From a bacterium (GTDB lineage Bacteria > Patescibacteriota > Patescibacteriia > Patescibacteriales > UBA12465): 64,000 nt of DNA. This document shows positions 1 through 64,000 of this stretch, piece after piece. The stretch spans positions 54,529 to 118,528 of the forward strand of contig JAJZRB010000002.1 of assembly GCA_021806615.1 (NCBI GenBank). The letters are read 5' to 3'. Below the pieces are notes generated by a model. It ran no database searches. It had not been told where the DNA came from and saw only the letters and a program-made list of their open reading frames with translations. Numbering within the stretch: position 1 is the first letter of the stretch; every line of letters begins with the position of its first letter. The translations under genes were made by a program, and so were the position numbers.

Positions 1-360
1 ATAGTATCGGAAAAGAAGATCGCTCTTCCTCAGCCCGGAGAAAACGGCCAAGCTGGAGCATCTTTGGCGCAGAGTTTCCAGAAACAACGGGCGGCCGCTA
101 TCGATCTTATCTTGGCCGAAGGCTTGAATGAAGTATTCTTGAAGATGAATGCCCAAGAACAGAAAGAATTCCAGCGAAAAGGCGAAGAGACCGTAGTTAA
201 GATTAATGAATTATTAAGCCAGACCAAAGTTAAGGTCAATAAGATCATCGATCTGATCAAAGCTTGGTTGAAAATGATTCCCGGTATCAACAGATTCTTT
301 TTGGAACAAGAAGCGAAAATCAAGGCCGATAAAATATTACAAGTCAAGGATAAGTTTTGA
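1..360 (+). CDS. Hypothetical protein, 5' end outside the window
   Basis: Frame 1 is open from nt 1 to the TGA at 358-360, and the TTG at 64 is only the first in-window start. The stop overlaps the start region of the next gene (TTG 357 / ATG 363). The product is K/E-rich and helical with no recognisable motif. Confidence 0.5.
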   Translation: MVSEKKIALPQPGENGQAGASLAQSFQKQRAAAIDLILAEGLNEVFLKMNAQEQKEFQRKGEETVVKINELLSQTKVKVNKIIDLIKAWLKMIPGINRFFLEQEAKIKADKILQVKDKF

Positions 361-2849
361 TTATGTGGGAAATATCCGTTAATTTTGGTGATTTCATCCC
401 CTATGCCTTAGGTTTTATAGCAGTAGGTTTTTTACTGCTCGCTTTTTTTAATTTGGCGCGCTTGCTGCTAGCCCGTCGACGGTATTTCCCGCACCAGATC
501 TTTTTGATCCGTTTGCCCAAGGAAAAACCATCCGATGATAAGAAGGAAGAAAGCGTCCAGAGGCTCAAGGAAGAAATAGCCAAGGGGGAAACCCTCTTTT
601 CCGCTATCGGCGGCCTTAAGGCGCAGCGAGGCCTGAAATATTGGCTCTTGGGCCGGAGCGATCAATTCTCCCTGGAAGTAGTGGCCAGCCGGAATAAAAT
701 TTCTTTTTACGCCGTTTCCCCGAAGACTGCCGCGCGTTACCTAGAACAGCAGATCCATGCGCACTATCCGGAAGCGGTCATTGAAGAAGTAGAAGATTAT
801 AATTCTTTCAGCCTCCAGGGGCAGGTTGCCGCCGGTTATTTGCGGACTAATAAGAGTTTTGTTTTTCCTCTCAAGACTTATCAGAAGATGGAAGTAGATC
901 CGCTTAATTCCTTGATCAATATCTTGTCTAAATTAGATAAGGAGGAAAGCTTGGCCATCCAATATACGGTACGGAGCGCCCGGAGTTATTGGCACGCCCA
1001 ATCGCGCCGGGTCGCCGCTAAGATCATCCAGAAGAATTCAGTGAAGGAAGGCTTGAAAGCGGCCAGCTTATTGGGACGCTTATTGATTTTCGCCGGCGAT
1101 TTCTTGCAATTAGGCCATAAAGACAAGGCGAACCCGAATAATCCGCCAGCCGTTAAGAAGCTTTCGGCGATTGAAGAAGAAATGGTGAAGGCGATTGAAG
1201 AAAAGAATCTGAAGGCCGGGCTGGACGTCAATATCCGCGTTATCGCTTGCGCTAAAACCAAGGAGCAAGCTAATGTTTATTTAGAAAATGTCGGCAGCGC
1301 TTTCACCGAATATAATAATTACAGCTACGGAAACGTTTTTTCGCGTTTGCATAAAAATAATACGGACCGGACGATCAAGGATTTCATTTATCGCCATTTC
1401 CGGGAAAATATCGGTTTTCTTTTAAATAGCGAAGAATTGGCCAGCATCTTCCATCTGCCGCTCAGCACTACGGAAACTCCGAATATAAATTGGCTGACGG
1501 CGAAAATAGCCCCGGCGCCGGCTACTGTGCCGAACGAAGGGATATCGCTCGGTGAGAATGTTTATCGCGGCGTCAAGAGGGAAATCCGCATGAAACGGGC
1601 TGATAGGCGCCGTCATACTTATCTTATCGGTAAATCCGGCACCGGCAAATCAGTCCTTCTGGCTAATATGGCCATTCAGGATATCCAGAATGGGGAAGGG
1701 GTCTGTGTCCTTGATCCGCACGGCGATCTGATCTCGGATATCTTAGACCGTATTCCGCCGGAGCGAGCCGAAGACGTGATTATTTTTTCGCCGGGCGATT
1801 TGGAACGGCCGTTAGCGTTGAATTTACTGGAGTATGATCCGCGCTATCCGGAGCAGAAGAGTTTCGTGATTAACGAAATGATCGGTATTTTCGATAAATT
1901 ATACGATTTACGGGCGACGGGCGGGCCGATGTTCGAACAGTATATGCGTAATGCCATGTTGCTCATCATGGACGATCCGGAGAGCGGCTCTACTTTAATG
2001 GAGATCCCGAAAGTGCTGGCCGATGAAGAATTCCGGCGCTTTAAGCTAGGCCGTTGTAAAAACCAAACGGTCGTTGATTTTTGGCGGAAGGAGGCGGAAA
2101 AGGCCGGCGGCGAAGCGGCGCTTGCCAATATCGTCCCCTATATCACTTCCAAGCTGACCTCCTTTATCTCTAACGATATGATGCGGCCTATCATCGGACA
2201 GCAGAAGAGCGCTTTCAATCTGCGGGAAGTGATGGACAAGCAGAAAATTCTGCTGATAGACCTTCCCAAAGGCTTGGTCGGCGAGATGAACGCCTATTTG
2301 CTCGGCATGATCTTAGTCGGCAAGATTTTAATGGCCGCCTTGTCGCGGACCGATATGCCTAGCGAAACGCGCAAGGATTTTTATCTCTATATTGATGAAT
2401 TCCAAAATTTCACTACCAATTCCATCTGTCAGATATTGTCCGAGGCTCGAAAATATGCCCTGAACTTGATTATCGCCCACCAGTACATCGGCCAGCTGAG
2501 CAAGGGGCAGAATACGGAAATCAAAGATGCCGTTTTCGGCAATGTGGGGACTCTGGTCAGCTTCAAGATAGGTTCTGAAGACGCAGATTTCCTCGTCAAA
2601 GAATTCGCGCCCGTTTTTAACCAATATGACCTCATCAATATTGACAAGGGGACCGCTTATATTAAACTGCTAGTAGACAATAGTGCTACCCGGCCGTTTT
2701 CTTTGAAGACAGTTTGGCCGATATTAGGCGTAAAACAGCCGGAAATGGCGGCTAAGATCCGATCTTTAAGCCGTTTAAAATATGGTCAGAATGTCCGTTT
2801 AGTTGAGGCGGAAATCTCCCGGCGAGCAAAATTAGTTTCCGCCGCTTAG
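357..2849 (+). CDS. Membrane-anchored P-loop ATPase, TraG/VirD4 (type IV coupling protein)-like, FtsK/HerA superfamily
   Basis: N-terminal TM helix (FIPYALGFIAVGFLLLAFF). Walker A IGKSGTGKS, Walker B LYIDEFQNF, and a C-terminal IIAHQYIGQL block like the TraD/TraG C-terminal Q-x-x-Q-L region. ATG at 363 is a likelier start than TTG at 357. Confidence 0.75.
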   Translation: MIMWEISVNFGDFIPYALGFIAVGFLLLAFFNLARLLLARRRYFPHQIFLIRLPKEKPSDDKKEESVQRLKEEIAKGETLFSAIGGLKAQRGLKYWLLGRSDQFSLEVVASRNKISFYAVSPKTAARYLEQQIHAHYPEAVIEEVEDYNSFSLQGQVAAGYLRTNKSFVFPLKTYQKMEVDPLNSLINILSKLDKEESLAIQYTVRSARSYWHAQSRRVAAKIIQKNSVKEGLKAASLLGRLLIFAGDFLQLGHKDKANPNNPPAVKKLSAIEEEMVKAIEEKNLKAGLDVNIRVIACAKTKEQANVYLENVGSAFTEYNNYSYGNVFSRLHKNNTDRTIKDFIYRHFRENIGFLLNSEELASIFHLPLSTTETPNINWLTAKIAPAPATVPNEGISLGENVYRGVKREIRMKRADRRRHTYLIGKSGTGKSVLLANMAIQDIQNGEGVCVLDPHGDLISDILDRIPPERAEDVIIFSPGDLERPLALNLLEYDPRYPEQKSFVINEMIGIFDKLYDLRATGGPMFEQYMRNAMLLIMDDPESGSTLMEIPKVLADEEFRRFKLGRCKNQTVVDFWRKEAEKAGGEAALANIVPYITSKLTSFISNDMMRPIIGQQKSAFNLREVMDKQKILLIDLPKGLVGEMNAYLLGMILVGKILMAALSRTDMPSETRKDFYLYIDEFQNFTTNSICQILSEARKYALNLIIAHQYIGQLSKGQNTEIKDAVFGNVGTLVSFKIGSEDADFLVKEFAPVFNQYDLINIDKGTAYIKLLVDNSATRPFSLKTVWPILGVKQPEMAAKIRSLSRLKYGQNVRLVEAEISRRAKLVSAA

Positions 2850-2870
2850 TGTCTTAAATTTGAATCGCTT

Positions 2871-4535
2871 ATGTCTACTTTATACCGTGATTATCGTCCG
2901 CAGAACTTCTCCGAAGTGTTAGGACAGAATCACGTCAAAATTTCCTTGCAGCATGAAATCGCCGCCGGCCGGCCGGCCAGCGCTTATTTATTTTGCGGCC
3001 CGCGCGCTATCGGCAAGACCACTTTAGCCAGAGTTCTGGCCAAGGCCGTCAATTGCGAGAAAAGAAAAGCCGGGGAGTACGAGCCTTGCAATGAATGCGC
3101 CAGTTGCCGCAACATCACCGCCGGCAAGGATATGGATATTATTGAAATTGACGCCGCCTCTAATACCGGCGTTGATAATGTCCGGGAGAATATCATCGCT
3201 TTTTCGCGGCTGGCTCCGACCGGTAAAAAATTCAAGGTCTTTATCATTGATGAAGTGCACATGCTGTCTATGTCCGCTTTTAACGCCCTGCTCAAGATAA
3301 TAGAGGAACCGCCATCTTATGTCATCTTCATCCTCTGTACGACGGAAATACAAAAGGTGCCCAGCACTGTCATTTCCCGTTGCGAGCGCTATGATTTTAA
3401 GCGTATCAGCGTCAAAGAGATCGTCAAGAAGCTAAGCTATATTGCCAACCGGGAAAAAATAGAAGTTGACGGAGCGGTATTAGAGGCGGTGGCCCGTCGC
3501 TCTGGCGGGCATTTGCGCGACGCTGAAAGCTTATTAGGCCAGATCTTTTCGCTGGGCGACAAGAAGATAACGAGCGAACAAGCAGAATTAGTCATCCCTC
3601 ACTATAATAGCAATGAAGCGATAAGCATCCTGGACTATTTGAGCCATAAAGATGCGGCCAAGGCCGTAGAATTGGTCAATACATTGATGGATAGCGGCGT
3701 TAATGTGAAGGTTTTCATGGGAGAAATCATCAGCTTGCTCCGCCGCTTGATGCTGGACAAGCTGAATCCGGAAATGGCCGACAATCTCGGCTTGGATTTA
3801 GGAGAAAACTTAGAAAAACGCCTAAGGCTAGTGGCGGAAAATTTAGATTGGGAACAATTGTTCTTATTTACGCGCCGTTTCTTGGAAGCAGCTAATGATA
3901 ATAGAAGCTCGTTAATCCCGCAATTGCCCTTGGAATTAGCTATCGGCGAATTATGCTTCGGCTCGTCCCCTCTGGCCGTTAGTACCTCTTCCGATATCAA
4001 TCTACCCAAGAATCAGGCTCTTAAGGCCGTTAAGCCTAATATCCCGGGAACGCAAGCTCCGGCTTCGCCGGCTGTCGGTCGTAAGCCGCTCAGCTCTTCC
4101 CAGAACTTATCCTCGGAAGAAATTACAGCTAAATGGCCGGAATTTTTAGTGAAAATTAAGAAATATAATCATTCCTTATCATTCGTGCTGCAAAATTGCG
4201 AACCGCGAATCGTGAAAGACGGTAGTCTGTGCCTGGTTTTTAAATATAAATTCCATCGCGATCGCATCAACGACGCCAACATTAAGAGTATCGTAGAAAA
4301 TACCTTGGCTGAAGTTTTTGGGTCCGGTTTATGCTTAGAATCGATGATTGACGAGAATCTGGACTTAAATCGGGAAGAGAAGACGGCGGAACCGGCTAGC
4401 GTTTCCGCCTCTGAAATCCAAAGCCCCTTGCCCGAGCCGTCGCCCGAGGCTAAAGACGGAGACGGAGGAAAAGCGGCAAACCATAATTTAATGTCCGATC
4501 TCTTAAAGACTTTCGGCGGCGAAGTAATCAATTAA
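2871..4535 (+). CDS. dnaX: DNA polymerase III subunit gamma/tau
   Basis: N-terminal clamp-loader AAA+ motifs: YRPQNFSEVLGQ, GPRAIGKTT, a zinc module CEKRKAGEYEPCNECASC, IIDEVHML and SRC. Confidence 0.9.
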   Translation: MSTLYRDYRPQNFSEVLGQNHVKISLQHEIAAGRPASAYLFCGPRAIGKTTLARVLAKAVNCEKRKAGEYEPCNECASCRNITAGKDMDIIEIDAASNTGVDNVRENIIAFSRLAPTGKKFKVFIIDEVHMLSMSAFNALLKIIEEPPSYVIFILCTTEIQKVPSTVISRCERYDFKRISVKEIVKKLSYIANREKIEVDGAVLEAVARRSGGHLRDAESLLGQIFSLGDKKITSEQAELVIPHYNSNEAISILDYLSHKDAAKAVELVNTLMDSGVNVKVFMGEIISLLRRLMLDKLNPEMADNLGLDLGENLEKRLRLVAENLDWEQLFLFTRRFLEAANDNRSSLIPQLPLELAIGELCFGSSPLAVSTSSDINLPKNQALKAVKPNIPGTQAPASPAVGRKPLSSSQNLSSEEITAKWPEFLVKIKKYNHSLSFVLQNCEPRIVKDGSLCLVFKYKFHRDRINDANIKSIVENTLAEVFGSGLCLESMIDENLDLNREEKTAEPASVSASEIQSPLPEPSPEAKDGDGGKAANHNLMSDLLKTFGGEVIN

Positions 4536-4539
4536 ACAT

Positions 4540-5799
4540 ATGTTAGATATAAAACTGATCCGTAATAATTTAGAAGAAGTAAGAGCCGGACTCCTGAAAA
4601 GACTGCCGGCGGAAAAATTAGATTTGGACAAGATAATATCCTTGGACGATGAGCGCCGTGAACTGACTAAGGCGGTTGAAGCCTTGCAAGCTGAGCGCAA
4701 TAAATATTCAAAAACCAAACCGACGCCGGAAATTATCGCCGAAATGAAGCTGGTCGGAGAAAAGATCAAGGATTTAGAAGCGAAATTGAATTCAGTCGAT
4801 GCCGATCTGACGGAACGCCTTGCCTCGCTTCCTAATCTGCCGGCTCCGGATGTCGTCGCCGGCGGTAAAGAAAATAATGAGGTTATCTATACCTATGGCA
4901 AAGCGCCTAAGTTCAATTTTGTACCCAAAGACCACGTCACGCTGGCTAAGTCTTTGGATCTTATCGACTATGAGCGGGCGACCAAGATGTCGGGTAACGG
5001 CTTCTGGTGCTACCGCGGAACCGGAGCGCTTTTAGAATGGGCTCTTTTATCTTATTTCATCGATTTCCATACCCAGAATGGTTATAAATTCTTGATCCCC
5101 CCCTTCCTGTTAACGGAAAAATCCGCTTATACTTCAGGCCATCTGCCGAAATTCCGCGATGATCTGTTCTGGACGCAGGACGGCTTGTGCCTAAATGCCA
5201 CGAGCGAAATGATGCTTGGCAATTATCACCGTGAAGAGATCCTGCCGCTTGAAGAACTGCCTTATAAGTATTTCGCCTATTCGCCCTGTTTCCGACGGGA
5301 AGCCGGCAGTTATCGCCAAGAGGAGCGCGGCATGATCCGCGGGCACCAGTTCAATAAAGTGGAAATGTTTATTTTTTCCCGTCCGGAAAAATCCTGGGAA
5401 ATGTTCGCGGAGCTGGTCCGGCACGCTCAGAAGCTGGTAGAAGGGTTGGATCTGCACTTCCAGGTTTCGAAACTGGCGGCTGGCGACTGTAGCGCCGCCA
5501 TGGCTAAGACTTATGATCTGGAAATATTTATCCCGAGCATGGGCATTTATAAGGAAGTGAGCAGTATTTCTAACGCTCTTGATTATCAAGCTCGGCGCGG
5601 CCAGACCCGTTATAAGGATCCGGCGACCGGAAAAAATGAATTCGTCCACACCTTGAATGCTTCGGGACTAGCGACAAGCCGCCTTCTGCCGGCCATATTA
5701 GAACAGAATCAGCAGGCTGACGGCTCGGTTTTCATCCCGAAAGTGTTACGTAAATATCTGCCGCGCGGATTGAAAGCCATCAAGCCTAAGCAGCCTTAA
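4540..5799 (+). CDS. serS: Seryl-tRNA synthetase
   Basis: N-terminal coiled-coil arm (MLDIKLIRNN...). Class II core motifs FRRE, GMIRGHQFNKVE and TLNASGLATSRLL. Confidence 0.95.
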   Translation: MLDIKLIRNNLEEVRAGLLKRLPAEKLDLDKIISLDDERRELTKAVEALQAERNKYSKTKPTPEIIAEMKLVGEKIKDLEAKLNSVDADLTERLASLPNLPAPDVVAGGKENNEVIYTYGKAPKFNFVPKDHVTLAKSLDLIDYERATKMSGNGFWCYRGTGALLEWALLSYFIDFHTQNGYKFLIPPFLLTEKSAYTSGHLPKFRDDLFWTQDGLCLNATSEMMLGNYHREEILPLEELPYKYFAYSPCFRREAGSYRQEERGMIRGHQFNKVEMFIFSRPEKSWEMFAELVRHAQKLVEGLDLHFQVSKLAAGDCSAAMAKTYDLEIFIPSMGIYKEVSSISNALDYQARRGQTRYKDPATGKNEFVHTLNASGLATSRLLPAILEQNQQADGSVFIPKVLRKYLPRGLKAIKPKQP

Positions 5800-5809
5800 A
5801 ACCTTTACC

Positions 5810-7828
5810 ATGAAAAAGACGGTTATCGTTATCTTAATAGTGATCCTGCTTTGGCCGCTCGCTTCGCGGGCGGCGGTTTTAAAAAATACTTATCCGCGTC
5901 TCGCCAATTATTTTTTGAAATGGGAGATCAGCGACGCGGAGGTTCCCGAACTGGCCAGATGGGACCTGCTTATTTTAGATATGGAGAATCAGGCGACCAG
6001 CCGGGAGCAAATCTTGAAGATCCGGGAACTCAATCCGCGAGTGATCATCTTGGCTTATATAACCTCCCAAGAAATCCTGGATAACGTTGACGACTATAAT
6101 CAGGCTTATCTGCGGCAGGATCTGAATCGTAATATCTCTAGCGGCTGGTGGCTCAAAGACGCGCAGGGGAATAAGATTTCCAATTGGCCCTATACTTCGA
6201 TGCTCAATCTTTCAGACGGCGCTATTGCTAATCAGGCCGGCGAACGCTTCAATGATTATCTGCCGGAATTCGTCGTTAATAAGCTGAAGGCGAGCGGCTT
6301 ATGGGACGGAGTCTTCTATGATAATGCCTGGGGCGATGTCAGCTGGGTAAATTCCAAGACGCTGGACTTGAATAATGACGGAATCGCCGACAGCCCGGCG
6401 GCGGCTGATAAGCTGTGGTCCGATGGTTTCAAGAAGATGTTGGCGAAAACCAGGAGCCTGGCCGGGCCAGACTTCATCATTGTCGGAAACGGCCGAGTAT
6501 ATGGCGGCTATCAGCCTCTTTTGAATGGCATGATGCTGGAAGATTTTCCTTCCCCTTGGGAAAATGGCGGATCTTGGTCGGGTTCTATGCAGACTTATTT
6601 GAAATTGCCGTCCATGAATGCCAAGCCCTCTATTCCGATTATTAATATTTATAATAAAAATCAGGCTGATTACCGCTTGATGCGTTATGGCCTCGCCAGC
6701 GCGCTCCTAGGAGACGGCTTCTATAGCTATGATTATGATGTCACGAACCATGGACAGATCTGGTGGTATGATGAATATGCTTGGAATCTGGGGCCGGCCC
6801 AGTCGTCTCCTTATAATTTATTAGCTAGTTCCAGCCAAACGATTCTTCCTGGCCTTTGGCGACGTGATTTCAAGAATGGCCTAGCCATCGTTAATTCCAC
6901 TAGCAAGAAGCAGACTTATGTTTTTTATAAAGAGGAATTAGAAAAGATCAAAGGTCCGCAGGACCCGGCTATCAATAACGGCCAAAAGATAAATTATATT
7001 TCCTTGGCGCCCCAAGACGGCCTGGTCCTTTTAAAAAGAAGCACGCTTATAAAAAACGCTCCTTTCACTAACGGTTATTTTTTCCGGGTTTACAATCTTT
7101 ATGGCGAACAGTTGCGTAACGGTTTTTTTTCTTATGCTAGCGCTTTGCCCGGCGCCTCCGAAGTCATAGCGGCTTCCGGCAGCAACGACGGGGAAGCGGA
7201 TATCAACGTGAGCGCATCGGCCGGCCAGGTCAACTTGTATAAGAATGGCATCAGGATAGTTAGTTTCAGCCCTTATGATAGACTATATAAGAAACAATTA
7301 AGCTTAGCCGCTCAGCTGGATGACGGCTATTTCAAAAAGATAGTCGTCGGCGCCGGCTTAGGCGGCGGGCCGCAAGTCAGAGTCTTCACGCCCGCCGGCA
7401 AGTTGGAAGCCAGCTTTTTCGCTTATGACAAGAAATTACGAGGCGGAGTGAATGTCGCTTTAGCTGATTTAGACGGCGACGGCCAAGAAGAAATAGTCAC
7501 CGGTCCGGGCGCCGGCTCTGAACCGTTGATCAAGATCTTTTCTCTCGCCGGGCTGTTGAAGAAGAGCTTTTTAGCTTATGCCGCTGATTTCCGCGGCGGA
7601 GTGAACGTCGCCGCCGGCGATGTGAATGGTGATGGACGCGCAGAGATCGTCACGGCGCCGATGCCTGGCGGCGGGCCGCAAGTCAGGGTTTTCGACAATC
7701 AAGGCCGGGCGCTTAGCAGCTTTTTCGCTTATGACAAGAATTATCACGGCGGCCTGAAAGTAACGGTGAGCGATATCAATGACGACGGCCGATCAGAAAT
7801 TCTCACCGGTTTGAAAAATTTCTATTAA
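5810..7828 (+). CDS. Secreted protein: glycoside-hydrolase-like TIM-barrel N-domain plus C-terminal FG-GAP/VCBS repeats
   Basis: Signal peptide MKKTVIVILIVILLWPLASRA. The N-domain resembles GHL/GH114-type putative hydrolases (WDLLILDME, GVFYDNAWGD). The C-terminus carries repeated DxDGDG/DxNGDG-x-EIVTG Ca-binding FG-GAP motifs. Confidence 0.7.
   Translation: MKKTVIVILIVILLWPLASRAAVLKNTYPRLANYFLKWEISDAEVPELARWDLLILDMENQATSREQILKIRELNPRVIILAYITSQEILDNVDDYNQAYLRQDLNRNISSGWWLKDAQGNKISNWPYTSMLNLSDGAIANQAGERFNDYLPEFVVNKLKASGLWDGVFYDNAWGDVSWVNSKTLDLNNDGIADSPAAADKLWSDGFKKMLAKTRSLAGPDFIIVGNGRVYGGYQPLLNGMMLEDFPSPWENGGSWSGSMQTYLKLPSMNAKPSIPIINIYNKNQADYRLMRYGLASALLGDGFYSYDYDVTNHGQIWWYDEYAWNLGPAQSSPYNLLASSSQTILPGLWRRDFKNGLAIVNSTSKKQTYVFYKEELEKIKGPQDPAINNGQKINYISLAPQDGLVLLKRSTLIKNAPFTNGYFFRVYNLYGEQLRNGFFSYASALPGASEVIAASGSNDGEADINVSASAGQVNLYKNGIRIVSFSPYDRLYKKQLSLAAQLDDGYFKKIVVGAGLGGGPQVRVFTPAGKLEASFFAYDKKLRGGVNVALADLDGDGQEEIVTGPGAGSEPLIKIFSLAGLLKKSFLAYAADFRGGVNVAAGDVNGDGRAEIVTAPMPGGGPQVRVFDNQGRALSSFFAYDKNYHGGLKVTVSDINDDGRSEILTGLKNFY
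7075..7812 (+). repeat. In-frame tandem FG-GAP repeats (about 50 aa units) inside the 5810-7828 CDS
   Basis: Units end in DLDGDGQEEIVTGPG, DVNGDGRAEIVTAP and DINDDGRSEILTG. Two units share near-identical DNA: ggcggcgggccgcaagtcag at 7362 and 7669, and agctttttcgcttatgacaagaa at 7414 and 7720. Confidence 0.75.
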
Positions 7829-7841
7829 TAATTTTAAACAT

Positions 7842-8897
7842 ATGTTTAAGCTAATCCATCATTATATCCGCGGCCGCTGGGAGAGATATTATTTAAAGAG
7901 CCACTGGCATTTGATCCTGGATTTGTCCTTAAGCCTGCTCGTCGTCATCTTGGCCGGCGCCCTGTTCAGCCTCTATTACTATCGGCCCAATCTGCCGTGG
8001 CTCGGATCTTATAATCCGCCGACCGTTGACTTGAATAACCCGCCATTAGAAATTGATTATTCCGTCGCCACTTCCTCGGCCAAGATCCAAGACGGGACGA
8101 TCCTTCGGATAATATTTAAAAACAATGGCAATGCCGCCATCAATAATGTTAACATTGATTTTGCCACGGCCGATGATAATTTTGCCTTGAGCCGTTTGGA
8201 GCTAGATGATAATGATAATGGTAATCTGTCTTTAAATGGAAGAGAACTCGTTTTAAAACAAATCAAAGCCGGAACGAGCAGCGCGCTTACTTTGCGGATT
8301 TATTTCAGTCAGAAGAACCTGGCAGCGAGAAAAATAGAGTGGCAGGCGCAAAGCCAGTATTTTTTCGCCGGCCAGCTCCTGAAAGCTACGGTTAAATTAG
8401 CGCCTCTCACGACAGCCGCCGAACTGATCGCCAAGGAGGCGGCTTATTATACCAGTCCGCAGGGAGACCAATTAGGCATCGGCCCTATCCCGCCGATCGT
8501 CGGCATTCCGACGAATTATTGGATTTTTTTGGAAACTTCCGGTTCATCGGATTTCAAAGATATAGTTTTTAGCGCTTATTTGCCACAAGGGGTAGAACTC
8601 TCTAGCGGCCGTTCTTTACTGGCTGGAGAGTTCAGCTATAGCACGTCTTCGCGCCAGATCATCTGGAAGATCCCGGAATTGAAATCAGGCAATGGCAGCT
8701 ACCGTTTAGGCTTTGAAATCCAATTGATCCCGACCGCAGAACAAGAAGGCAAAGTCTTGCCGCTCCTTACGAATACCCGCTATTACGGCGAAGACGCTTT
8801 GACGGGCGATGAAGTCGGCGGAAAGCTGAAGCAATTGACGACTGATTTAGAAAGCGACCGTTTCAATTCCGGCCAAGGCCAAGTAGTTAAGCCTTAA
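7842..8897 (+). CDS. Hypothetical N-terminally anchored extracytoplasmic protein (beta-sandwich-like)
   Basis: One TM helix (LILDLSLSLLVVILAGALFSLYYY) followed by beta-rich sequence. There is a weak CARDB/DUF11-like feel (ILRIIFKNNGNAAINNVNIDF). No catalytic motif recognised. Confidence 0.55.
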   Translation: MFKLIHHYIRGRWERYYLKSHWHLILDLSLSLLVVILAGALFSLYYYRPNLPWLGSYNPPTVDLNNPPLEIDYSVATSSAKIQDGTILRIIFKNNGNAAINNVNIDFATADDNFALSRLELDDNDNGNLSLNGRELVLKQIKAGTSSALTLRIYFSQKNLAARKIEWQAQSQYFFAGQLLKATVKLAPLTTAAELIAKEAAYYTSPQGDQLGIGPIPPIVGIPTNYWIFLETSGSSDFKDIVFSAYLPQGVELSSGRSLLAGEFSYSTSSRQIIWKIPELKSGNGSYRLGFEIQLIPTAEQEGKVLPLLTNTRYYGEDALTGDEVGGKLKQLTTDLESDRFNSGQGQVVKP

Positions 8898-8900
8898 TTT

Positions 8901-10058
8901 ATGCTAGAATTTATCAGACGCTTGGTAAAACCCCGGTATAACACCCTGAATTATCTGGAGATCAAGGCCGATCGCTTATTAGCTAATTACGCTTATTTAC
9001 AGAGCTTGCAACCGGAGGCGGAAATTTTTCCAGTCTTAAAATCTAACGCTTACGGCCACGGATTAAAAGAAGCCTGCCTGATTTTGAATTCTTCTAAGGC
9101 CAAGATGGTAGCTGTTGATTCCTATCCCGAAGCTCAGATCGTCTACCGCTATTTTAGAGGCAAGGTGCTTATTCTGGGGGAGATGCCTCTTAGAGCCTAT
9201 GATTATTGCCGCTTAGAGCGCACTGAATTTGTGGTCTATAATTCCGCCACCTTGAAATATTTAGCCCGTTTCGGACGGAAGGCCAGAGTCCACCTCTTCG
9301 TCAATTCCGGCATGAACCGCGAAGGCCTCCAGGATATGTCCGCTTTTATCGCTAGCCATAAAGAATACCTGGATCGCGTACAAGTAAGCGGACTTTGTTC
9401 TCACCTGGCTTCAGCGGAAGAAAATTCTCCTCTCAACTCCCGGCAAGAAACTGTTTTTCGAGACTCTCTAAACGCTTTGCGCCAGGCCGGATTTTTCCCA
9501 CGTTGGGTCCATTTAGGAAATTCGGCCGCTATTTTCACGATGGACGATAAATTATTGACCGCCTTCCGCGCGGGCTTGTCCTTTTACGGCTATAGCCCCT
9601 TCGCCGATGATCCGGACGGGAACAGGGAAGCGGCAGCCAAGGCTTCTCGTTTGCGGCCGGCCCTGGAAGCTTATTCCCAGCTAGTCGCCGTCCAAGAATT
9701 GAAAGCCGGTGAAAGCGTTTCTTATAATGAAAGCTATCGCGCTCCATCGGATACTAGGATCGGCGTGATACCATTCGGTTATTTCGAGGGCTTGGATCGG
9801 CGCCTTTCTAACCAAGCCAAATTCTTAGTCCGGACCAAGGACGAAAACTTCTGGAGCGTCGTTGCCGGCAGGATCTGCATGAATCTGGCTTGCTTGGATC
9901 TGGACTCTCACGCCGCCTCCATAGGCGATCTGGTCCAGATAGTTTCCGCTCGGACGGAAGACCCTAATTCTATAACTAATCTAGCTCATCTGAGCGCCAC
10001 TATCCCTTATGAAGTTTTAGTAAGATTTCAGGCTAATATTAGAAGAAAAATTGTTTAA
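8901..10058 (+). CDS. alr: Alanine racemase
   Basis: PLP-lysine motif VLKSNAYGHG. C-terminal beta-domain with SYNESY and GRICMN, which is typical Alr. Confidence 0.9.
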   Translation: MLEFIRRLVKPRYNTLNYLEIKADRLLANYAYLQSLQPEAEIFPVLKSNAYGHGLKEACLILNSSKAKMVAVDSYPEAQIVYRYFRGKVLILGEMPLRAYDYCRLERTEFVVYNSATLKYLARFGRKARVHLFVNSGMNREGLQDMSAFIASHKEYLDRVQVSGLCSHLASAEENSPLNSRQETVFRDSLNALRQAGFFPRWVHLGNSAAIFTMDDKLLTAFRAGLSFYGYSPFADDPDGNREAAAKASRLRPALEAYSQLVAVQELKAGESVSYNESYRAPSDTRIGVIPFGYFEGLDRRLSNQAKFLVRTKDENFWSVVAGRICMNLACLDLDSHAASIGDLVQIVSARTEDPNSITNLAHLSATIPYEVLVRFQANIRRKIV

Positions 10059-10070
10059 TATCAGATAAAA

Positions 10071-10928
10071 ATGTTTAAGAGATCATATTACCGGAGAATA
10101 AAGAAGGACTATCAGCATAAGAATTTACGTAATCCGTTTTTTCATCGTCCAGAAAAAGGGAAGAGCCGTTTATCTTTTAAATGGCTTATTCCGGCCGTTT
10201 TCGGCCTAGCTATCTTTCTTATCTGGTTTTTTCTGGCCGCCCCTTTTTGGCGTTTGCAGCAGATCCGCGTGAGCGGCCTGACCAGAGTGCCGGACTCTGC
10301 GCTGGAAAATATCATCTGGAGCCAGACGGCCTCTACGCGTTGGCTATTTTTCAAGCAAAGCGATATTTTCTTATTTGATAAGGAGGCGGCGGCTAAGACG
10401 ATATTATCAGATTTTAATTTTGCTGGCGTTGATATCTATAAGATCTGGCCGCATACCCTGGAAATCAAAGTCAGCGAACGTCCGTATGCTTTCATTTTTC
10501 AAGAGGGAAGCCGGCTTTTTTATGCTTCGGCCGACGCTTACTTGATCAAAGAGTCGGCCGTCACTCCGGAAGATCAAAAAAAATATTTTATTTTAGAGAA
10601 TAAGAATCCTAATACTCTAGTCGGAGCGGATAATAAGATAAATATCGACAGCGATTACCTGAATTTTATCCTGAGTTTGAGCCAGCACCTGTCGCTCTAT
10701 GCGGAATTGCCGGTTGAGCGCTTCATAATTGACCAGGAATTCAACACCGTCAAGGTAAAATTCGTGAACGGGCCCCTAGCTTACTTTAACGTTAAAGATG
10801 ATGCGGCTAAGCAAGTCAGCTTGCTGCTGCTTGTCAAAAGGGAAAAAATAAAGGATAATTTCAATAAGACGGATTATATTGACCTGCGCTACGGCGATCG
10901 GATCTTTATTAATCCGGATTTTAAATAA
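10071..10928 (+). CDS. ftsQ: Cell division protein FtsQ/DivIB-like (POTRA domain)
   Basis: Basic N-terminus, a single TM helix (LIPAVFGLAIFLIWFFLAAPF), then a POTRA-like LQQIRVSGLTRVPDSALENII. Sits among cell-wall and division genes (alr, Xer, M23 peptidase). Confidence 0.7.
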   Translation: MFKRSYYRRIKKDYQHKNLRNPFFHRPEKGKSRLSFKWLIPAVFGLAIFLIWFFLAAPFWRLQQIRVSGLTRVPDSALENIIWSQTASTRWLFFKQSDIFLFDKEAAAKTILSDFNFAGVDIYKIWPHTLEIKVSERPYAFIFQEGSRLFYASADAYLIKESAVTPEDQKKYFILENKNPNTLVGADNKINIDSDYLNFILSLSQHLSLYAELPVERFIIDQEFNTVKVKFVNGPLAYFNVKDDAAKQVSLLLLVKREKIKDNFNKTDYIDLRYGDRIFINPDFK

Positions 10929-10936
10929 TAATCGTA

Positions 10937-11076
10937 TGGAAGGGTTTTTTAAATTTTTATTCGTCCTGGCAGTACTGGTTTTCTGCCTGACTGTTATCGG
11001 TATTTTTCTGCTGATCTGCAAGATAGTCTTGATGTTCCAGCCGCAGATAAACTTGATGGGATTGATTATCAGCTAA
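10937..11076 (+). CDS. Possible small hydrophobic peptide (46 aa from ATG 10937)
   Basis: MEGFFKFLFVLAVLVFCLTVIGIFLLICKIVLMF... would form one or two TM helices. There is no convincing Shine-Dalgarno sequence, so this could be non-coding. Confidence 0.25.
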
Positions 11077-11253
11077 TCAGGTTCCGCCGTTTTTAGGGCG
11101 CCTTACGGGGCCCCTTTAGTTTCTATATTTATAGGTATATTAATATACATTATGCGAAGTATTGTAGATTGGAAATCCTAGCAAAAACGCGGATTTTCCG
11201 CTCCTCCCCTTCTATTCTTAAAAAAAATTCTCAAGAATACGGTTCAGATAATA

Positions 11254-11262
11254 TGCTATAAT
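11254..11262 (+). promoter_or_regulatory. Extended -10 promoter element (TGCTATAAT) for the recombinase gene
   Basis: tgctataat lies 6 nt upstream of the ATG at 11269. There is no SD in between. Confidence 0.5.
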
Positions 11263-11268
11263 AAAATC

Positions 11269-12225
11269 ATGGATAAGAATAAGTCGATAATTAAATATTT
11301 GATTGACTTCTTAGACTACTGTGAAGTAGAAAAAGGACTTTCTTCTAAGACCCAAGAAAATTACACCCGTTTTCTTCGCAAGTTTTTTGTCTGGCTCAAG
11401 GATACCGGCCAAGAAGCTCTTAAGCCCTCTTCCCTGACCCCAGAACATATTTGGCAATATAAAGTCTATCTTTCCCGGCATATTGATCCGAAGACCAGGA
11501 AGACCCTTAAGAAGACCACCCAGAATTATTATCTGATCGCCTTGCGTTCCCTTTTGGAGTTTTTCGCCGAAAAGGATATTCCGTGTCTGCCGTCGTCTAA
11601 GATAAAATTAGCGAAAGATAAAGCTGATAAAGAAATAAAGTTCTTGAAGTTGGAGCAGCTATCCCGTCTTTTGAGTGCGCCTCCATTGAGCACGATTATC
11701 GGTCTGCGCGATCGTGCGCTTCTTGAGACCCTGTTCTCGACCGGTCTGCGCGTGGCTGAATTGGCGGCTTTGAATCGCGATCAATTGCGGATAAAGGATG
11801 AAACTCAAGATATTGAGACAGCCGTAATCGGTAAAGGCAGCAAGATCAGGACGGTTTATTTTTCAGATCGGGCGGTTAAGGCTCTGAGGAATTATTTGAA
11901 GGAGCGTAAGGATCTAGACGACGCTTTATTCATAAATTATCGCCGCGGTAGCGCTCAAAGCGCCTCTTCCCGTCGCCTAAGCGTCAAGAGTATAGAAGAT
12001 ATAGTCAAAAAATACGTTAAGATCGCGGGTCTGCCGGTTATGGCGACGCCGCACACCTTGCGCCACTCTTTTGCGACAGACTTGTTGAACCAGGGCGTTG
12101 ATTTAAGGACGGTCCAGGAATTCTTAGGCCACAGCAATATCGCTACGACCCAGATTTATACCCATGTGACTAATAAACAATTAAGGGACATCCATCGCCA
12201 AGTACATGACGGACGGAAATTTTAA
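11269..12225 (+). CDS. Tyrosine recombinase XerC/XerD family
   Basis: N-terminal SAM-like core-binding domain. Catalytic region GLRVAEL...HTLRHSFATDLL...LGHSNIATTQIYTHV (the R-H-R-Y signature). Confidence 0.9.
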   Translation: MDKNKSIIKYLIDFLDYCEVEKGLSSKTQENYTRFLRKFFVWLKDTGQEALKPSSLTPEHIWQYKVYLSRHIDPKTRKTLKKTTQNYYLIALRSLLEFFAEKDIPCLPSSKIKLAKDKADKEIKFLKLEQLSRLLSAPPLSTIIGLRDRALLETLFSTGLRVAELAALNRDQLRIKDETQDIETAVIGKGSKIRTVYFSDRAVKALRNYLKERKDLDDALFINYRRGSAQSASSRRLSVKSIEDIVKKYVKIAGLPVMATPHTLRHSFATDLLNQGVDLRTVQEFLGHSNIATTQIYTHVTNKQLRDIHRQVHDGRKF

Positions 12226-12232
12226 GGATTCC

Positions 12233-12258
12233 AAAAACCCGGTATACGCCGGGTTTTT
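12233..12258. terminator. Bidirectional rho-independent terminator between convergent genes
   Basis: Perfect 10-bp stem aaaaacccgg / ccgggttttt with loop tatacg. The A-run and T-run flanks allow function on both strands. Confidence 0.85.
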
Positions 12259-12278
12259 TCTTGGATATTGTCTCAATT

Positions 12279-13520
12279 TTAGGGCAAATAAACCTCTGGA
12301 TCGACCGGCAGGCCGTTCAGGCGCACTTCAAAGTGCAAATGAGGCCCGGTCGTAAAAGGTCCGGCGCCGATCGTCCCTGGGGTCGCTCCAGTTCTTCCTA
12401 TCGGTTGTCCTTGGGTGACGTATTGGTCGGCTATGACATAAACCGCGGAAACATGGCCGTAAACCGTGGCTAAGCCGTTGCCATGGATGATCATGATATA
12501 AGCATAGTTTTTTGTCCCGTCGAATTTTACTTTTGCGACATAACCGTCAGCGGCCGCGACAATGGTCGTCCCCTGCTTGGCCCTGATATCTAGACCAGAG
12601 TGTTCGCCGATAATCTTACGATAAGGGTAATCAGGATCATGGAATTTCGTGACTATGTATTGGCTCGGTACCGGCCAGATGATAGTATTGTTACCATGAT
12701 TCAGGCGCTCACGGTCCTTTTCCGACATTTTCTGCCTGATGAGTTGTTCGGCGCTGGCTATCTCCGCCTCGGTCTGCTGCTGTTCTTTCTTGGCCTGCTG
12801 CAATAGGGCTTGGAATTGCTGCTCGGAAGACTTCGTCTCTAAAAGTAGGTTGTTCTTATTGTCTTGCTCGTAAGCCAGATTATCTTTTTTGTCTTGCAGC
12901 TGCTTTTTCAAGGATAAGAGCTCGGAGTTCTTCTGGTCCAAACTGATTTTATTCTGCTCCAATTGGTCTTTAGCCCGTTTCAGGTCTTCTACGCTGCGGC
13001 CGATTTCTTTGTTAGTATCCTGTAAATATTTAGCCTGGTTCAAGAATTCGGTCAGCGAATTATTAAGAAGCAGTATCTCTAGGGTGGAAGCCTGGTCCTG
13101 CTTGTACATGGTGCGCAGTAGATTGGCGATATGTTGTTTCTGGGTTTCTATCTGTTCGTCTAGGTTGTCGCTGTCAACCTCGATTTTTTTTATCTCTAAA
13201 TTAGTCTTGTCTATTTCCAGATTGACGCCGTCAATATCTAGCTGCGCTTGCGCCAGCTTATCTTCCAGGATGGATAATTGGTTGCTGAGGCTGACGCGGT
13301 CCCGCCTTTTAGCTTCAATCTGCACCTGATATTGTTGTTGCCGCGCCCTCAAGCTCTCTAGTTGCTGTTTCTGGTTCTGGATTTTCAGATTAAGATCGCT
13401 AATCTCCTGATCAAGGCCGCCATTAACTACGGCCACGGATTGATGGCAGGAAAAAGCGACAAGCAATAAGGCCGACGATAATATAAATATTTTAAGCTTC
13501 CCTATCTTTTTATAATTCAT
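12279..13520 (-). CDS. M23 family metallopeptidase with long N-terminal coiled coil (EnvC-like)
   Basis: Signal/anchor sequence, then about 250 aa of Q/E/K/L-rich heptad-like sequence. The LytM domain follows: HSGLDI...GYV...IIHGNGLATVYGH...GPHLHFEV. Confidence 0.9.
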   Translation of the reverse strand: MNYKKIGKLKIFILSSALLLVAFSCHQSVAVVNGGLDQEISDLNLKIQNQKQQLESLRARQQQYQVQIEAKRRDRVSLSNQLSILEDKLAQAQLDIDGVNLEIDKTNLEIKKIEVDSDNLDEQIETQKQHIANLLRTMYKQDQASTLEILLLNNSLTEFLNQAKYLQDTNKEIGRSVEDLKRAKDQLEQNKISLDQKNSELLSLKKQLQDKKDNLAYEQDNKNNLLLETKSSEQQFQALLQQAKKEQQQTEAEIASAEQLIRQKMSEKDRERLNHGNNTIIWPVPSQYIVTKFHDPDYPYRKIIGEHSGLDIRAKQGTTIVAAADGYVAKVKFDGTKNYAYIMIIHGNGLATVYGHVSAVYVIADQYVTQGQPIGRTGATPGTIGAGPFTTGPHLHFEVRLNGLPVDPEVYLP

Positions 13521-13581
13521 AGCTCTATTATAACATTTTTCTTAATTTCTGTAAATTAGAATAAATATTATCTAATATCAG

Positions 13582-15048
13582 CTAAATTCGTAGCTTATAA
13601 GCGTTATTGAGACGCTTTAAGCTTTCCTCTCGGCCCAAGGCGCCAGCCACCTCAAATGGTCCGGGACTATTTTTAAGGCCGGTTAAAGAAACGCGCAGCG
13701 GCCAGAGATAATCGCCGTTTTTGTAATCGTGGTTCTTTATCCAGGCTAAGATGGTCTTCTCTAAATATTCTGTCGCCCAATCTTCAGAGTTTATCTTCTC
13801 TAGTTCATCCCGTATATTTTTCAGATTAGCGAGCGCCTCCTCCAGGCTCAGGGTTTTCCAGCGCAGGAGCTCAGGCTCATAGGTAGGCGGAGTGAAAAGA
13901 AAATTAGTGAGTTCGGCGATATCGCTCAATTTTTTTAAACGGTCTTGGGCTAGGCTGACAAATTTTTCCAATTGTTCAGGACTCGCCGCTTTAAGCCCGG
14001 CCTCTGAGAGGTAAGGAGCGCATAGAGACGCTAATTCTTTATTATTTTTTTGCCGGATATAATAACCATTATAGTAATCCAGCTTATCGACATCGAAGAC
14101 GGCCGGACTGGCGCCCATGCCCTCCAAGGAAAAGCCGCTTGTCAATTCCTTAAGAGACCAGATTTCCTGGTCGCTCTTAGGATGCCAGCCGAGAAGCGCG
14201 CAGAAGTTGATCAAGGCTTCCGGCAGATAGCCTTTATCTAGATAATCTTCTACGAAAACATCGCCTCGGCGCTTGCTTAATTTACCCCCGCCCTCTTTAT
14301 TCAGGATAAGAGGCATATGGATGAATTTCGGCGGCGTCCAGCCGAAATCTTGATAAAGCAAGAAATTTTTCGGGTATGACGGCAGCCATTCTACGGCGCG
14401 CGTTACGTGGGAAATTTCCATTAAATGGTCATCAATGACGTTGGCGAACTGGTAAGTCGGTATGCCGTTAGATTTGATAAGGACATGGTCATCAAGATCG
14501 GCCGCCGGAAATCTGATATCGCCGCGCAGTTCATCGCGGACAGTAACTTCTCCGCTCAGAGGCATCTTCTGTCGGATGACAAATTGTTCGCCGGCTTTTA
14601 TCTTGGCCTCTATTTCTTCCTCTTTCAGATTGCGGCAGAGTCGGTCGTAGCGCGGTGCCTTTTTTTCAGCTTCTTGCGCTTCCCTCATTTTTGTCAGACG
14701 TTCGGCCGAGCAGAAACAGCGATAGGCCCTGCCTTCTTCTAATAATCGGTCGCTATATCTTTTATAGATATCCAGACGTTCGCTCTGTATATAGGGGCCG
14801 TATTGGCCGCCCAGGTGCGGTCCTTCGTCGAATTCCAGGCCCATTATCTTGAGGATTCTTATCAGGCTGTCCGTCGCACCGGCCACTTCTCTTTTCTGGT
14901 CCGTATCCTCGACGCGCAGGATGAATTCCCCGCCCCAGTTTTTAGCGAGCAAGTAGCCGAATAAGGCGGAGCGCAAGCTGCCGATATGCAAGAAGCCGGT
15001 CGGTGACGGGGCGAAGCGCAGGCGGATTTTGTTTTTTAGGGGAGGCAT
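13582..15048 (-). CDS. gltX: Glutamyl-tRNA synthetase
   Basis: RFAPSPTGFLHIGSLRSALF (HIGH motif) and KLSKR (KMSKS motif). Class I GluRS architecture. Confidence 0.95.
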   Translation of the reverse strand: MPPLKNKIRLRFAPSPTGFLHIGSLRSALFGYLLAKNWGGEFILRVEDTDQKREVAGATDSLIRILKIMGLEFDEGPHLGGQYGPYIQSERLDIYKRYSDRLLEEGRAYRCFCSAERLTKMREAQEAEKKAPRYDRLCRNLKEEEIEAKIKAGEQFVIRQKMPLSGEVTVRDELRGDIRFPAADLDDHVLIKSNGIPTYQFANVIDDHLMEISHVTRAVEWLPSYPKNFLLYQDFGWTPPKFIHMPLILNKEGGGKLSKRRGDVFVEDYLDKGYLPEALINFCALLGWHPKSDQEIWSLKELTSGFSLEGMGASPAVFDVDKLDYYNGYYIRQKNNKELASLCAPYLSEAGLKAASPEQLEKFVSLAQDRLKKLSDIAELTNFLFTPPTYEPELLRWKTLSLEEALANLKNIRDELEKINSEDWATEYLEKTILAWIKNHDYKNGDYLWPLRVSLTGLKNSPGPFEVAGALGREESLKRLNNAYKLRI

Positions 15049-15087
15049 ATATTATTAGTCCGCTCTATGGCGGAATTATTTATTGAT

Positions 15088-16323
15088 TTAATCTTTTTCT
15101 AGGTCCAAAGATCGGAATTTATCCAGAAAAATTTTCGTTCCCGCTTGGCGTACGTGGTGTATCTCCTCTACCAGGCGATCGGCATCGACCCATTTCCAAG
15201 CCGTATGGTCCCAGAAGTTTATTCTTATTTCCTCGTCTTTCCCCAGGAACTCCGCGATATATAAGCTTTGATTCTGCCCTTTGTAGTCATATCTATATTT
15301 CTTGGATTCGTAAACATGCCGTTGCGGCGTAGCGCCGCGATAAGCCTGTTTGCCGTTTTCGCTGTTGAATTCATAGCGATGAAGATTCTTGAAAGTCGCT
15401 CTGGTAAAGAAATTTTTAACTCCGGTTTCTTCTCTCAGTTCTCTGGCTCCGGCCGTAGCGACATCTTCGCCGTCCCGCCCCCCTTGCGGCATCTGCCAAT
15501 GGCTCGGGTCGTCTTCCCGGCTCACGAGGAGAATCTTTATCAGGCCGTTTTCTCTTTTATATAGCAGGCAAGCGACGTTAGCCCGGTATAGATAAGTGTT
15601 TATGAAACGGGCTTTTATCATCTTCGCGGAAAAGACGAAGACGGCGTCATAAATGCGGCGCCAGCGTTTCGGCTGCCTAATCAGGCGCCAGAGCCACTCT
15701 AAGCCGATAAGCCGCAGGAGGCGCGGCGCCCGCTTGGCTTTTCCGCTTATAAAGTCAAACGCGCCGCCGACCCCCAGTCCGATCCGAACCGTCGGCAGAT
15801 ATTTGAGATTATGGAATAAAATCTTCTCTTGATAAGGAAATCCAATATTAGTGAATAGGATCTCCGGCCCGAACGCCAGTATTTTATCCCGGTCGGTCTC
15901 AGTTAATAATTTAACGCGGTCGATATCCAAGACGGAAAAATCTAAGCCGGCGAATTTCTTTTCCAGAGCCTCTCTGATTTCAGAGGAACTGGACAGTCCG
16001 GCGTGCCAATTAAGGAGCATGACCTTTATTTTTTCTCGTCTCGCCAGCTCTAAGACCTTGATACTCAGGTCGGCGCCGGTCAGGCGGGGGATTTTTTCGC
16101 CGATGAGTAAGCCCGCCAATTTAAGGCCGAAGCCATCGGCAACAGCCAAGTCGGCTTTATTAAGGATATAAAACAATTCCTCATCTTTATGGGCGCATAA
16201 GATTATTTCCGGATTAGGCGTGACGATATAATGCTGGCCGCCGTCATTTAAAAAATCGCTGATCTTTTTCAAGACCGCGTCTTCTGATAAGGCGCTCAGA
16301 TTTATTCCCAAAATATTAGCCAT
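15088..16323 (-). CDS. Fusion protein: WecG/TagA/CpsF-family glycosyltransferase (N) plus NUDIX hydrolase (C)
   Basis: The N-terminal roughly 235 aa match the TagA/WecG pattern (IVTPNPEII...ADLAVADGFGL...). The C-terminus carries a complete Nudix box GGRDGEDVATAGARELREETGV. Confidence 0.8.
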   Translation of the reverse strand: MANILGINLSALSEDAVLKKISDFLNDGGQHYIVTPNPEIILCAHKDEELFYILNKADLAVADGFGLKLAGLLIGEKIPRLTGADLSIKVLELARREKIKVMLLNWHAGLSSSSEIREALEKKFAGLDFSVLDIDRVKLLTETDRDKILAFGPEILFTNIGFPYQEKILFHNLKYLPTVRIGLGVGGAFDFISGKAKRAPRLLRLIGLEWLWRLIRQPKRWRRIYDAVFVFSAKMIKARFINTYLYRANVACLLYKRENGLIKILLVSREDDPSHWQMPQGGRDGEDVATAGARELREETGVKNFFTRATFKNLHRYEFNSENGKQAYRGATPQRHVYESKKYRYDYKGQNQSLYIAEFLGKDEEIRINFWDHTAWKWVDADRLVEEIHHVRQAGTKIFLDKFRSLDLEKD

Positions 16324-16391
16324 ATGTTATAATATTGACAACTTCATTTTATTATAAAATTTGCCTTAAGTCAAAGCAAATTTTTCTATCT

Positions 16392-17354
16392 ATGGCTAAT
16401 TATAAAAAGATCAGCGACCGGATCGAAGAGCTTAAGATCGACAATCCGAAGACCGCTCCGCTTTTGCGCTGGGTCAATATCGTCAACGCCGGAAAAAACG
16501 AAATTGACTATTTGCGGAAGAATTATAATTTTGACTTAGCTCACCTGAAGGTCGCGGCTGCTTCCGTCTCTTTCCAGCGGCCGGTGATTTTCAAGGGTTC
16601 TGATTATCTATGCCTGGTCTTGCATTTCCCGACCTTTAAAGATGATAAGATCATCGCCGGCGAGATTGATTTTTTTGTCGGCCACGGTTTCCTGATCACG
16701 GCTCATAACAATAATCTGAAAGCTTTGGCGAATTTTTTTAACCTAGGCAAGAAGAGCCCGGATTCCCTGCTTTCCTATTCCCTGGAGTCATCGGCTATCT
16801 TATTATATGAAATCCTGGGGCATCTGATTGATAGTTGCTATTTGCTTTTGGATGAGAACAGCTTGAAAATAAATGAGATTGAAGATCTGATTTTTTCCGG
16901 CAAACAGCAGGAAGCGGTGAGGCAGATCCTGACTCTGCGCCGCAATATCGTCAATATCCGGAAAATAATGCAGAACCATAAGAATATCCTGCAAAAGCTT
17001 TTAGAGATGGAAAGCAGCTTGGTAGAGAAAGCCGCCATTAAAAAATATTATGCCGACCTGGTAGACCACTCCAAGCGGATCTGGGAGATGCTTGATAATC
17101 AGAAGGAAATGGTGGAAGTTCTGAATAACACCAACGAGTCTCTCCTTAATGACCGGATGACAGACATCATGAAGACCCTGACTATTTTTTCAGTCATCGT
17201 CTTCCCGTTGACGCTTTTAGCCGCTATTTTCGGCATGAACGCTAAATATATGCCTTTTGTAGATAGCCCCTATGGATTCTGGATAATTCTCGGCTTCATG
17301 CTTCTCTGTTCCTTGGGTATGTTGCTATTTTTCGAGAGGAAAAAATGGTTATAG
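16392..17354 (+). CDS. corA: Magnesium/cobalt transporter CorA
   Basis: C-terminal two TM helices with the GMN signature (IFGMNAKYMP). I prefer ATG 16392 (MANYKK...) because the track's TTG at 16335 lies in a TTGACA-like hexamer. A TGTTATAAT extended -10 sits at 16325-16333. Confidence 0.85.
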   Translation: MANYKKISDRIEELKIDNPKTAPLLRWVNIVNAGKNEIDYLRKNYNFDLAHLKVAAASVSFQRPVIFKGSDYLCLVLHFPTFKDDKIIAGEIDFFVGHGFLITAHNNNLKALANFFNLGKKSPDSLLSYSLESSAILLYEILGHLIDSCYLLLDENSLKINEIEDLIFSGKQQEAVRQILTLRRNIVNIRKIMQNHKNILQKLLEMESSLVEKAAIKKYYADLVDHSKRIWEMLDNQKEMVEVLNNTNESLLNDRMTDIMKTLTIFSVIVFPLTLLAAIFGMNAKYMPFVDSPYGFWIILGFMLLCSLGMLLFFERKKWL

Positions 17355-17389
17355 TCAGTATTCTTCAAAAATTTTAAAAATAATGTTTT

Positions 17390-17419
17390 AAAAATCCGCG
17401 TGGAAGCGGATTTTTTTGT
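17390..17419 (+). terminator. Rho-independent terminator after corA
   Basis: Stem aaatccgc / gcggattt with loop gtggaa, followed by a T-run. Confidence 0.8.
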
Positions 17420-17476
17420 TTTTATATTATATCTAATTTTAGCAATTTTTTAGACTAGTTATTTTTAGAATTTAAG

Positions 17477-17505
17477 TTGACAAATATTGAAATATATATT
17501 AAAAT
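17477..17505 (+). promoter_or_regulatory. Sigma70-type promoter of the lipoprotein gene
   Basis: TTGACA (17477-17482), a 17-nt spacer, then TAAAAT (17500-17505). GAGG SD at 17573-17576 ahead of ATG 17584. Confidence 0.6.
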
Positions 17506-17583
17506 TATAAGTCATATTATAAAAAGTATTTTTAACAAATAATGTATCAAAGATATATTCATCAACCAAAATGAGGTAATCAC

Positions 17584-18840
17584 ATGAAAAAGCTCAGTGT
17601 TCTTGCTCTGGTTCTTATAGCCGTAATTATCGGCGGATGCGAAACCATAGTTGCTCCGCCAGAAGTCGTAGATTATACCCCTTCCCATCAGTTGGGGAAG
17701 ATAGCTATAAAAGCTACTACGTCCAATACGCAGCAGAATTTGAATGCTAACGGTCAGATCGACGTTCCTTATGGGACAGTTTTGATCCTGGAAGCAGTGC
17801 CGGTAGACACGTCTCTACATATCGTCAACTGGCAATGGCAATTTCCGGACGGCTCCGCAAGTGGCAAATATGCTATGTATACCACTAAGGCCGCCCCTGG
17901 CAGCGTTATCCCCATCAAGCTTATTGGCATAGACTCGAAAAACGTCAGTTACGAAAGCACGGCTTCTATAAACATATCCTGGAACATAACCGGGAATAAT
18001 CTGGTCGTGCTCATGTCCGCTAAGATGGAGTCTAACGGCAGCGGGACGATCGTATTCGCTATTAGCAAGGAAAGGATAAAGAGGTTGGCCCCTCCCCCTT
18101 ACTTTATAAAAGGAACGGTTAATTCTTGGACGAAGGTCAATATTCCTGATGCCGATTCCGCTTACAGCTTCATCGGCGGCGTCCTAGTGTCCGATCCTAA
18201 CGGCCTATATGTAAAAGTGACTGTCAATCATATGCCCGGCAACCAACAATTCGGTTTTGGAAAGATCGATAGCCATGGCGCGGAGCTTTGGGAAAATTTC
18301 CAGGGCTCGCCCTATGTGGATTCGACGAATTATACTTTATTGAAGTATAATCTGTCGTCTAACGCCATCGTCACTCCAGGCGGAACTACCCAGCCGAATA
18401 ATGCGGTCTCACCAGGATTGCTCGGCGATCAAGGCGAAAAGTGGGTTTTTAATCTTACGCCCGATGACCCGAAAATCACATTGTTCGTCAACAATTTTCT
18501 GCCCTTCTCAGCTATCAAGCCATTCATGTCTTTCATGGACTCCAGCGGCCGCTATGTAAATAATATTTCCGAAACCGCTGTCACTGGTTTTCCGAACGCC
18601 GGCTTGATCCAGGTCAATTATTCTGCTTTGCCAATGAATAAAATGGTCGCCCTTAAATTCGGTAAGGACATATCCTACCCCACCAGCTACTCGGATACCA
18701 CCATGTCCAAATCCTCTTTCTATAATCAGGAATACCGTGATATCCGTTTCGTCCTTGTCCCGGTTCTAGGGAAAAGCAGCGACGGGAAAAATGTTAAGAA
18801 ATTTAGTATCAGGCCGGCTATTAAAGGCATTGATTACTAA
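17584..18840 (+). CDS. Lipoprotein with PKD-like N-terminal domain, function unknown
   Basis: Lipobox VIIGGC. PKD-like VNWQWQFPDGSASG. Monocistronic: own promoter and terminators on both sides. Confidence 0.7.
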   Translation: MKKLSVLALVLIAVIIGGCETIVAPPEVVDYTPSHQLGKIAIKATTSNTQQNLNANGQIDVPYGTVLILEAVPVDTSLHIVNWQWQFPDGSASGKYAMYTTKAAPGSVIPIKLIGIDSKNVSYESTASINISWNITGNNLVVLMSAKMESNGSGTIVFAISKERIKRLAPPPYFIKGTVNSWTKVNIPDADSAYSFIGGVLVSDPNGLYVKVTVNHMPGNQQFGFGKIDSHGAELWENFQGSPYVDSTNYTLLKYNLSSNAIVTPGGTTQPNNAVSPGLLGDQGEKWVFNLTPDDPKITLFVNNFLPFSAIKPFMSFMDSSGRYVNNISETAVTGFPNAGLIQVNYSALPMNKMVALKFGKDISYPTSYSDTTMSKSSFYNQEYRDIRFVLVPVLGKSSDGKNVKKFSIRPAIKGIDY

Positions 18841-18853
18841 AATCATTACAAAA

Positions 18854-18876
18854 AGGCCATCAATGAATGATGGCCT
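18854..18876. terminator. Bidirectional terminator between convergent genes
   Basis: Perfect 9-bp stem aggccatca / tgatggcct with loop atgaa. An A-run lies upstream and a T-rich tract downstream. Confidence 0.8.
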
Positions 18877-18904
18877 GTTTTATTTTAAGAATCATCGATG
18901 TCCT

Positions 18905-20056
18905 TTAGAATATCGGTGAGCTGTTCCTTCTGGCATATTTATCAGCGTATTCATTGATCAAGTCTTTGTAGACTCTGGCTACTTGTTCGCTTATTCCCTG
19001 CCAGTTGTATTCATTTCCAGCACGTTTTATCGCCAAGCTTCCCAGCCGAGCCGTTTCCTCGGGATTATCAAGGAGATATTGTAATTTTTTCGCTAAGTCA
19101 TCCGTATCGTTGACCTGGAAAGACAGGCCGGCATCTTGTATGGCTTCCAGATTTTGCGGTATATCGCTCACCAAGCAAGCTAAGCCCCAGCCCATAGCCT
19201 CCAGCAGAGCGACGGATAAGCCCTCATACTCCGATGGCTGGACGAATAGATAACTGTTAGAAAACAAAGCTTTTAGGATCAATCCTTCTTGGTTCCCGAC
19301 GAAGATTATCCGCTCGTCGCCTTCGGCTAATCGATTGAGCTTCTGTACGTAATTATCAGTATAAGATGAAGCCCCGACGATCACCAGCTTCTTGTCAGTC
19401 TTAACTTTTTTAAAAGCGCTGATCAGATGATGGACGTTCTTGTGGGGTATCAGGCGCCCGATATAAGAGATATAATTATTCCTTTCTAGGCCCCAGCGGC
19501 GGATGTCCGGACTAGCGAGCGGTCCGGAAGCTATTTGCGTGCCGTTCGGAATATAGGTTGCGGTTTTATGATAGGTTCTCTCTACGTAAGCTGTCAGGTC
19601 TTTAGAAATAGTGATTATCCTGTCAGCTAATGAACAGCCCATTTTTTCGCCCAACCGCAAATACCAGCGGGCGAACGCGCCCCATTTCTTTTGATAATAG
19701 TCCTGGCAATGGAAGGTAAAGACGACAGGAGTGAGCGGATTCAATATTTTTAAGAGCCAGATCAAAGATGCTGGACCGATGGACTGGACATTTATGATAT
19801 CAACTTTCCGGAAGCTAACGTCCAGACAGGCGAAGAAAGTGTGGGTTATCGCTTCCAGGCTTTTAGTATTCAAGCTCGGGACAGTAATTATTCTTATACC
19901 TTTATATTCTCTTATTCCCTGGCAATAATATTTTCTGGAATATAATAAGACCTCATGGCCCTGAGCCACTAGGTTAGCCGCCAGATTCTCGGCGTATCTT
20001 TCTACTCCGCCGTTTCTCGTCGGGGCTCCTTTTTGTCCGATAAAGGCTATTTTCAT
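18905..20056 (-). CDS. Glycosyltransferase family 4 (GT-B)
   Basis: MKIAFIGQKGAPTRNGGVERY... N-domain. C-domain carries the EYEGLSVALLEAMGWGLACLVSD (E-x7-E-like) motif. Confidence 0.85.
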   Translation of the reverse strand: MKIAFIGQKGAPTRNGGVERYAENLAANLVAQGHEVLLYSRKYYCQGIREYKGIRIITVPSLNTKSLEAITHTFFACLDVSFRKVDIINVQSIGPASLIWLLKILNPLTPVVFTFHCQDYYQKKWGAFARWYLRLGEKMGCSLADRIITISKDLTAYVERTYHKTATYIPNGTQIASGPLASPDIRRWGLERNNYISYIGRLIPHKNVHHLISAFKKVKTDKKLVIVGASSYTDNYVQKLNRLAEGDERIIFVGNQEGLILKALFSNSYLFVQPSEYEGLSVALLEAMGWGLACLVSDIPQNLEAIQDAGLSFQVNDTDDLAKKLQYLLDNPEETARLGSLAIKRAGNEYNWQGISEQVARVYKDLINEYADKYARRNSSPIF

Positions 20057-20064
20057 AACCAGAT

Positions 20065-20093
20065 ATTATACAATTACTTTATGTATTTGTCAA
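20065..20093 (-). promoter_or_regulatory. Consensus sigma70 promoter abutting the GT4 start codon
   Basis: Minus strand reads TTGACA, 17 nt, TATAAT, atctggtt, ATG. Only 8 nt separate the -10 from the ATG and there is no SD. Confidence 0.65.
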
Positions 20094-20177
20094 AATAGTA
20101 TCATACTATTTTATTTTTGTCAATGGTAAATAAAATTTTTTAAAAAGGCCTTAAGATTATGGTTTTTTGAATATAAA

Positions 20178-20209
20178 AAACCTCCGCTTTACATTATAAG
20201 CAGAGGTTT
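20178..20209 (-). terminator. Rho-independent terminator after the 20229-20954 gene
   Basis: 12-bp stem. The single plus-strand mismatch becomes a G-U pair in the minus-strand RNA. A U6 run follows on the minus strand only. Confidence 0.75.
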
Positions 20210-20228
20210 GGGAAATATTTGGTTGACT

Positions 20229-20954
20229 TTATTTAATGTCAATATAGTAATTCCCGACTTTTTCCATTTTACGGAATTGCCAGTAATTCCGACTGGCGCG
20301 GCTTTCTACGATACCATTATCGCTGTCTTGCAAATAACGATCTATAAGATCAGCGCTGACGAAATATCTTCCATCCTTTAGCTGGCCGACTAATCCAGAT
20401 GGGCTTTCCAGGGTGTTGGCCGCCGGAAGCCAGAAATTCCAGGAATTTTGCCTGTTATCTTCTAGATTGTCGAATTGCTCATTTGCCTCAACCGCTAATT
20501 GCGGGATCCAACGGTCTTCAAAGCCTCCCAGTCTGAAGCAAACGCGGTTAAGAGTCGCCTTGGTCCTTTCGTCGTTAGTGCCGACCGGATTTTTTACTCC
20601 GTCATCATGGATGACCGGTTGGACTTGAGATTTGACAGGACTGACGGTCGGTTGGACAGCTGCATTGTTTTTTTCTGTCGGCTGTTCCCTCTGGTCCTTG
20701 ACGACGACATCAACCGTGATGTGTCCGGAAACTCCAGATTTTTTCTTTTTCAGCGCTTCCTGAAGCTGTTTTTTCAGCAGGCTTACGGAGTCTACTGTCG
20801 GCAGTTGTTTCTTAGTCGAATCAACCGATCCGACTGCGGTTTTTGCTGGCTTATCGCTAGGTCCGTTACAGCCAATATTCTTTCCGAATATCAATATTAC
20901 TGCTAAAGCGATTACCAACAAGACGATTATTACTGTTTGCCAGTGTTTTTTCAT
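20229..20954 (-). CDS. Hypothetical N-terminally anchored protein with K/Q/P-rich linker and unknown C-terminal domain
   Basis: TM helix WQTVIIVLLVIALAVILIF. AGGAG-type SD. The start lies 22 nt downstream of the beta-barrel candidate gene. Confidence 0.6.
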   Translation of the reverse strand: MKKHWQTVIIVLLVIALAVILIFGKNIGCNGPSDKPAKTAVGSVDSTKKQLPTVDSVSLLKKQLQEALKKKKSGVSGHITVDVVVKDQREQPTEKNNAAVQPTVSPVKSQVQPVIHDDGVKNPVGTNDERTKATLNRVCFRLGGFEDRWIPQLAVEANEQFDNLEDNRQNSWNFWLPAANTLESPSGLVGQLKDGRYFVSADLIDRYLQDSDNGIVESRASRNYWQFRKMEKVGNYYIDIK

Positions 20955-20976
20955 GGCATTTACTCCTTTATAGTGA

Positions 20977-21828
20977 TTAGATCATTGAAAAATTGAGACT
21001 TATCCCTAAGAGGAATAAGCCGTTGTTTGTTTTGTATTCATTCTTATACCACCACTCTATTTTCAGCCAGTCATCCTGGCTTTTCTTGTGTAAGCCGATA
21101 CCTAATCCGATGGAGTAGAAATTATTCTTATCCCCGTATTGATACTCATAACCGAGCATCAATTTCGGACTGAGATAGAGGTTCTTGCCGCCCGGGTAAC
21201 TGATTATATTCTGCCTGGCGATTATCCGGAGATAGCTATTATCCCAGGAAGGATCATTAGTCGCTATTCCTTCCCAAGTCGCCTCCCTTTTAGAATTAAT
21301 ATTCTTTCTCCAGTTGATTTCTACTTGGCTTCTAGTCAGCCAGGTGGCACTCGCTAGGTCGTCCTTGAATAGATTAGCGTTCACGCCTATCAATAAGCCT
21401 ATATCCCTTTGATTAGAGAGATATTTCCCCTTGATACTGTGATTTTCCCCCTTCTCGTTAGAATAATCTAACCCTAAGCTGATCTCGGCCCACGAACTGT
21501 AGCTCCTGATTATTTTCGGCTTGTATGTTCCGAACGTCACTCCGAGTTCCCACTCGTCGGTACTAGCGCTGTAGCGGGACAGATTATCGCTGTAACCGGA
21601 GCGGGCGTAACTGCCGTAGAGCCCGATAGACGAATTAGAGTTACGCAGTCTATGAAAAATATTTCCGAATACTCCGCCATACTGGCCGTTGTAGTTAGTA
21701 TTTTTCTGTACTACCCATCCTCCGCCGAAAGCCGTGACACTGTAATTATTGACGAAGGGGGTTCTGTTTTGCCCTTCTAATAATCCCGTGCCGAGGATTA
21801 GCACCATGATCGCTATTATTTTTTTCAT
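20977..21828 (-). CDS. Secreted protein with outer-membrane beta-barrel-like sequence pattern
   Basis: Signal peptide MKKIIAIMVLILGTGLLEG. About 12 amphipathic alternating segments rich in G/Y/S/N (SIGLYGSYARSGY, EWELGVTFGTY, WAEISLGLDYS, LYLSPKLMLGYEYQY, FYSIGLGIGL, LFLLGISLNFSMI). Strong AGGAGG SD. Confidence 0.6.
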   Translation of the reverse strand: MKKIIAIMVLILGTGLLEGQNRTPFVNNYSVTAFGGGWVVQKNTNYNGQYGGVFGNIFHRLRNSNSSIGLYGSYARSGYSDNLSRYSASTDEWELGVTFGTYKPKIIRSYSSWAEISLGLDYSNEKGENHSIKGKYLSNQRDIGLLIGVNANLFKDDLASATWLTRSQVEINWRKNINSKREATWEGIATNDPSWDNSYLRIIARQNIISYPGGKNLYLSPKLMLGYEYQYGDKNNFYSIGLGIGLHKKSQDDWLKIEWWYKNEYKTNNGLFLLGISLNFSMI

Positions 21829-21892
21829 TATGAATTCCTCCTTTAGGAATTATTTGTTAAAAAAACTTTAATAATTTATGTGAATTTATTAA

Positions 21893-22642
21893 TTACTTGA
21901 AAACATTGCCGATATTCCCTTGGCGCGGCCGGCTTTCCGCCTCGTCATTTACGGGGTAATAATCCAATTTCACGGCGTGTCCGATATTCTTGATCTTTTT
22001 CATCTTCCTTTTCGGCCATAGGCGCAGGTCGTAGCGGTCTTCGGGGAAAAGATAAATATAGAATAGCGACAAGATAAGGCTAGCGACTAAAGCGATTACT
22101 AGATTCTGGGGAAGGTTCGGCCTTACCGGATAGTTGGAAACGAGAGGCTGATCGATGACATTTATCTTTATGCCCGAACCATTGCCCTGATAATTGGAAT
22201 TCTTATTGATCATTATATCGTTGACGGCCAGAGCTATCTGCCGCGCCTGGTAGGGGTTGGGGTGATAGATATTTATTTCAATTATTCCCGTATCGCTCAG
22301 AGTCTTGGTTCGGATGGTTTTTTCCCAGATCTTCATCTGTCCGTTATAATCTCCAGAGAAATAATTCTTATCAATATCATAGGGAGAAGCGAGTACGAGA
22401 TTATAAAAAGAGCCGGAATAAGCGACTTGAGCGAAAAGATTACCGAGGTATTCATTGGATTTGGAAACGGTATAAGGATCGCTGCCGGTGGTGTTCTGGA
22501 CGACTAACAAGCGCGACGTCGCCCCGTACTTTAACGGGCCGATAAGTGATACGCCTACGGTCAAGACGATAATCACAAAAATAATAGTGAATATCGTTCC
22601 CCGCTTCCTTCCTAATAGTCTGATAAAGTTGCCGAACTCCAT
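21893..22642 (-). CDS. Wzz/CpsC/YveK-like polysaccharide chain-length determinant (PCP) protein
   Basis: N-terminal TM (IFTIIFVIIVLTVGVSLIG) followed by KYGATSRLLVVQ. A Pro-rich segment and second TM lie at the C-terminus (VRPNLPQNLVIALVASLILSLFYIYLF). Confidence 0.7.
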   Translation of the reverse strand: MEFGNFIRLLGRKRGTIFTIIFVIIVLTVGVSLIGPLKYGATSRLLVVQNTTGSDPYTVSKSNEYLGNLFAQVAYSGSFYNLVLASPYDIDKNYFSGDYNGQMKIWEKTIRTKTLSDTGIIEINIYHPNPYQARQIALAVNDIMINKNSNYQGNGSGIKINVIDQPLVSNYPVRPNLPQNLVIALVASLILSLFYIYLFPEDRYDLRLWPKRKMKKIKNIGHAVKLDYYPVNDEAESRPRQGNIGNVFK

Positions 22643-22687
22643 AATATAAGCTTTAAATAGAATATTAAAGTGTATTATAAATACATT

Positions 22688-22715
22688 TATTTGTCAAGGA
22701 CTATCTTGACAAATA
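22688..22715. promoter_or_regulatory. 11-bp-arm palindrome carrying back-to-back TTGACA hexamers in a divergent intergenic region
   Basis: tatttgtcaag, gactat, cttgacaaata. On the plus strand TTGACA (22706-22711), 17 nt, then TAAGAT (22729-22734). Confidence 0.5.
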
Positions 22716-22818
22716 TTGGTTTATAAATTAAGATTTAATGAATATTTATTAGGAGATACTTAGAAATAATGCATTTTTTATTAGATTTTATACTAATATT
22801 AAATAGAAATTAAATATT

Positions 22819-24090
22819 ATGAAGAAAGCTGTCTTTTTAATATTAGCGGTTTTATTGGCTATCTTTGGCGTCGTAAATTCTAGCCGCAGCCAGTTAAAAT
22901 CCTATTATTCCGGTGATGCTATTAATTTTAATGGCAGTCTTTATATCAGTACTACGAATACTGACAGCTTAGAGGTCTTTAAACTGGCGGATAATAATTT
23001 GAAGCAAGTAGCTAAAGTCCGCCCTTACGACGGGCACCTCAATACCTATGATAATTTTTATGACTCGAAATTCATCATAGAAAACGGACATTTATATCTT
23101 TACGCTATCAGCGGCTTTACTTTATATAAGTACGAAATCATTAATGGCAATCAGCTGAGTCTCGTCGTCAGCCAGAAGAATACTTATTGGGAATGGTATA
23201 ACCACGTGGATAAATTCGGAGATAATCTGATAACGACCAGCCGGCAAGGAGCCAAGATCTGGAGCGCTGATCTGCAAGTAATAACCGATTATCCTCTGGT
23301 TGATTTGGAAAATCCCTATAATGTCCGGGCCTATAATAATTACGACATTTTAAATCTGCAGAATAATTACCTGACGGTCTATGACCGCGCGACGCGCAGC
23401 GAAACCAGGCGCATCCCGGTGAATTATAAGAAGCCATCCGATAATCATCTGGCGTATCAGGATGAAAACAATAATCTATATGTCGTTGATGATTATTACG
23501 CGAAAAAGTTTAATCCCGACGGCCAGCTAGTCGGCAGCTTTAAGCATTTAGATTACCCCGGTTACGATGTCGCTTCTTCCGGCCGCAATAATTACTTGTA
23601 TTTTTCTAATGGCATCGGCGTTGTCAAGCTGAATAGAGATAATATGAAGCTGGCCGCCTATAGATTCACGAATAATCTGAACGGGCCGCGCGGTTGGGCG
23701 ATGGGTTTGCGCGCCGTCGATGTCAGCGGCGATAAAATCGTTGTTTTCAATAATGCTAATATCCTGGTCCTGGACGCTAATCTTAATAAGATCGCCGCTT
23801 TCCAAGCGACGGAATTATCCGACGAAACTAGCGCGGAAAACTTATTTTTGAATCTTGACCACGCCGTCGGAGCTTCTGGCGCTAAGGTCGTCTTGACGGG
23901 CGGCGGCTATTTCCCAAATGAGACTCTTAATATAGATTTCGGCGGAACAAAAAGCACGGCTCAGGCTGACGTGCGCGGCCGTTTCACCGCTAATCTGACC
24001 GTTCCCGGCTTGGAATCTAAGGCGGTTGATATAAAAGTGATCGGCGCTTCTTCCGGATTAAGCTATAGTATTTCTTTCCGGATCCAGTAA
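22819..24090 (+). CDS. Secreted protein, beta-propeller-like body plus C-terminal Ig-like domain, function unknown
   Basis: Signal peptide MKKAVFLILAVLLAIFGVVNS. Repeated Y/N/D-rich beta segments. The last roughly 90 aa (VVLTGGGYFPNETLNIDFGG...) look like an Ig/TIG-type fold. Confidence 0.65.
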   Translation: MKKAVFLILAVLLAIFGVVNSSRSQLKSYYSGDAINFNGSLYISTTNTDSLEVFKLADNNLKQVAKVRPYDGHLNTYDNFYDSKFIIENGHLYLYAISGFTLYKYEIINGNQLSLVVSQKNTYWEWYNHVDKFGDNLITTSRQGAKIWSADLQVITDYPLVDLENPYNVRAYNNYDILNLQNNYLTVYDRATRSETRRIPVNYKKPSDNHLAYQDENNNLYVVDDYYAKKFNPDGQLVGSFKHLDYPGYDVASSGRNNYLYFSNGIGVVKLNRDNMKLAAYRFTNNLNGPRGWAMGLRAVDVSGDKIVVFNNANILVLDANLNKIAAFQATELSDETSAENLFLNLDHAVGASGAKVVLTGGGYFPNETLNIDFGGTKSTAQADVRGRFTANLTVPGLESKAVDIKVIGASSGLSYSISFRIQ

Positions 24091-24104
24091 GAGATTTAAA
24101 ATCT

Positions 24105-25088
24105 ATGAAAGGATTAAAGCCGCGGGATGCGACTATCGCTATTACCTATCAGTGTAATTCTCGCTGCCAGATGTGCAGCATCTGGCAGATTTCCGATCCA
24201 GCCAGCTTACCGCTGGATTTTTTTGATAATTTGAGTCCGAATTTGAAATATATCAATATTTCCGGCGGCGAGCCCTTCCTCTCTCCGAATCTGCCGGAAA
24301 TCATTTCTCGAGTCAAGAAAGCCTGCCCGCGCGCCCAGATAATCATTTCTTCCAACGGCTACGCGAGCGATTTGATCTGCCGGCAGATGTCCGAAATCCT
24401 AAAGATAGATCCGCAAGTCGGAGTCCGGGTGTCCCTAGACGGCATCGGCGAGACCCATAACCAGGTTAGGGGTTATGCTGATTTCTTTGCCAGGGTAATG
24501 GCTACGATCAACCGCCTCCAGGCGATGAACGTAGAGAATCTCGGTTTCAGCTTCACGATTATGGATTCCAATATAGACGACTTGGCGAAAGTCTATGATC
24601 TTTCCCGTGAGAAGAATATCCAGCTGGCTCTGGCCCTCGTACAGAACTCCGAGATATATTTCCATAAAAGCACTAATCGTCTAGCATCGGTAGAGCGCAT
24701 TGCCTCAGCCCTGGATTATATAATCAGGAAAGAATTGGCTGGTTGGAATTTGAAACGCTGGCTCCGGGCTTACTATGATTACGGTTTAAAATATAATCTC
24801 CTGACCGGCCGGAGGCTCATGCCTAGCGGCGCCGCCTTTGATTCCCTCTTCATCGATCCAAGCGGCGATATTTATCCGAGTAATTTAATAGACTTAAAAA
24901 TCGGCAATTTAAAAGATGGGGCCCTGGATAAGATCTGGGCTAGTCCCATGGCGGACAAAGTCCGGGAACGGATCATAAAGCAGAAGATTACCGAGAGCTG
25001 GATAATCTGCACGATTAGAGGTGAAATGAAAAAGCGTCTGCCGCAAGTAGCTTGGTGGATAATTAAGAATAAGCTTTATCCGAGATAA
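24105..25088 (+). CDS. Radical SAM enzyme
   Basis: CNSRCQMC (CxxxCxxC) cluster motif near the N-terminus, plus SGGEPFL. No second Cys-rich (SPASM-type) region is visible. Confidence 0.85.
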   Translation: MKGLKPRDATIAITYQCNSRCQMCSIWQISDPASLPLDFFDNLSPNLKYINISGGEPFLSPNLPEIISRVKKACPRAQIIISSNGYASDLICRQMSEILKIDPQVGVRVSLDGIGETHNQVRGYADFFARVMATINRLQAMNVENLGFSFTIMDSNIDDLAKVYDLSREKNIQLALALVQNSEIYFHKSTNRLASVERIASALDYIIRKELAGWNLKRWLRAYYDYGLKYNLLTGRRLMPSGAAFDSLFIDPSGDIYPSNLIDLKIGNLKDGALDKIWASPMADKVRERIIKQKITESWIICTIRGEMKKRLPQVAWWIIKNKLYPR

Positions 25089-25117
25089 GCTTAGCCATTT
25101 GATAAAAACCCCGATTT

Positions 25118-26341
25118 TTAATCGGGGTTTTTTATTAATTGGCGGTAAGTCCTGATGATTTCTTCTAGATTTTTTCGCGGTGAAAATCGCGATGATGTTT
25201 CCTGCGCCGCCCGGCTAATGGCCGTTCGATCGATATCGGCCAGGCGTTTTATCTGCCGGGTTAAGTCCTCGGAATCGCCCGGTCGGAATAGCAAGCCGTT
25301 CTCGCCGTCCTTGATTATTTCTGGCAGGCCGCCGATTCGGGAAGCGATCACTATCTTGCCTAGGCTGAGCGCCTCCAGCAGGCTTAGAGGCATGTTTTCC
25401 GCCCAGATGGAAGGAATGACGACCGCCTCTGCTTCAGCCAACAGCAGCCTGAGACGTTCAGAGTCCTGGAAGCTTAGGAATTCCACCGGCGCCTTTAATT
25501 TTTCAGCCAATCTTCTTAGCGTTCGCTCATGCGGCCCGCTCCCGGCTATAATAGTCTTTTTTGAAGATAAAGCAGCCGCACGGATCAGTATTTCTAGGCC
25601 TTTTTCTGCAGTAAGACGTCCGAAATAAAGAAGATAATCTTTAAGCTCGCGTTTTTCCGAAGGATATTCCGCCAGCTCCCGGCTATAAGGGTTGTAAATC
25701 ACCTGTATTTTTTCGGCCTCCTGGCCGAATCTGACCATGGTTCTCTTCATGAATTCGCTAGGCGCGATAAAGAGCTGGATATTTTTTTCGTAGATTTTCA
25801 AGATTGAGTGATGCAGATACATTTCTACGGTCGCTAGAGCGCTCCCGGCCAAAGAATCTTTGACACAGCGGTTGAGAAGACATTTATAGTATCGGCCGCG
25901 GGCGCATTGCTCGCAACTGGCACCCTTCATGAAAAGCGATTGGTTCGGACAGATGAGCTTGTAGTCATGAAGGTGCATGACTACCGGTATGCCCTGCTTT
26001 CTAGCCACCGGCAGGATAGATGGTGAAATATGGTGGTAGATATTATGTATATGGATGATATCCGGCTTGAAGTCGCGAAGCAGTTCGGTGAATTTTATCT
26101 TAGCTTCCCGGCTGTAAAGGACCCGCTCCGGCGTCTTAAGGCGGTCTTTCAGGCTCATTTTATTGAAACTTATCCGGGAGACGAAATAACGGCTCCAAGG
26201 GCTCAGCTGGTTTTTCGGGTGATCCATGGAGAAGACGGCCACTTCATGCCCTTCATTTTCTAGGGCTCGCGTCAGATCGAGGAAATAACGTTCGGCTCCG
26301 CCCCGTAAGTAATAAAATTGGTTAACTTGCAGGATTTTCAT
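25118..26341 (-). CDS. Glycosyltransferase family 4
   Basis: MKILQVNQFYYLRGGAERY N-domain. C-domain AENMPLSLLEALSLGKIVIASRIGGLPE. Confidence 0.85.
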   Translation of the reverse strand: MKILQVNQFYYLRGGAERYFLDLTRALENEGHEVAVFSMDHPKNQLSPWSRYFVSRISFNKMSLKDRLKTPERVLYSREAKIKFTELLRDFKPDIIHIHNIYHHISPSILPVARKQGIPVVMHLHDYKLICPNQSLFMKGASCEQCARGRYYKCLLNRCVKDSLAGSALATVEMYLHHSILKIYEKNIQLFIAPSEFMKRTMVRFGQEAEKIQVIYNPYSRELAEYPSEKRELKDYLLYFGRLTAEKGLEILIRAAALSSKKTIIAGSGPHERTLRRLAEKLKAPVEFLSFQDSERLRLLLAEAEAVVIPSIWAENMPLSLLEALSLGKIVIASRIGGLPEIIKDGENGLLFRPGDSEDLTRQIKRLADIDRTAISRAAQETSSRFSPRKNLEEIIRTYRQLIKNPD

Positions 26342-26345
26342 GTTC

Positions 26346-27461
26346 TTATAGGATTATTATGGCGTTAGCTAGCAGTCTTTGATACCAATCTTCGTAGTCG
26401 GCAGCAATTTTTTTGATATCGAATCGGCCGATGATCTTAGTTTGTAAATTTTTAATTTTTTCTTGGACTTCCGGCTGGTCTAAATTAACGGCCAGCCAGC
26501 TTATCTTAGCGGCTAAAGCTTCCGCGTCTCCGGCCGGAACGAGCCAGCCGGTCTGTTCATCGATGATCTCTGTAATTCCGCCTTCGGCTGAGGCGATTAT
26601 CGGAAGGCCGGCCAATCCGGCTTCTAACAAGACCAGGCCGAGACCTTCCCAGAGCGAGGGGAAAACGAAGGCGTCTAGAGACTCGAGCCAGCCAGCCGAG
26701 TCAGACACTGGTCCGACCAGATTTATTTTATCCGTCAAGCCATAGTATCTTATTCTTTCATCCAGCTCTTTTTCCAAGGGTCCGACGCCGGCGATGAGAC
26801 AGCGTATATCTTTATCCTTTAATCTGCGCCAAGCGGAAATAAGGACGAACTGCCCCTTCTGCGGCGCCAGGCGCCCCATAGTCCCGAAGGTGAGCGTACT
26901 GGCGATATTGTTTTTCCTTATCTTTCTACTGTTAAATTTTTGGATATTTATTCCATTATAGATAATAGCCAGCTTATCCGGCGCCAGACGATAGCGTTTT
27001 ATGGCGTCAATCTTGACCGCTTCGGAAATGGCGAAGATCTTAGCGGCCCATCGAGCGGTCAATCTCTTTAAGGCAGTAACGGCCGGAGTTTCATCCTGGT
27101 TGATATTCTGTTCCGTGGAGACGATAACCGGGATTCTCAGCAGTTTGGCCGCCAGCCGTCCGTAAATATCCCCGCCTTGCTGCGTATGGACTATATCCGG
27201 ACGTGTTTTCCTTAAAGCCGAATATATCTGCCAAAAATTTATCAGGTCTAATTTATGTCTTTTTTCCAGGATGATAGTCGGAATGTCATTAGCCTCTAAT
27301 TCCGAGAGCCATTCCCCGCCTCGGACGAATAAAAGCAAGGTGGGAGAGAAGATCTCCCGGTTTAGGTTCAGGATGAGATCGGTTATGAATCTTTCCGCCC
27401 CGCCTTTATCCAGACTCGGCAGGACGTACGCTATCTTAATTTTTGTTTTCTTGTCTGTCAT
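26346..27461 (-). CDS. Glycosyltransferase family 4
   Basis: KIAYVLPSLDKGGAERF N-domain. C-domain WEGLGLVLLEAGLAGLPIIASAEGG. Separated by 4 nt from the downstream GT and overlaps the upstream gene by 26 nt. Confidence 0.85.
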   Translation of the reverse strand: MTDKKTKIKIAYVLPSLDKGGAERFITDLILNLNREIFSPTLLLFVRGGEWLSELEANDIPTIILEKRHKLDLINFWQIYSALRKTRPDIVHTQQGGDIYGRLAAKLLRIPVIVSTEQNINQDETPAVTALKRLTARWAAKIFAISEAVKIDAIKRYRLAPDKLAIIYNGINIQKFNSRKIRKNNIASTLTFGTMGRLAPQKGQFVLISAWRRLKDKDIRCLIAGVGPLEKELDERIRYYGLTDKINLVGPVSDSAGWLESLDAFVFPSLWEGLGLVLLEAGLAGLPIIASAEGGITEIIDEQTGWLVPAGDAEALAAKISWLAVNLDQPEVQEKIKNLQTKIIGRFDIKKIAADYEDWYQRLLANAIIIL

Positions 27462-28725
27462 ATTTAGCGTCTAGGAGCCTGATGGCGGCGAGAGCCACGG
27501 CAATCGGCAGCCAGACCTTCCCTTTATAATAAGAGGTATTGAATAGTTGGAAGAATAATCCTCCGGCGCCGGCCAAGATCAACGGCAGCAGCCAAGGATT
27601 AGCGGCCTGGTATTTCTTAAGCGATTGATAAGCCATTTTAAAGAGTACGGCGAATAAGAACGATAGAGCCGCCAGGCCGATCAGGCCGTTTTCTGCGGCT
27701 ACTTTCTGCAGGACGCCATGCGAATCTATAGGTTCGCCGTATTTTACTCGGAAACGGATATTTTCCGCGACCAGATTTATGAATTCCCCGCTGCCATATC
27801 CGAGATACGGTTTATTGGTTAAGGCCTGAAGAGAGATCGTCGTTAGTAGCCAGCGATCTTCGGTAGAGCTCGTATTTTCTTTTTGTAATTGCGTCATTTT
27901 CCAGATCAAAGGCGAAAAGATGATGATCAAACCGAAGATTATAGGCAGATAATTCTTCCAGCTGAGATTCTTTCGTCGGAGGAAATAGAAAGCGTAGATT
28001 AAAATCTGCAAAGCTAAAGTTATCCAGCCGGCCCGCGAGAACGTCAAGACTATCCCTAATGAGGTCAGGACGAAAAGCAGGTCTAAGAATCTCTTCATCC
28101 TTATCTCTTTGCTTAAGATACGCAGCGCCAGGATCAGGAAGGCTCCGACGTTGAGGAATTCGGCAATCAGGTTCTGATTTTCATCATAAGGATAGACGCC
28201 GAAAATCGGGATGGATTTAAGCCGGAAAAAACTGTCGCGCCAGTCTTGTCCGAGGAGTGATATATATCCGTTCGCGAGGACAGCTAAGGCGCCCAGGACT
28301 AAAGCGCCGATCGCTCTTTTCAAGGTCTTGCCGCTCGTTATCAGGTTATAGGGCAGGAAGATATAGGCGAAATAGAGGAATAAAAGCCAGCGGGCGATAT
28401 AGTAAAGCGAATAATAAGGTTCCGGAGAGAAAACGGCCGATAGGCTGGCGGCGATAATGAATAGGGCAAAAGGAAAAAGCAGCGGCCATTTGAGTTTTAT
28501 TTTCTGCCGGACCGTAAACAGTGATTGATAAGCCAGACGCAAGGCAAAGGCGGCTAGAGCTAAGAGCGATACGAGGTCTATAAAAGGAATAACCATGCTC
28601 TTGATATAAAAAGACCAGCCGATAACCGGAATGAAAAACGCCATGGCGTATAGGCTCAGTTCCGGCCAAGCAATAAAGATGCCCAAGATCAGGATGACCG
28701 TGAAAATTAAGATAATGGTCAGCAT
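27436..28725 (-). CDS. O-antigen ligase/polymerase-like (Wzy_C type) polytopic membrane protein
   Basis: About 10-12 predicted TM helices with a larger loop near LTFSRAGWITLAL, as in the WaaL/Wzy families. Confidence 0.75.
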   Translation of the reverse strand: MLTIILIFTVILILGIFIAWPELSLYAMAFFIPVIGWSFYIKSMVIPFIDLVSLLALAAFALRLAYQSLFTVRQKIKLKWPLLFPFALFIIAASLSAVFSPEPYYSLYYIARWLLFLYFAYIFLPYNLITSGKTLKRAIGALVLGALAVLANGYISLLGQDWRDSFFRLKSIPIFGVYPYDENQNLIAEFLNVGAFLILALRILSKEIRMKRFLDLLFVLTSLGIVLTFSRAGWITLALQILIYAFYFLRRKNLSWKNYLPIIFGLIIIFSPLIWKMTQLQKENTSSTEDRWLLTTISLQALTNKPYLGYGSGEFINLVAENIRFRVKYGEPIDSHGVLQKVAAENGLIGLAALSFLFAVLFKMAYQSLKKYQAANPWLLPLILAGAGGLFFQLFNTSYYKGKVWLPIAVALAAIRLLDAKYDRQENKN

Positions 28726-28762
28726 ATTCTAGTATAATGATAGCTTATAATTATTTTTAAAA

Positions 28763-28789
28763 GAAGGGTTGACTATTTATCAACCCTTC
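28763..28789 (-). terminator. Hairpin with short U-run between the GH5 and ligase-like genes
   Basis: Perfect 10-bp stem gaagggttga / tcaacccttc with loop ctattta. The minus strand continues UUUUAAAAA. May be a partial terminator or a processing site. Confidence 0.55.
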
Positions 28790-28799
28790 GCGGAAATTT

Positions 28800-29975
28800 T
28801 CAATTTTTAAATCCTTTTACTATCGCCTTGAGACGATCCAAGGGGTCGTTGGTCAAAGCTTTCCGGCCGCGCGGAGGAACGTAGTCAAGCTCGAACATCG
28901 TATCCGAGCAATCGCTGAATTGGTTCAGATAGTCGGCTTCTTTGTAAGCATGGTAAGTCCAGCCTAGTCCCAGTTCCTTGAAAATATCTATCAAGTCGCT
29001 CAAATATTGAGCGGCTCCAGGGAGGATCCTCATGACTGAAAATTCAGTGATGACGATCGGTATGCCCGAATATTTTTTCTGGAAATCGGCTATCGGATCC
29101 ATGGCCGCACGGAGTCTCTGCGCGTTCCACATGACTTTTTGCTTGCCGATATCAGAGAATAATCCGGGATAAGCCAGGGCTTTTTTCGGGTTGTCCCAGG
29201 CCGCCCATTGGAGAGTGTAGTCAATAGGACTATACATATGGACCGCAAACATCACTTTCCCGTCATCTAATAAGGCTTTGGGCGGAGTCCAATTGCTAGA
29301 AGCGATGGAATTTATCCGCCAGCTATAAGGAGGTGACGATAAGATGGTGTGGACGATATCGATTTTCCTGATTTCAGAAACCAGCTTGGTCTGTAGATTA
29401 TTCCACAGATTTCCTTTGTTCTTAGTTTCCGCGGCATTCCAATCGTTTTCTTTCGGCTCCGCTTCATTCAAGAGCTCGAAGATGACTGTAGAGTCCGGAT
29501 AATCTTCAAAGGTATCAGCTAATTTTTTCCAGGTTTCGACCAGTAGATTACGGAATTTTTCGCCGGTCTTACCCTGTTCCCAAAGGCGGAAATCTTTCCA
29601 GCCTGACCAGCGGACCAGTCCCGGAATTTCGTGGACATCAATGATTACCTTTATGCCCTTATCCTGGCAGAGATCGACGAGATCTTCTAATTTATCCAAT
29701 TTATCCGAATCAATTTTTTTCGGGCAAGTATCGTAATCAGATAAATCATATAGATCGTGGATCATGAGCATTACTCTTAAGGTATTTGCTCCCCACCGCT
29801 TTAGCGAGTCCAGATCTTTTTTCCCGATGTTAGTATAACAGTTAATGCCTCTTATTTTGCTCCCGTCTAGTCCCCTGTAATGCGGGATGATTTGCGGGGT
29901 ATTGTTTTGAGGATAGCTGCTAACAGATGATATTATAACAGCTATTATCGCTAATATTACATATGTATTTTTCAA
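28800..29975 (-). CDS. Secreted glycoside hydrolase family 5
   Basis: TTG start preceded by an AGGAG SD. Signal peptide present. GH5 signatures FELLNEAEP (acid/base Glu), AVHMY and PIVITEFSV (nucleophile Glu). Confidence 0.8.
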   Translation of the reverse strand: MKNTYVILAIIAVIISSVSSYPQNNTPQIIPHYRGLDGSKIRGINCYTNIGKKDLDSLKRWGANTLRVMLMIHDLYDLSDYDTCPKKIDSDKLDKLEDLVDLCQDKGIKVIIDVHEIPGLVRWSGWKDFRLWEQGKTGEKFRNLLVETWKKLADTFEDYPDSTVIFELLNEAEPKENDWNAAETKNKGNLWNNLQTKLVSEIRKIDIVHTILSSPPYSWRINSIASSNWTPPKALLDDGKVMFAVHMYSPIDYTLQWAAWDNPKKALAYPGLFSDIGKQKVMWNAQRLRAAMDPIADFQKKYSGIPIVITEFSVMRILPGAAQYLSDLIDIFKELGLGWTYHAYKEADYLNQFSDCSDTMFELDYVPPRGRKALTNDPLDRLKAIVKGFKN

Positions 29976-30062
29976 TTTGTGCTCCTATGATTTGTTTTCA
30001 AAAATTTTAATGTACAACTTAGTTGACTATAAAATATATAATATATTCAAGATATTGTCAAC

Positions 30063-31961
30063 TTATTTATTATTGATAAGCTGGAAAGTCTTGTCGCTTT
30101 CTAAATCAGTGCTCCACTGATAATTTTTTCCCTTCAGGGGCTTGACTGAAATATTTAAGGACTCGATCCTCTGCCCGGCTTGCTTCTGGACCAGAAGGCT
30201 GTATCGGGATGATTTTAGTTCCTGGTCGATGTTCGAAGGCAGACGGTAGCTGATGATAATTTCTCGCGATGTTCCTGGTTCAACCGTAAAGAAAAAACCG
30301 AACACCGTCTTGTTTAAAGCAGTATCGTTTTCTACGCTCATGTCAGCCGTCTTCTCGTCTACGCCGCTAAGAGAAACCAAGTGGCTGCCCAGAGGAGCAT
30401 AAACCCTGGTATAACTTCGATAACGGGTAGTCCGCCAGTCGAAATTTCCTTCATGGCGGTAATTTAATTTAACGGTGGCCGACAGCCCGCCCCGATCCTC
30501 GGTTACAGCATAAGATAGATTCTTTTTGACGACGACATCGCTCTTGAAAGCCCCTAAGTTAGAATCTACGGCCAGGAGATAATCGCCGCTCCATTTTTTT
30601 ACTTCTCCGCTGGCCCCCAGGCTGCGAGCTAGATCTTCCCAAGAGTCATTAGCGAAATAAAGCTGGAGGCTTTTAGAATCGATCGCCTTATCTATTATTT
30701 TCAGGAGTTCCGGCCAATGCTTGGGCGGCAGCTTGAGTAGGCGGTTCTCTAATTCAGCCATGAGCTCATTGATTATTTCCTTGCGATCCCAAGAAGAAAT
30801 ATTCTGATCTTTATAGGCGACTTCTACGTTGTACTGCAGGAGGGGTTGGAAATTATCAGCGTTATAATCAGCTCCTTTTACGCTGATAGGTCCGACTAAG
30901 CGGATCAGATCCGCTACGAGGTCGGGCGTAATCGCGGCTATTCCCGTGAAAGATTCGCTGGGCTGCTTGATCGCCAGGCTTTCTCCTTGGAAAATCTCAT
31001 TTATTTTCTTGGCCGAAGTCGGCCAATCCGGCGACCAGTTGGCATCACGTAAATACCATTTCTCTACTTTTAGATATTTTTTGATGATCGCGGGTGCTTG
31101 GAGCGTCCAGGAATTGCTTAAGGAAGCCGGCATATCCAGATGGTAGCTATCATCGCTCTTGAGCGAAACGATGCTTCCGTTATGGCTTTCTAAGATGCCG
31201 TAAACGCCGATGAAACCGCCGCTCGGACGGAGTTCGTCATTGTTCTGCAGGATCAGCAAAAAATGGCTGTTATTCGGGTATCCGGCTAAGGCTGGCAGTA
31301 ATTTTATAAGCGGAGATACGCGGGACATCAGAATGGTGGCTTGATTCAATTCTTGCCGGATATCGCTTATCTGCTGATAGACGGGCCAAAGTATGCCTAT
31401 CCGGTGGATCTTCTCCAGATTCAGAAGCGCTAGCTCCAGATCGGCTTTTAAGCCTGTCAGTTCTGGTTCCGATTGGTAAATCAATTGTAAGAAACGTATT
31501 TTATCGTTATCGGCTAGGTCGGAAAAATTAAGTTTGCCGTTCTCTGAGCTGATCTTGCTCAGATTATCGGCAATCGGCAGGATTCTGGTTAACGAGCGGC
31601 TTAAGATTTCCGCTGTCCTTAATAGATATTCTAAGTCGTTGACCTGGTTTCGGATGAGGGTCAGATTCTTTACAGCCGGGTTATCATGAGTGTCCTGGAG
31701 ATTTTTTAAAGCGTCTGAAAAATCAGCTTGAGCTTGATTCGCAAGGTTTAAGGAAACCCGCCATTCCTCTGCCTGGGCGGCCTGAACCGCTTGCGTCAAC
31801 TCAGCTTTTCCAGCCAAACCTTTGGCGGCAGCGCCCCGCAAGTCTTTATAGGCGCCGCTGAGCAGGATAATTACCAGGATTAAAATAGCCGCTATTATCA
31901 GAAGGGCGTATTTGAAGATTGACCAAGCGACACTGAGGGTACTAGCTAAATATTTTTTCAT
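30063..31961 (-). CDS. DUF4012 domain membrane-anchored protein
   Basis: N-terminal TM (YALLIIAAILILVIILL). Characteristic LRPSGGFIGVYG block. 4-nt ATGA overlap with the upstream regulator gene. Confidence 0.8.
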   Translation of the reverse strand: MKKYLASTLSVAWSIFKYALLIIAAILILVIILLSGAYKDLRGAAAKGLAGKAELTQAVQAAQAEEWRVSLNLANQAQADFSDALKNLQDTHDNPAVKNLTLIRNQVNDLEYLLRTAEILSRSLTRILPIADNLSKISSENGKLNFSDLADNDKIRFLQLIYQSEPELTGLKADLELALLNLEKIHRIGILWPVYQQISDIRQELNQATILMSRVSPLIKLLPALAGYPNNSHFLLILQNNDELRPSGGFIGVYGILESHNGSIVSLKSDDSYHLDMPASLSNSWTLQAPAIIKKYLKVEKWYLRDANWSPDWPTSAKKINEIFQGESLAIKQPSESFTGIAAITPDLVADLIRLVGPISVKGADYNADNFQPLLQYNVEVAYKDQNISSWDRKEIINELMAELENRLLKLPPKHWPELLKIIDKAIDSKSLQLYFANDSWEDLARSLGASGEVKKWSGDYLLAVDSNLGAFKSDVVVKKNLSYAVTEDRGGLSATVKLNYRHEGNFDWRTTRYRSYTRVYAPLGSHLVSLSGVDEKTADMSVENDTALNKTVFGFFFTVEPGTSREIIISYRLPSNIDQELKSSRYSLLVQKQAGQRIESLNISVKPLKGKNYQWSTDLESDKTFQLINNK

Positions 31962-32578
31962 AGTTTGATTTTCTTGTGGACATTATCTAGGAGGACCAGC
32001 GTTTTTCCTTCCAAAATATTATACAGGAAAATGTCCATGATATCCTCGCGGTAATGGAATTCTTTTTCGCTTAGGATAGTAAAGTTTATTTCCCGCCCCA
32101 AATCCTTTTCCAAATCTTTAATCAATTTTAAAAAAGCCGTTCTTCGAACCGTGCCGACAATCAAGATGTCGGTCTGTGCTTCCGGATAGTTGGTGAATAA
32201 TCCGGTTAAAGCTAAAAATTTCGGCTGGCAGATCTTATGCAGCCCTTCAATGAATTTTTGGCTGGATAAAATCTGCGCTTTGACGAATAGAGCCTTGATT
32301 TCCGGATAAAGGATGAAATTATGGTTAACAAAAAAATATTTTTTTTCCGCGGGTTTTTTCGATTTTTTGCCCGTCTTATCAATTGGCGTATTTTCTATTA
32401 TTTTTTCCTCGCTTACTAAGCCGAACAGGATAAGGTTGTCTAATTCATGGCGCACTGAGTTGAGAGGCAACTCCAGGTCGCGGGCAAGCGAAATCAAGGC
32501 ATGTTTCTTGTCTTCTGCCAAGAGGAGCAGATTCAAGATTTTTACCCGAGAAGCGGAACCGAAAATAGGTTCTAACAT
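31958..32578 (-). CDS. Winged-helix (ArsR-like) transcriptional regulator with C-terminal alpha/beta domain
   Basis: The N-terminal SRVKILNLLLL...LISLARDLELPLNSVRHELDNLILFGLV matches the wHTH pattern. Translationally coupled to the DUF4012 gene. Confidence 0.6.
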   Translation of the reverse strand: MLEPIFGSASRVKILNLLLLAEDKKHALISLARDLELPLNSVRHELDNLILFGLVSEEKIIENTPIDKTGKKSKKPAEKKYFFVNHNFILYPEIKALFVKAQILSSQKFIEGLHKICQPKFLALTGLFTNYPEAQTDILIVGTVRRTAFLKLIKDLEKDLGREINFTILSEKEFHYREDIMDIFLYNILEGKTLVLLDNVHKKIKL

Positions 32579-32655
32579 ATTTCTTTATTTATGGATTTAT
32601 AGTATAATATTCGTGAGAAACAGTCAAACCAAAAAACAGCCAGTAAACAGCTATT

Positions 32656-34917
32656 TTGCTTATGTATAACAAGATTGCGTCTATTATTTTAAACTCCGCC
32701 AAGGCGGCTGGTTTAAGCGATGTTTATGTCGCCCAGCCAGATTCTCTTAAAGAAAATTTGGCCGGTAAAATTTTTGTATTAGCCGAAATCGGCGGCAAGA
32801 AAAACGAAGGCCGTAAAATTTTTGATTTTTTAGTCGCCGCGCTCAATGATAATTATTATAATGACGATAAGATCCTATTCCGAGGCAAGATCGAAGGGTT
32901 GAAGATAGAAAACATCTTTGAAGCCGCTGTCACTAAGACTAACAAGAATTTAGCTGATTTTTTAATCAGCGAGAAGATCCGGTTGAATCCCTCGGCTGCC
33001 AATATCACCATCGGCGTTATTTATGAAAATAAATTGCATTTTGCTAATTTCGGACGTAATCGAGCGCTTCTTATTTACCGTCGCGGCGACGATTATGAGA
33101 TAATCAACGTTGAAGCTAATGCCTCCGAAGCGCCGGATAAGGCAGAAGAATCCGAAGCGGCCGCTGGCAAGGCTACTAAGCTTTTCTCCTCGGTCATCAG
33201 CGGCGAGGTTCCCTTCAGCTCCTATTTTATTTTTGCGAGCGAAGCTCTGCCCGAATATCTTTCCGGCAAGGAGATGATGAATATCGTCACCAAGCTGCCG
33301 CCGATCACCGCCGCCGAACAGATCAAGAATGTCCTGATGCGCATGAATACCTATGTGCCGTTTTTAGGGATAATCATTAAGAATACCGCCGGCCTGCCCA
33401 GCCAAGAAACTAAAGAAGAAGTGAATGAAAGCCTATCGATGCGCGCTTCCGGGTCATCCCTGAATTATACGGAAGAAAAGACCGAACAAATGCTCGCTCC
33501 GGCCGGATTGATAAGTTTTCCTAAGATCCTGAGAAAACTCAAAGAATTATCCGCCAAATGGCAGCCTAAGCCGGCTTCGGAACACAAGAAATACCTAAGA
33601 GCGGAAGATAAGCCGGCTAGTCCAGCCGGGCAAGCCCCGCTAGATCTCGGGCAGATAAAGAGCTTGAATCTAGCCCGCTCCGACTCCTTTTTGCTGAAGG
33701 AGAAAATATTTTTTAAGAAAAAGCCAGGCTGGCTAGGAGTCAGTTTGAAAAAAGTCTTCCAATCTTTGCCCAATCTTTTTACCCCCGATCTATGGTCTGA
33801 TCTCGTCCGTAAGTCAAGAGAGTGGGTAAAAAGCTTGAATTTAAGAAATCGTTGGCTTTTTGGCGCTCTCGGCCTGGTAATATTGATTTTTATCGTCAGC
33901 CTCATTTATACCAATTGGAGCCATGAACGCCAGGCCGCCCAAGCTAATTTTACTAATCTGGTAAACGCCATCGAGGATAAGGAGAACGCGATTGACGCCC
34001 ACTTGCTATATAATGATGAAGTCGGCGCCGGAACGGCTCTAGTTGAAGCCCAGGCGCTCTTGAGTTCCCTGCCGCAGGCCAGATCCGACCAGAAAGATGT
34101 CTATGACCGCCTGGCCGCTCGGCTTGAGGCGGCTAGCGAGAAGATCCAGAAGATTATCAAGGTCAGCGGAGTTACAGTCTTCGATAATTTAAGCGGGTTG
34201 GGAGTGAATAGCCTAGTGTACGCCGCCGGAAAAATTTACGCGGCTGGCGGACAAGCCGTATATCTTTTGGCGGAGTCAGCCTCATCGACTCGGCTGGCAG
34301 TTAACGGCGCCCAAGATCTGACTCATCCAGTATTTGAAAAAAATGACCGTATCTATTATCAGGACGCTGACCGCATCGTCCAATTCAATATCAAGGCTAA
34401 AAACAGCAGCGCGCTCCAAGTTAACGGATTAGATAAGAGCCTGGTAACCAGCTATTATGTTTTTAATGGCAATTTATATATCCTAGCTAAGAGCCAGAAT
34501 CAGATCTACCGCTATAATCGTTCTGCCAATACTTTCGGCGCTAAGAGCGACTGGCTTAAAGAGGCCGTCGATTTGAGCCAGGCGAGCGATTTAGGCATTG
34601 ATGGCGATATTTACATCTTAAAGAATGATGGCAGCGTCCTGAAATTCCGTAAGGGACAGGCAGCGGATTATGCGGCCGGAGCCTTGTCGCCAGCTATGAC
34701 CGGCGCCTCAAAGCTCATCGTCGGAGGCAATTATCTCTATATTTTCGAAGCCAGCTCCAAGCGTCTCGCGGTCCTAGCTAAGAAAGACGGCCACTTGATA
34801 AATCAGTATGTCGTTGATTCCTTAAAGCAGCCTAAGGATCTGGCCGTTGATGAGGCTGGCCGCGCCGCTTATTTCCTGGACGGCGACCAGGTCGTGAAGA
34901 TTAGCCTGAATCAGTAA
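32656..34917 (+). CDS. Large bitopic protein of unknown function (cytoplasmic N-domain, TM, extracytoplasmic beta-propeller-like C-domain)
   Basis: TM helix WLFGALGLVILIFIVSLIY near aa 400. C-terminal repeated motifs NGNLYILAKSQNQIYRY, DGDIYILKNDGSVLKF and GGNYLYIFEASSKRLAVL. ATG 32662 is an alternative start. Confidence 0.65.
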   Translation: MLMYNKIASIILNSAKAAGLSDVYVAQPDSLKENLAGKIFVLAEIGGKKNEGRKIFDFLVAALNDNYYNDDKILFRGKIEGLKIENIFEAAVTKTNKNLADFLISEKIRLNPSAANITIGVIYENKLHFANFGRNRALLIYRRGDDYEIINVEANASEAPDKAEESEAAAGKATKLFSSVISGEVPFSSYFIFASEALPEYLSGKEMMNIVTKLPPITAAEQIKNVLMRMNTYVPFLGIIIKNTAGLPSQETKEEVNESLSMRASGSSLNYTEEKTEQMLAPAGLISFPKILRKLKELSAKWQPKPASEHKKYLRAEDKPASPAGQAPLDLGQIKSLNLARSDSFLLKEKIFFKKKPGWLGVSLKKVFQSLPNLFTPDLWSDLVRKSREWVKSLNLRNRWLFGALGLVILIFIVSLIYTNWSHERQAAQANFTNLVNAIEDKENAIDAHLLYNDEVGAGTALVEAQALLSSLPQARSDQKDVYDRLAARLEAASEKIQKIIKVSGVTVFDNLSGLGVNSLVYAAGKIYAAGGQAVYLLAESASSTRLAVNGAQDLTHPVFEKNDRIYYQDADRIVQFNIKAKNSSALQVNGLDKSLVTSYYVFNGNLYILAKSQNQIYRYNRSANTFGAKSDWLKEAVDLSQASDLGIDGDIYILKNDGSVLKFRKGQAADYAAGALSPAMTGASKLIVGGNYLYIFEASSKRLAVLAKKDGHLINQYVVDSLKQPKDLAVDEAGRAAYFLDGDQVVKISLNQ

Positions 34918-34946
34918 AACCTTATTTAAATATATTTTCGCGTATT

Positions 34947-34976
34947 AAAAAACCAGCCTAACGGCCGGTTTTTTAT
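34947..34976. terminator. Terminator between convergent genes
   Basis: aaaaaccagcc / ggccggttttt stem with one mismatch and loop taac. A-run and T-run flanks. Confidence 0.7.
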
Positions 34977-34988
34977 TTTTGAAGATGA

Positions 34989-35384
34989 TTATTTCAAGGA
35001 AACCTTAGCGCCGGCTTCTTCCAATTTTTTCTTCATGGCTTCGGCTTCAGCTTTCTTGACGCCTTCTTTCAATACTTTCGGAGCGGCATCAACTAGATCC
35101 TTAGCTTCTTTCAAGCCCATTTCGGTCAGCTCGCGGACGACTTTGATGACGGCGATCTTATTAGCGCCGGATTCGCTGATTTCTACATCAAAGCTGTCTT
35201 TTTCTTCAACGGCGGCGGCTGATCCGCCAGCTGGAGCCATCATCATGGCTGGAGCGGCGGCGCTAACGCCGAATTTCTCTTCCAAGATCTTAACGAGTTC
35301 CGCTAAGTCCAGGACGCTCATTTTTTCAATTTCGCCGACTAATTTTTCAAATTTAGCCGGAACGACGACGTTTTTCTCTTCCAT
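34989..35384 (-). CDS. rplL: 50S ribosomal protein L7/L12
   Basis: The N-terminal dimerisation helix, Ala/Gly hinge and C-terminal [10 protein letters not shown]...EAGAKVSLK are unmistakable. Confidence 0.97.
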
Positions 35385-35422
35385 ACTTTTAAAATTAAAT
35401 TATTAATAATTTTTTATCATGT

Positions 35423-35950
35423 TTATTTCTTTTCTTCGATCGCTTTCAAGACGTTAACCAGATTGCGCAGGTTGCCGGCTAAAGCGTTAACGAAACCGGA
35501 AATCGGAGCATTCAAGGAGCCGACCATCTTGGCATATAATTCATGCTTGCTCGGCAATTTAGCCAAGGACTCCACCTGTTCTTTTGATAATAGTTTCCCT
35601 TCCAGAATGCCGCCTAAAAAGAAAATCTTATTTTCCTTCTCTTTGTCTTTTCGGAAATTACCTATGATTTTAGCGGGCGCGACTTCGTCCTCATAGGAGA
35701 ATATCGCGGCGACTTTGCCATCAAAATCCCGGACATTGATATCTAAACTGTTATCTTTAAGGGCGCGGTTCAAAAGGGTTTTTTTGGCTACGTAATATTC
35801 GCTTTTCTCATTCCTTAATTGATCGCGTAAAGATTCGTTATCTTTGACCCCTAAAGCATTGAATCCGGCAAAAACCATGGATTTAGAATTCTTTATTTTT
35901 TCCTTTAAATTACTTAGGATTTCTTTTTTTTGATCTTTGTTTTTAGGCAT
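35423..35950 (-). CDS. rplJ: 50S ribosomal protein L10
   Basis: Immediately upstream of rplL. Typical L10 sequence (VFAGFNALGVKDNESLRDQLR...). Confidence 0.95.
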   Translation of the reverse strand: MPKNKDQKKEILSNLKEKIKNSKSMVFAGFNALGVKDNESLRDQLRNEKSEYYVAKKTLLNRALKDNSLDINVRDFDGKVAAIFSYEDEVAPAKIIGNFRKDKEKENKIFFLGGILEGKLLSKEQVESLAKLPSKHELYAKMVGSLNAPISGFVNALAGNLRNLVNVLKAIEEKK

Positions 35951-35967
35951 ATTTTGGCTATTATTAT

Positions 35968-36087
35968 AAAAAAATCTGTGTTACCACAGAAGATGAGAAG
36001 CGCTTAAAGAATAAGCATTCTTTACCTCGGCGAGACTTATAGGCGCTAAGAAGAGCCAGGCTGGCTGTCTGTGGTAATATTTAGTTA
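35968..36087 (-). promoter_or_regulatory. Structured rplJ 5' leader (L10-leader-like attenuator)
   Basis: In the minus-strand RNA, UUACCACAGA (36077-36068) can pair with UCUGUGGUAA (35990-35981), enclosing about 77 nt that contain an 8-bp hairpin UAAAGAAU-GCUU-AUUCUUUA. Alternatively UCUGUG-GUAA-CACAGA plus U7 (35990-35968) forms a terminator. Confidence 0.5.
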
Positions 36088-36094
36088 TGCGTAT

Positions 36095-36122
36095 ATATTA
36101 ACAGATTGGCATCCTTTGTCAA
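36095..36122 (-). promoter_or_regulatory. Candidate rplJL promoter
   Basis: Minus strand has TTGACA (36122-36117), a 16-nt spacer, then TAATAT (36100-36095). Confidence 0.45.
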
Positions 36123-36229
36123 GCTATTTTTTATCCGTATTGACAAAATATGACAATTTATGCTTAAATTAGAAAATAATAGTTCATTTCATAAGTCACA
36201 TAAATCAACCATAAACTGAGGATATCATA

Positions 36230-36922
36230 ATGGAAAACAAAAGAATCTTACTAGTCTTTAAATTTGACGGCATACTGCTAAACACTGTAGAACTGTATGT
36301 CAAAAAGATTTGGAGCATGCTGTCGGCCTGGCAGATAATCCCGTCAGATGTCATCGAGGAAAAAATAGACAATCTTATCATCTTGAATTGGGACAAAAAT
36401 ACTAGATTCCTAGCCAATTTAATATGCCATAAGATCGGCGCGCCAGAATATGCCGCTAAATTGGGCCGAGAGCTCGAAGGGCTGGATTATAGCTTGGCGG
36501 AAGATTACCGTCTTAACCAAGATTTAATGAATATGGTAGGCAAGATGAAGAACGCCGATTTCCAAGTAGCTCTCTACACCCGTCGCGACTTGGCAAACCT
36601 GAAGTATATCGCCCGGCTCGTCGGCTTGAATTTGGAGATTTTCGATTACCTGTTGACTGACGATCACTTGCCGGCTAATAGAAGGGTCATCAATCCCCTT
36701 CTGGAATTAAAAGCAGGCCATCCAGGAGAAATAATCTACTTCGGCAACACTGAAGAAGACGCCAGCTTCTGCGGGCAGAATATCCACTGCATTATAGCGC
36801 CGGAAACGAATCGACGCGATGGAGAAAATGATATTGATGAAGAAGGCAATTTTATCATCGACTACCTCCATAGTTATTTAAATACCAGGAAATTCTCAGT
36901 AAAGAACGAACAGCTCAATTGA
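36230..36922 (+). CDS. HAD-superfamily-like protein with degenerate catalytic motifs
   Basis: Motif I reads LLVFKFDGILLNT (K where the Asp nucleophile is expected). Motif II-like LYT. Motif IV-like YFGNTEEDA (N for D). GAGGA SD. Confidence 0.6.
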   Translation: MENKRILLVFKFDGILLNTVELYVKKIWSMLSAWQIIPSDVIEEKIDNLIILNWDKNTRFLANLICHKIGAPEYAAKLGRELEGLDYSLAEDYRLNQDLMNMVGKMKNADFQVALYTRRDLANLKYIARLVGLNLEIFDYLLTDDHLPANRRVINPLLELKAGHPGEIIYFGNTEEDASFCGQNIHCIIAPETNRRDGENDIDEEGNFIIDYLHSYLNTRKFSVKNEQLN

Positions 36923-36933
36923 GCTTTCCCAGG

Positions 36934-36967
36934 GATCGCCGTTTATAATGAGAACGGCGATTTTTTA
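36934..36967 (+). terminator. Rho-independent terminator after the HAD-like gene
   Basis: Stem atcgccgtt / aacggcgat with loop tataatgag, followed by T6. Overlaps the uvrC stop codon on the opposite strand. Confidence 0.75.
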
Positions 36968-38179
36968 TAGATTAAAATTATTTTTTATCCCAGTCCGTGC
37001 CGGCTTAGCTGTCCTTTTCCGTCCGTAATTAGCGAAGCGGTGAGCCTCTTCCCTGACTTTCAAGAGCGTTCCCTTGATATTATCGGCCAGATCGCGCAGC
37101 GGTTTTTTGGTCTTGGCGGCGAAGACTAATTTATCGCCGCTAAATTTGGATATGCCGACGAGGGGCACTTTAATATTGTTAGACTTAAAGATCCGGGAAA
37201 TGAAACTGACCTGCGGCGAGCCGCCGTCGATCATTATCAGGTCAGGAGCCGCCCATTCCGGATGCCGGAAACGGCGCAAGAGAACCTCGCTTAAAGCTCG
37301 TTCATCATCGCCAGCCGGGGCGTCCTTGACCTTAAATAACCGATATTCGCTCCGGGCCGCTTCTCCATTTTCAAAAACGACCATAGAACCATAGCTTTCC
37401 TTGCCGCTTAAGTGAGAGATATCATAGCCCTCTATCCGATTTACTTTATCTTCCCCCAGATCGCCTTCGCGGCTTAAGAGAGAGACGTCTTGCAGATGCC
37501 TGAGAGCCTTTATCTTGTCAGGATTTTCCTTTTTTAGCCGATTGGTCAAGCGTTTTTTTTCGCCCGATAGGAGGAGAATGATGTTATTGATATTCTTCCG
37601 GTAGTCCTCCCGGCTTATCGCGCCGATGCAGGCGCCCGGACATAGGCCGATTTGGTAATCGAAACAAGCGCGGCCGCTATTCGGCGTACAGGTGCTATAG
37701 GGAAAGACGCGCCGGATAAGGCGCAGAGCCGTCTGTAAGAGATGGAACGACTGGTAGGGGCCGAAGATTTTAGCTTGGGAAGATGGAAATTTCTTAAGAT
37801 CCGTAGCGCGAACGATGATCGGCTTGGCATAAGAAGCTTTCGGAATGACAACATAAATAAAAGAACGGTCATCCCGATCTACGATATTGTATTTCGGCCA
37901 GTATTTCTTGATATTTTTCGCCTCTAGAATGACAGCTTCCAAGAGAGTTTCCGTTTCCTCGTATCTGATATCATAAGCGGCAGCGACCATTTCCGCGATG
38001 CGCGGACTGATATTCTTTTGGAGATACTGGCTTAAGCGATCTTTTAGGCGGCTAGCTCGGCCGACATATAATATCGTTCCTTCCTTGTCTAACCAGAAAT
38101 AAATCCCTGGTTTTTTAGGAATCGTTTTTATTTTATCCTTTAGCCGGAGTTTATTTTTTACTGGCGAATTCATAGCCAT
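36965..38179 (-). CDS. uvrC: Excinuclease ABC subunit C, shortened form (404 aa)
   Basis: GIY-YIG domain (PGIYFWLDKEGTILYVGRASRLKDRLSQY) and the C-terminal endonuclease core (RIEGYDISH...DDERALSEVLLRRF...PDLIMIDGGSPQV). No (HhH)2 tail, and the UVR region is absent or vestigial. Confidence 0.85.
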   Translation of the reverse strand: MAMNSPVKNKLRLKDKIKTIPKKPGIYFWLDKEGTILYVGRASRLKDRLSQYLQKNISPRIAEMVAAAYDIRYEETETLLEAVILEAKNIKKYWPKYNIVDRDDRSFIYVVIPKASYAKPIIVRATDLKKFPSSQAKIFGPYQSFHLLQTALRLIRRVFPYSTCTPNSGRACFDYQIGLCPGACIGAISREDYRKNINNIILLLSGEKKRLTNRLKKENPDKIKALRHLQDVSLLSREGDLGEDKVNRIEGYDISHLSGKESYGSMVVFENGEAARSEYRLFKVKDAPAGDDERALSEVLLRRFRHPEWAAPDLIMIDGGSPQVSFISRIFKSNNIKVPLVGISKFSGDKLVFAAKTKKPLRDLADNIKGTLLKVREEAHRFANYGRKRTAKPARTGIKNNFNL

Positions 38180-38468
38180 ATTTTTTCAAATCGATCCAGC
38201 CGTCAATGATTTTGACGCCCTCTTTTTTCAGCATCGCCTGTTTCTTTCCAGAGCCGCCGCCGTAGCCGCCGACCCGTCCGTCAGACTTGATGATCCGGTG
38301 GCAAGGCACTTGTGGCGCAAAGGGGTTATTATGGAGAGCGTTGCCGACGGCCCGGCTGGCTCGCGGCTTATCCAGAGCCCGCGCTACAGCCCGGTAAGTA
38401 GAGATTCTTCCGCGCGGAATACGGGAAATCAGATCATAGACTTGTTTTTGGAAAACGCTCAGTGGCAT
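38151..38468 (-). CDS. ogt: Methylated-DNA-protein-cysteine methyltransferase (Ogt/MGMT), C-terminal-domain-only form
   Basis: Active-site motif VPCHRII, plus the RAVGNAL helix-turn-helix region. Overlaps the uvrC start by 29 nt. Confidence 0.85.
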   Translation of the reverse strand: MPLSVFQKQVYDLISRIPRGRISTYRAVARALDKPRASRAVGNALHNNPFAPQVPCHRIIKSDGRVGGYGGGSGKKQAMLKKEGVKIIDGWIDLKKYGYEFASKK

Positions 38469-38489
38469 AAAGATAATTCAATGAATACA

Positions 38490-39380
38490 TCAGCTGCTCA
38501 AGCCGAGAAGCAGGCTGCAGCCGATAGTGATAATGGCTCCCAGGTATTGCCAGCCGCGGATCTTTTCTTTATTGAAGATAAGCCCGAGGAGCATGGCGAT
38601 CACGATATAAGATTCGGTAATGGAAGCGATTATAGCCAGTTCTCCAGCCTGGGCGATGGAAAAGGAAAACAAGAGCCAGGCTGAGATGTCCACGATAGCC
38701 ATAATCAGGATAAGCCGCCAATAGCGCCGACCGTCGCTCATTACTTGCGGGAAACGGCCTTCGGCCAATAAGTAAGAGAAGCAGATGATACCGCCCAGAG
38801 TCCAGGGGAACCAGATCGCTAACAGCGGGTCGATATTGGCGGAACCGACAGCTGTTAAGAAATTAGTGAAGGCCAATAAGATCGCCGTCAATACGGCGAG
38901 CCAGGTTCCTTTTTCCAGCAGAATTTTGGTTTTTTCCCAGAAGAACCAAAATTGCCGCCGCCGCATTTTATCAAAATCAAGAGAAATCAAAACTACGCCG
39001 GCGAATAATAGGGTGATAACTAAAATCTGGTACAAAGATAAAGAATTTTTAAGAAAGATGATGCCTAAGATAACCGTCAGAGGAAGCTCAAAGAATAGGA
39101 TTATTTCTACTACTGATAATTTTCCGATTTTCAAAGCCTTAAAGTGGGCGATCGCTCCGCCCAGGACGACTAGGCCCAGAATGGCGAAGAGGAGAATCTG
39201 AGAACCATTTAGAGATAAAAATGATTTATAAACCAGGGGCGATAAGAAGATGAAACTGCCCAAGTATATCCACCATAAGGTTTCCAGCCAGCCGATTCTC
39301 TTGATGGTCCTTTGAATAAGAAAATCACCGACACCCCAGCCGACCATCGCTCCAAAAGCGAGAATAATTGCCAGACTCAT
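38490..39380 (-). CDS. EamA/DMT superfamily transporter
   Basis: About 10 TM helices arranged as two EamA-like halves. Confidence 0.8.
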   Translation of the reverse strand: MSLAIILAFGAMVGWGVGDFLIQRTIKRIGWLETLWWIYLGSFIFLSPLVYKSFLSLNGSQILLFAILGLVVLGGAIAHFKALKIGKLSVVEIILFFELPLTVILGIIFLKNSLSLYQILVITLLFAGVVLISLDFDKMRRRQFWFFWEKTKILLEKGTWLAVLTAILLAFTNFLTAVGSANIDPLLAIWFPWTLGGIICFSYLLAEGRFPQVMSDGRRYWRLILIMAIVDISAWLLFSFSIAQAGELAIIASITESYIVIAMLLGLIFNKEKIRGWQYLGAIITIGCSLLLGLSS

Positions 39381-39383
39381 AAA

Positions 39384-41891
39384 TTATTTTAGATATTCTT
39401 TTAAGTATTTCCCGGTCACGCTCTTAGTCTCGCGCGCTATATCTTCTGGCGCGCCAGCGGCGACTAAGCGGCCGCCTTCTTCCCCGCCGTCCGGGCCGAG
39501 ATCGAGGATATAATCCATCGCCTTAAGCATATGCATATTATGTTCAATGACCAGGACCGAATTCCCTTTCTCCACGAGTTTATTGAGAACTGAAAGCAGC
39601 ATATCTATATCATAGTAATGCAGGCCGGTCGTGGGCTCGTCTAATAGGTATAAAGTCCTCTTGCCGAGAGTATGGGTCAATTCCTTGGCGATCTTGATGC
39701 GTTGCGCCTCTCCGCCGGATAAGGTCGTCGCGCTTTGTCCGATTTTAATATAGCCTAATCCGACCGCCTGCAATACGGCCAATTTATCGGTGATGAAGTA
39801 ATTGCCGGAAAAATGTTCGATCGCCTCGTCAATGGTCAGATCCAAGATTTCCGCGATATTTTTCCCCTTATATTTTACCTGAAGAGTTTCTCGGTTAAAG
39901 CGCCGGCCTCTGCAGACCTCGCATTCCACCAAGACCGGAGGCAGGAAATGCATTTCTATCAAGTTAGCGCCAGCGCCGCTGCAGGCTTCGCAGCGTCCGC
40001 CCGGGCGGTTAAAGGAAAAACGCCCGATATTGTAGCCCCTCTCTCGCGACTCCGGCAAAGAGGCGAAAAAATCCCTGATCGGCGTAAAGATCCCGGTATA
40101 AGTCGCGGGATTAGAGCGCGGCGTCCGGCCGATGGGAGATTGATCAATGACGATTATCCGATTGATATATTCCGCTCCTTTTATTTCCGCGACATGCTCC
40201 AGCTTCGGGCGCCCCGGACGGCTCTTTATCTGTAGGAGATTTTTGTACAGTACGTCGTATAAGAGAGATGATTTGCCGCTGCCGGAAACGCCGCTGATAC
40301 CGACCAGGCGGCCTAGCGGTATATCGGCGTTCAAATTTTTGAGATTGTTGGCATGAGCGCCGCGGATCCTCAAAAATCCGTGGTTCTGTTCGCGTCTTTT
40401 AGCCGGCAGGAGGATTTCCTTATCGCCACTCAGGTATTGCAGGGTCAGGGATTTTTTTCTGGACGCTTTATTCTTTTTCTCATCCAGGAGATCTTTGGTC
40501 TCGCCGCTAGCCATGACTTCTCCGCCATGGACGCCAGCCAGCGGGCCGAGATCCACGAGATAATCCGATTCCAAGATAGTCCGTTCGTCATGCTCGACGA
40601 TAATGACCGTATTGTTTTTATCGCGCAGCGCTTTCAAGGTATCTATTAGGCGCTTGGTGTCTCGTTCATGCAGGCCGATGGTCGGTTCGTCCAGCACGTA
40701 TAGGGTGCGGGAGAGATGCGAGCCTATCTGCGAAGATAGGCGGATACGTTGCGCTTCGCCGCCGGACAGGGTCTCCGCTTCTCTTTCCAGGGAAATATAG
40801 TGTAAGCCGACTTTTAAGAGGAATTCCAAGCGGCTGATAATCTGGATAACTACGTTTTCCGCAATCGCTCTTTCTCTCTTCGTCATTTTTTCATAATAAT
40901 GGTTGAAGAAATCCAGCGCTTTATTTATTGGAAGCTGGGTTATTTCCGCGATGTTCTTATTGTTGATCCGGGCCGCGAGAGCCTCCGGGCGGAGACGGCG
41001 GCCACTGCAAGCCGGGCATTTTTCCGCCGAGAAGAAATCAGTCCGCCCTAATCCGCTGCATTCCGGGCAGGCACCATGCGGCGAATTGAAGGAAAATAGA
41101 CGTGGCTCTACTTCCGGGAAAGAAAAATTATCATTCGGGCAGGTCCAATTGGATGACAAGAGGAATTCCTGGTTTTTATATTGGGCGATAACCAGCCCTT
41201 TGCTGTATTCTAAGGAATTTTCTATAGCCTCAAAAAGTCGGGTTTGATCGTCAAGGAGAATTTCGTCTATGATAATATCGATATCGTGTTTTTGCTTGGG
41301 AGCAAGCTTTATAGGTTCTCGTAAAGAATGGATCTTTCCATCCAAGCGGGCTTTACTATAGCCTAGTCCCAGATAATTATATAAAAGCTGATAATATTCG
41401 CCTTTACGATCGCGGACTACGGGCGCCAAGATGATGACGCTCTCTTCTTTAAAATCACGGCCGCGGGAAATGACGATGTCTACCATCTCTTCCACGCTGA
41501 GCTTTTCAATCTTAGTGCCGCAAAGCGGGCAGAAAATATCTCCGACCCTGGCGTAAAGGACGCGGAGATAATCATAAATATCGGTCAATGTCCCGACGGT
41601 AGAGCGCGGGTTGTGCGATAAAGCTTTCTGATCGATGGAAATGGAAGGCGCGAGTCCGATAATCTCATCTACATCGGCCGGTTTTTTTTGCCCTAAGAAT
41701 TGGCGCATATAAGGCGAAAGGGACTCAACATATTGGCGCTGTCCTTCCGCAAAAATAGTATCAAAAGCAAGAGATGATTTGCCGCTGCCGGAAACGCCCG
41801 TCACGACCGTCAGCTTATTATGCGGTATTTCTAAATTTATATTTTTTAAATTGTGCATCCGCGCGCCGCGGATGATCAGTCGTTCGGGCAT
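39384..41891 (-). CDS. uvrA: Excinuclease ABC subunit A (835 aa, lacks the insertion domain)
   Basis: Two ABC modules ([50 protein letters not shown]) and zinc modules. [23 protein letters not shown] joins the two Cys pairs directly. Confidence 0.95.
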
Positions 41892-41894
41892 AGT

Positions 41895-42476
41895 TTAGGC
41901 TGATAAAAAAGGATTAGGCTCGGAGAAGGTAACGCGCGGAATATGATTATTTATATAATCTTCATCCAGGCCGTATTTATTATGGTAAAGGGTAGTAATG
42001 CCGCAGAATAAGGCTTGATTGTAATCAAAACCTAATTGAGCGCTGGCTTTTTTTACGGATTCTTCTGATTTTCCCTCTACTTCCACATATGGCTCAAGAT
42101 AAGGCCATTCGTCTACCGTAATCTCCGCTTCATCAAGCAGCCATAATTCTCGGCGGCTTTCCTGATAGGCCTTTTTCTGGCCGCCGATAGCGTCTAAAAA
42201 ATCAACCGCCTCGGAAAAATTGTCTACTTGCAGGCAGATTTCCGTCTGGTTCTCGATCTTATCGCCATTTATTATCTTCAGGCTCATCGTGATCTTATCC
42301 TGCTCGTCACGGACTCTCAGCCAGCCGCCAGGGATCTCATGGCCGCTGGGCAAGTTGAAGACGACACGTTTTTGCAAGAATTCCGGCTTGGCTAGAGTCG
42401 CTCCGGCCTTTTCCAGGCGCGCGCGGACTTCGTCCTTATTGATATTAGCGAAAGTTGCTTCGTATTCGATAGCCAT
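41895..42476 (-). CDS. CYTH-domain protein (CyaB-type class IV adenylyl cyclase / triphosphate tunnel metalloenzyme)
   Basis: N-terminal EYEATF (ExExK-like), LRVRDE, ITMSLK, and the [14 protein letters not shown] pattern typical of the CYTH beta-tunnel. Confidence 0.8.
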
Positions 42477-42518
42477 ATTTTTCTGTTTTTATTTATCAGA
42501 TTATTTCAAATTTCATGA

Positions 42519-44354
42519 TTATTTTTCGGCGGCATCCAAGAATTCCTCGATTTTCTTGGTGATGTTAACCGGCGTAATGCGGTTCTTCTTGTTATATGCG
42601 ACTTGTTTCTTGCGCCGCCGATCGGCTTCGCGCATCGCCCGGCGCATCCCGCCGGTGATCTTATCGGCGTATAGGATGATCTTCCCCTTGACGTTACGGG
42701 CTGCGCGGCCCATGGTTTGCATCAAAGAAGTCTCGCTGCGCAAGAAACCCTCGCGGTCGGCATCCAGGATAGCCACTAAAGTAACTTCCGGCAGGTCTAG
42801 GCCTTCGCGCAATAGATTGACCCCGATTAGTACATCGAATTCTCCTAAACGGAAATTTTTCAGGATTTCCGTCCGTTCGAAGGTTTTGATGTCGGAATGG
42901 AGATAGTTAGAACGGAAACCTTTGGCGTTAAGATAGGCATTGAGGTCCTCTGCCTGTTTTTTGGTCAGAGTATTGATTATCGCCCGCTCGCCTAAGGCGG
43001 CCGTTTTCTTAACTTCCGCCATGACATCGTTTATCTGGCTGTAATTCTTAATCTTATCAAAAACCGGCCGGATTTCAATAAGGGGGTCTATCAAGCCGGT
43101 CGGACGGATTACTTGTTCGACAATCTGTTCGGAATGATTATTCTCAAATTCTCCCGGCGTCGCTGTCGTAAAAATTATCGGTCCGATCCGTTTTTCAAAT
43201 TCATTGAATTTCAGAGGACGATTATCCAGGGCGGATGGCAAGCGCCAGCCATATTGGACTAAGGTTTTTTTCCTGGCCTGGTCGCCGTTATACATGCCCC
43301 TTATCTGTGGCAAGGAAATATGCGACTCATCGATAATCGTCAGGAAATCCGGCGCGCCATCTTTCCAAGGGAAATAAGCTAACAAGGAATCAGGCGCTTC
43401 CCCGGCCAATTTTCCCGTTAAATGACGCGAATAATTTTCAATGCCATGGCAATAACCTAGTGTCCGCAGCATCTCCATATCATATCTCGTCCGTCTTTCG
43501 AGGCGTTCTGCTTCCAGCAATAAGCCTTCTTTCTTAAAATAAGCCAAGCGTTCCTTCAGCTCCTCTTGGATATTCTTGATGGCGGACGTTATTTGCGGCT
43601 GGGTAGACACAAAATGTTTCGGTGGGAAGACGACCATTTCTTCTAAGCGATCAATGATATTCTTGGTCGTATTGTCAATTACCGATAGTTCAGAGATCTT
43701 CTGCTCCCTCAGCTCTAATCGATAGATGATATTTTCCGACATGGGCCTGATTTCAAAAACGTCGCCACGCACCCTGAATCCGCCGCGATTGATCTCTCCG
43801 TTAGTCCTGACGAATTGGATCCTTATCAGCTGTTTAATCAGATCCGCGCGGACCATAGGCTTCCCTTTCTCCAGGACCAGGCGGGATTCCAAATAAGTGA
43901 TCGGCACCCCGAGATTATAGATGCAGGAAACAGAAGCGACGATGATTACGTCGCGGCGGGAAACTAAAGCCGAAGTAGCGCCATGGCGCAAGCGGTCGAT
44001 TTCCTGGTTGATCATCGCCTCTTTGTCAATATAGGTATCCGTTATCGGCAAGTAAGCCTCCGGTTGGTAATAATCGTAATAGGAAACGAAATAATGGACC
44101 GCGTTGTCGGGAAAGAAATTCTTATATTCGCGGTATAGCTGGGCGGCCAGAGCTTTATTGGGGGCGATGACGAGAACCGGCTTATCCAGCTCCTTGATGA
44201 TGTTGGCGACGGTAAAAGTTTTACCTGATCCGGTTACGCCTAAAAGAGTTTGGTAGCGGAAGCCGGCATCTAGGCCATGGAGCAGTTTCTTAATCGCGGC
44301 CGGCTGATCGCCGGCTGGCTGGAAATTAGCTTGTAATCTGAATATCTTAGACAT
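42519..44354 (-). CDS. uvrB: Excinuclease ABC subunit B (611 aa, no C-terminal UVR domain)
   Basis: GVTGSGKTFT, DESH, GRAARN helicase motifs. The protein ends about 12 aa after the ITP..I.KKI segment. Confidence 0.95.
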   Translation of the reverse strand: MSKIFRLQANFQPAGDQPAAIKKLLHGLDAGFRYQTLLGVTGSGKTFTVANIIKELDKPVLVIAPNKALAAQLYREYKNFFPDNAVHYFVSYYDYYQPEAYLPITDTYIDKEAMINQEIDRLRHGATSALVSRRDVIIVASVSCIYNLGVPITYLESRLVLEKGKPMVRADLIKQLIRIQFVRTNGEINRGGFRVRGDVFEIRPMSENIIYRLELREQKISELSVIDNTTKNIIDRLEEMVVFPPKHFVSTQPQITSAIKNIQEELKERLAYFKKEGLLLEAERLERRTRYDMEMLRTLGYCHGIENYSRHLTGKLAGEAPDSLLAYFPWKDGAPDFLTIIDESHISLPQIRGMYNGDQARKKTLVQYGWRLPSALDNRPLKFNEFEKRIGPIIFTTATPGEFENNHSEQIVEQVIRPTGLIDPLIEIRPVFDKIKNYSQINDVMAEVKKTAALGERAIINTLTKKQAEDLNAYLNAKGFRSNYLHSDIKTFERTEILKNFRLGEFDVLIGVNLLREGLDLPEVTLVAILDADREGFLRSETSLMQTMGRAARNVKGKIILYADKITGGMRRAMREADRRRKKQVAYNKKNRITPVNITKKIEEFLDAAEK

Positions 44355-44359
44355 TTTAA

Positions 44360-45577
44360 TCAGCTTAATTCTAATTTCTGTTCCACTAATCTCAGGTCGT
44401 CTTCGCTGAGCCCGGCTCCTTCGCCTTTATTCCGGCGGCAGTCTATGATCAAGATAAGATAGGCGGCTAATCCGAAAATTCCTGCGGCTAGAAAAGGAAG
44501 ATTTGTTTTTAATCCGAATAGATAGCCAGCCATGATCGGGCCGGAAATCAAGCCTAATGACATGACTGAATTCAGGACACCGAGAATCATGCCTCTGTCG
44601 TCGCCAGCGCCTCGTCTGGTCATCTCGCTGGTAATGACCGCCCTTAAGACCGACTGCGCTATAGCGACGAAGGCCAGACCGAAGGAAAAAATCAAGAAAT
44701 AAGTTATGCCCATAAGGAAAAAGCCGGCGGCTAATAGGAGCGTCAGCCAGACGATCAAGAATCTCTCTTTAAAGTATCTGAGCCAGATTTTCTTCAAAGC
44801 GAAACCTTGATTAATGATTAAAATAAGCCCCATCGCCGTCATGACTAGGCCGACCATGAGAGAATTAAAATCAAATTCAGCATTCAGATAAAGGGCCATG
44901 ATGGATTGCTGGCTGGCTATAGCTACGCTGAATAAGAACCAGGCGATAAAGCCGAGGCGCAGGCTTTTATTATTCAAAGCGCCGAGCAAGGGCTTGAAGG
45001 GGTTGATCTCTATCTTTTTATCCAATCTTCTATTCTGATTAGTCTCCGGAATATTCATTAGAGCGAGGACGAAGTTTATAGAAGCTAAGCCGCCGACAAA
45101 CCAGAAAGGAAAATCTAAAGCCCAGGCGCTGAGCAGGCCGCCGAGAGCCGGTCCGATGATCAAGCCGACGCCGAAGACAGCCCCGATGAGCCCTAAGTTG
45201 GAGGTTCTTTCTTTATCGTCCTTGGCAATGTCTAAAAGATAGCTTTGAGCGATAGGAAAATTTCCGGCCGCCGCGCCGTCGATTATCCGTCCTAAGAATA
45301 GGAAGAATAAATTACCGGCCGCCGCGAATACCAGCCAGCCCAAGGCTGTGCTGAAAATACTGATTATCAGTACCGGCCGCCGTCCGATTTTGTCCGACCA
45401 AGCGCCCAGGAGCGGCGCGCTGAAGAAAGAAAAGAATGAATAAGTCGCAAATAGCAGGGTGACGACAAAAGCCGAGGCGCCGAAAGATTCCACATAAAAA
45501 GGCAGGATGGGCAAGATGATACCCATGCCCAAAACATCTATGAAAACCGTCAGTAAAATGATGAATTTTTTATTCAT
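44360..45577 (-). CDS. MFS transporter (drug:H+ antiporter / Tet-like)
   Basis: 12 TM helices. MFS motif A GAWSDKIGRRPVL. Only 5 nt upstream of uvrB. Confidence 0.9.
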   Translation of the reverse strand: MNKKFIILLTVFIDVLGMGIILPILPFYVESFGASAFVVTLLFATYSFFSFFSAPLLGAWSDKIGRRPVLIISIFSTALGWLVFAAAGNLFFLFLGRIIDGAAAGNFPIAQSYLLDIAKDDKERTSNLGLIGAVFGVGLIIGPALGGLLSAWALDFPFWFVGGLASINFVLALMNIPETNQNRRLDKKIEINPFKPLLGALNNKSLRLGFIAWFLFSVAIASQQSIMALYLNAEFDFNSLMVGLVMTAMGLILIINQGFALKKIWLRYFKERFLIVWLTLLLAAGFFLMGITYFLIFSFGLAFVAIAQSVLRAVITSEMTRRGAGDDRGMILGVLNSVMSLGLISGPIMAGYLFGLKTNLPFLAAGIFGLAAYLILIIDCRRNKGEGAGLSEDDLRLVEQKLELS

Positions 45578-45597
45578 TGGCAGGTAAAAATAGCTAG

Positions 45598-45621
45598 ATT
45601 ATGATTATATATTATCATAAT
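45598..45621. promoter_or_regulatory. Inverted repeat ATTATGAT-N8-ATCATAAT overlapping the likely -10 region of the MFS-uvr operon
   Basis: Perfect 8-bp arms 21 nt upstream of the MFS start codon. A TATAAT on the minus strand lies inside it. The AT-rich context makes a chance occurrence plausible. Confidence 0.3.
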
Positions 45622-45647
45622 ACGCCTGGCTTAAAAAGAAAAATAGA

Positions 45648-45671
45648 AGAGCCCGGGATAACCCGGGCTCT
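45648..45671 (-). terminator. Rho-independent terminator after the surface-protein gene
   Basis: Perfect 10-bp stem agagcccggg / cccgggctct with loop ataa. The minus strand continues with a U-rich tract. Confidence 0.85.
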
Positions 45672-45685
45672 TGGAATAGGCTCGT

Positions 45686-48190
45686 TTATTTGCTCGCGCC
45701 GCTATAGGCTATGGCTCTTACGATATTCCAGGCCAGAGGGCTTATCGGAGAATGAGCATAAACAGCTCGGAAAGATTTTATAGCCTGCTTCTCGCTGGCG
45801 GTATTACGGGAGCTTGGCCTTAAACCGTAGGCGATGATGGTTACGGCGTTAGCATCATGGCTGTCCTTCATGTCGGCTGGCCGATCATAGACTTTCAGGA
45901 ATTCCGCTTTAGCGCCGGTTTCCGCTTTAGCGCTAGTTTCTCCCGGCCAGCGTCCAGAAGATATTTTCAATATATCAGACCACTCCGCAGCGGTTTGCGG
46001 CAATTTGCTATAAGCTTGCAAATAAGATCCGAGAACGCCAGCTCGTTCGCCCGCCCCTAATTTCAAAGTGCTAGGCGTGCCATAAACGACGAAATAATCA
46101 AGATTATTTATTTCTGCCGCGCCCAATTTAACTTTAGTCAGCAGCGGATCGACATAACGGCTTAAGTAAGATGTCTCCAGTGAAGCATTCTTTACGGCGG
46201 ATACATCATTCAGGATCGAATTGACATCGCCGCCATCAAGGATATCGGCCTCCCGGGTGATTTTTTGCAGCAAGTCGTCGGATCCCGCGTGAGTATCCGC
46301 ATTACCTGGATTGGAGTTGTCCGAAGAATCAGAAGACGGTTGTAGTTCAACTTTGACTGATAATGAATTACAGCTATTGGTAGCGGCGCAAACCGTGATG
46401 ACGGTCGATCCTATATTTTTCCCTAAAACGATTAAATTGCCGCCGTTGATGCTGGCCTGGACCATCGTGGGATTAGAATTGGCAGAAATATAATAATTGC
46501 TGTTAGCCCCGCCTGAAACAGCGACGGACAGGCTTTCCCCGACTCCGATAGCCGGATTAGATCGGCTGAAAGCGAGCGGAGCATTGGAAGTATTATTTGA
46601 TGATACGGCGGCATAAATTATGCCGCATTGGCCGCCATTCTGGCAGATAGTCGCGTTGGCATTACCCGAGCTGAGAGCCTTGACCGTTATTTTGTTGTTA
46701 TTCAAGACGAAGGACGCGACGTTCTGGTTGTTGCTGCTGGAAATATAATATCCGCCTGCCCCGAATAGAGAGACATCAGTCGATCCGCCGACGTTCAGAG
46801 TCAAGTTGTTATTGCTGAAAGTCAATTGCGTGCTAGAACTGACGCCGTTGACCAGGACCGATAACTGGACGCAAGCTCCGGCCGCCGAACAGACGTCCAA
46901 ATTGCCTGAGCCCGCCCCGACTCCGGTCAAGGTCAGGATATTATTGTTAAGGCTGGCTTGGAAAATCGCGTTGTTTTTTGAATCATTACTCAGGCTATAA
47001 GGAAAAGTCCCGCCGGAAACGGTAACGCTCACCGCTTGGCCGACCTGTAGCCATAAGTTATTCTGGCTGAGGCTTATCGGTCCGCTCGTAGAGTAGCTGA
47101 CCGTCGCCGTTATGGATCCGCAATTGCCATTATTAGCGCAGACCGTAATGATTGATGATCCGGCGCTTCCGCCCGTCAATGCCAGGTTATTGGTATTAGT
47201 GATCGTGGCTGTGACGACGCTGGAATTAGAGTTGGAAGAGATACTATAGCTGCTGCCTCCGGAAATGAGAATATTTAAATTCTGGCCGATGAGCAAGGAG
47301 GGATTAGTCTGGTTAAAAACCAAGGAAGAAGAACTGGTCGTGCCGGCGCTCGCGTTGATTATGCCGCAAGAGCTCATATTAACGGCGCAGACCGTAATAG
47401 CGGCGGTACCGCTCGTATTGTTAGCGTTCAAAGTTATCGTTGAACCGCTGAGCGAAGAAGATATCACGCTCGGGTTGGAATTATTCAATATCGTATAATT
47501 GCCCGTGCCGTTCAATATGGAAACCGTAGAGCTCTGCCCATAAGCGATGGTCAGGTTGGTCTGGCTGAAAGTCAGAGCTTGGGCGCCGGAATTCTGGACG
47601 GTCAGATAGGTGCTCGCGCAATTAGAGGTGGTTCCGAGAGCGCAGAGAGTGACGACGGTTTGCCCATAAGCATTGGCGATCAGGGTAATCTGGTTGTTAT
47701 TGATATTGACGTTAGCTATTTGTGGATTGGAATTATTCAGGAGATAAAGAGGTTGGCCGCTATTATTGGTAACGGACAAGGTTGAGGTTTGCCCGACGGT
47801 CAGGACCAATCCCGTTTGGTTAATGGTAATGGCGCCGCCTGAAGCCAGGGTATTATAAGGCCAGGCGACAGAGCTTGAAGAAGCATTATTTATCTTGACG
47901 TAGACGGAGCTATTCGGAGCAATGCCGTAGGTAGCCGTGCTGACGGTCATGCTTAGAGATCCGCTGGCGTTTGTCTTCCCTAAGACATCCAGATAGGCCG
48001 CGCCGCTATTCTTCTGGTAATATATCAGGACGCTGGCATTAGGATCGCCCGTTACGTTTATTTGGACATTATCGCCATCGCCGGTACTGCTGAGCGCCAG
48101 CGTCGGAGCCGCCGCGCGCGCCGCGTTTAGGGAGGCCAAGAAAATAAAAGCGACCGCGACCAGCGAAACGAAGAATAGATTTTTTTTCAT
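45686..48190 (-). CDS. Secreted surface protein with six Ig-like (Big_2-like) repeats and an unknown C-terminal domain
   Basis: Signal peptide with AxA site (LNAARAAAP). S/T/N-rich repeats. The C-terminal roughly 220 aa have no recognised motif. Confidence 0.8.
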   Translation of the reverse strand: MKKNLFFVSLVAVAFIFLASLNAARAAAPTLALSSTGDGDNVQINVTGDPNASVLIYYQKNSGAAYLDVLGKTNASGSLSMTVSTATYGIAPNSSVYVKINNASSSSVAWPYNTLASGGAITINQTGLVLTVGQTSTLSVTNNSGQPLYLLNNSNPQIANVNINNNQITLIANAYGQTVVTLCALGTTSNCASTYLTVQNSGAQALTFSQTNLTIAYGQSSTVSILNGTGNYTILNNSNPSVISSSLSGSTITLNANNTSGTAAITVCAVNMSSCGIINASAGTTSSSSLVFNQTNPSLLIGQNLNILISGGSSYSISSNSNSSVVTATITNTNNLALTGGSAGSSIITVCANNGNCGSITATVSYSTSGPISLSQNNLWLQVGQAVSVTVSGGTFPYSLSNDSKNNAIFQASLNNNILTLTGVGAGSGNLDVCSAAGACVQLSVLVNGVSSSTQLTFSNNNLTLNVGGSTDVSLFGAGGYYISSSNNQNVASFVLNNNKITVKALSSGNANATICQNGGQCGIIYAAVSSNNTSNAPLAFSRSNPAIGVGESLSVAVSGGANSNYYISANSNPTMVQASINGGNLIVLGKNIGSTVITVCAATNSCNSLSVKVELQPSSDSSDNSNPGNADTHAGSDDLLQKITREADILDGGDVNSILNDVSAVKNASLETSYLSRYVDPLLTKVKLGAAEINNLDYFVVYGTPSTLKLGAGERAGVLGSYLQAYSKLPQTAAEWSDILKISSGRWPGETSAKAETGAKAEFLKVYDRPADMKDSHDANAVTIIAYGLRPSSRNTASEKQAIKSFRAVYAHSPISPLAWNIVRAIAYSGASK
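46346..47830 (-). repeat. Six in-frame tandem repeats of about 82-85 aa
   Basis: Repeat starts at aa 121, 206, 290, 372, 456 and 539. Each ends in a Cys-x5-7-Cys loop (TLCALGTTSNC, TVCAVNMSSC, TVCANNGNC, DVCSAAGAC, TICQNGGQC, TVCAATNSC). Confidence 0.75.
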
Positions 48191-48281
48191 ATTATTAACA
48201 TTATTTTTATCTCTAAGATGAAATTATGAGATATGTATTACAATGTTTATATTATAGCATACTTTCAGCATGAATTTAAAA

Positions 48282-48305
48282 AAATCACGCCTTGCAGCGT
48301 GATTT
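48282..48305 (-). terminator. Rho-independent terminator after the MarR gene
   Basis: Stem aaatcacgc / gcgtgattt with loop cttgca. A U-run follows on the minus strand. Confidence 0.8.
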
Positions 48306-48308
48306 CGG

Positions 48309-48758
48309 CTATTCTTTGCCTCCTTCCTCCGGCAGGCTGATTTTCTCCAAGAGCCTGATGAACTCCCGGAGTTCATCCGCTTGGAAAGAGGAGAAGGCCG
48401 CGCTTAGAGATTTAAAATAATCCCGTCGGAACAGATTTATTTTTTTCCTGGCGCTAGGAGTAAATTTTATGCTAATAATACGCCTATCTCTAGGGTCCTC
48501 TTCCCTTTTCACTATCTTTTTATTTACTAGAGTATCGGTGAATTGGGTAATAGCTCCCGGTGTCACTTTCAGAAATTTAGATAATTCCTTGATAGCCACC
48601 CCGTCTTTTTTATCAGCCATAAAAAACAGGATCATCGCCTCTGGCCGGCTCAATTTTATCTGGCCGAAAGGAAAATTATGGCCAGAATGGATCTTTTTTA
48701 AAGTTTGGCCGAATTTTTCCAGCAAGGTCTGCAATAATTGTTGCTTATTAGTATCCAT
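48309..48758 (-). CDS. MarR family transcriptional regulator
   Basis: Winged-helix core IKELSKFLKVTPGAITQFTDTLVNKKIVKREEDPRDRR. Confidence 0.85.
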   Translation of the reverse strand: MDTNKQQLLQTLLEKFGQTLKKIHSGHNFPFGQIKLSRPEAMILFFMADKKDGVAIKELSKFLKVTPGAITQFTDTLVNKKIVKREEDPRDRRIISIKFTPSARKKINLFRRDYFKSLSAAFSSFQADELREFIRLLEKISLPEEGGKE

Positions 48759-48790
48759 AGTTGAGAAAATTATGGGGATAAAATATAAAT

Positions 48791-50044
48791 CTATTCATGG
48801 CTTAGAGCTTCAATCGGGTCTAATCTGGCGGCGCTCCTTGCCGGCAGGACTCCAAAGCCGATGCCGATGACTGCGGAAACGCCGAAACCTAGAGCGATAG
48901 CGTACCAAGGGACAGAAAAAATCCAGGCCAGGCCGTTAGCCGAAGCAATAACCGCGACCAGCCAGCCTAAAGCGCTGCCCAGTAAAATGCCGATAGCGCC
49001 GCCAAGAATGGTGACCATGATTGATTCGATTAAGAATTCTCTTAAAATATCAGAGTTCTTAGCGCCCAAGGCTTTTTTCAAACCGATTTCCGCTGTCCGT
49101 TCCGTGACGACCACGTACATGATGTTCATGATGCCGACCCCGCCGACAATGAGCGAAATGGCGGCGATGGCGATTAAAAGGATAGTGATGCCATTGAAAA
49201 TAGTATTGAAAGTATCCATGGCCTGAGCTTGGGTCTGGACGATGAAATCATCCTTATCGGGGTTGGTGATATTGTGGTTACGACGCAAGACTGCTTTTAT
49301 GTTTTCTGCGGTAGATTCGCTCAAATTGACGTCCTGGACCTGGACGATACCGAATAAGAGATAATCAATACCCAGTATTTTTTTCTGCGCGGTAACCAGC
49401 GGGATATACATCATTTCGTCGCCGCTGCCGCTCAGAGCCCCTAAAGGGTTATAGACTCCGATTACTTGGAAATTCAAGTCGCCTAAGCGGATCAGTTTTC
49501 CCAAGGGATCATTATTCCCGAATAGATCCTGGGCCAGTTTGCTCTCTAAAATGGCAACTTGGGCCGCCCCGCTGTCTTCTTGGGCGCTGAAGAAACGACC
49601 GGATTTTAAAGTGTTCTTATCGATTTCAAAGCGGGCGGCGGAAGCGCCATAGAATAAGACGCTCTTGCTAACATCGCGATAACTGGCTACCTTCTGGCCG
49701 ACGACCATGCCGTAGTCGTTAACGACGTTATTCAATTTTTTGATATCTTCTAAATCACGGTTTTTCAAAGTCGTAATGGCGATTGCGGAAGCGGCGCGAC
49801 CCGTGTCGGCGCTCGCTACTCCGGCGCCGCGGTTTTTTGTAGTTGGCGGGACGCGTGTCTCTAGGAATAAAGTATTAGTGCCATAGGCCTGCAATTGGGA
49901 ATCAATCAGGCTGCGGAATCCCGCGCCGGCCGACAATACCAAGATAACCGTAGCGATGCCGATCATAATCCCTAGCGTCGTCAGTATCGTACGCACTGGG
50001 TTAGCCAAGAGAACTTTGCTAGATTGTCGGAAAGCTTGATACAT
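48791..50044 (-). CDS. ABC transporter permease, MacB/FtsX type (paralog 2)
   Basis: N-terminal TM, a roughly 230-aa extracytoplasmic MacB_PCD-like domain, and a C-terminal FtsX 3-TM bundle ending LDPIEALSHE. Confidence 0.9.
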   Translation of the reverse strand: MYQAFRQSSKVLLANPVRTILTTLGIMIGIATVILVLSAGAGFRSLIDSQLQAYGTNTLFLETRVPPTTKNRGAGVASADTGRAASAIAITTLKNRDLEDIKKLNNVVNDYGMVVGQKVASYRDVSKSVLFYGASAARFEIDKNTLKSGRFFSAQEDSGAAQVAILESKLAQDLFGNNDPLGKLIRLGDLNFQVIGVYNPLGALSGSGDEMMYIPLVTAQKKILGIDYLLFGIVQVQDVNLSESTAENIKAVLRRNHNITNPDKDDFIVQTQAQAMDTFNTIFNGITILLIAIAAISLIVGGVGIMNIMYVVVTERTAEIGLKKALGAKNSDILREFLIESIMVTILGGAIGILLGSALGWLVAVIASANGLAWIFSVPWYAIALGFGVSAVIGIGFGVLPARSAARLDPIEALSHE

Positions 50045-50049
50045 ATTGA

Positions 50050-51318
50050 TTATTCGTAACGCAGAGCTTCAATCGGGTCTAATTTGGCGGCCTTAAAAGC
50101 CGGATATAGGCCAAAAATTATGCCGGTGAGTATAGAAACGCCGACAGCGAGCATGATAGATTTCAAAGAGACGACGAAAGACCAGTCATAGCCTAAATAT
50201 TTCATCAGCAAAGATATAAGATATGACGCGATCACCCCGACGACTATGCCGGCTAGGCCGCCTAAGCTGGTCAAAAAGCTGGCCTCGAATAGGAATTGAT
50301 TGCGGATGGTGCTATTAGTCGCCCCGACGGCTTTACGCAAGCCGATTTCTCGCGTCCTCTCGCCGACCGTGACCATCATGATGTTCAGGATCCCGATCCC
50401 GCCGACTACTAGCGAAATAGCCGCCATAGCTGTTAAGAACAGCCGCAGAGCATCAGTAATAGTAGATAGCATGCTAATGGCGTTAGCAATATTGCGCACC
50501 GTATAATCCACTTGGTCTTCAGTCCTGATGCGGTGTCTCTGGTTCAATACGGTTTTAATATCGTTGATCGTCGGATCAATGTTAGCATCGGAGTCTACCT
50601 TGATATTGATAGCTTGCAAATAGTGGATGCCGAGAACCTGCTGTTGGCCGATAGTCAGGGGCATGAAGATCTGGTCATCTTGATCTTGGAAGAAAGAAGC
50701 GCCGCGTGGCGCCACGACGCCGATGACGCGCAAAGGGATACCTCCGGCTTCGGTATTGTTAGCGCTTTTTACTTTTATTATCTGTCCGAGCGGACTCAAG
50801 CCTGTCCCGCCGAACAGTTCGTCAGCGACGGTCGCGCCTAGAACGGCGACATTGGCATTACCCTGATCTTCTTGGGAATTATAGAATTGTCCTGATTGCA
50901 TGGTAATATTGACGACCTTCGGATAATACGAGTCGCTGCCGACGAAATTAGTATCCACGGTCTTATTGCCCCAAGTCACGGTCGCTGTGCCACGGACATT
51001 GGCGTTAACGGCTAAAGCGTGCGGCAGCGATCCGTCGCGCAAGGCGGCGGCGTCGCCGTTAGTAAGCGTGGTTATGACGATGCCGAATATCTGGGCGGGC
51101 GGCCCTTTTTCATTGCTTTTTCCCGGCTGGACGCTTAAGAGGTCCGAGCCGAGCTTAGTCACTTGTCCCAAGATCAAGCTCTGTGCTCCGGCGCCAAGAG
51201 CGATAATAATAATGACGCCAGCGACGCCGATAACGATGCCGAGTATAGTCAAAAGAGAGCGCCCTTTTCTCGCCCGTAAATTCTTGATAACCAGCCTGAT
51301 GGTGGAAACGAGATTCAT
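50050..51318 (-). CDS. ABC transporter permease, MacB/FtsX type (paralog 1)
   Basis: Same architecture as the neighbouring permease, ending [10 protein letters not shown]. Confidence 0.9.
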
Positions 51319-51340
51319 TTTTTTGTTTATTAAACGAACC

Positions 51341-52057
51341 TTATTTAATGAGTTCTTTATCGGCGCTGGCGATAGTCCGGTCTTTTACTTTGTCGTCGGA
51401 AATAAGACTGCCGTCTTTGATCCTGATGATCCTTTTGGCGTGGTTGGCCGTATCTGTCTCATGGGTGACGAGGATTATCGTCCGCCCCTGCTCATTCAAT
51501 TGTTGGAGGATATACATGACTGTATTGCCTGATTTGGAGTCTAGATTGCCAGTTGGCTCATCGGCGAAGATAACGGCCGGATCGCAGACTAACGCTCGGG
51601 CGATAGCCACGCGCTGTTTTTCGCCGCCGGAAATCTGATTAGTATAATAGTCTAGTCGGTGGGACAGTCCGACTGAGCTCAAGGCCTTTTTAGCCAAAGC
51701 ATCATGATTTTTCTTTTGGCTGTAGATCAGGGGCAATTTTACATTGTCCAAGACGGTCGTCCGAGGCAATAGGTTGAAAGACTGGAAGACGAAACCGATC
51801 CGTTCATTACGCAGCCGGGCTAAATAGTCATCGTTAAAATCTTTAGTGTCTTCGCCGTCGAATTCATATAAGCCGGCTGACGGTCTGTCTAAAAAGCTCA
51901 GAATATGCATCAAAGTAGACTTGCCGCTGCCCGATGGCCCCATAATCGCTACGAATTCTCCTTGGTCAATGGTAAAGCTCAAGTCATGCAGGACGGGCGT
52001 CGTCACTCCGTCGCTCCCGTAAGTTTTTTTAAGATTGGCAACTTTTATCAGATTCAT
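51341..52057 (-). CDS. ABC transporter ATP-binding protein (MacB/LolD family)
   Basis: [41 protein letters not shown]. Confidence 0.95.
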
Positions 52058-52060
52058 AGA

Positions 52061-53818
52061 CTATTGTTTGATATAAGTGACTATTTCCTGGCCTTCTTCC
52101 AGGCCGGAGACAACTTCCATCAAGCCGCCATCGGCCTGCAAACCGGTTTGGATGGATATCTCATGATATGTCTTCGTATCTTTATTATCAATGATACGGA
52201 CATACTGTTTCCCGTCGCGGCTGATGACAGCGCCACTCGGGATAGCTAGAGCGCTATCTTTGCGCGCCACCAGGATAGTCATATTGGCGGTCATGCCCGG
52301 CTTTATCTCCGGTATATTGGGAAAATCGGCTTTGACTAAATAATCCACTACTCCGGAAATGACTGTAGACGCCGGATCAATAGTCATTATTTTCCCGCTG
52401 AAATGGCGATCCGGCCCCAGAGCGTCAAAAGTATAGTCTACTGATTGCCCGGGCTGGAGATAAGCGACGTTGGCTTCGCTCACGTAAGCCTCGACATGCA
52501 AGGCATTGATATCCTGGAGAACCATCACTTCCTGCATGGCAGTAGCTTGTTCGCCGACTTTAGTGTCAACTTGGGTGATAGTGCCATCCGCCGGCGCTTT
52601 AAGAATGGTGTTAGCCAGGGAGGCTTGAGCGGCGTCTACTTGTCCCTGGGCTGATAGAATCTGCGCTTTGGCAGAATTTATATCGGCCGGTTGAGCTTTA
52701 GCTTTTAATTGAGATAAGGTAGCTTGCGCTTGCAAAAGAGCGGCATGAGCGCTATTGATCTGATTTTGAGCGGTCGTTTTCTGCTGTACGGCCGATAAAT
52801 TAGCGTTAGTAACAGCGTTTTGAGCTGTCGTCAAAGCGTTAGAGAGGGCTTGCTGAGCTCCTCTGATAGAAGAGACCCCGGAATTTTCAGAAGTCAATTC
52901 CCCATTAATGGCTGATTTATAAGCGTCTAATTGGGCTTGGCTTATCTTTGAACTGGTCACTGAATTCTGCAGAGCGGAAAAACAATAAGTTAAAGAGCTG
53001 ATGCTTTGGTTCAGCGCCGCAATGGCATCATTGGCTGCTTGGCTGATATTGGCGTCGCTTTTATAGGCCTGCATCGTCGCTAAACTTAAATTGGCTGCAT
53101 TCAGAAGAGGCTGGACTTGCTTATAGGCGTTCTGGAAATTCACTGCCTCGTTATTATTAGAAACACTGAACGTATCTTTCAGGTTATTGTCATTTAAGAT
53201 CTGATTCTCCTTATCTATGGCGGATTGGATAGAGGCCAGCTGGTTAGCTATGGCCGTGACGATAGCCGTACGTTTATTGTCAGATTGGGTGGTGGGAGAC
53301 TGCAAATCATCCAAAGTCGCCTGCGCTTGGCTGACAGCGGCGGCGGTCGATTGTTCGATGGTCGTTAATTGATTCAAGGCATTATTATAAGCGACCTGGG
53401 CCGAATTTACGGATTTTTCAGAGACGTTTACCTGTTCCGGAGTTGCGCCGGCTAAGACACGCTGGTAATTGGCCTGCGCCTGAGCCAAGCTTCCCTGAGC
53501 GCTGACTAAGGCGGCTTGGGCGTTCGCTTGGTTGAAGATAGCGAGGACATCTCCGGCCTTGACCTTGCTGCCGGCCGCCACGTTGACTTCTTTGACGACA
53601 CCGCTTCCTTGGAAGCTCAGATTCAGATTAAGGGCGCTTACTACCTGCCCGGTCGTAAGAACGGTCTGTTCCAGGTTCTGTCTGGCGACCGTAGCGGTCT
53701 GGATATTAGCTGGCGCATTCTTTCCTTTATTGATGAAGTACCAAACGCCGCTGGCGAGCACTAAGATAATGATCGTCCAGACGACCGTCTTTTTAGTAAA
53801 AAATTTTCTGATGTTCAT
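52061..53818 (-). CDS. HlyD/MacA-type membrane fusion (periplasmic adaptor) protein with greatly extended coiled-coil hairpin
   Basis: N-terminal TM. Lipoyl-like half (GDVLAIF), about 310 aa of A/Q/N/S-rich helical sequence, second lipoyl half (ILKAPADGTITQV), then beta-barrel and MP domains. Confidence 0.85.
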   Translation of the reverse strand: MNIRKFFTKKTVVWTIIILVLASGVWYFINKGKNAPANIQTATVARQNLEQTVLTTGQVVSALNLNLSFQGSGVVKEVNVAAGSKVKAGDVLAIFNQANAQAALVSAQGSLAQAQANYQRVLAGATPEQVNVSEKSVNSAQVAYNNALNQLTTIEQSTAAAVSQAQATLDDLQSPTTQSDNKRTAIVTAIANQLASIQSAIDKENQILNDNNLKDTFSVSNNNEAVNFQNAYKQVQPLLNAANLSLATMQAYKSDANISQAANDAIAALNQSISSLTYCFSALQNSVTSSKISQAQLDAYKSAINGELTSENSGVSSIRGAQQALSNALTTAQNAVTNANLSAVQQKTTAQNQINSAHAALLQAQATLSQLKAKAQPADINSAKAQILSAQGQVDAAQASLANTILKAPADGTITQVDTKVGEQATAMQEVMVLQDINALHVEAYVSEANVAYLQPGQSVDYTFDALGPDRHFSGKIMTIDPASTVISGVVDYLVKADFPNIPEIKPGMTANMTILVARKDSALAIPSGAVISRDGKQYVRIIDNKDTKTYHEISIQTGLQADGGLMEVVSGLEEGQEIVTYIKQ

Positions 53819-53854
53819 ACGAGACGTAGATAATTTAATGATTTAATTATTATT

Positions 53855-53883
53855 ATTTTAGTTACTAAAATAAATTTTGTCAA
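53855..53883 (-). promoter_or_regulatory. Candidate promoter of the efflux operon
   Basis: Minus strand has TTGACA (53883-53878), 17 nt, then TAAAAT (53860-53855). Confidence 0.55.
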
Positions 53884-53922
53884 TAGCCGTTATTTCTAAA
53901 AGGCAACATCTGCAATAATAAA

Positions 53923-53947
53923 AAACCGCTGATATTTTCAGCGGTTT
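53923..53947 (-). terminator. Rho-independent terminator after guaB
   Basis: Perfect 10-bp stem aaaccgctga / tcagcggttt with loop tattt. A U-run follows on the minus strand. Confidence 0.85.
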
Positions 53948-53978
53948 ATTGAAACGGATTGTCAAAAATAGTCAGGGA

Positions 53979-55511
53979 TCAGCTGAATTTTTCCGCGCGG
54001 TAGTTAGGAGCATCCTTGATGCTCACTAGCCCGTGCGGATGGGATTCCTTTAATCCGACGCCGGAGATTTTATGGAAATCAGCTTTAGCCTGCAAGTCAG
54101 CTATATCTTTAGCGCCGACATAGCCCAGGCCGCTTCTTAGCCCTCCGACTAGCTGATTAAGGATAACATCAACGTCTCCTCTATAATCAACTTCTCCCTC
54201 TATCCCTTCCGGAACGAGCTTATCGATAGTGACTTCTCCTTGAAAATAGCGCTCCCTGGAAGATTTATTATCGAGCATCGCCCCCAAGGAACCCATGCCG
54301 CGATAACTTTTCAGCGGACGCCCGTTTTTATATATTACGACGCCAGGCGCTTCAGTCGTGCCAGCCAGCATTTTACCGAGCATGACATTCTGTGCTCCAG
54401 CAGCCAGGGCGATAGGAATATCTCCCGAGAATTCTATTCCGCCGTCAGCACATACGGGAACTCCGGAACCTCTAGCCGCTTTAGAACAGTTATATACCGC
54501 GCTTACTTGCGGACAGCCGATGCCGGCGATTACTCGCGTAGTGCAGATCGATCCGGGACCTTGACCGACACGGAGGCCATCCACGCCGGCTTTTATGAGA
54601 TTACGGGCGGAATCAGCTTCGGAAATATTTCCGGCGATCACATCTATCTCCGGATGATATTTTTTGCAGAATTTGATGGCCGCAATCACTGCTTTAGAGT
54701 CGCCATGCGCCGTATCAATAACGACGGCATCGACCTTCTCCCTGCTCAGAAGCTCCATCCTTTCCTCTAGATCTTCCCCGACCCCGATAGCCGCGACTGC
54801 TATTAAGCTGCCGTTTTTATCAAGATTATAAATATCGGAGCCGCCGCTGATGATCCTTTTCACGTCCGCCCAGGTATAGATTCCTTTCAGACTGCCATTA
54901 GAGTTGAATATGGGCAGTATCTTCTTTCGGGTCTTCATCATCATTTTATAGGCGCCCTCCATAGTCGTATTGGCATCGGCCTTGATGATCTCTTTGGACA
55001 TGATTTGTCCCATCATGTCCGTAGGGCTTGAGGAAAAATCGAAATCATTGCGAGTGACTAAGCCGACCACCTGTCCATCCTCGTTTATTACCGGAAAACT
55101 GTAAAATTTGTAATCTTTTTCCGCTTTCATTTTCAGGACTTCGGAGACCGAGTCAAAAACATTGACGCAGATCGGATCAGAGATGAAAGCATTCAGATAA
55201 TGCTTTATCTTGCCGATTGCGGCCGCTTGTTTTTTCGGCGTTAAAGCCTTATGAACGACGCCGATTCCTCCAGCTATAGCCATGGCGATGGCCATCTTAG
55301 CTTCCGTTACCGTATCCATGGGAGAGCTGACTATCGGTATTTTAAGCCCGATGTTGCGGGAGAACCGTGATTCAATATTCACTTCCCGCGGGAGTATTTC
55401 TGAATGCCCGGTTCTTAGACGGACATCGCCGTAGCTTAAAGCCAGGCCCTGACCGTCCATTTTTTTGAAAAAACGGTCAATTTTTCTGGTTTCCAGAGAT
55501 TTCTTTTTCAT
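53979..55511 (-). CDS. guaB: IMP dehydrogenase (with CBS pair)
   Basis: GIGPGSICTTR-type catalytic loop (GQGPGSICTTRVIAGIGCPQ), CADGGI, GSLGAM, and the inserted CBS subdomain. Confidence 0.95.
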   Translation of the reverse strand: MKKKSLETRKIDRFFKKMDGQGLALSYGDVRLRTGHSEILPREVNIESRFSRNIGLKIPIVSSPMDTVTEAKMAIAMAIAGGIGVVHKALTPKKQAAAIGKIKHYLNAFISDPICVNVFDSVSEVLKMKAEKDYKFYSFPVINEDGQVVGLVTRNDFDFSSSPTDMMGQIMSKEIIKADANTTMEGAYKMMMKTRKKILPIFNSNGSLKGIYTWADVKRIISGGSDIYNLDKNGSLIAVAAIGVGEDLEERMELLSREKVDAVVIDTAHGDSKAVIAAIKFCKKYHPEIDVIAGNISEADSARNLIKAGVDGLRVGQGPGSICTTRVIAGIGCPQVSAVYNCSKAARGSGVPVCADGGIEFSGDIPIALAAGAQNVMLGKMLAGTTEAPGVVIYKNGRPLKSYRGMGSLGAMLDNKSSRERYFQGEVTIDKLVPEGIEGEVDYRGDVDVILNQLVGGLRSGLGYVGAKDIADLQAKADFHKISGVGLKESHPHGLVSIKDAPNYRAEKFS

Positions 55512-55802
55512 GATTCTTCGCTCCTATATATTTTTGGATTATAGATTATCTTATTTTTTCGTTTAGTCTTGATCTATATTTGATGTTTGTTAAAAAACTA
55601 TTGATATAGCATTGTAAAATATTTGCCTATTTTTGTAAATAGCTGTTTGGCATTTATCTAGTAACCAATTTTTAATTATTATAATATTTGACATTTTTTA
55701 TATTTTATATTATTACATCTTCCCAAAATGACTAAAATATATTAGAATAAGTTAAGCCACTTTTATATATAGTAATATTAGCTAATAATAAACAAATAAA
55801 TA

Positions 55803-57023
55803 ATGACTATCTTATCTAATGGGTTCCCTACTAATATGCCTGACGCTGAAAATGTATCCCAAGGAGGGCCCGCTAATTTTGCCAGACTTTTTACCTCGTA
55901 TATTACCGCTAATACTAAGGATCGCTGGATAGGGGTCATGTTGCAGGCTGAATCTATCAGAAAACCTAGATTACAGAAAATATTCTCTTTTCCGCGGCGT
56001 GAATACTATAAGCTCTATGCCCCTAAAAGCCGGCTAAAAGCTTTAACTCAGGCTAAAATCAAGAAAGATCCCAGCCGATTATTCAAAGGCTCTATAGATC
56101 AATTAGCGTCCCTCATCAGACGCCAGAAGCCGGATGTAGTTTTCTTGAACGGTTTTGGAATCTTTAATTGGCTGCTTTTAAAAGCAGCTGAGCAGGCCGC
56201 CACACCTGTCGTTATACAGCATGCCGGCATCTGGACTAAAGAATTGGAAATCCATAAGTCTTTATATACCGTAGCCGGACGTAAAATGATGGCGGAGATG
56301 GAAAAGGACTCCAGCCGTCTCGCGTCCGCGGAAGTTTTTTTAAATGAGTGGAGCAAGGATTATTACCGTCGCCATGTCGCTAAGCGCGCCGACAAACAAA
56401 CATATATCATCCCTCTTCCCTTCGATTTTAATTTATTCAAAAGATTGAGCCGACGCGGCCAGAAGAATAAGCTCTCTCTTCCAGGTTTCGACCATCAGAA
56501 ATTCAATATCGGCGTTATCGCTCGTTGGGATGAGATAAAAAATCACCAGGCGATCTTAGCCTTAGCGAAAGAAGCTAAGCGCCTGAAATTACCCTGGGCG
56601 TTCCACGTCGTAACCAGCATCCCGGATTTGCCGAAATATGAAAAAGCGCGGCGATCTTATGAGCGAGAGATCAAAGTCATCCCTTCGTTAGATCGGGACG
56701 GCATTTCCCGTTTTTGTCGGACCGTCGACCTATTGCTGCAGCCGTCATTATTCGATGTTTCCCCGACAGTCGTCCTAGAAGCAGTAGCTTTGAACACGCC
56801 CATCGTCATTTCTCCCAACGTCGGCTATGTCCATGATTTTAAAACCCATGGCGCGGAGCCATGGGTAATAGAAACCAAGAATGCCGCCAGCATGGTAAAA
56901 CATATTATCCGTCTGGCGCGACAGCCTATGCCTATGAGCATCAAGAAACAATTGCGTAAAGCCCATGATTACAAGCGTGTTTTTAATGCTTATTTGAAGG
57001 TATTCTCTCAAGTCGGCCGATAA
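55803..57023 (+). CDS. GT-B fold glycosyltransferase-like protein (GT4-like, divergent)
   Basis: PDVVFLNGFG...PVVIQHAG N-domain. C-domain LLLQPSLFDVSPTVVLEAVALNTPIVISPNVG. No SD, and preceded by a 291-nt AT-rich intergenic region. Confidence 0.6.
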   Translation: MTILSNGFPTNMPDAENVSQGGPANFARLFTSYITANTKDRWIGVMLQAESIRKPRLQKIFSFPRREYYKLYAPKSRLKALTQAKIKKDPSRLFKGSIDQLASLIRRQKPDVVFLNGFGIFNWLLLKAAEQAATPVVIQHAGIWTKELEIHKSLYTVAGRKMMAEMEKDSSRLASAEVFLNEWSKDYYRRHVAKRADKQTYIIPLPFDFNLFKRLSRRGQKNKLSLPGFDHQKFNIGVIARWDEIKNHQAILALAKEAKRLKLPWAFHVVTSIPDLPKYEKARRSYEREIKVIPSLDRDGISRFCRTVDLLLQPSLFDVSPTVVLEAVALNTPIVISPNVGYVHDFKTHGAEPWVIETKNAASMVKHIIRLARQPMPMSIKKQLRKAHDYKRVFNAYLKVFSQVGR

Positions 57024-57028
57024 TAACC

Positions 57029-58219
57029 CTAATGGCGCGGTCGTTGGCGAGGAGAAAAGCGCCGGGATGATTTAAAGCGATAACGTTTAGCCGGGTGGAT
57101 CTCCCTGGCGAGCGGCACGAATTCGGTCCGCTTAATATTCTTATTGATCAATTTTTCTATTTCTCTGATCTCTTTCTGTTCATCGGCGGTGGCGAAAGTT
57201 ATTGCTTTGCCCACTTGTCCGGCCCGGCCGGTACGGCCGATACGGTGTACGTAATCTTCGGAATTATCAGGCAGATTATAATTTACTACTAATTCAATGC
57301 CGCTCACGTCTAATCCGCGAGCAGCCACATCCGTGGCTACTAGAATGCGGATTTTTTTCGTTTTGAAGTCATTCAGGGCGGCGCGGCGACGGCTTAAAGA
57401 CAGATTGGAGTGTATTTCTGTCGCTATCTGCCCAGCCGATTTCAATTTAATCGTTAAAGCTTTAACGCCGTGTTTAGTCCTGACGAAGACCAGGACCGAA
57501 CCCTTATATTGGAATAAAATTTTTTGCAGATGTTCAAAGCGTTCCTCGCCTTTGATTATGAATATTTCCTGGTCTACTTGAGTGGCGGTCGTTCCCGGAG
57601 GCGCTACCTCAATACTAATCGGCAGCTTCATATAGTTAGCAGCGATTTTCACGATAGCCGCGGGCATGGTCGCAGAGAAAAGCAGAGTCTGGCGTTCAGG
57701 CGGAACTTGCTTGAGGATTTCATGGATCTGCGGAGCGAACCCCATATCCAGCATCATATCCGCTTCGTCTAAGACGAGAGTATTTATCCGGTCTAATTTA
57801 AGAGTGCGGCGTTTCAAATGATCAATCAAACGTCCGGGAGTAGCGACGATAATATGCGGGTTTCGCCGTAAGGCAAAAAGCTGGCGGTCTAAAGCTTCGC
57901 CGCCGATCAGGACTGCCGTCCTTAAACCTAAAGTTTGGCCTAATTTTTTTAAGCTCTCAGCGACCTGCTGCGCCAGTTCTCGGGTCGGAGCGATAACCAG
58001 GCCTTGGCCTTTATTCTGGCCTAAGCGCTGGAGCATCGGGATGCCATAGGCGAAAGTCTTGCCAGTGCCTGTTTGAGCGACGCCGATAAGATCCTGTCCG
58101 CTCATAGCTATCGGTATGGTTTTTTGCTGGATAGGCGTCGGGATGTCCAAATTCAATTTAATGAGGATTTTAAGGATTGAATCGCTGATACCTAGATCAG
58201 AGAATTGTTGTTGTGTCAT
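57029..58219 (-). CDS. DEAD-box ATP-dependent RNA helicase
   Basis: Q-motif region, AQTGTGKT, PTRELA, DEAD, SAT and HRIGRTGRAG, plus a basic C-terminal tail. Confidence 0.95.
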   Translation of the reverse strand: MTQQQFSDLGISDSILKILIKLNLDIPTPIQQKTIPIAMSGQDLIGVAQTGTGKTFAYGIPMLQRLGQNKGQGLVIAPTRELAQQVAESLKKLGQTLGLRTAVLIGGEALDRQLFALRRNPHIIVATPGRLIDHLKRRTLKLDRINTLVLDEADMMLDMGFAPQIHEILKQVPPERQTLLFSATMPAAIVKIAANYMKLPISIEVAPPGTTATQVDQEIFIIKGEERFEHLQKILFQYKGSVLVFVRTKHGVKALTIKLKSAGQIATEIHSNLSLSRRRAALNDFKTKKIRILVATDVAARGLDVSGIELVVNYNLPDNSEDYVHRIGRTGRAGQVGKAITFATADEQKEIREIEKLINKNIKRTEFVPLAREIHPAKRYRFKSSRRFSPRQRPRH

Positions 58220-58228
58220 AATAAAAAT

Positions 58229-58256
58229 AAGTGACCCGATGTTCTCAGGGCCACTT
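58229..58256 (-). terminator. Terminator-like hairpin immediately upstream of the helicase start codon
   Basis: Minus RNA reads AAGUGGCCC-UGAGAACAUC-GGGUCACUU (one G-U pair), then AUUUUUAUU, then AUG. Confidence 0.6.
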
Positions 58257-58293
58257 AAATGACAAGAGATTCGAATCTTAATTTAATGAGATA

Positions 58294-58322
58294 ACTATAG
58301 CACGTAATTATAATTAAGTCAA
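58294..58322 (-). promoter_or_regulatory. Candidate promoter upstream of the helicase leader
   Basis: Minus strand has TTGACT (58322-58317), 17 nt, then TATAGT (58299-58294). Confidence 0.5.
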
Positions 58323-58338
58323 TAGAATCATAGAAATC

Positions 58339-59790
58339 CTAAATCTTACTTAGGTCTAGTTCTTCGCTAAAATGGATTTTTTCTACGAATTCGGGCATAT
58401 GGCTGACCATTATAATCGGGCCTTTATAGTCGTTTATAGCCTTAGCAATGATTGGAAGATGGCGGAAATTTATATGATTGGTCGGTTCGTCCAATATCAG
58501 TAGTCCGGGCCGCATCAAGACTAAGCGGGCAAATGACAGGAGGCCTTTTTGCCCTTCGGACAAATCAGCCACTTTATGCCCCATTAATTCCCCGGTAATC
58601 AAGAAACCGGCAGCTACCGAGCGCATTTCCGGTTCGCCCAGCCCTTCAGCTAAGACGTCTTTCAGCGAATCGAAAACTGTCTTTTTAAAATCAAGAGTAG
58701 AAAAATCTTGGCTGTAATATCCGACTTTCACTCCGGCTAAGATTTTCTGCCCCTCTTGCTTTCCGGCGACGAGCGATCTTAACAGAGTGCTTTTACCGAT
58801 ACCGTTAGGCCCGATTACTAATAAGCGGTCTTTTTTCCTTAAACTCCGGTCGATATCCTTAACCGCCGGTTCGTGGTTTTTTATAATTTTTATTTTTTTC
58901 AGACTGACTATCTCCCCGTTTATTTCTTGGGCCGGGATATCGAATTCGCGGATAGTCCTGTCTTCTCTCCGGACCTCAACCTTATTTTCTTCCAATTCTT
59001 CTGTCTCTTCTTTCATTTTTTGCGCTAATTTACGCATTTTACCGCCTTTATGAGCGAAAAAATTGACTTTCTCTTTCCGGTCCTTGATCTGTTTTTCGAG
59101 TTGGGCATTTTCTCGCTGTTCCCTTTCTACCCGGCGAGCGATCTCCTCCACGACAGAATAATAATCGCCGACATACATTTCCGTTTGATGCGTAAAGCTG
59201 TCCAAGTAGATGACTCCCTCGGTAAAGCAGTTTAAAAAATCAGCATCATGGGAGATGACCATCACTGTCTTATCATAAGTAAGGAGAAAGCCTATCAGAT
59301 GATCAATGCCTGCTTTATCTAAATTATTAGTCGGCTCATCTAAAAGCAGGATATCAGGATTTTCTAAAAGCGAGTAGGCCAAAAGAATGCGTGCCTGTTG
59401 TCCGCCGGATAAGCTCCCGACCGGCTTATTTAAAGGGACGTCAAAATTAACCGCGTCAAGGGCTTTAGCGATGCGGCTCTTGATATTTCCAGGGATAACA
59501 GTGAAATCTTTAGAAAAGTATTCCTCTACTGTCAAGGCTATATCTTCCCTACTAATAGTTTGCCGTGCAGTACCGATGGTGGCTCCGGCGCCGACGGATA
59601 TTTGGCCGTTTTGCGGAGTCAATTCTTTTTTTATCAGGCTGAAAATAGTACTTTTTCCCGCGCCGTTCTGCCCCATGAGAGTCACTTTAGCGCCGCGGCG
59701 CAAACTGAAACAAGCCTCATCTAAAATCGGCTTCTTATGGAGATATTCAAATTTGACTTTATCAAATCTAAGGATGACTTCTTCGGCCAT
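58339..59790 (-). CDS. ABC-F family ATPase (tandem ABC domains, no TM domain)
   Basis: Two Walker A sites (GQNGAGKST, GPNGIGKST), two signatures (LSGGQQARILL, LSEGQKGLLSF), and a charged inter-domain linker. Confidence 0.9.
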   Translation of the reverse strand: MAEEVILRFDKVKFEYLHKKPILDEACFSLRRGAKVTLMGQNGAGKSTIFSLIKKELTPQNGQISVGAGATIGTARQTISREDIALTVEEYFSKDFTVIPGNIKSRIAKALDAVNFDVPLNKPVGSLSGGQQARILLAYSLLENPDILLLDEPTNNLDKAGIDHLIGFLLTYDKTVMVISHDADFLNCFTEGVIYLDSFTHQTEMYVGDYYSVVEEIARRVEREQRENAQLEKQIKDRKEKVNFFAHKGGKMRKLAQKMKEETEELEENKVEVRREDRTIREFDIPAQEINGEIVSLKKIKIIKNHEPAVKDIDRSLRKKDRLLVIGPNGIGKSTLLRSLVAGKQEGQKILAGVKVGYYSQDFSTLDFKKTVFDSLKDVLAEGLGEPEMRSVAAGFLITGELMGHKVADLSEGQKGLLSFARLVLMRPGLLILDEPTNHINFRHLPIIAKAINDYKGPIIMVSHMPEFVEKIHFSEELDLSKI

Positions 59791-59928
59791 GTTATGAATA
59801 TTAATCTTTTATAAATAAAACCCCGCGGCCATGATTTGGAGCGGGACATTCGTTGCCACTCGCGCAGATTACGACTTAATTTACTAGAATAGCCTAACAC
59901 AGAGACGAGGTCCAGTCAATCTGATCGT

Positions 59929-60603
59929 TCATGATTTCTTGAAAATATAGATTATAAAGCGGTATATAAATAAACCGGAAAATACTAGGCCGGTCGATAG
60001 ATAAACCGTCTGCATCCAGACAGTATTAGAGTCCGTGCCGATAAACGCGCCATGGAGGAAGGAAAGTATGAATAATGGATAGACGGCATAATGTATTCCC
60101 CGCCAAGCCTTTTTATATTTCAGTCGGAAGAATAATGAACTGAAGATAACGACTAATAGGATATAAAAAGCAAAAATACCTAGACTGAGAAAAATGGGGT
60201 TATAGCTGGAAGCGAAGGGGATCAATATGTCCAACCAATTAAAATCAACGAATTTATCAAAAAGCAAAGCCAGGATATGGGTCAAAAGAGCAACACCGAG
60301 AGCCAGGCTCAGATATTTATGGACGACCCAGGCCTGGACGGGGTTGATAAAACGGTAAATATAACTAGTCGTCATGCCAGTGCCCAGCAAAACTACGAGG
60401 AACATCAGAAGATAGGCAGTGATGCCGGCTGTCCTGGTTATGAACCAAGGCAGGCTGCTGATATCTGGCGCTACCGTAGAATTATTTACGCTGCTTTGCG
60501 CCAATGATAAACTGGAGCCGAAATCAAGATAAAGCAGGCCCAGAGCGATTAGGACTAAAATTGAGAGTAACAGTAATCTGGGTAATCTAAGGGAGGAAAT
60601 CAT
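59929..60603 (-). CDS. Ferric-reductase-domain (NOX/FRE-type) six-TM di-heme membrane protein
   Basis: The WFITRTAGITAYLL start of the FRD fold. His95-x13-His109 in one helix and His171-x12-His184 in another. Confidence 0.75.
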   Translation of the reverse strand: MISSLRLPRLLLLSILVLIALGLLYLDFGSSLSLAQSSVNNSTVAPDISSLPWFITRTAGITAYLLMFLVVLLGTGMTTSYIYRFINPVQAWVVHKYLSLALGVALLTHILALLFDKFVDFNWLDILIPFASSYNPIFLSLGIFAFYILLVVIFSSLFFRLKYKKAWRGIHYAVYPLFILSFLHGAFIGTDSNTVWMQTVYLSTGLVFSGLFIYRFIIYIFKKS

Positions 60604-60606
60604 ATA

Positions 60607-61566
60607 TTATTTAAGAAATTGGTTGCCCGTCGGGAAAATAAATTTTTTTTTATCCTTAGTGAATATAATACAGGCTGAGTCTGATTCTTTATCGATGAAT
60701 CTTAAGCCTTCATCCTGGCCTAAGATAAGAATGGTCTTGGCAAAAACATCGGCTCGTACGGCGTTTGAGGAAATGGCCGTCACTGATAGTATATCATTTA
60801 TAAGCGGTAAGCCGCTACGCGGGTCGATGATATGGTGCCACTTGAAGCTGCCGTTTTGGCCGGAACGCCTGATTATTCCGGAGGTCGCTATGCCCAGCCG
60901 CTTCCCGGCAGTGTTGATGAAAAAGAGGTTTTTATCCGGAGAGAATGGATCCTGAACGGCGATATCCCAGCCGGTTTTTCCCTCTTTATTGCCAGAGACG
61001 ATAAGATCGCCGCCCGCCGATAGCCAATAATCATTGACACCTTGGAAATATTCCCGGCTTAAACGATCTATGATATAGCCTTTCCCTATCCCGCCGAGGT
61101 CGATCCTGAGCCCGGCAGGCTTATTGACTACTCGGCCAGCAGTTTTTAGATTATCTATTCTTTTACGTTTTCGGAAGATATCTTGTAATTTTATCGTGTC
61201 CGGCCGATCCGATGCCTGACTATTTGCCCCGAAATCAAGCTGGTCAAAGCTCCGCTTATAGCCCACGGCTTCCAAATTGCCGATGACGGTCGGATCAAAT
61301 ATCCCGCCCGTTTTTTGATAATAATATTTTATTTCCTTTAGTAGCTCGGCCATGTCGGCGCTTACTTCCAAGACGCTTTTTTTTGAATCATTGAATTGGG
61401 CCAATTCGTTTCCTTCTAAAAAACGGCTGAAGCGCCTTTCAAAATTTAAAATTTCCGCTTTAGCGTATTCCAAAATATTCTTTTGTTCGCTAGTAAGTGA
61501 GGCGACCAGCTCTATCTCTGTTCCCAAAGCCTTGAACTCTCGCCACATCATCTTAGTCTCTAGCAT
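60607..61566 (-). CDS. apbE: FAD:protein FMN transferase ApbE
   Basis: FDPTV, IDLGGIGKGY, LSAGGDL, GIATSG, HHIIDPRSG. No signal peptide or lipobox at the N-terminus. Confidence 0.9.
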   Translation of the reverse strand: MLETKMMWREFKALGTEIELVASLTSEQKNILEYAKAEILNFERRFSRFLEGNELAQFNDSKKSVLEVSADMAELLKEIKYYYQKTGGIFDPTVIGNLEAVGYKRSFDQLDFGANSQASDRPDTIKLQDIFRKRKRIDNLKTAGRVVNKPAGLRIDLGGIGKGYIIDRLSREYFQGVNDYWLSAGGDLIVSGNKEGKTGWDIAVQDPFSPDKNLFFINTAGKRLGIATSGIIRRSGQNGSFKWHHIIDPRSGLPLINDILSVTAISSNAVRADVFAKTILILGQDEGLRFIDKESDSACIIFTKDKKKFIFPTGNQFLK

Positions 61567-61597
61567 AGTTTATCTCTTTAATCGCGCATGACCATCG

Positions 61598-62644
61598 TCA
61601 GGACATCCTGGTCCTGGGCATCGGTATTTGCATCATGGTCTGTGGCGGCGCTTGGACTGGTGTCGGAGCTATAGTCGGAGCCGGAACAGCTGGTTTTATA
61701 GCCGGAATCTTTTTCGGAGAGATCTTCTTTTCTATGATAGGCGCGGCAGAGCTAGCCGCAGCGCTAGGCTTAGTCTGATCGGAACTTACCGCGCTATATT
61801 TTTTACTGGCGGCGATGGCCGCCGAACGGCTGATCAGATTGAAGATCAAGACGAACAAGACGACGGCTAGTCCAAGAGCGTAAGAAAAATTCTTCAAACG
61901 CGGCCAGAAAGCATCGTCAGGAATCATAGAAAATTCTTCCATCCTGATCTGGTCCTTATCTACCCCGAGACTCATCAGGTGGCTGACCATGGCGTTCATG
62001 AACGGCACCGGTCCGCATAAGAAGAAGCTCTTGCCTTTGACATTGCCGACAAAATCCCGGATAAGAGAGGCATCTATACGTCTATATAAAACGTTCTTAT
62101 CATCCGCAGGCCCCTTCTCTTCGGTAAAAGAGAAAAGAGCCGATAAGTTCGGATTACCTTTTATCGCTTCTTTTATCTCTTTGTAGAAAACGGCTCCTCG
62201 GGCTGTTTTGGCGCTATATATCAGCGAGAGCTTATTAGATAAATTTAAATCAACGGCATAGTTTAGGGCGCTGATGAAAGGGGTGATGCCGATGCCGCCC
62301 GCGATAAGAACGAGATCAAAATATTTGTTTTCATCATAAAAGAATCGGCCATAAGGGCCGGAAACCAAAATCTCGTCTCCGGGCCGGAGGCGCGCCAAGC
62401 CCTGCGTGAACGGACCCTGTATCCTGATGCCGAAACGAAGACAATCTTTCCTGGTCGGAGAGCTGGCGATGGAAAAAGCATGCTTATCTTCAAAGATCCC
62501 CTGCCTATTTTTATAGGCGATCATCGCGTATTGGCCAGGCTGATAATGGAAAACCGGCCAGCCCCTCTTATCTACTAATTCTAAGATAACCAGATCAGGA
62601 ACAGGTTGATAAATTTGTTTTATATAGTATTTATATTCGGACAT
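61598..62644 (-). CDS. NOX/FRE-type FAD/NAD(P)H dehydrogenase domain protein with C-terminal TM anchor and Pro-rich tail
   Basis: HAFSIASSP (FAD), GPYG, LIAGGIGITPFISAL (NAD(P)H), FFLCGP. Then TM FSYALGLAVVLFVLIFNLI and a P/A-rich C-terminus. Confidence 0.8.
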   Translation of the reverse strand: MSEYKYYIKQIYQPVPDLVILELVDKRGWPVFHYQPGQYAMIAYKNRQGIFEDKHAFSIASSPTRKDCLRFGIRIQGPFTQGLARLRPGDEILVSGPYGRFFYDENKYFDLVLIAGGIGITPFISALNYAVDLNLSNKLSLIYSAKTARGAVFYKEIKEAIKGNPNLSALFSFTEEKGPADDKNVLYRRIDASLIRDFVGNVKGKSFFLCGPVPFMNAMVSHLMSLGVDKDQIRMEEFSMIPDDAFWPRLKNFSYALGLAVVLFVLIFNLISRSAAIAASKKYSAVSSDQTKPSAAASSAAPIIEKKISPKKIPAIKPAVPAPTIAPTPVQAPPQTMMQIPMPRTRMS

Positions 62645-62746
62645 AAAGCTCGCATGACTGCCCCAGTGCTCCGGGAATGCTCATATAATACGTCTAGAAC
62701 AGAAAAATATTCAAAGATATCCCAGAATAACACGGGATTATTCCTG

Positions 62747-63670
62747 CTATTTCAAGCTATTTTCCACGTTTTTAAGTTTGCGGGCAGATCGGTGCAGAAG
62801 CTTTTTTTCTTCAGGCGATATCTTGATGTCAATATCGCGCGTCACGCCCTTCGCGCCGATAACGAGCGGCAGGCTTAAGGAGACCCCTCTTAAGCCGAAT
62901 TTTCCATCTAGAGGATGAGAAACGGTAAATACTGTATTCTTATTCAATAAGATAGCCTCGATGAGGCTGGCGACTCCGGCGGCAATCGCATAGTAAGTCG
63001 CCTGTTTGCCGGTTATTATGGCATACGCGGCGTTCTTAGCCTGATTAAAAATAATCTCCTTTTTCTTTCTGGATATCTTCTGGAAGCGGTCCAAAGGCGT
63101 ATTGCCGATCATGACCGTGCTCCAGAGCGGCACCTCGCTATCGCCATGTTCCCCGATGATATAGGCGTGCAAGCTCTTCGGGTCGATAGATAATTCCTGC
63201 CCTAAGAGAAAACGCAATCGCGCCGAATCCAAAATCGTGCCTGAACCGAAAATCTGCCGTTTTTTCTTCGGGAACATCTTAATGGCGATATTCGTCAGGA
63301 TATCTACCGGATTAGTCACGATGATGACGATGATATCCTGGTTATGCTTGAAGATCTCGGGCATCAATTCCTTGATAATAGCGGAATTCTTTTGCAGGAG
63401 GTCCAAGCGCGTTTCTCCTACTTTTTGAGATGCGCCGCAGCTGATGACAGCGATACGACTATCTTTCATATCAGCATAAGAACCAGCCTTGATCTTGGTG
63501 TAGCCCAAAAAAGGCACAGAGTGCTGCAGATCCATAACCTGCGAAAGGCAGACTTTCTTATTGATATCAATAAGGGCTATCTCCTCGGCCACTCTCGCCG
63601 ATATAAGACTATAAGCCGTAGTGCTGCCGACCATGCCGGCGCCGATTATAGTTATTTTATTTTTAAGCAT
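62747..63670 (-). CDS. ldh: L-lactate dehydrogenase
   Basis: IIGAGMVGS Rossmann motif. GASQKVGETRLDLL has Gln at the LDH/MDH discriminating position. IGEHGDSEVPLWS. Confidence 0.9.
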   Translation of the reverse strand: MLKNKITIIGAGMVGSTTAYSLISARVAEEIALIDINKKVCLSQVMDLQHSVPFLGYTKIKAGSYADMKDSRIAVISCGASQKVGETRLDLLQKNSAIIKELMPEIFKHNQDIIVIIVTNPVDILTNIAIKMFPKKKRQIFGSGTILDSARLRFLLGQELSIDPKSLHAYIIGEHGDSEVPLWSTVMIGNTPLDRFQKISRKKKEIIFNQAKNAAYAIITGKQATYYAIAAGVASLIEAILLNKNTVFTVSHPLDGKFGLRGVSLSLPLVIGAKGVTRDIDIKISPEEKKLLHRSARKLKNVENSLK

Positions 63671-63683
63671 ATCCTATGGATTC

Positions 63684-63902
63684 TTATTTAGGCTCTTCCG
63701 TCTTGTCGGAATTAGTGTTAAGGCCCAATATTTTATATAGGGCGCAAAAACCGGTTATCGCCGTCAAGAGCATGATGAAGCCTAGGACGTAGAATACTAT
63801 CTGGAGAACCCCTGATAGCCAGAACCAAGCTAGGATCAGGAATATCAAAGCTAATATCACGCGCCCTACTCGGTCAGATTTGCCTTCATTTTTTTGAAAC
63901 AT
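63684..63902 (-). CDS. Small two-TM membrane protein, DUF2892/YgaP-like
   Basis: The DRVGRVILALIFLILAWFW...ITGFCALYKILG pattern is typical of DUF2892. Confidence 0.6.
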   Translation of the reverse strand: MFQKNEGKSDRVGRVILALIFLILAWFWLSGVLQIVFYVLGFIMLLTAITGFCALYKILGLNTNSDKTEEPK

Positions 63903-64000
63903 AAAATTAGATATTAATGAATTAATCGTTAGTTTATCCCGATACTATTATAGGCGAAATGCCATCTTTAGTCCATTTTTGCATATTAAAAAGTCGCATT

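Follow-up and report, generated by a model that had tools for sequence, protein, structure and literature searches.

In Firmicutes, uvrB lies immediately upstream of uvrA in a LexA-regulated uvrBA operon (PMC4234289), and a 'uvrABC operon' has been mentioned for Clostridioides difficile (PMC4689574). The role of UvrB domain 4 has been described, as has the functional importance in model systems of the domains that are missing from the proteins reported below (PMC7835731). Class IIa UvrA proteins (DrrC, Ecm16) have neither Zn1 nor the UvrB-binding domain and function independently of UvrB and UvrC (PMC9328131). ATLs are stated to recruit NER in work cited as reference 108 in PMC7835731, and the mfd-mazG operon of Mycobacterium tuberculosis, in which an NER-pathway gene is joined with a nucleotide pyrophosphohydrolase, is the subject of a preprint (bioRxiv 10.1101/2020.02.10.941963).

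The window, i.e. the whole stretch of 64,000 nucleotides analyzed here, contains all three uvr genes within a minus-strand run of seven genes (36965-45577) in the order MFS, uvrB, CYTH, uvrA, EamA, ogt-like and uvrC (Table 1). Homologs of UvrC and CYTH, as well as 80 related loci, come from Patescibacteria or Falkowbacteria MAGs, which places the organism among Patescibacteria (CPR) of the Falkowbacteria type. Based upon gene identities, spacing, synteny, domain content and catalytic-residue conservation, the block is best explained, with a probability of roughly 70%, as a uvrB-uvrA-uvrC NER cluster typical of this lineage, with four variable genes lodged in it, a single transcript and streamlined Uvr proteins. 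Intergenic gaps from MFS to uvrC are 5, 42, 3, 3, 21 and -29 nt, the last being an overlap. The first-pass annotation had proposed the same run with these gaps, which the ORF coordinates bear out, and profile scores for MFS, UvrB, CYTH, UvrA, EamA, Ogt and UvrC confirm all seven of its gene identities. The MFS protein is Tet-like, but its reading as a Tet pump was rejected: the Tet(A/B/C) model gives 207 bits where the cut-off is 475, and the protein stays far below every Tet cut-off. A MacB-type pump operon lies nearby (48791-53818).

Table 1. Features of the uvr block and its boundaries (positions in the window).
Feature	Position	Strand	Details
MFS transporter, DHA1 drug:H+ antiporter-like	44360-45577	-	405 aa; PF07690 (MFS_1) 164 bits
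uvrB	42519-44354	-	611 aa; NF003673 909 bits vs cut-off 743
CYTH / triphosphate tunnel metalloenzyme	41895-42476	-	193 aa; PF01928 33.7 bits
uvrA	39384-41891	-	835 aa; NF001503 1182 bits vs cut-off 1147
EamA/DMT transporter	38490-39380	-	296 aa; PF00892 84 bits, two repeats
Single-domain O6-alkylguanine-DNA alkyltransferase (ogt-like)	38151-38468	-	105 aa; PF01035 (MGMT DNA_binding_1) 109 bits
uvrC	36965-38179	-	404 aa, 402 aa from second ATG; TIGR00194 295.8 bits vs cut-off 285.45
Intrinsic terminator of upstream 834-aa surface-protein gene	45647-45672	-	11-bp stem, 8 GC pairs, 4-nt loop, T run
Hairpin between convergent uvrC and HAD genes	36935-36961	.	9-bp stem ATCGCCGTT/AACGGCGAT, 9-nt loop
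Promoter-like region	45598-45621	-	TATGATAAT at 45619-45611; exact TATAAT at 45609-45604; predicted function

Both signals thought at first pass to bound the block were located, with different outcomes. The intrinsic terminator of the upstream gene, with its long stem and T run, stands as the 5' boundary. The downstream hairpin is preceded by an A run on the minus strand and trailed by a T run on the plus strand, so its main role is that of a terminator for the convergent HAD gene; bidirectional action may occur, and the hairpin is likely the 3' end of the seven-gene block. Judging from spacing and boundaries, the seven genes are most likely transcribed as one unit. A single transcript would start at approximately 45620-45604, at -10-like elements found directly downstream of the upstream terminator, and would end at the hairpin (36961-36935). 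The TATAAT precedes the MFS ATG by 27 nt, and both it and TATGATAAT fall within the palindrome ATTATGAT-N8-ATCATAAT. A T run followed by TATG.TA.AAT, the layout seen before MFS here, is common upstream of uvrB in many relatives. A promoter scan found no -35 element for this region, and no LexA box was recognised upstream of the block. A check for internal signals, suggested at first pass, found no terminator-like site or hairpin in any gap between the seven genes (longest gap, 42 nt) and a weak promoter-like site (9/12 matches) at 44395-44368, within the 3' end of the MFS gene, from which uvrB could also start its own transcript.

Comparison with the 80 related loci, those closest by UvrA (54-88% identity) and thus a subset of Patescibacteria, separated a conserved core from its accessory genes. 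The full uvrB-uvrA-uvrC order and strand were found in 57/63 judgeable related species-level genomes; uvrB was upstream of uvrA in 63/68 judgeable loci and uvrC downstream of uvrA on the same strand in 67/71. This core occurs throughout the UvrA tree, while the accessory genes have a patchy or shallow distribution in it, with Ogt in 15/80 loci, CYTH in 11/80, EamA in 5/80 and MFS in 3/80 (plus metagenome contig L087). By synteny, the three uvr genes are linked as a lineage trait and not by chance, and the persistence of their order despite turnover of the genes in between points to selection for linkage. The earlier remark that uvr genes are unlinked in well-studied bacteria is correct for E. 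coli but does not extend to this lineage. On the same comparison, MFS, CYTH, EamA and ogt are lineage-variable genes at the 5' end and in two internal slots of the uvr cluster. The gene order is not unique to this genome, as the first-pass annotation had allowed it might be: all seven genes occur in order in L003 and L072, six of the seven in L001, and MFS-uvrB-CYTH-uvrA-ogt-uvrC with gaps of at most 30 nt on L087. Synteny across relatives holds for uvrB-uvrA-uvrC but not for the exporters. An opposite-strand gene of 190-216 aa lies between uvrB and CYTH in L003, L005 and L072, so co-transcription of the whole block, although compactness and the upstream -10-like elements allow it in the window, is no conserved requirement.

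The block is an ordinary operon in kind, and its UvrABC is a new streamlined variant. UvrA, UvrB and UvrC each fall short of their canonical counterparts by 50-200 aa, which the first-pass annotation had not pointed out. UvrA is without the insertion domain in 69/69 clade members; residues 284/285 join residues 305/421 of PDB chain 9gxk, a deletion of approximately 115 aa, and the two Zn2 CxxC pairs are spaced 8-31 aa apart in 69/69 relatives. It is class-I-like in retaining the UvrB-binding domain (PF17760, residues 132-238). UvrB is without the C-terminal UVR domain (domain 4) in 52/53 clade members, PF02151 being found in 1/53, while its helicase core and beta-hairpin are complete: NF003673 covers profile positions 2-597 of 653, the protein aligns to residues 5-598 of PDB UvrB chains of 658-661 aa, and K45 and Y92/Y93/Y95/Y96 are invariant in the clade. 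UvrC contains a GIY-YIG domain, a Cys4 region and a catalytic RNase-H-like domain. In a Pfam census, GIY-YIG and PF08459 were present in 64/64 clade members, and no UVR motif, first RNase-H-like domain (PF22920) or (HhH)2 was detected in any of the 64; an identical scan of canonical UvrC proteins of 592-631 aa found all five domains. Residues Y27, Y38, R48, E86, N98, C172, C180, C184, D253, D318 and H380 of UvrC are invariant and C164 is conserved in at least 90%. The AF2 model of UvrC matches 2nrt, 8b0q and 1yd6 and has a short helical hairpin (residues 208-232) at the place expected for the UVR motif, which may be a vestigial contact element. This coordinated, clade-wide domain loss in all three Uvr proteins is a previously unreported feature.

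The three proteins would perform damage search, verification and dual incision, assuming that the reduced forms are active. Since UvrB has lost the auto-inhibitory, UvrC-binding domain 4 and UvrC is itself reduced, UvrC must dock independently of domain 4; the predicted route onto the UvrB-DNA pre-incision complex would resemble that of Cho in E. coli. The Ogt-like protein is the size of an ATL yet has the catalytic PCHR cysteine, which is kept in 12/12 orthologs and leads us to expect a genuine suicide methyltransferase. Among its PDB matches are Ogt 4bhb (60 bits) as well as the ATLs 2kif and 3gva. This single-domain Ogt would reverse O6-alkylguanine, with its translation coupled to that of UvrC. 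The AF2 model of CYTH has a pLDDT of 94 and Foldseek TM scores of 0.65-0.71 to the Yersinia class IV adenylate cyclase and the Sulfolobus TTM, and the acidic and basic residues of its tunnel show no variation. CYTH occupies the uvrB-uvrA slot in 11/80 loci, and the same slot in relatives is filled by NUDIX, MazG or HD/YfbR. Elsewhere CYTH adjoins NUDIX (L088) or Maf and HD (L086), or has MazG, HD_3 and Ppx/GppA near it (L023). It is probably a triphosphate or NTP hydrolase of the nucleotide house-cleaning group, the substrate being predicted from these features.

The seven genes could instead be merely adjacent in a dense, small genome and read from several internal promoters (e.g. MFS; uvrB-CYTH-uvrA; ogt-uvrC) with no common regulation. 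Tight spacing is not special here, co-directional runs with gaps of 3-22 nt being the rule in the window (e.g. 357-10928 on the plus strand and 48791-53818 on the minus strand), and the promoter-like site within the MFS gene is directly upstream of uvrB. Many relatives have non-coding uvrA-uvrC spacers of 150-420 nt, suggesting that the cluster may be two units there, and 12/22 of these spacers carry -10-like hexamers; in 11/12 ogt-carrying relatives the uvrA-ogt gap is 197-1175 nt, while the ogt-uvrC junction is always tight where ogt is present (-35 to +4 nt in 12/12 loci). We nevertheless consider this account unlikely, given that no gap in the window exceeds 42 nt or holds a terminator-like hairpin and that the core order and strand persist in the relatives despite heavy turnover of intervening genes. 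The first-pass annotation went further than co-transcription and suggested a single module for exporting genotoxins and repairing their damage; in full form, such a module would be dedicated and co-regulated, with the pumps functionally tied to UvrABC. Consistent with this, three unrelated exporter families occur in or against the uvr cluster of different genomes: the MFS gene, of drug:H+ antiporter type, directly upstream of uvrB in the window and otherwise only in L003, L072, L036 and L087; EamA in the uvrA-uvrC slot of the window and five loci (L001, L003, L005, L010 and L072); and an ABC exporter in that slot in L046. The spacing is also compatible with co-transcription. However, more than 85% of species with the cluster have no exporters there, EamA is restricted to the window's one shallow clade, the opposite-strand gene splits the block in three relatives, no regulator gene lies within the seven-gene block, and transporters are common nearby anyway, as in the MacB-type operon. 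It is the uvr core that is conserved, not the exporters, and in view of the patchy accessory genes and split blocks the module is weakly supported. The supporting analogy with UvrA-like proteins of anthracycline producers also fails: UvrA here keeps PF17760 and exceeds the UvrA equivalog cut-off, whereas DrrC and Ecm16, of class IIa, are without the UvrB-binding domain (PMC9328131). Such a module is quite improbable, and the distribution of the MFS and EamA pumps suggests that they are most likely recent passengers, i.e. accessory insertions.

A further possibility is that the Uvr proteins, in their shortened form, are remnants in decay or put to another use, such as parts of a defence system, and not working excision repair. 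All three are without modules on which full activity in E. coli depends (PMC7835731), NCBI labels the UvrC homologs only as 'GIY-YIG nuclease family protein', and UvrA in its C-terminal half matches mad3, a UvrA-like MADS defence protein (275 bits). Yet more than 60 species have intact ORFs, each protein exceeds its NCBIfam equivalog cut-off, and a search for other MADS or PADLOC components found none present. Catalytic and metal-binding residues (Walker motifs, zinc ligands, beta-hairpin tyrosines, GIY-YIG and D-D-H residues) are invariant in 53-69 sequences whose columns average 52-67% identity, a pattern that speaks for purifying selection. The domain losses have uniform boundaries across the clade, which fits an old, stable architecture rather than ongoing decay. 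Remnants are thus a very remote prospect, and a streamlined, lineage-typical NER cluster is the preferred reading.

Compared with described systems, the locus shares with uvrBA of Bacillus subtilis and Clostridioides difficile a three-protein UvrABC system with uvrB adjoining uvrA. It differs from the Firmicutes arrangement and from the dispersed uvr genes of E. coli in having a same-strand uvrC directly after uvrA (67/71 related species), unrelated genes interleaved, no recognised LexA box, and domain reduction in all three proteins. The E. coli pair of UvrB* and Cho is similar in that UvrB is devoid of the C-terminal UVR domain and the GIY-YIG nuclease has to manage without UVR-UVR contact. 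Moolenaar et al. 2002 reportedly found that Cho incises with UvrB*. The truncation of UvrB here is genomic and clade-wide, not proteolytic as in UvrB*, and UvrC, unlike Cho, keeps the catalytic RNase-H-like 5' nuclease domain; as a candidate Cho it was rejected (NF007833, 59.7 bits against a cut-off of 367). Class IIa UvrA proteins (DrrC, Ecm16, D. radiodurans UvrA2) resemble UvrA here as UvrA-family ABC ATPases of approximately 840 aa encoded near exporters, but the present protein keeps the UvrB-binding domain and is without the insertion domain instead, and its gene lies between uvrB and uvrC. The mfd-mazG operon parallels CYTH, NUDIX, MazG and HD_3 in the uvrB-uvrA slot while involving another NER gene (mfd, not uvrB or uvrA) and another hydrolase family. 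ATLs, which pass alkyl lesions on to NER (S. pombe Atl1, E. coli YbaZ, V. parahaemolyticus Atl), are likewise single MGMT C-terminal domains of approximately 105 aa, and the Ogt-like protein matches 2kif (residues 6-100) and 3gva and is tied to NER by the tight ogt-uvrC junction. ATLs are defined by a missing acceptor cysteine, whereas the protein here has PCHR in 12/12 orthologs and finds its best sequence matches in Ogt and Ada-C.

All seven genes of the block are encoded consecutively on the minus strand, with successive distances of 5, 42, 3, 3, 21 and -29 nt. These ORF coordinates reproduce the consecutive arrangement and spacing described in the first-pass annotation, and all seven of its gene identities were borne out by Pfam and NCBIfam matches. 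The strong terminator reported upstream of the block was also recovered; in it an 11-bp stem with 8 GC pairs precedes a T run. The hairpin that had been taken as the downstream boundary is present as well, but its T run lies on the plus strand, indicating that it serves chiefly as a terminator for the convergent HAD gene. Operon evidence here consists of gene spacing and consensus scans, and tight spacing is common in this genome, with runs of genes separated by gaps of 3-22 nt also found at 357-10928 and 48791-53818.

Coordinates of the block genes, their flanking signals and the genes upstream of the block
Feature	Coordinates	Strand	Length
uvrC	36965-38179	minus	404 aa
ogt-like	38151-38468	minus	105 aa
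EamA	38490-39380	minus	296 aa
uvrA	39384-41891	minus	835 aa
CYTH	41895-42476	minus	193 aa
uvrB	42519-44354	minus	611 aa
MFS	44360-45577	minus	405 aa
Hairpin downstream of the block	36961-36935		
Palindrome before MFS	45621-45598	minus	24 nt
TATAAT before MFS	45609-45604		
TATGATAAT before MFS	45619-45611		
Terminator upstream of the block	45672-45647		
Gene for Ser/Asn/Thr-rich protein	45686-48190	minus	834 aa
Terminator ending the MacAB-type/MarR operon	48306-48281	minus	
MarR	48309-48758	minus	
MacB_PCD/FtsX permease	48791-50044	minus	
MacB_PCD/FtsX permease	50050-51318	minus	
ABC ATPase of the MacAB-type operon	51341-52057	minus	
HlyD-family adaptor	52061-53818	minus	

The nearest UvrC and CYTH homologs and the 80 species-representative UvrA loci all belong to Patescibacteria (CPR) MAGs, most of which carry the label Falkowbacteria; Komeilibacteria and Buchananbacteria are more distant. 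Many of the GTDB representative records (L001, L005, L009-L012 and others) are TPA assemblies titled 'uncultured Gammaproteobacteria bacterium', and misfit titles also occur at L023 (Planctomycetota) and L039 (archaeon); as these records share near-identical Patescibacteria gene content, their titles are evidently unreliable. Window proteins were placed on the 80 related loci by tblastn. Located upstream of uvrA on the same strand, uvrB was found at 63 of the 68 judgeable loci, while uvrC lay downstream of uvrA at 67 of 71, and the complete B-A-C order was present at 57 of 63. This uvr core was found throughout a neighbour-joining tree of UvrA, which makes linkage of the three uvr genes a trait of the lineage and not an oddity of this genome. 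The linkage has a limit within the CPR, since the more distant short uvrC of homolog P0261 is adjacent to neither uvrA nor uvrB, and on the contigs of both P0179 and P0261 uvrB is not beside uvrC. Synteny is conserved for the B-A-C order, but the other four genes are variable, each being present at 3-15 of the 80 loci.

Ogt occupies the uvrA-uvrC slot at 15/80 loci from several clades, and CYTH has a patchy distribution in the uvrB-uvrA slot (11/80). EamA (5/80) is restricted to the shallow clade containing the window and is a recent insertion in the uvrA-uvrC slot, while MFS lies directly upstream of uvrB at 3/80 loci (L003, L072 and L036) and in the further contig L087. The complete seven-gene order is repeated only in L003 and L072. 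NUDIX genes fill the uvrB-uvrA slot at four of the 80 loci and in L088, and a 590-aa ABC exporter fills the uvrA-uvrC slot in L046; other slot occupants among relatives include NYN proteins and membrane proteins without an assigned family. Across species, the uvrB-uvrA slot thus tends to gather nucleotide hydrolases; exporters are occasional among the slot occupants. In two loci (L052:5685-9745 and L055:3786-7812) about 4-5 kb of opposite-strand genes have entered the uvrB-uvrA slot, encoding thioredoxin-like and membrane proteins, a permease and an ArsR-like regulator, which shows that it tolerates large insertions.

The first-pass annotation had read the seven genes as a single export-and-repair module against genotoxins. 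The uvr linkage underlying that interpretation is typical of the lineage, and three exporter families occur in or beside the uvr cluster across different genomes, as would suit a dedicated module; however, more than 85% of cluster-bearing species lack exporters, EamA arrived recently, and in the close relatives L003, L072 and L005 an opposite-strand gene of 190-216 aa interrupts the block between uvrB and CYTH. The block itself contains no regulator gene. Pumps are common nearby in any case, as an efflux operon of the MacAB type, with a MarR-family gene after it, lies directly upstream of the block on the same strand (48309-53818). Of the block pumps, EamA was recognized with 84 bits and MFS with 164 bits (MFS_1), and the best score of the latter against tetracycline-efflux models (Tet A/B/C etc.) was 207 bits, below the cut-off of 475, so that it was not accepted as a Tet pump and is nameable only as a generic DHA1-like MFS.

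The analogy with UvrA-like proteins of anthracycline producers, also drawn in the first-pass annotation, did not hold. Class IIa UvrA (DrrC/Ecm16/UvrA2) is without the UvrB-binding domain and Zn1 (PMC9328131), whereas the window UvrA retains the UvrB-binding domain and the conserved zinc cysteines Cys121, Cys124 and Cys251, and assignment to class II or IIa was rejected. A dedicated export-and-repair module is, on this evidence, improbable, and the first-pass interpretation as a whole is borne out in part. The block is a lineage-typical predicted NER operon with passenger genes, and as an operon it changes little: it is a UvrABC cluster in the gene order typical of the lineage, with pumps as passengers. 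A role in anti-phage defence was likewise rejected, as PADLOC yielded only generic helicase and ABC matches and a half-length match of the UvrA C-terminal half (residues 510-830) to mad3, a UvrA-like MADS component (275 bits). With none of the other MADS components present, this match most likely reflects the common origin of mad3 and UvrA, and it does not point to a defence system.

Between the upstream terminator and the MFS start lie the sequence TATGATAAT and an exact TATAAT. The palindrome ATTATGAT-AATATATA-ATCATAAT overlaps the -10-like elements in this region and could be an operator or merely AT-rich promoter sequence; its designation as an operator was set aside given this overlap, its AT-richness and the lack of any counterpart upstream of uvrB in relatives. 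A shared LexA-type operator was sought upstream of uvrB (or MFS) in approximately 50 relatives and none was found, and SOS control of the cluster was set aside. Only a terminator, a T-run and TATG.TA.AAT promoter-like sequences recurred upstream of uvrB in these relatives. A tRNA-like sequence (GGGTATATAGCTCAGCTGGTTAGAGCA...) is located directly upstream of uvrB in the Buchananbacteria loci L061 (about 7800-7869) and L060. In the window, the neighboring upstream gene encodes a repetitive, Ser/Asn/Thr-rich and probably surface-located protein, which begins with a signal-like sequence and gave no more than a faint T2SS-T3SS_pil_N match; a partly conserved counterpart precedes uvrB in L001 (60% identity).

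The CYTH protein gave a profile match of 33.7 bits, and its AF2 model (pLDDT 94) superposes with TM scores of 0.6-0.7 on thiamine triphosphatase, Yersinia class IV adenylate cyclase and a triphosphate tunnel metalloenzyme from Sulfolobus; for the structures 3n10, 7nsf and 2dc4 the TM scores are 0.65-0.71. It has the eight-stranded tunnel fold with a conserved acidic and basic lining, in which E4, E6, R54, R56, K67, E106, R109, E110, D122, E123 and E132 are invariant. The N-terminal ExExK signature reads ExExT (E4-Y-E6-A-T8), with an invariant threonine at the expected lysine. The family comprises 1364 detected members, and the named ones among the 120 listed are all Patescibacteria or Parcubacteria. 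CYTH is probably a house-cleaning enzyme that hydrolyses a triphosphate or NTPs. In several settings it is accompanied by nucleotide hydrolases: NUDIX, Ppx/GppA, HD_3/YfbR-like, MazG and CYTH genes lie between uvrB and uvrA in L023 (2036-9362), the order uvrB-NUDIX-CYTH occurs in L088 (5565-6576), and in L086 (5063-7206) CYTH is apart from the uvr genes, flanked by an HD protein/hydrolase and Maf.

The main interest of the block is its streamlined UvrABC proteins, whose concerted shortening the first-pass annotation did not note, and its constant ogt-uvrC pairing. UvrA scored 1182 bits against NF001503 (cut-off 1147) and contains two ABC ATPase modules with invariant Walker A residues (G37-K38-S39 and G539-K540-S541), together with the UvrB-binding domain (PF17760, residues 132-238, 82.9 bits), which was kept in 54/54 relatives. 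It is without the insertion domain (UvrA_DNA-bind) that sits between the halves of Zn module 2: residues 284|285 join positions 305|421 of PDB chain 9gxk, so that the domain of about 115 aa is gone, and a similar shortfall is seen against 2r6f and 3pih. Within Zn module 2, the two CxxC pairs lie 8-31 aa apart in 69/69 relatives, and PF17755 was absent from the 25 most frequent families listed for the 54 UvrA clade members scanned.

UvrB (NF003673, 909 bits versus a cut-off of 743) matches PF17757, PF04851, PF00271 and PF12344, covering the SF2 helicase core and the UvrA/UvrC interaction domain 2, and both K45 and the beta-hairpin tyrosines Y92, Y93, Y95 and Y96 are invariant. It is without the C-terminal domain 4 (UVR coiled coil), stopping at profile position 597 of 653, which corresponds to about residue 598 of PDB chains of 658-661 aa. 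Only one of 53 clade members has a UVR match in UvrB.

UvrC (TIGR00194, 295.8 bits versus a cut-off of 285.45) consists of a GIY-YIG domain, a Cys-rich region and, as its last part, the catalytic RNase-H-like domain. The GIY-YIG 3' nuclease (PF01541) was detected in 64/64 clade members with Y27, Y38, R48, E86 and N98 invariant, and the model of UvrC, built from an alignment of database homologs, matches 1yd6 and 1ycz with TM scores of 0.82-0.86. In the four-cysteine region, a putative metal or Fe-S site, C172, C180 and C184 are invariant and C164 nearly so. The RNase-H-like 5' nuclease domain (PF08459, 121.9 bits; D253, D318 and H380 invariant) aligns to 2nrt, 2nrr and 8b0q, and the protein stops 12 residues past the region aligned with 2nrr. 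Neither the first, non-catalytic RNase-H-like domain (PF22920) nor (HhH)2 was found by Pfam in any of the 64 clade members, and the UVR motif (PF02151) was detected in 0/64 at E<=0.01. Five canonical UvrC proteins (592-631 aa) scanned identically show UVR, PF22920 and HhH. Where UVR would lie, residues 208-232 of the AF2 model (pLDDT 78) form no more than a short helical hairpin. Among the nearest 150 UvrC relatives, which reach down to 35% identity, most are short (about 385-460 aa), as judged from a search of 1.84 billion cluster representatives. More distant short UvrC (35-38% identity, approximately 415 aa) retain the UVR motif, so that PF22920 and HhH were lost earlier, and over a wider range, than UVR. 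Cho identity was rejected based upon a score of 59.7 bits against NF007833 (cut-off 367) and the presence of the 5' nuclease domain. NCBI names short UvrC homologs such as P0030, P0033, P0060, P0097 and others 'GIY-YIG nuclease family protein', while JGI names them excinuclease ABC subunit C; consequently, automated reconstructions may wrongly score CPR genomes as lacking uvrC.

Loss of a recognizable UVR motif in UvrC coincides with loss of the partner domain in UvrB. Catalytic and structural residues of all three proteins, including the Walker lysines and zinc cysteines, are invariant across 53-69 sequences, and to judge from this conservation the shortened genes are probably working genes and not remnants.

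The ogt-like protein matches the MGMT DNA-binding domain (DNA_binding_1, PF01035; 108.8 bits) and has this single domain only, the match beginning at residue 6 as compared with about 76-96 in PDB Ogt and Ada-C chains, so that the N-terminal domain is missing. In size it resembles ATL proteins, and two ATL structures, 2kif and 3gva, are among its matches. In ATL proteins the acceptor cysteine is replaced and transferase activity is absent, whereas here the cysteine is kept (VPCHRII in the window; PCHR in 12/12 orthologs); ATL identity was therefore rejected, the resemblance being one of single-domain size. The ogt-uvrC junction spans -35 to +4 nt in 12/12 loci, making this the most constant accessory link and translational coupling of the pair probable. 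The uvrA-to-ogt distance is 197-1175 nt in 11 of the 12 ogt-carrying loci and 1 nt in L033.

Considered jointly, these features are tentatively read as a naturally minimised UvrABC excinuclease in Falkowbacteria-type Patescibacteria, compensated by uvr linkage and a uvrC-coupled Ogt, a reading to which we give a probability of roughly 0.35. Damage would be recognized without the UvrA insertion domain, and both incisions would be made without the handshake between UvrB domain 4 and UvrC UVR, two partner motifs that may have been lost together, and without the (HhH)2 of UvrC. The uvrB-uvrA-uvrC linkage and an ATL-sized Ogt coupled to UvrC might compensate through co-ordinated synthesis and assembly and by passing O6-alkyl lesions straight on to excision. 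No description of this architecture turned up in the open-access text searched on CPR/Patescibacteria UvrC or NER, insertion-less UvrA classes and UvrC without UVR or HhH. Catalytic cores long conserved without these parts in a large bacterial group represent a natural minimal system for asking which contacts are essential, and the three small proteins offer a defined set that can be reconstituted and studied structurally.

Studies of E. coli, Bacillus and Thermotoga regard the UvrA insertion domain, UvrB domain 4, and UvrC UVR and (HhH)2 as necessary to contact DNA, to regulate the system and to make the two incisions: the insertion domain supplies a large share of UvrA-DNA contacts, domain 4 auto-inhibits the UvrB ATPase and its contact with UvrC is needed for 3' incision, and (HhH)2 is needed for 5' incision (PMC7835731). 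A lineage without these parts must recruit UvrC in another way. The known precedent is the E. coli nuclease Cho, which acts on UvrB*; in sequence, the window UvrC is distinct from Cho.

Follow-up and report, generated by a model that had tools for sequence, protein, structure and literature searches.

What do three tightly packed genes, encoding a dehydrogenase, an ApbE-family enzyme, and a multispan membrane protein, accomplish together, and what does the ApbE modify? The genes lie in the window, the 64,000-nucleotide stretch of Patescibacteriota DNA that was analyzed. A sequence-only reading had proposed a split NOX/ferric-reductase-like electron conduit with an embedded flavin transferase, and its layout was reproduced in full. 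On the minus strand, an FNR-type dehydrogenase gene (61598..62644; 348 amino acids [aa]) is followed by a gene for an ApbE-family FAD:protein FMN transferase (60607..61566; 319 aa) and one for a six-transmembrane (six-TM) ferric-reductase-domain (FRD) protein (59929..60603; 224 aa). The three genes are co-directional, with gaps of 31 and 3 nt, and form one operon. The gene directly upstream of the dehydrogenase gene on the same strand is ldh (L-lactate dehydrogenase; TIGR01771, 346 bits). This adjacency had been read correctly, but the link to ldh fell away, since the neighbor is not kept in relatives. The 102-nt ldh-FNR spacer holds a weak promoter-like site (62685..62714, minus strand) matching 9 of 12 sigma-70 consensus positions; such sites were not more numerous in the region than in shuffles. 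A terminator-like GC-rich hairpin with a U-run (59811..59846, minus strand) follows the heme-protein gene after about 80 nt, again weak evidence (fold, -12.1 kcal/mol; z = -1.3 versus shuffles). It was read from the sequence, as its loop is too long for the scan and it is absent from the scan list, and it likely marks the operon end.

The 224-aa protein resembles the bis-heme domain of NADPH oxidases

The 224-aa protein matched Pfam Ferric_reduct (31.1 bits; gathering cut-off, 28). Hydropathy and an AF2 model (pLDDT 83) both gave the six long helices that had been described, at residues 6-30, 51-78, 88-115, 136-162, 164-189, and 195-223. The top Foldseek matches were SpNOX (8qta/8qt6), the TM domain of CsNOX5 (5o0t), DUOX1, and STEAP1/2. 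The two histidine pairs named in the earlier reading, His95-x13-His109 and His171-x12-His184, were found as described; they are the sole four histidines of the protein and are invariant in 42 homologs. Based on NOX topology and the positive-inside charge distribution, the inner heme would be ligated by His95 (codon 60319..60321) and His171 (60091..60093), in the cytoplasmic halves of helices 3 and 5. The predicted outer-heme ligands are His109 (60277..60279) and His184 (60052..60054), in the outer halves of the same helices (all codons on the minus strand). The FRD protein is therefore predicted to bind two b-hemes. Patescibacteria as a group are not known to synthesize heme, and heme loading of the 224-aa protein is assumed.

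The dehydrogenase is an FNR-type module with its own membrane anchor

The motif strings HAFSIASSP, LIAGGIGITPF, and FFLCGP had been taken to place the dehydrogenase with NOX/FRE enzymes rather than generic FNR. All three strings are present in the protein, whose FAD/NAD-binding module spans roughly residues 1 to 243, but the class assignment was not supported. NAD_binding_1 scored 42.7 bits, FAD_binding_8 (26.0) and FAD_binding_6 (25.7) tied, and the NOX-specific NAD_binding_6 reached 16.3 bits, below its cut-off of 22.2. The generic FNR model thus scores higher than the NOX-specific one. The nearest solved relatives by sequence are the FNR modules of flavohemoprotein and NqrF; by fold, Hmp-type and SpNOX dehydrogenase (DH) domains are equally good matches (SpNOX DH TM-score, 0.88). 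Profile searches therefore upheld the heme-protein and ApbE assignments and not that of a NOX-type DH.

The FAD/NAD domain is cytosolic, since the protein has no signal peptide. As had been noted, the protein then ends in its own TM helix and a Pro/Ala-rich tail. The single anchor helix (residues 249-280; 61805..61900, minus strand) has a hydropathy peak of 2.45 and is the counterpart of TM1 of the ferric-reductase fold in relatives. In the natural fusion P0103, this helix is joined straight to heme-domain helices 2 to 6, and at locus L028 the dehydrogenase stops right after it and a five-TM heme protein comes next.

Synteny and natural fusions support a split conduit

To the extent that flanking sequence sufficed, the FNR-ApbE-heme order was kept in every related locus, amounting to about 20 distinct Patescibacteria loci that include Falkowbacteria, Saccharibacteria, and others. 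Because the order is conserved and the four histidines are invariant in the 42 homologs, the arrangement is not due to chance. Dehydrogenase and heme domains are also naturally fused in both orders, FNR then TM in P0103 (predicted model pTM, 0.63) and TM then FNR in P0129-131. The reading of the operon as a split NOX-like conduit with an ApbE therefore holds, on the Ferric_reduct match, the fold, the invariant histidines, the synteny, and the fusions. Strict synteny and gene fusions also indicate that the heme protein is functionally coupled to the dehydrogenase. The absence of visible respiratory genes noted in the earlier reading reaches no further than the 64 kb of the window; in a Saccharibacteria relative, the cluster adjoins a heme-copper oxidase operon.

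The ApbE and its close homologs carry no export signal

The window ApbE (Pfam ApbE, 181 bits) has PDB relatives in TM1553, FmnB, and the ApbE/Ftp proteins of Escherichia coli, Vibrio cholerae, and Treponema pallidum. Its ATSG, HH, and AD motifs align with the Ser, His, and Asp listed as conserved in PMC12052999. The claim that it lacks a signal peptide and lipobox was borne out: the N terminus is not hydrophobic, and the open reading frame (ORF) cannot be extended upstream because it starts at the first start codon past a stop. The 120 closest homologs are 186 to 338 aa long (all but two, 297 to 338 aa), and none of them has a hydrophobic N terminus, a lipobox, a signal peptide, a TM segment, or extra residues at the N-terminal end. 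The first beta-strand motif lies 6 to 10 residues past Met1 in 85 of 90 homologs and was unrecognized in the other 30. Where T. maritima and Listeria ApbE carry Thr, 96/120 homologs carry Lys (ADVFAK versus ADALST); this swap beside the conserved Asp may mean that ApbE chemistry differs here. Cytosolic ApbEs exist (PMC12052999), and ApbE/FmnB is common in CPR genomes without other FLEET genes (PMC12153355). Pfam searches found no FMN_bind or other additional domain throughout the clusters.

The tail of the dehydrogenase ends in a candidate flavinylation site

The earlier reading found no canonical acceptor motif and left the flavinylation target open. The strict motif [ST]G[AS][ST] is indeed absent from all three proteins of the operon; what had been missed is a candidate at the very end of the dehydrogenase. 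The Pro/Ala/Ser/Thr-rich tail (residues 281-348; 61601..61804, minus strand) is a 68-aa tether (54% P+A+S+T) in which no Pfam domain was matched. The cytosolic FNR domain, the one TM helix, and the L028 and P0103 variants suggest that it is extracytoplasmic. It closes with the conserved motif PMPRTRMS-COOH (61601..61624, minus strand), whose T345-R-M-S348 maps onto [S/T]-G-A-[S/T]. Agreement is limited to the two hydroxyl positions, the upstream Asp is missing, and Arg for Gly and Met for Ala would count against an acceptor reading. For ApbE, a 7-residue linear motif suffices and works best at a protein terminus; A-to-V and G-to-A changes are tolerated at about 50%, and D-to-A is tolerated with little loss (PMC12052999). 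Flavinylation motifs have been predicted on unstructured C-terminal extensions of FMN_red proteins (PMC11334425).

Among 120 dehydrogenase homologs, 92 end in one of three related motifs, all of the form [S/T]-x-[V/A/M/I/S]-[S/T]. P-x-T-x-[V/M/A]-S-COOH occurs in 61 (P in 59 and T in 58 of these), C..SG[VIA]T..C in 21 (SGVT in 15), and T[GS]xS[RP]xR in 10. The TGVS and SGVT versions overlap canonical [S/T]GA[S/T], and in Saccharibacteria-type tails SGVT sits between two Cys. Tails of the measured motif-bearing classes range from about 100 to about 170 aa, and those of the acidic-ended class reach about 300 aa. Long tails repeat the motif internally 3 to 4 times (29 copies observed versus 1.7 expected; 0/2000 shuffles reach 29).

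The distribution of the tail was compared with that of ApbE. In two natural deletion variants, L028 and L029, tail and ApbE are absent together; both variants also lost the acidic protein and the TSP3 loop. The L028 dehydrogenase is 89% identical to that of L030, a flank-syntenic relative that contains ApbE. At loci with motif-less dehydrogenases (L025 and L026, with acidic-ended tails, and L027, a NOX-order fusion), a separate small gene adjoining that for ApbE specifies a TM anchor followed by a Pro-rich linker and a motif terminus. These stand-alone tethers end in PQTNVS, PVTAVS, or PRTTVS-COOH. An apparent exception to the pairing, L004, is a frameshift whose shifted frame ends in PMPRTRMS. 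No disagreement between tail and ApbE was seen among the loci compared, which are not phylogenetically independent and so limit what the co-occurrence counts mean. From motif similarity and co-occurrence, we infer that the C-terminal motif of the tail is the likeliest ApbE target.

A proposed electron path and its alternatives

We propose that two polypeptides of the operon form a NOX/MsrQ-like transmembrane electron conduit, to which a flavinylation module is accessory. The cytosolic FAD-containing dehydrogenase, which its own C-terminal helix keeps at the membrane, would oxidize NAD(P)H, and electrons would pass from FAD to the inner b-heme (His95/His171) and then to the outer b-heme (His109/His184) of the 224-aa protein. 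The basis for these two steps is family membership, the invariant residues, the conserved gene order, and the natural fusions. The motif-bearing tail would emerge on the outer side of the membrane, with FMN linked by ApbE through a phosphoester bond to the terminal Ser of P-R-T-R-M-S or to the Thr three residues earlier. Because ApbE has no export signal, attachment would most likely occur in the cytoplasm, on the still-unfolded tail before translocation. No precedent for pre-export flavinylation was found in the literature, and the stand-alone tethers count against this step, as co-translational export from their N-terminal anchors would leave a cytosolic ApbE little time. The paradox of a cytosolic enzyme with an external target remains. 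More speculatively, the tethered FMN would take electrons from the outer heme and deliver them to an external acceptor, e.g., Fe(III), O2, or a partner surface, either regenerating NAD(P)+ or reducing an extracellular substrate. As a whole, this four-step explanation is tentative, and we hold it with slightly less than even confidence.

The paradox disappears if ApbE acts at a cytosolic site of the same conduit, since 0/120 of its closest homologs carry a signal peptide. FMN would then be fixed either to the dehydrogenase or to one of the heme protein's cytoplasmic loops, making a noncovalent flavin site covalent, and the tail end would serve in outer-face docking, in wall or partner binding, or as a site for another enzyme. 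Cytosolic ApbEs do flavinylate cytosolic enzymes, and noncovalent flavoproteins can be converted to covalent ones (PMC12052999, PMC11334425); MsrQ is described as a flavocytochrome that has an FMN site (PMC12525009). In addition, a conserved G-M-T-T lies in loop B of the heme protein, at the end of helix 2 that faces the cytoplasm. However, the cytosolic portions have no conserved motif resembling [S/T]GA[S/T], and the loop-B threonines are Ala-Ala in P0051, although ApbE is kept in that cluster. The ApbE-less L028 dehydrogenase shows no compensating change relative to its ApbE-associated relative, and the L028 heme protein retains the same loop B; neither core protein seems to depend on ApbE. 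Since the constant pairing of tether module and ApbE is also left unexplained, we consider a cytosolic site unlikely.

It is rather improbable that the ApbE is a flavin handler instead of a protein flavinylase, acting as an Ftp-like FAD pyrophosphatase or an FAD/FMN chaperone in flavin scavengers. T. pallidum Ftp is an ApbE-family FAD pyrophosphatase (PMC4767422); the Thr-to-Lys change in 96/120 homologs suggests altered metal or pyrophosphate chemistry, and the window lacks a canonical acceptor motif. Yet the Ser, His, and Asp listed as conserved for transfer are kept (PMC12052999), and such a role explains neither the conserved hydroxyl-bearing motif nor why ApbE vanishes exactly with the tail while the flavin-dependent dehydrogenase stays.

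Alternatively, ApbE could be exported by an unrecognized route, or released, and could flavinylate the tail on the cell exterior, in the manner of classical extracytosolic systems. Every characterized ApbE linked to a membrane conduit works outside the cytoplasm (PMC8238504), and the Cys-flanked SGVT of Saccharibacteria-type tails suggests an extracytoplasmic disulfide loop. Against this stand the 120 homologs without any export feature and the additional need for external FAD, no flavin exporter being seen within the clusters, which makes the route very improbable. Hardly credible is a plain MsrQ-type module that supplies electrons to a soluble reductase outside the cytoplasm (e.g., MsrP), with ApbE and dehydrogenase adjacent by coincidence: some homologs are annotated "YedYZ heme-binding membrane subunit," but an MsrP or molybdoenzyme gene is absent from about 25 loci and from 48 scanned window ORFs (among them 45 of the 52 that reach 150 aa, with antisense overlaps making up most of the other seven), and synteny and fusions show coupling to the dehydrogenase.

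Relation to known systems

The novelty that the earlier reading implied for a split arrangement with ApbE does not hold, as "MsrQ-like" systems (PMC8238504) and the two-component MsrQ-Fre (PMC5676040) are already published. The general kind is known from ApbE-associated "MsrQ-like" systems (Méheust 2021, PMC8238504). In these, too, the gene for a six-TM, two-heme protein (PF01794) lies with apbE and a PF00175 NAD-binding module, and the proposed flow runs from NAD(P)H through a membrane cytochrome to a flavinylated extracytosolic acceptor. Those clusters, mostly actinobacterial, differ in that their substrate has an FMN-binding domain and their ApbE is secreted or lipidated. Their NAD-binding domain is usually a C-terminal fusion to the MsrQ-like protein, whereas the window dehydrogenase is encoded separately, upstream, and brings its own anchor. 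The window family lies outside that survey because genes without signal peptides were discarded there. The window variant departs from the known kind in three ways: the FMN-binding domain is absent, the ApbE is always signal-less, and there is a candidate tail acceptor.

SpNOX and CsNOX5 (PMC5676040, PDB 8qt6/5o0t), the best structural matches of the heme protein, share its six TM helices and the histidine spacing on helices 3 and 5, and for the FNR module no match is closer than the SpNOX DH. NOX, however, is one polypeptide with a C-terminal DH domain and without ApbE or tail, and the window dehydrogenase misses the NOX-specific NAD-binding model. In E. coli, a separate FRD heme protein and an FNR-type flavin reductase, MsrQ-Fre, likewise mimic NOX (Juillan-Binard 2017, as cited in PMC5676040). 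There, Fre is a soluble protein whose gene lies elsewhere, and MsrQ works for MsrP in the periplasm; in the window operon, the reductase is membrane-anchored and co-operonic, MsrP is absent, and ApbE is in the unit.

Listeria FLEET (Ndh2, DMK, EetA/B, FmnA/FmnB, and PplA), the system of a fermentative monoderm, likewise depends on an ApbE-family enzyme: FmnB attaches flavin covalently to a surface protein, through which electrons of NADH reach external acceptors. FLEET relies on a quinone, EetA/B, a lipoprotein with folded FMN-binding domains, and flavinylation outside the cell with exported FAD, whereas the window operon has a heme conduit in place of the quinone step and, as proposed acceptor, a linear C-terminal motif. 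In a survey of CPR, FmnB turned up and the rest of FLEET did not (PMC12153355). The cytosolic ApbE of Klebsiella pneumoniae and the engineered "flavin-tag" show that a signal-less ApbE is active in the cytoplasm and that a short terminal peptide suffices; in Klebsiella, the substrate is a fumarate reductase, which is soluble and has a folded FMN-binding domain, and the tag is an artificial D-x-x-[S/T]-G-A-[S/T] (PMC12052999).

STEAP metalloreductases, of which STEAP1/2 appeared among the structural matches, share an FRD-superfamily heme domain and an N-terminal NADPH-binding dehydrogenase, the order of the window genes and of the P0103 fusion. Their dehydrogenase, however, has an unrelated fold of the F420 type; they bind a single heme and a FAD embedded in the membrane, are eukaryotic, and lack an ApbE. 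We know of no description of a natural terminal flavin tag bound for export. If the proposed path is true, it would be a previously undescribed route to an extracellular flavin relay, in the ultra-small Patescibacteria.

RESULTS

A compact operon joins a dehydrogenase, an ApbE protein, and a predicted heme protein

The ORF list and Pfam matches place three genes on the minus strand, exactly where the sequence-only reading had them and with spacers of 31 and 3 nt: a 348-aa FNR-type dehydrogenase (61598-62644), a 319-aa ApbE (60607-61566), and a six-TM heme protein of 224 aa (59929-60603). apbE and the PF01794 gene are thus neighbors with a gap of 3 nt, and clustering of these two genes is a feature of "MsrQ-like" flavinylation systems (PMC8238504). 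An L-lactate dehydrogenase gene (TIGR01771, 346 bits) lies 102 nt upstream of the dehydrogenase gene on the same strand; its reported adjacency holds for the window but is not part of the neighborhood kept in relatives. Directly upstream of ldh, also on the same strand, is a gene for a 72-aa YgaP-like two-TM membrane protein (63684-63902, minus strand; PF11127, 67 bits). An ABC-F ATPase gene and a terminator-like hairpin (z = -1.3 against shuffles) follow the heme-protein gene. A promoter scan of the operon region did no better than shuffles, and Rfam returned no riboswitch or other RNA in 59000-64000.

The 224-aa protein has the features of a two-heme ferric-reductase domain

The 224-aa protein scores 31.1 bits with Ferric_reduct (PF01794; gathering score, 28) over profile positions 1-120 of 121; among 57 homologs listed, 50 have a precomputed match to the same family. 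Its AF2 model (pLDDT 83) contains six long helices. As had been proposed, two histidine pairs fall on helix 3 (H95 and H109, helix 88-115) and helix 5 (H171 and H184, helix 164-189). These four are the only histidines in the protein, they are invariant across 42 homologs, and their spacings of x13 and x12 agree with the His-x12/14-His arrangement that defines TM3 and TM5 of the NOX family (PMC5676040). The best Foldseek matches were SpNOX, the CsNOX5 TM domain, DUOX1, STEAP1/2, and NOX5, at modest E-values of 0.01-0.5. In a profile search against PDB sequences, the TM core had no significant match, and only the TSP3-like repeats matched, to a biofilm surface protein. The charge distribution is compatible with an N-in topology, which would put His95 and His171 near the cytoplasmic face and His109 and His184 near the outer face. 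The 224-aa protein is predicted to be a ferric-reductase domain (FRD) protein with two b-hemes.

The dehydrogenase is a compact FNR-type enzyme with a membrane helix and a Pro-rich tail

The HAFSIASSP, LIAGGIGITPF, and FFLCGP motifs were all found in the 348-aa protein, and it does end in its own TM helix and a Pro/Ala-rich extension: one strongly hydrophobic segment (aa 249-280) is followed by a 68-residue tail, 54% of which is Pro, Ala, Ser, or Thr. The proposal that these motifs mark a NOX-type rather than a generic FNR dehydrogenase fared less well. NAD_binding_1 scored 42.7 bits, FAD_binding_8 26.0 (cut-off, 22), and FAD_binding_6 25.7, whereas the NOX-type NAD_binding_6 reached 16.3 bits, under its cut-off of 22.2. 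In NCBIfam and PDB sequence searches, the nearest proteins were the FNR modules of flavohemoprotein, sulfhydrogenase gamma, and NqrF; the dehydrogenase domains of SpNOX, CsNOX5, NOX5, DUOX, and NOX2 ranked lower in the same list of sequence matches. Fold comparison used a model of P0103, a homologous dehydrogenase-heme-domain fusion, built from trimmed sequences (pTM 0.63); it was equally close to the SpNOX dehydrogenase (TM-score, 0.88) and to the Hmp FAD/NAD module (0.87). The Pfam, sequence, and fold matches thus identify a compact FNR-type dehydrogenase, for which NOX specificity is not demonstrable. Moreover, NOX proteins as defined in PMC5676040 carry a C-terminal dehydrogenase on the same polypeptide, whereas the window encodes it in a separate upstream gene.

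ApbE keeps the conserved Ser, His, and Asp and lacks a signal peptide

The 319-aa protein matches ApbE (PF02424) with 181.3 bits over profile positions 2-265 of 266 and has 13 ApbE/Ftp relatives in the PDB (best E = 1.5e-24). Its ATSG, WHHIID, and RAD segments line up with vATSG, yHHIlDP, and aD in TM1553 and FmnB. The Ser, His, and Asp conserved in ApbE active sites (S241, H257, and D285 in V. cholerae; 2025 review, PMC12052999) are all kept (ATSG, HH, and AD). Four residues after the conserved Asp, the window protein has a Lys (ADVFAK, residues ~272-278), as do 96 of the 120 closest homologs, where ApbE of T. maritima and Listeria have Thr (ADALST and DGLST); Thr is retained in the Saccharibacteria relative L022. 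We take this Thr to be a Mg2+ ligand in T. pallidum Ftp, and its replacement by Lys may mean an altered metal dependence.

ApbE proteins typically, though not universally, carry an N-terminal signal peptide or lipobox. The window protein has neither, as had been noted: its ORF begins at the first start codon after a stop, and the N-terminus is not hydrophobic. The 120 closest homologs (297-338 aa long, with two exceptions) and the ApbE copies of about 25 related loci likewise all lack a signal peptide, lipobox, or hydrophobic N-terminus. A scan of a genome collection with a single ApbE sequence as the query found nothing.

The cluster is conserved across Patescibacteria, and its tail is predicted to face outward

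Homologs of all three proteins occur almost only in Patescibacteria, with Falkowbacteria closest. Synteny in relatives bears out the arrangement: every locus with enough flank has the dehydrogenase, sometimes a small gene, ApbE, and the heme protein, in that order. The cluster is also present in far more distant lineages (L022 [Saccharibacteria], L023, L024, L025, L026, and L027). For the pattern search, an alignment of 42 sequences was too diverse, whereas one of 12 sequences worked.

Rearranged relatives speak for joint action of the dehydrogenase and the heme protein. The P0103 fusion runs from the dehydrogenase through its helix into heme-domain helices 2-6, and in locus L028 the dehydrogenase stops straight after the helix and a 184-aa, five-helix heme protein begins 2 nt on. 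From these two variants, the C-terminal dehydrogenase helix is the topological equivalent of FRD TM1, and anything after that helix would come out on the outer side of the membrane. Another set of fusions (P0129-131) has the NOX order, heme domain then dehydrogenase, in one chain ending in FTAY.

L028 (5001-6378) has flanks syntenic with those of L030 (5001-8594), which encodes a 419-aa dehydrogenase ending in VTSASPVR, an acidic protein, ApbE, and a heme protein bearing a TSP3 repeat. Compared with L030, L028 is an in-place deletion variant from which the dehydrogenase tail, the acidic protein, ApbE, and the heme protein's TM1 and external loop A have been cleanly cut out. The locus is left with a 273-aa dehydrogenase that shares 89% identity with that of L030 and, 2 nt away, a five-TM heme protein, so that L028 is effectively a natural knockout of the accessory module.

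In most relatives a fourth gene lies between those for the dehydrogenase and ApbE (L001:4627-5043, L004:4490-4936, L005:4271-4762, L024:7172-7660, and L030:6271-6753). Its product is signal anchored and extremely acidic, with Asp/Glu runs, and ends in DSDQDGIxDxxDKYPGEDDFAYxLxDxNxNGIADDLE, a cation-binding repeat of the TSP3/EF-hand/dockerin-like kind without a Pfam match. Most heme-protein homologs carry a repeat of this type (PF18884) within loop A. In relatives, these Asp-rich repeats may bind cations or metals close to the outer heme. In two distant lineages, the heme-protein gene is followed by one for a secreted Big_14-like Ig-domain protein, absent from the window, whose start codon overlaps or adjoins the preceding stop codon (L022:8860-9711 and L024:9467-9967); this protein may be a further extracytoplasmic partner. 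In L022 (482-5204), the cluster sits immediately downstream of a COX2-COX1-COX3-COX4 heme-copper oxidase operon and a UbiA (heme O synthase-like) gene, and this neighborhood indicates that at least some CPR organisms with the cluster handle heme and O2.

A conserved motif at the tail end accompanies ApbE

The sequence-only reading had reported no ApbE acceptor motif nearby. That stands in the strict sense, since [ST]G[AS][ST] occurs in none of the three proteins, but the candidate at the tail end was overlooked. The operon also has no D-x-x-[S/T]-G-A-[S/T] substrate; no FMN-binding domain, DUF2271, or DUF3570 was found in any cluster protein, tail, or tether; and the tails and small proteins have no Pfam domains. 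Among 120 dehydrogenase homologs, the tails vary in length and are otherwise unalignable, and their ends are conserved. P-x-T-x-[V/M/A]-S-COOH terminates 61 of the 120 (Pro in 59 and Thr in 58 of the 61), including the window protein, which ends in PMPRTRMS. A further 21, Saccharibacteria-like, end in C-T-T-S-x-S-G-V-T-T-C (SGVT in 15), and 10 in T-[G/S]-x-S-[R/P]-x-R, such as TTGVSRAR. The three classes share the register [S/T]-x-[V/A/M/I/S]-[S/T]; their TGVS, TSAS, and SGVT versions overlap the canonical [S/T]-G-A-[S/T], and the window candidate is T-R-M-S. The minimal ApbE motif is seven residues, works best at a protein terminus, keeps about half of its activity after A-to-V or G-to-A changes, and can nearly dispense with the upstream Asp (PMC12052999). 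Flavinylation motifs have also been predicted on unstructured C-terminal extensions of FMN_red proteins (PMC11334425).

We had expected that a dehydrogenase without the motif would lack ApbE, and this failed at first: L025, L026 (both acidic ended), and L027 (a NOX-order fusion) all have ApbE. Each of these loci, however, has a separate small gene beside apbE encoding an N-terminal membrane anchor, a Pro-rich linker, and a motif end (PQTNVS, PVTAVS, or PRTTVS). The tether is thus a module present wherever ApbE is, either as part of the dehydrogenase or as a protein of its own. Long acidic-ended tails also contain three or four internal P-x-T-x-[V/A/M/S]-S copies spaced by about 25-40 residues; ten such tails have 29 copies against 1.7 expected, a number that none of 2,000 composition-preserving shuffles reached. 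These repeats recall the multiflavinylated proteins of PMC8238504. A seeming exception, L004, has a called end of ENVVG owing to a frameshift in the tail (3600-4000 of a 1.27-Mb contig), and its +1 frame ends in MPAPMPRTRMS, the same C-terminus as in the window; the frameshift may be an assembly error or a recent pseudogenization of the tail.

The tail-less variants, L028 and L029 (the P0103 fusion), have no ApbE. In all, ApbE and motif occur together in ~20 distinct loci, both are missing from two, and none is discordant, counted over loci that are phylogenetically nonindependent. L028 and L029 also lost the acidic protein and the TSP3 loop along with the tail and ApbE. Since the window has neither the acidic protein nor the loop A insert, the tail is its only accessory part.

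The FMN acceptor of ApbE might instead be a cytosolic site within the core proteins. The G-M-T-T segment in cytoplasmic loop B of the heme protein was one candidate, but its Thr pair is Ala-Ala in the homolog P0051, where ApbE is still present. FSIASS and G-x-F-T of the dehydrogenase are generic cofactor motifs and are unchanged in L028, whose core proteins are essentially unaltered although ApbE is gone. ApbE might also be a flavin-handling enzyme rather than a transferase, with which the Thr-to-Lys change is compatible; the joint loss of ApbE and tail would then be left without explanation. The idea that the ApbE Lys/Thr position covaries with Arg/Gly in the motif fails, as Lys is found in the TGVS class too. 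Export of ApbE by an unrecognized route is conceivable, although the 120 ApbE sequences give no hint of one. A plain MsrPQ-type role is unlikely because no MsrP molybdoenzyme was found in the window ORFs scanned or in about 25 related loci.

Other features of the window

An 834-aa secreted repeat protein (45686-48190, minus strand) has a C-terminal domain of ~200 residues without Pfam coverage. This domain forms the extreme C-terminus of >1,200 representative proteins of 155 to over 3,200 aa, and all 20 representatives fetched end in a near-invariant W(D/N)(I/A)VRAIAYSGA(K/T/S)(R/K)-COOH. The window copy ends in SGASK, with a canonical ApbE-like motif. As a second ApbE tag, it is argued against by the Lys at the fourth position in many homologs (AYSGAKR), and the resemblance is probably unrelated; the domain may serve in CPR cell-surface anchoring or sorting.

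A cell envelope/glycan region (17584-34917) encodes several GT4 glycosyltransferases, a Wzy-type O-antigen ligase-like protein, a radical SAM/SPASM enzyme, a GH5 cellulase, and a DUF4012 protein; ORFs of 206-753 aa in 17584-18840, 20229-24090, and 31958-34917 have no Pfam match. An 830-aa protein that weakly matches TrwB/type IV coupling protein (357-2849, plus strand), a tyrosine recombinase (11269-12225, plus strand; Phage_integrase, 141 bits), and GC dips to about 0.41-0.42 at 10-12, 16-18, and 20-24 kb could mark mobile or recently acquired segments.

DISCUSSION

These data strongly support a single functional unit in which a cytosolic FNR-type dehydrogenase and an FRD heme protein are anchored together in the membrane, and to which ApbE and a tether with a conserved hydroxyl-bearing end also belong. 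The co-occurrence of ApbE and motif suggests that ApbE attaches FMN to the tail end, at Ser348 or Thr345 in the window, and the tethered flavin would then be reduced by the outer heme. Given a cytosolic ApbE and an external tail, one may speculate that FMN is attached before the unfolded tail is exported, in which case extracellular FAD would not be needed. Candidates for the final acceptor would be Fe(III), O2, or a host surface.

Put together as a natural "flavin-tag," the scheme would run as follows. A cytosolic ApbE, possibly with Lys replacing a metal ligand, would link FMN by a phosphoester to [S/T]-x-[V/M/A]-S, at the extreme C-terminus of a disordered Pro-rich tether or at multiple positions over its length. 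The tether would be threaded across the membrane already flavinylated and, once outside, would act as a flavin shuttle in an NAD(P)H:heme conduit without quinone, fed by the outer heme. "Purely fermentative" episymbionts would thereby gain an extracellular electron outlet. As a whole, we regard this proposal as less likely than not.

The closest published category is the ApbE-associated "MsrQ-like" system, which combines PF01794, apbE, and a substrate with an FMN-binding domain, often with fused PF00175, and is mostly actinobacterial (Méheust et al. 2021, PMC8238504). Those systems have an FMN-binding-domain, DUF2271, or DUF3570 substrate and an extracytosolic ApbE, whereas the window has no such domain and its ApbE is signal-less. 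Genes without signal peptides were removed in that study, and the signal-less Patescibacteria family is therefore not covered there. Individual elements are already known: a split FRD/FNR pair in MsrQ-Fre (PMC5676040), a dehydrogenase N-terminal to the FRD domain in STEAP, and a cytosolic ApbE in Klebsiella (PMC12052999). In the literature searched, we found no description of the Patescibacteria-wide operon, of its ApbE, which is signal-less throughout and bears Lys in the region of the active site, of the absence of an FMN-binding domain, or of a Pro-rich tether whose conserved motif is terminal or repeated.

The usual picture of Patescibacteria (CPR) is of fermenters lacking an electron-transport chain. 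With a widely conserved operon that couples NAD(P)H oxidation outward via two hemes, they would have a redox outlet independent of quinones or an extracellular reductase. In a 2025 survey, 54% of CPR genomes had FmnB but not the other FLEET genes, and FmnB was assigned no role (PMC12153355); the operon would explain this presence of ApbE/FmnB in roughly half of the genomes. Should the tail motif be the acceptor, it would represent a new class of ApbE substrate, a linear terminal tag as opposed to a folded domain, and a new order of events, with modification before export. It would also be a natural counterpart of the engineered flavin-tag.
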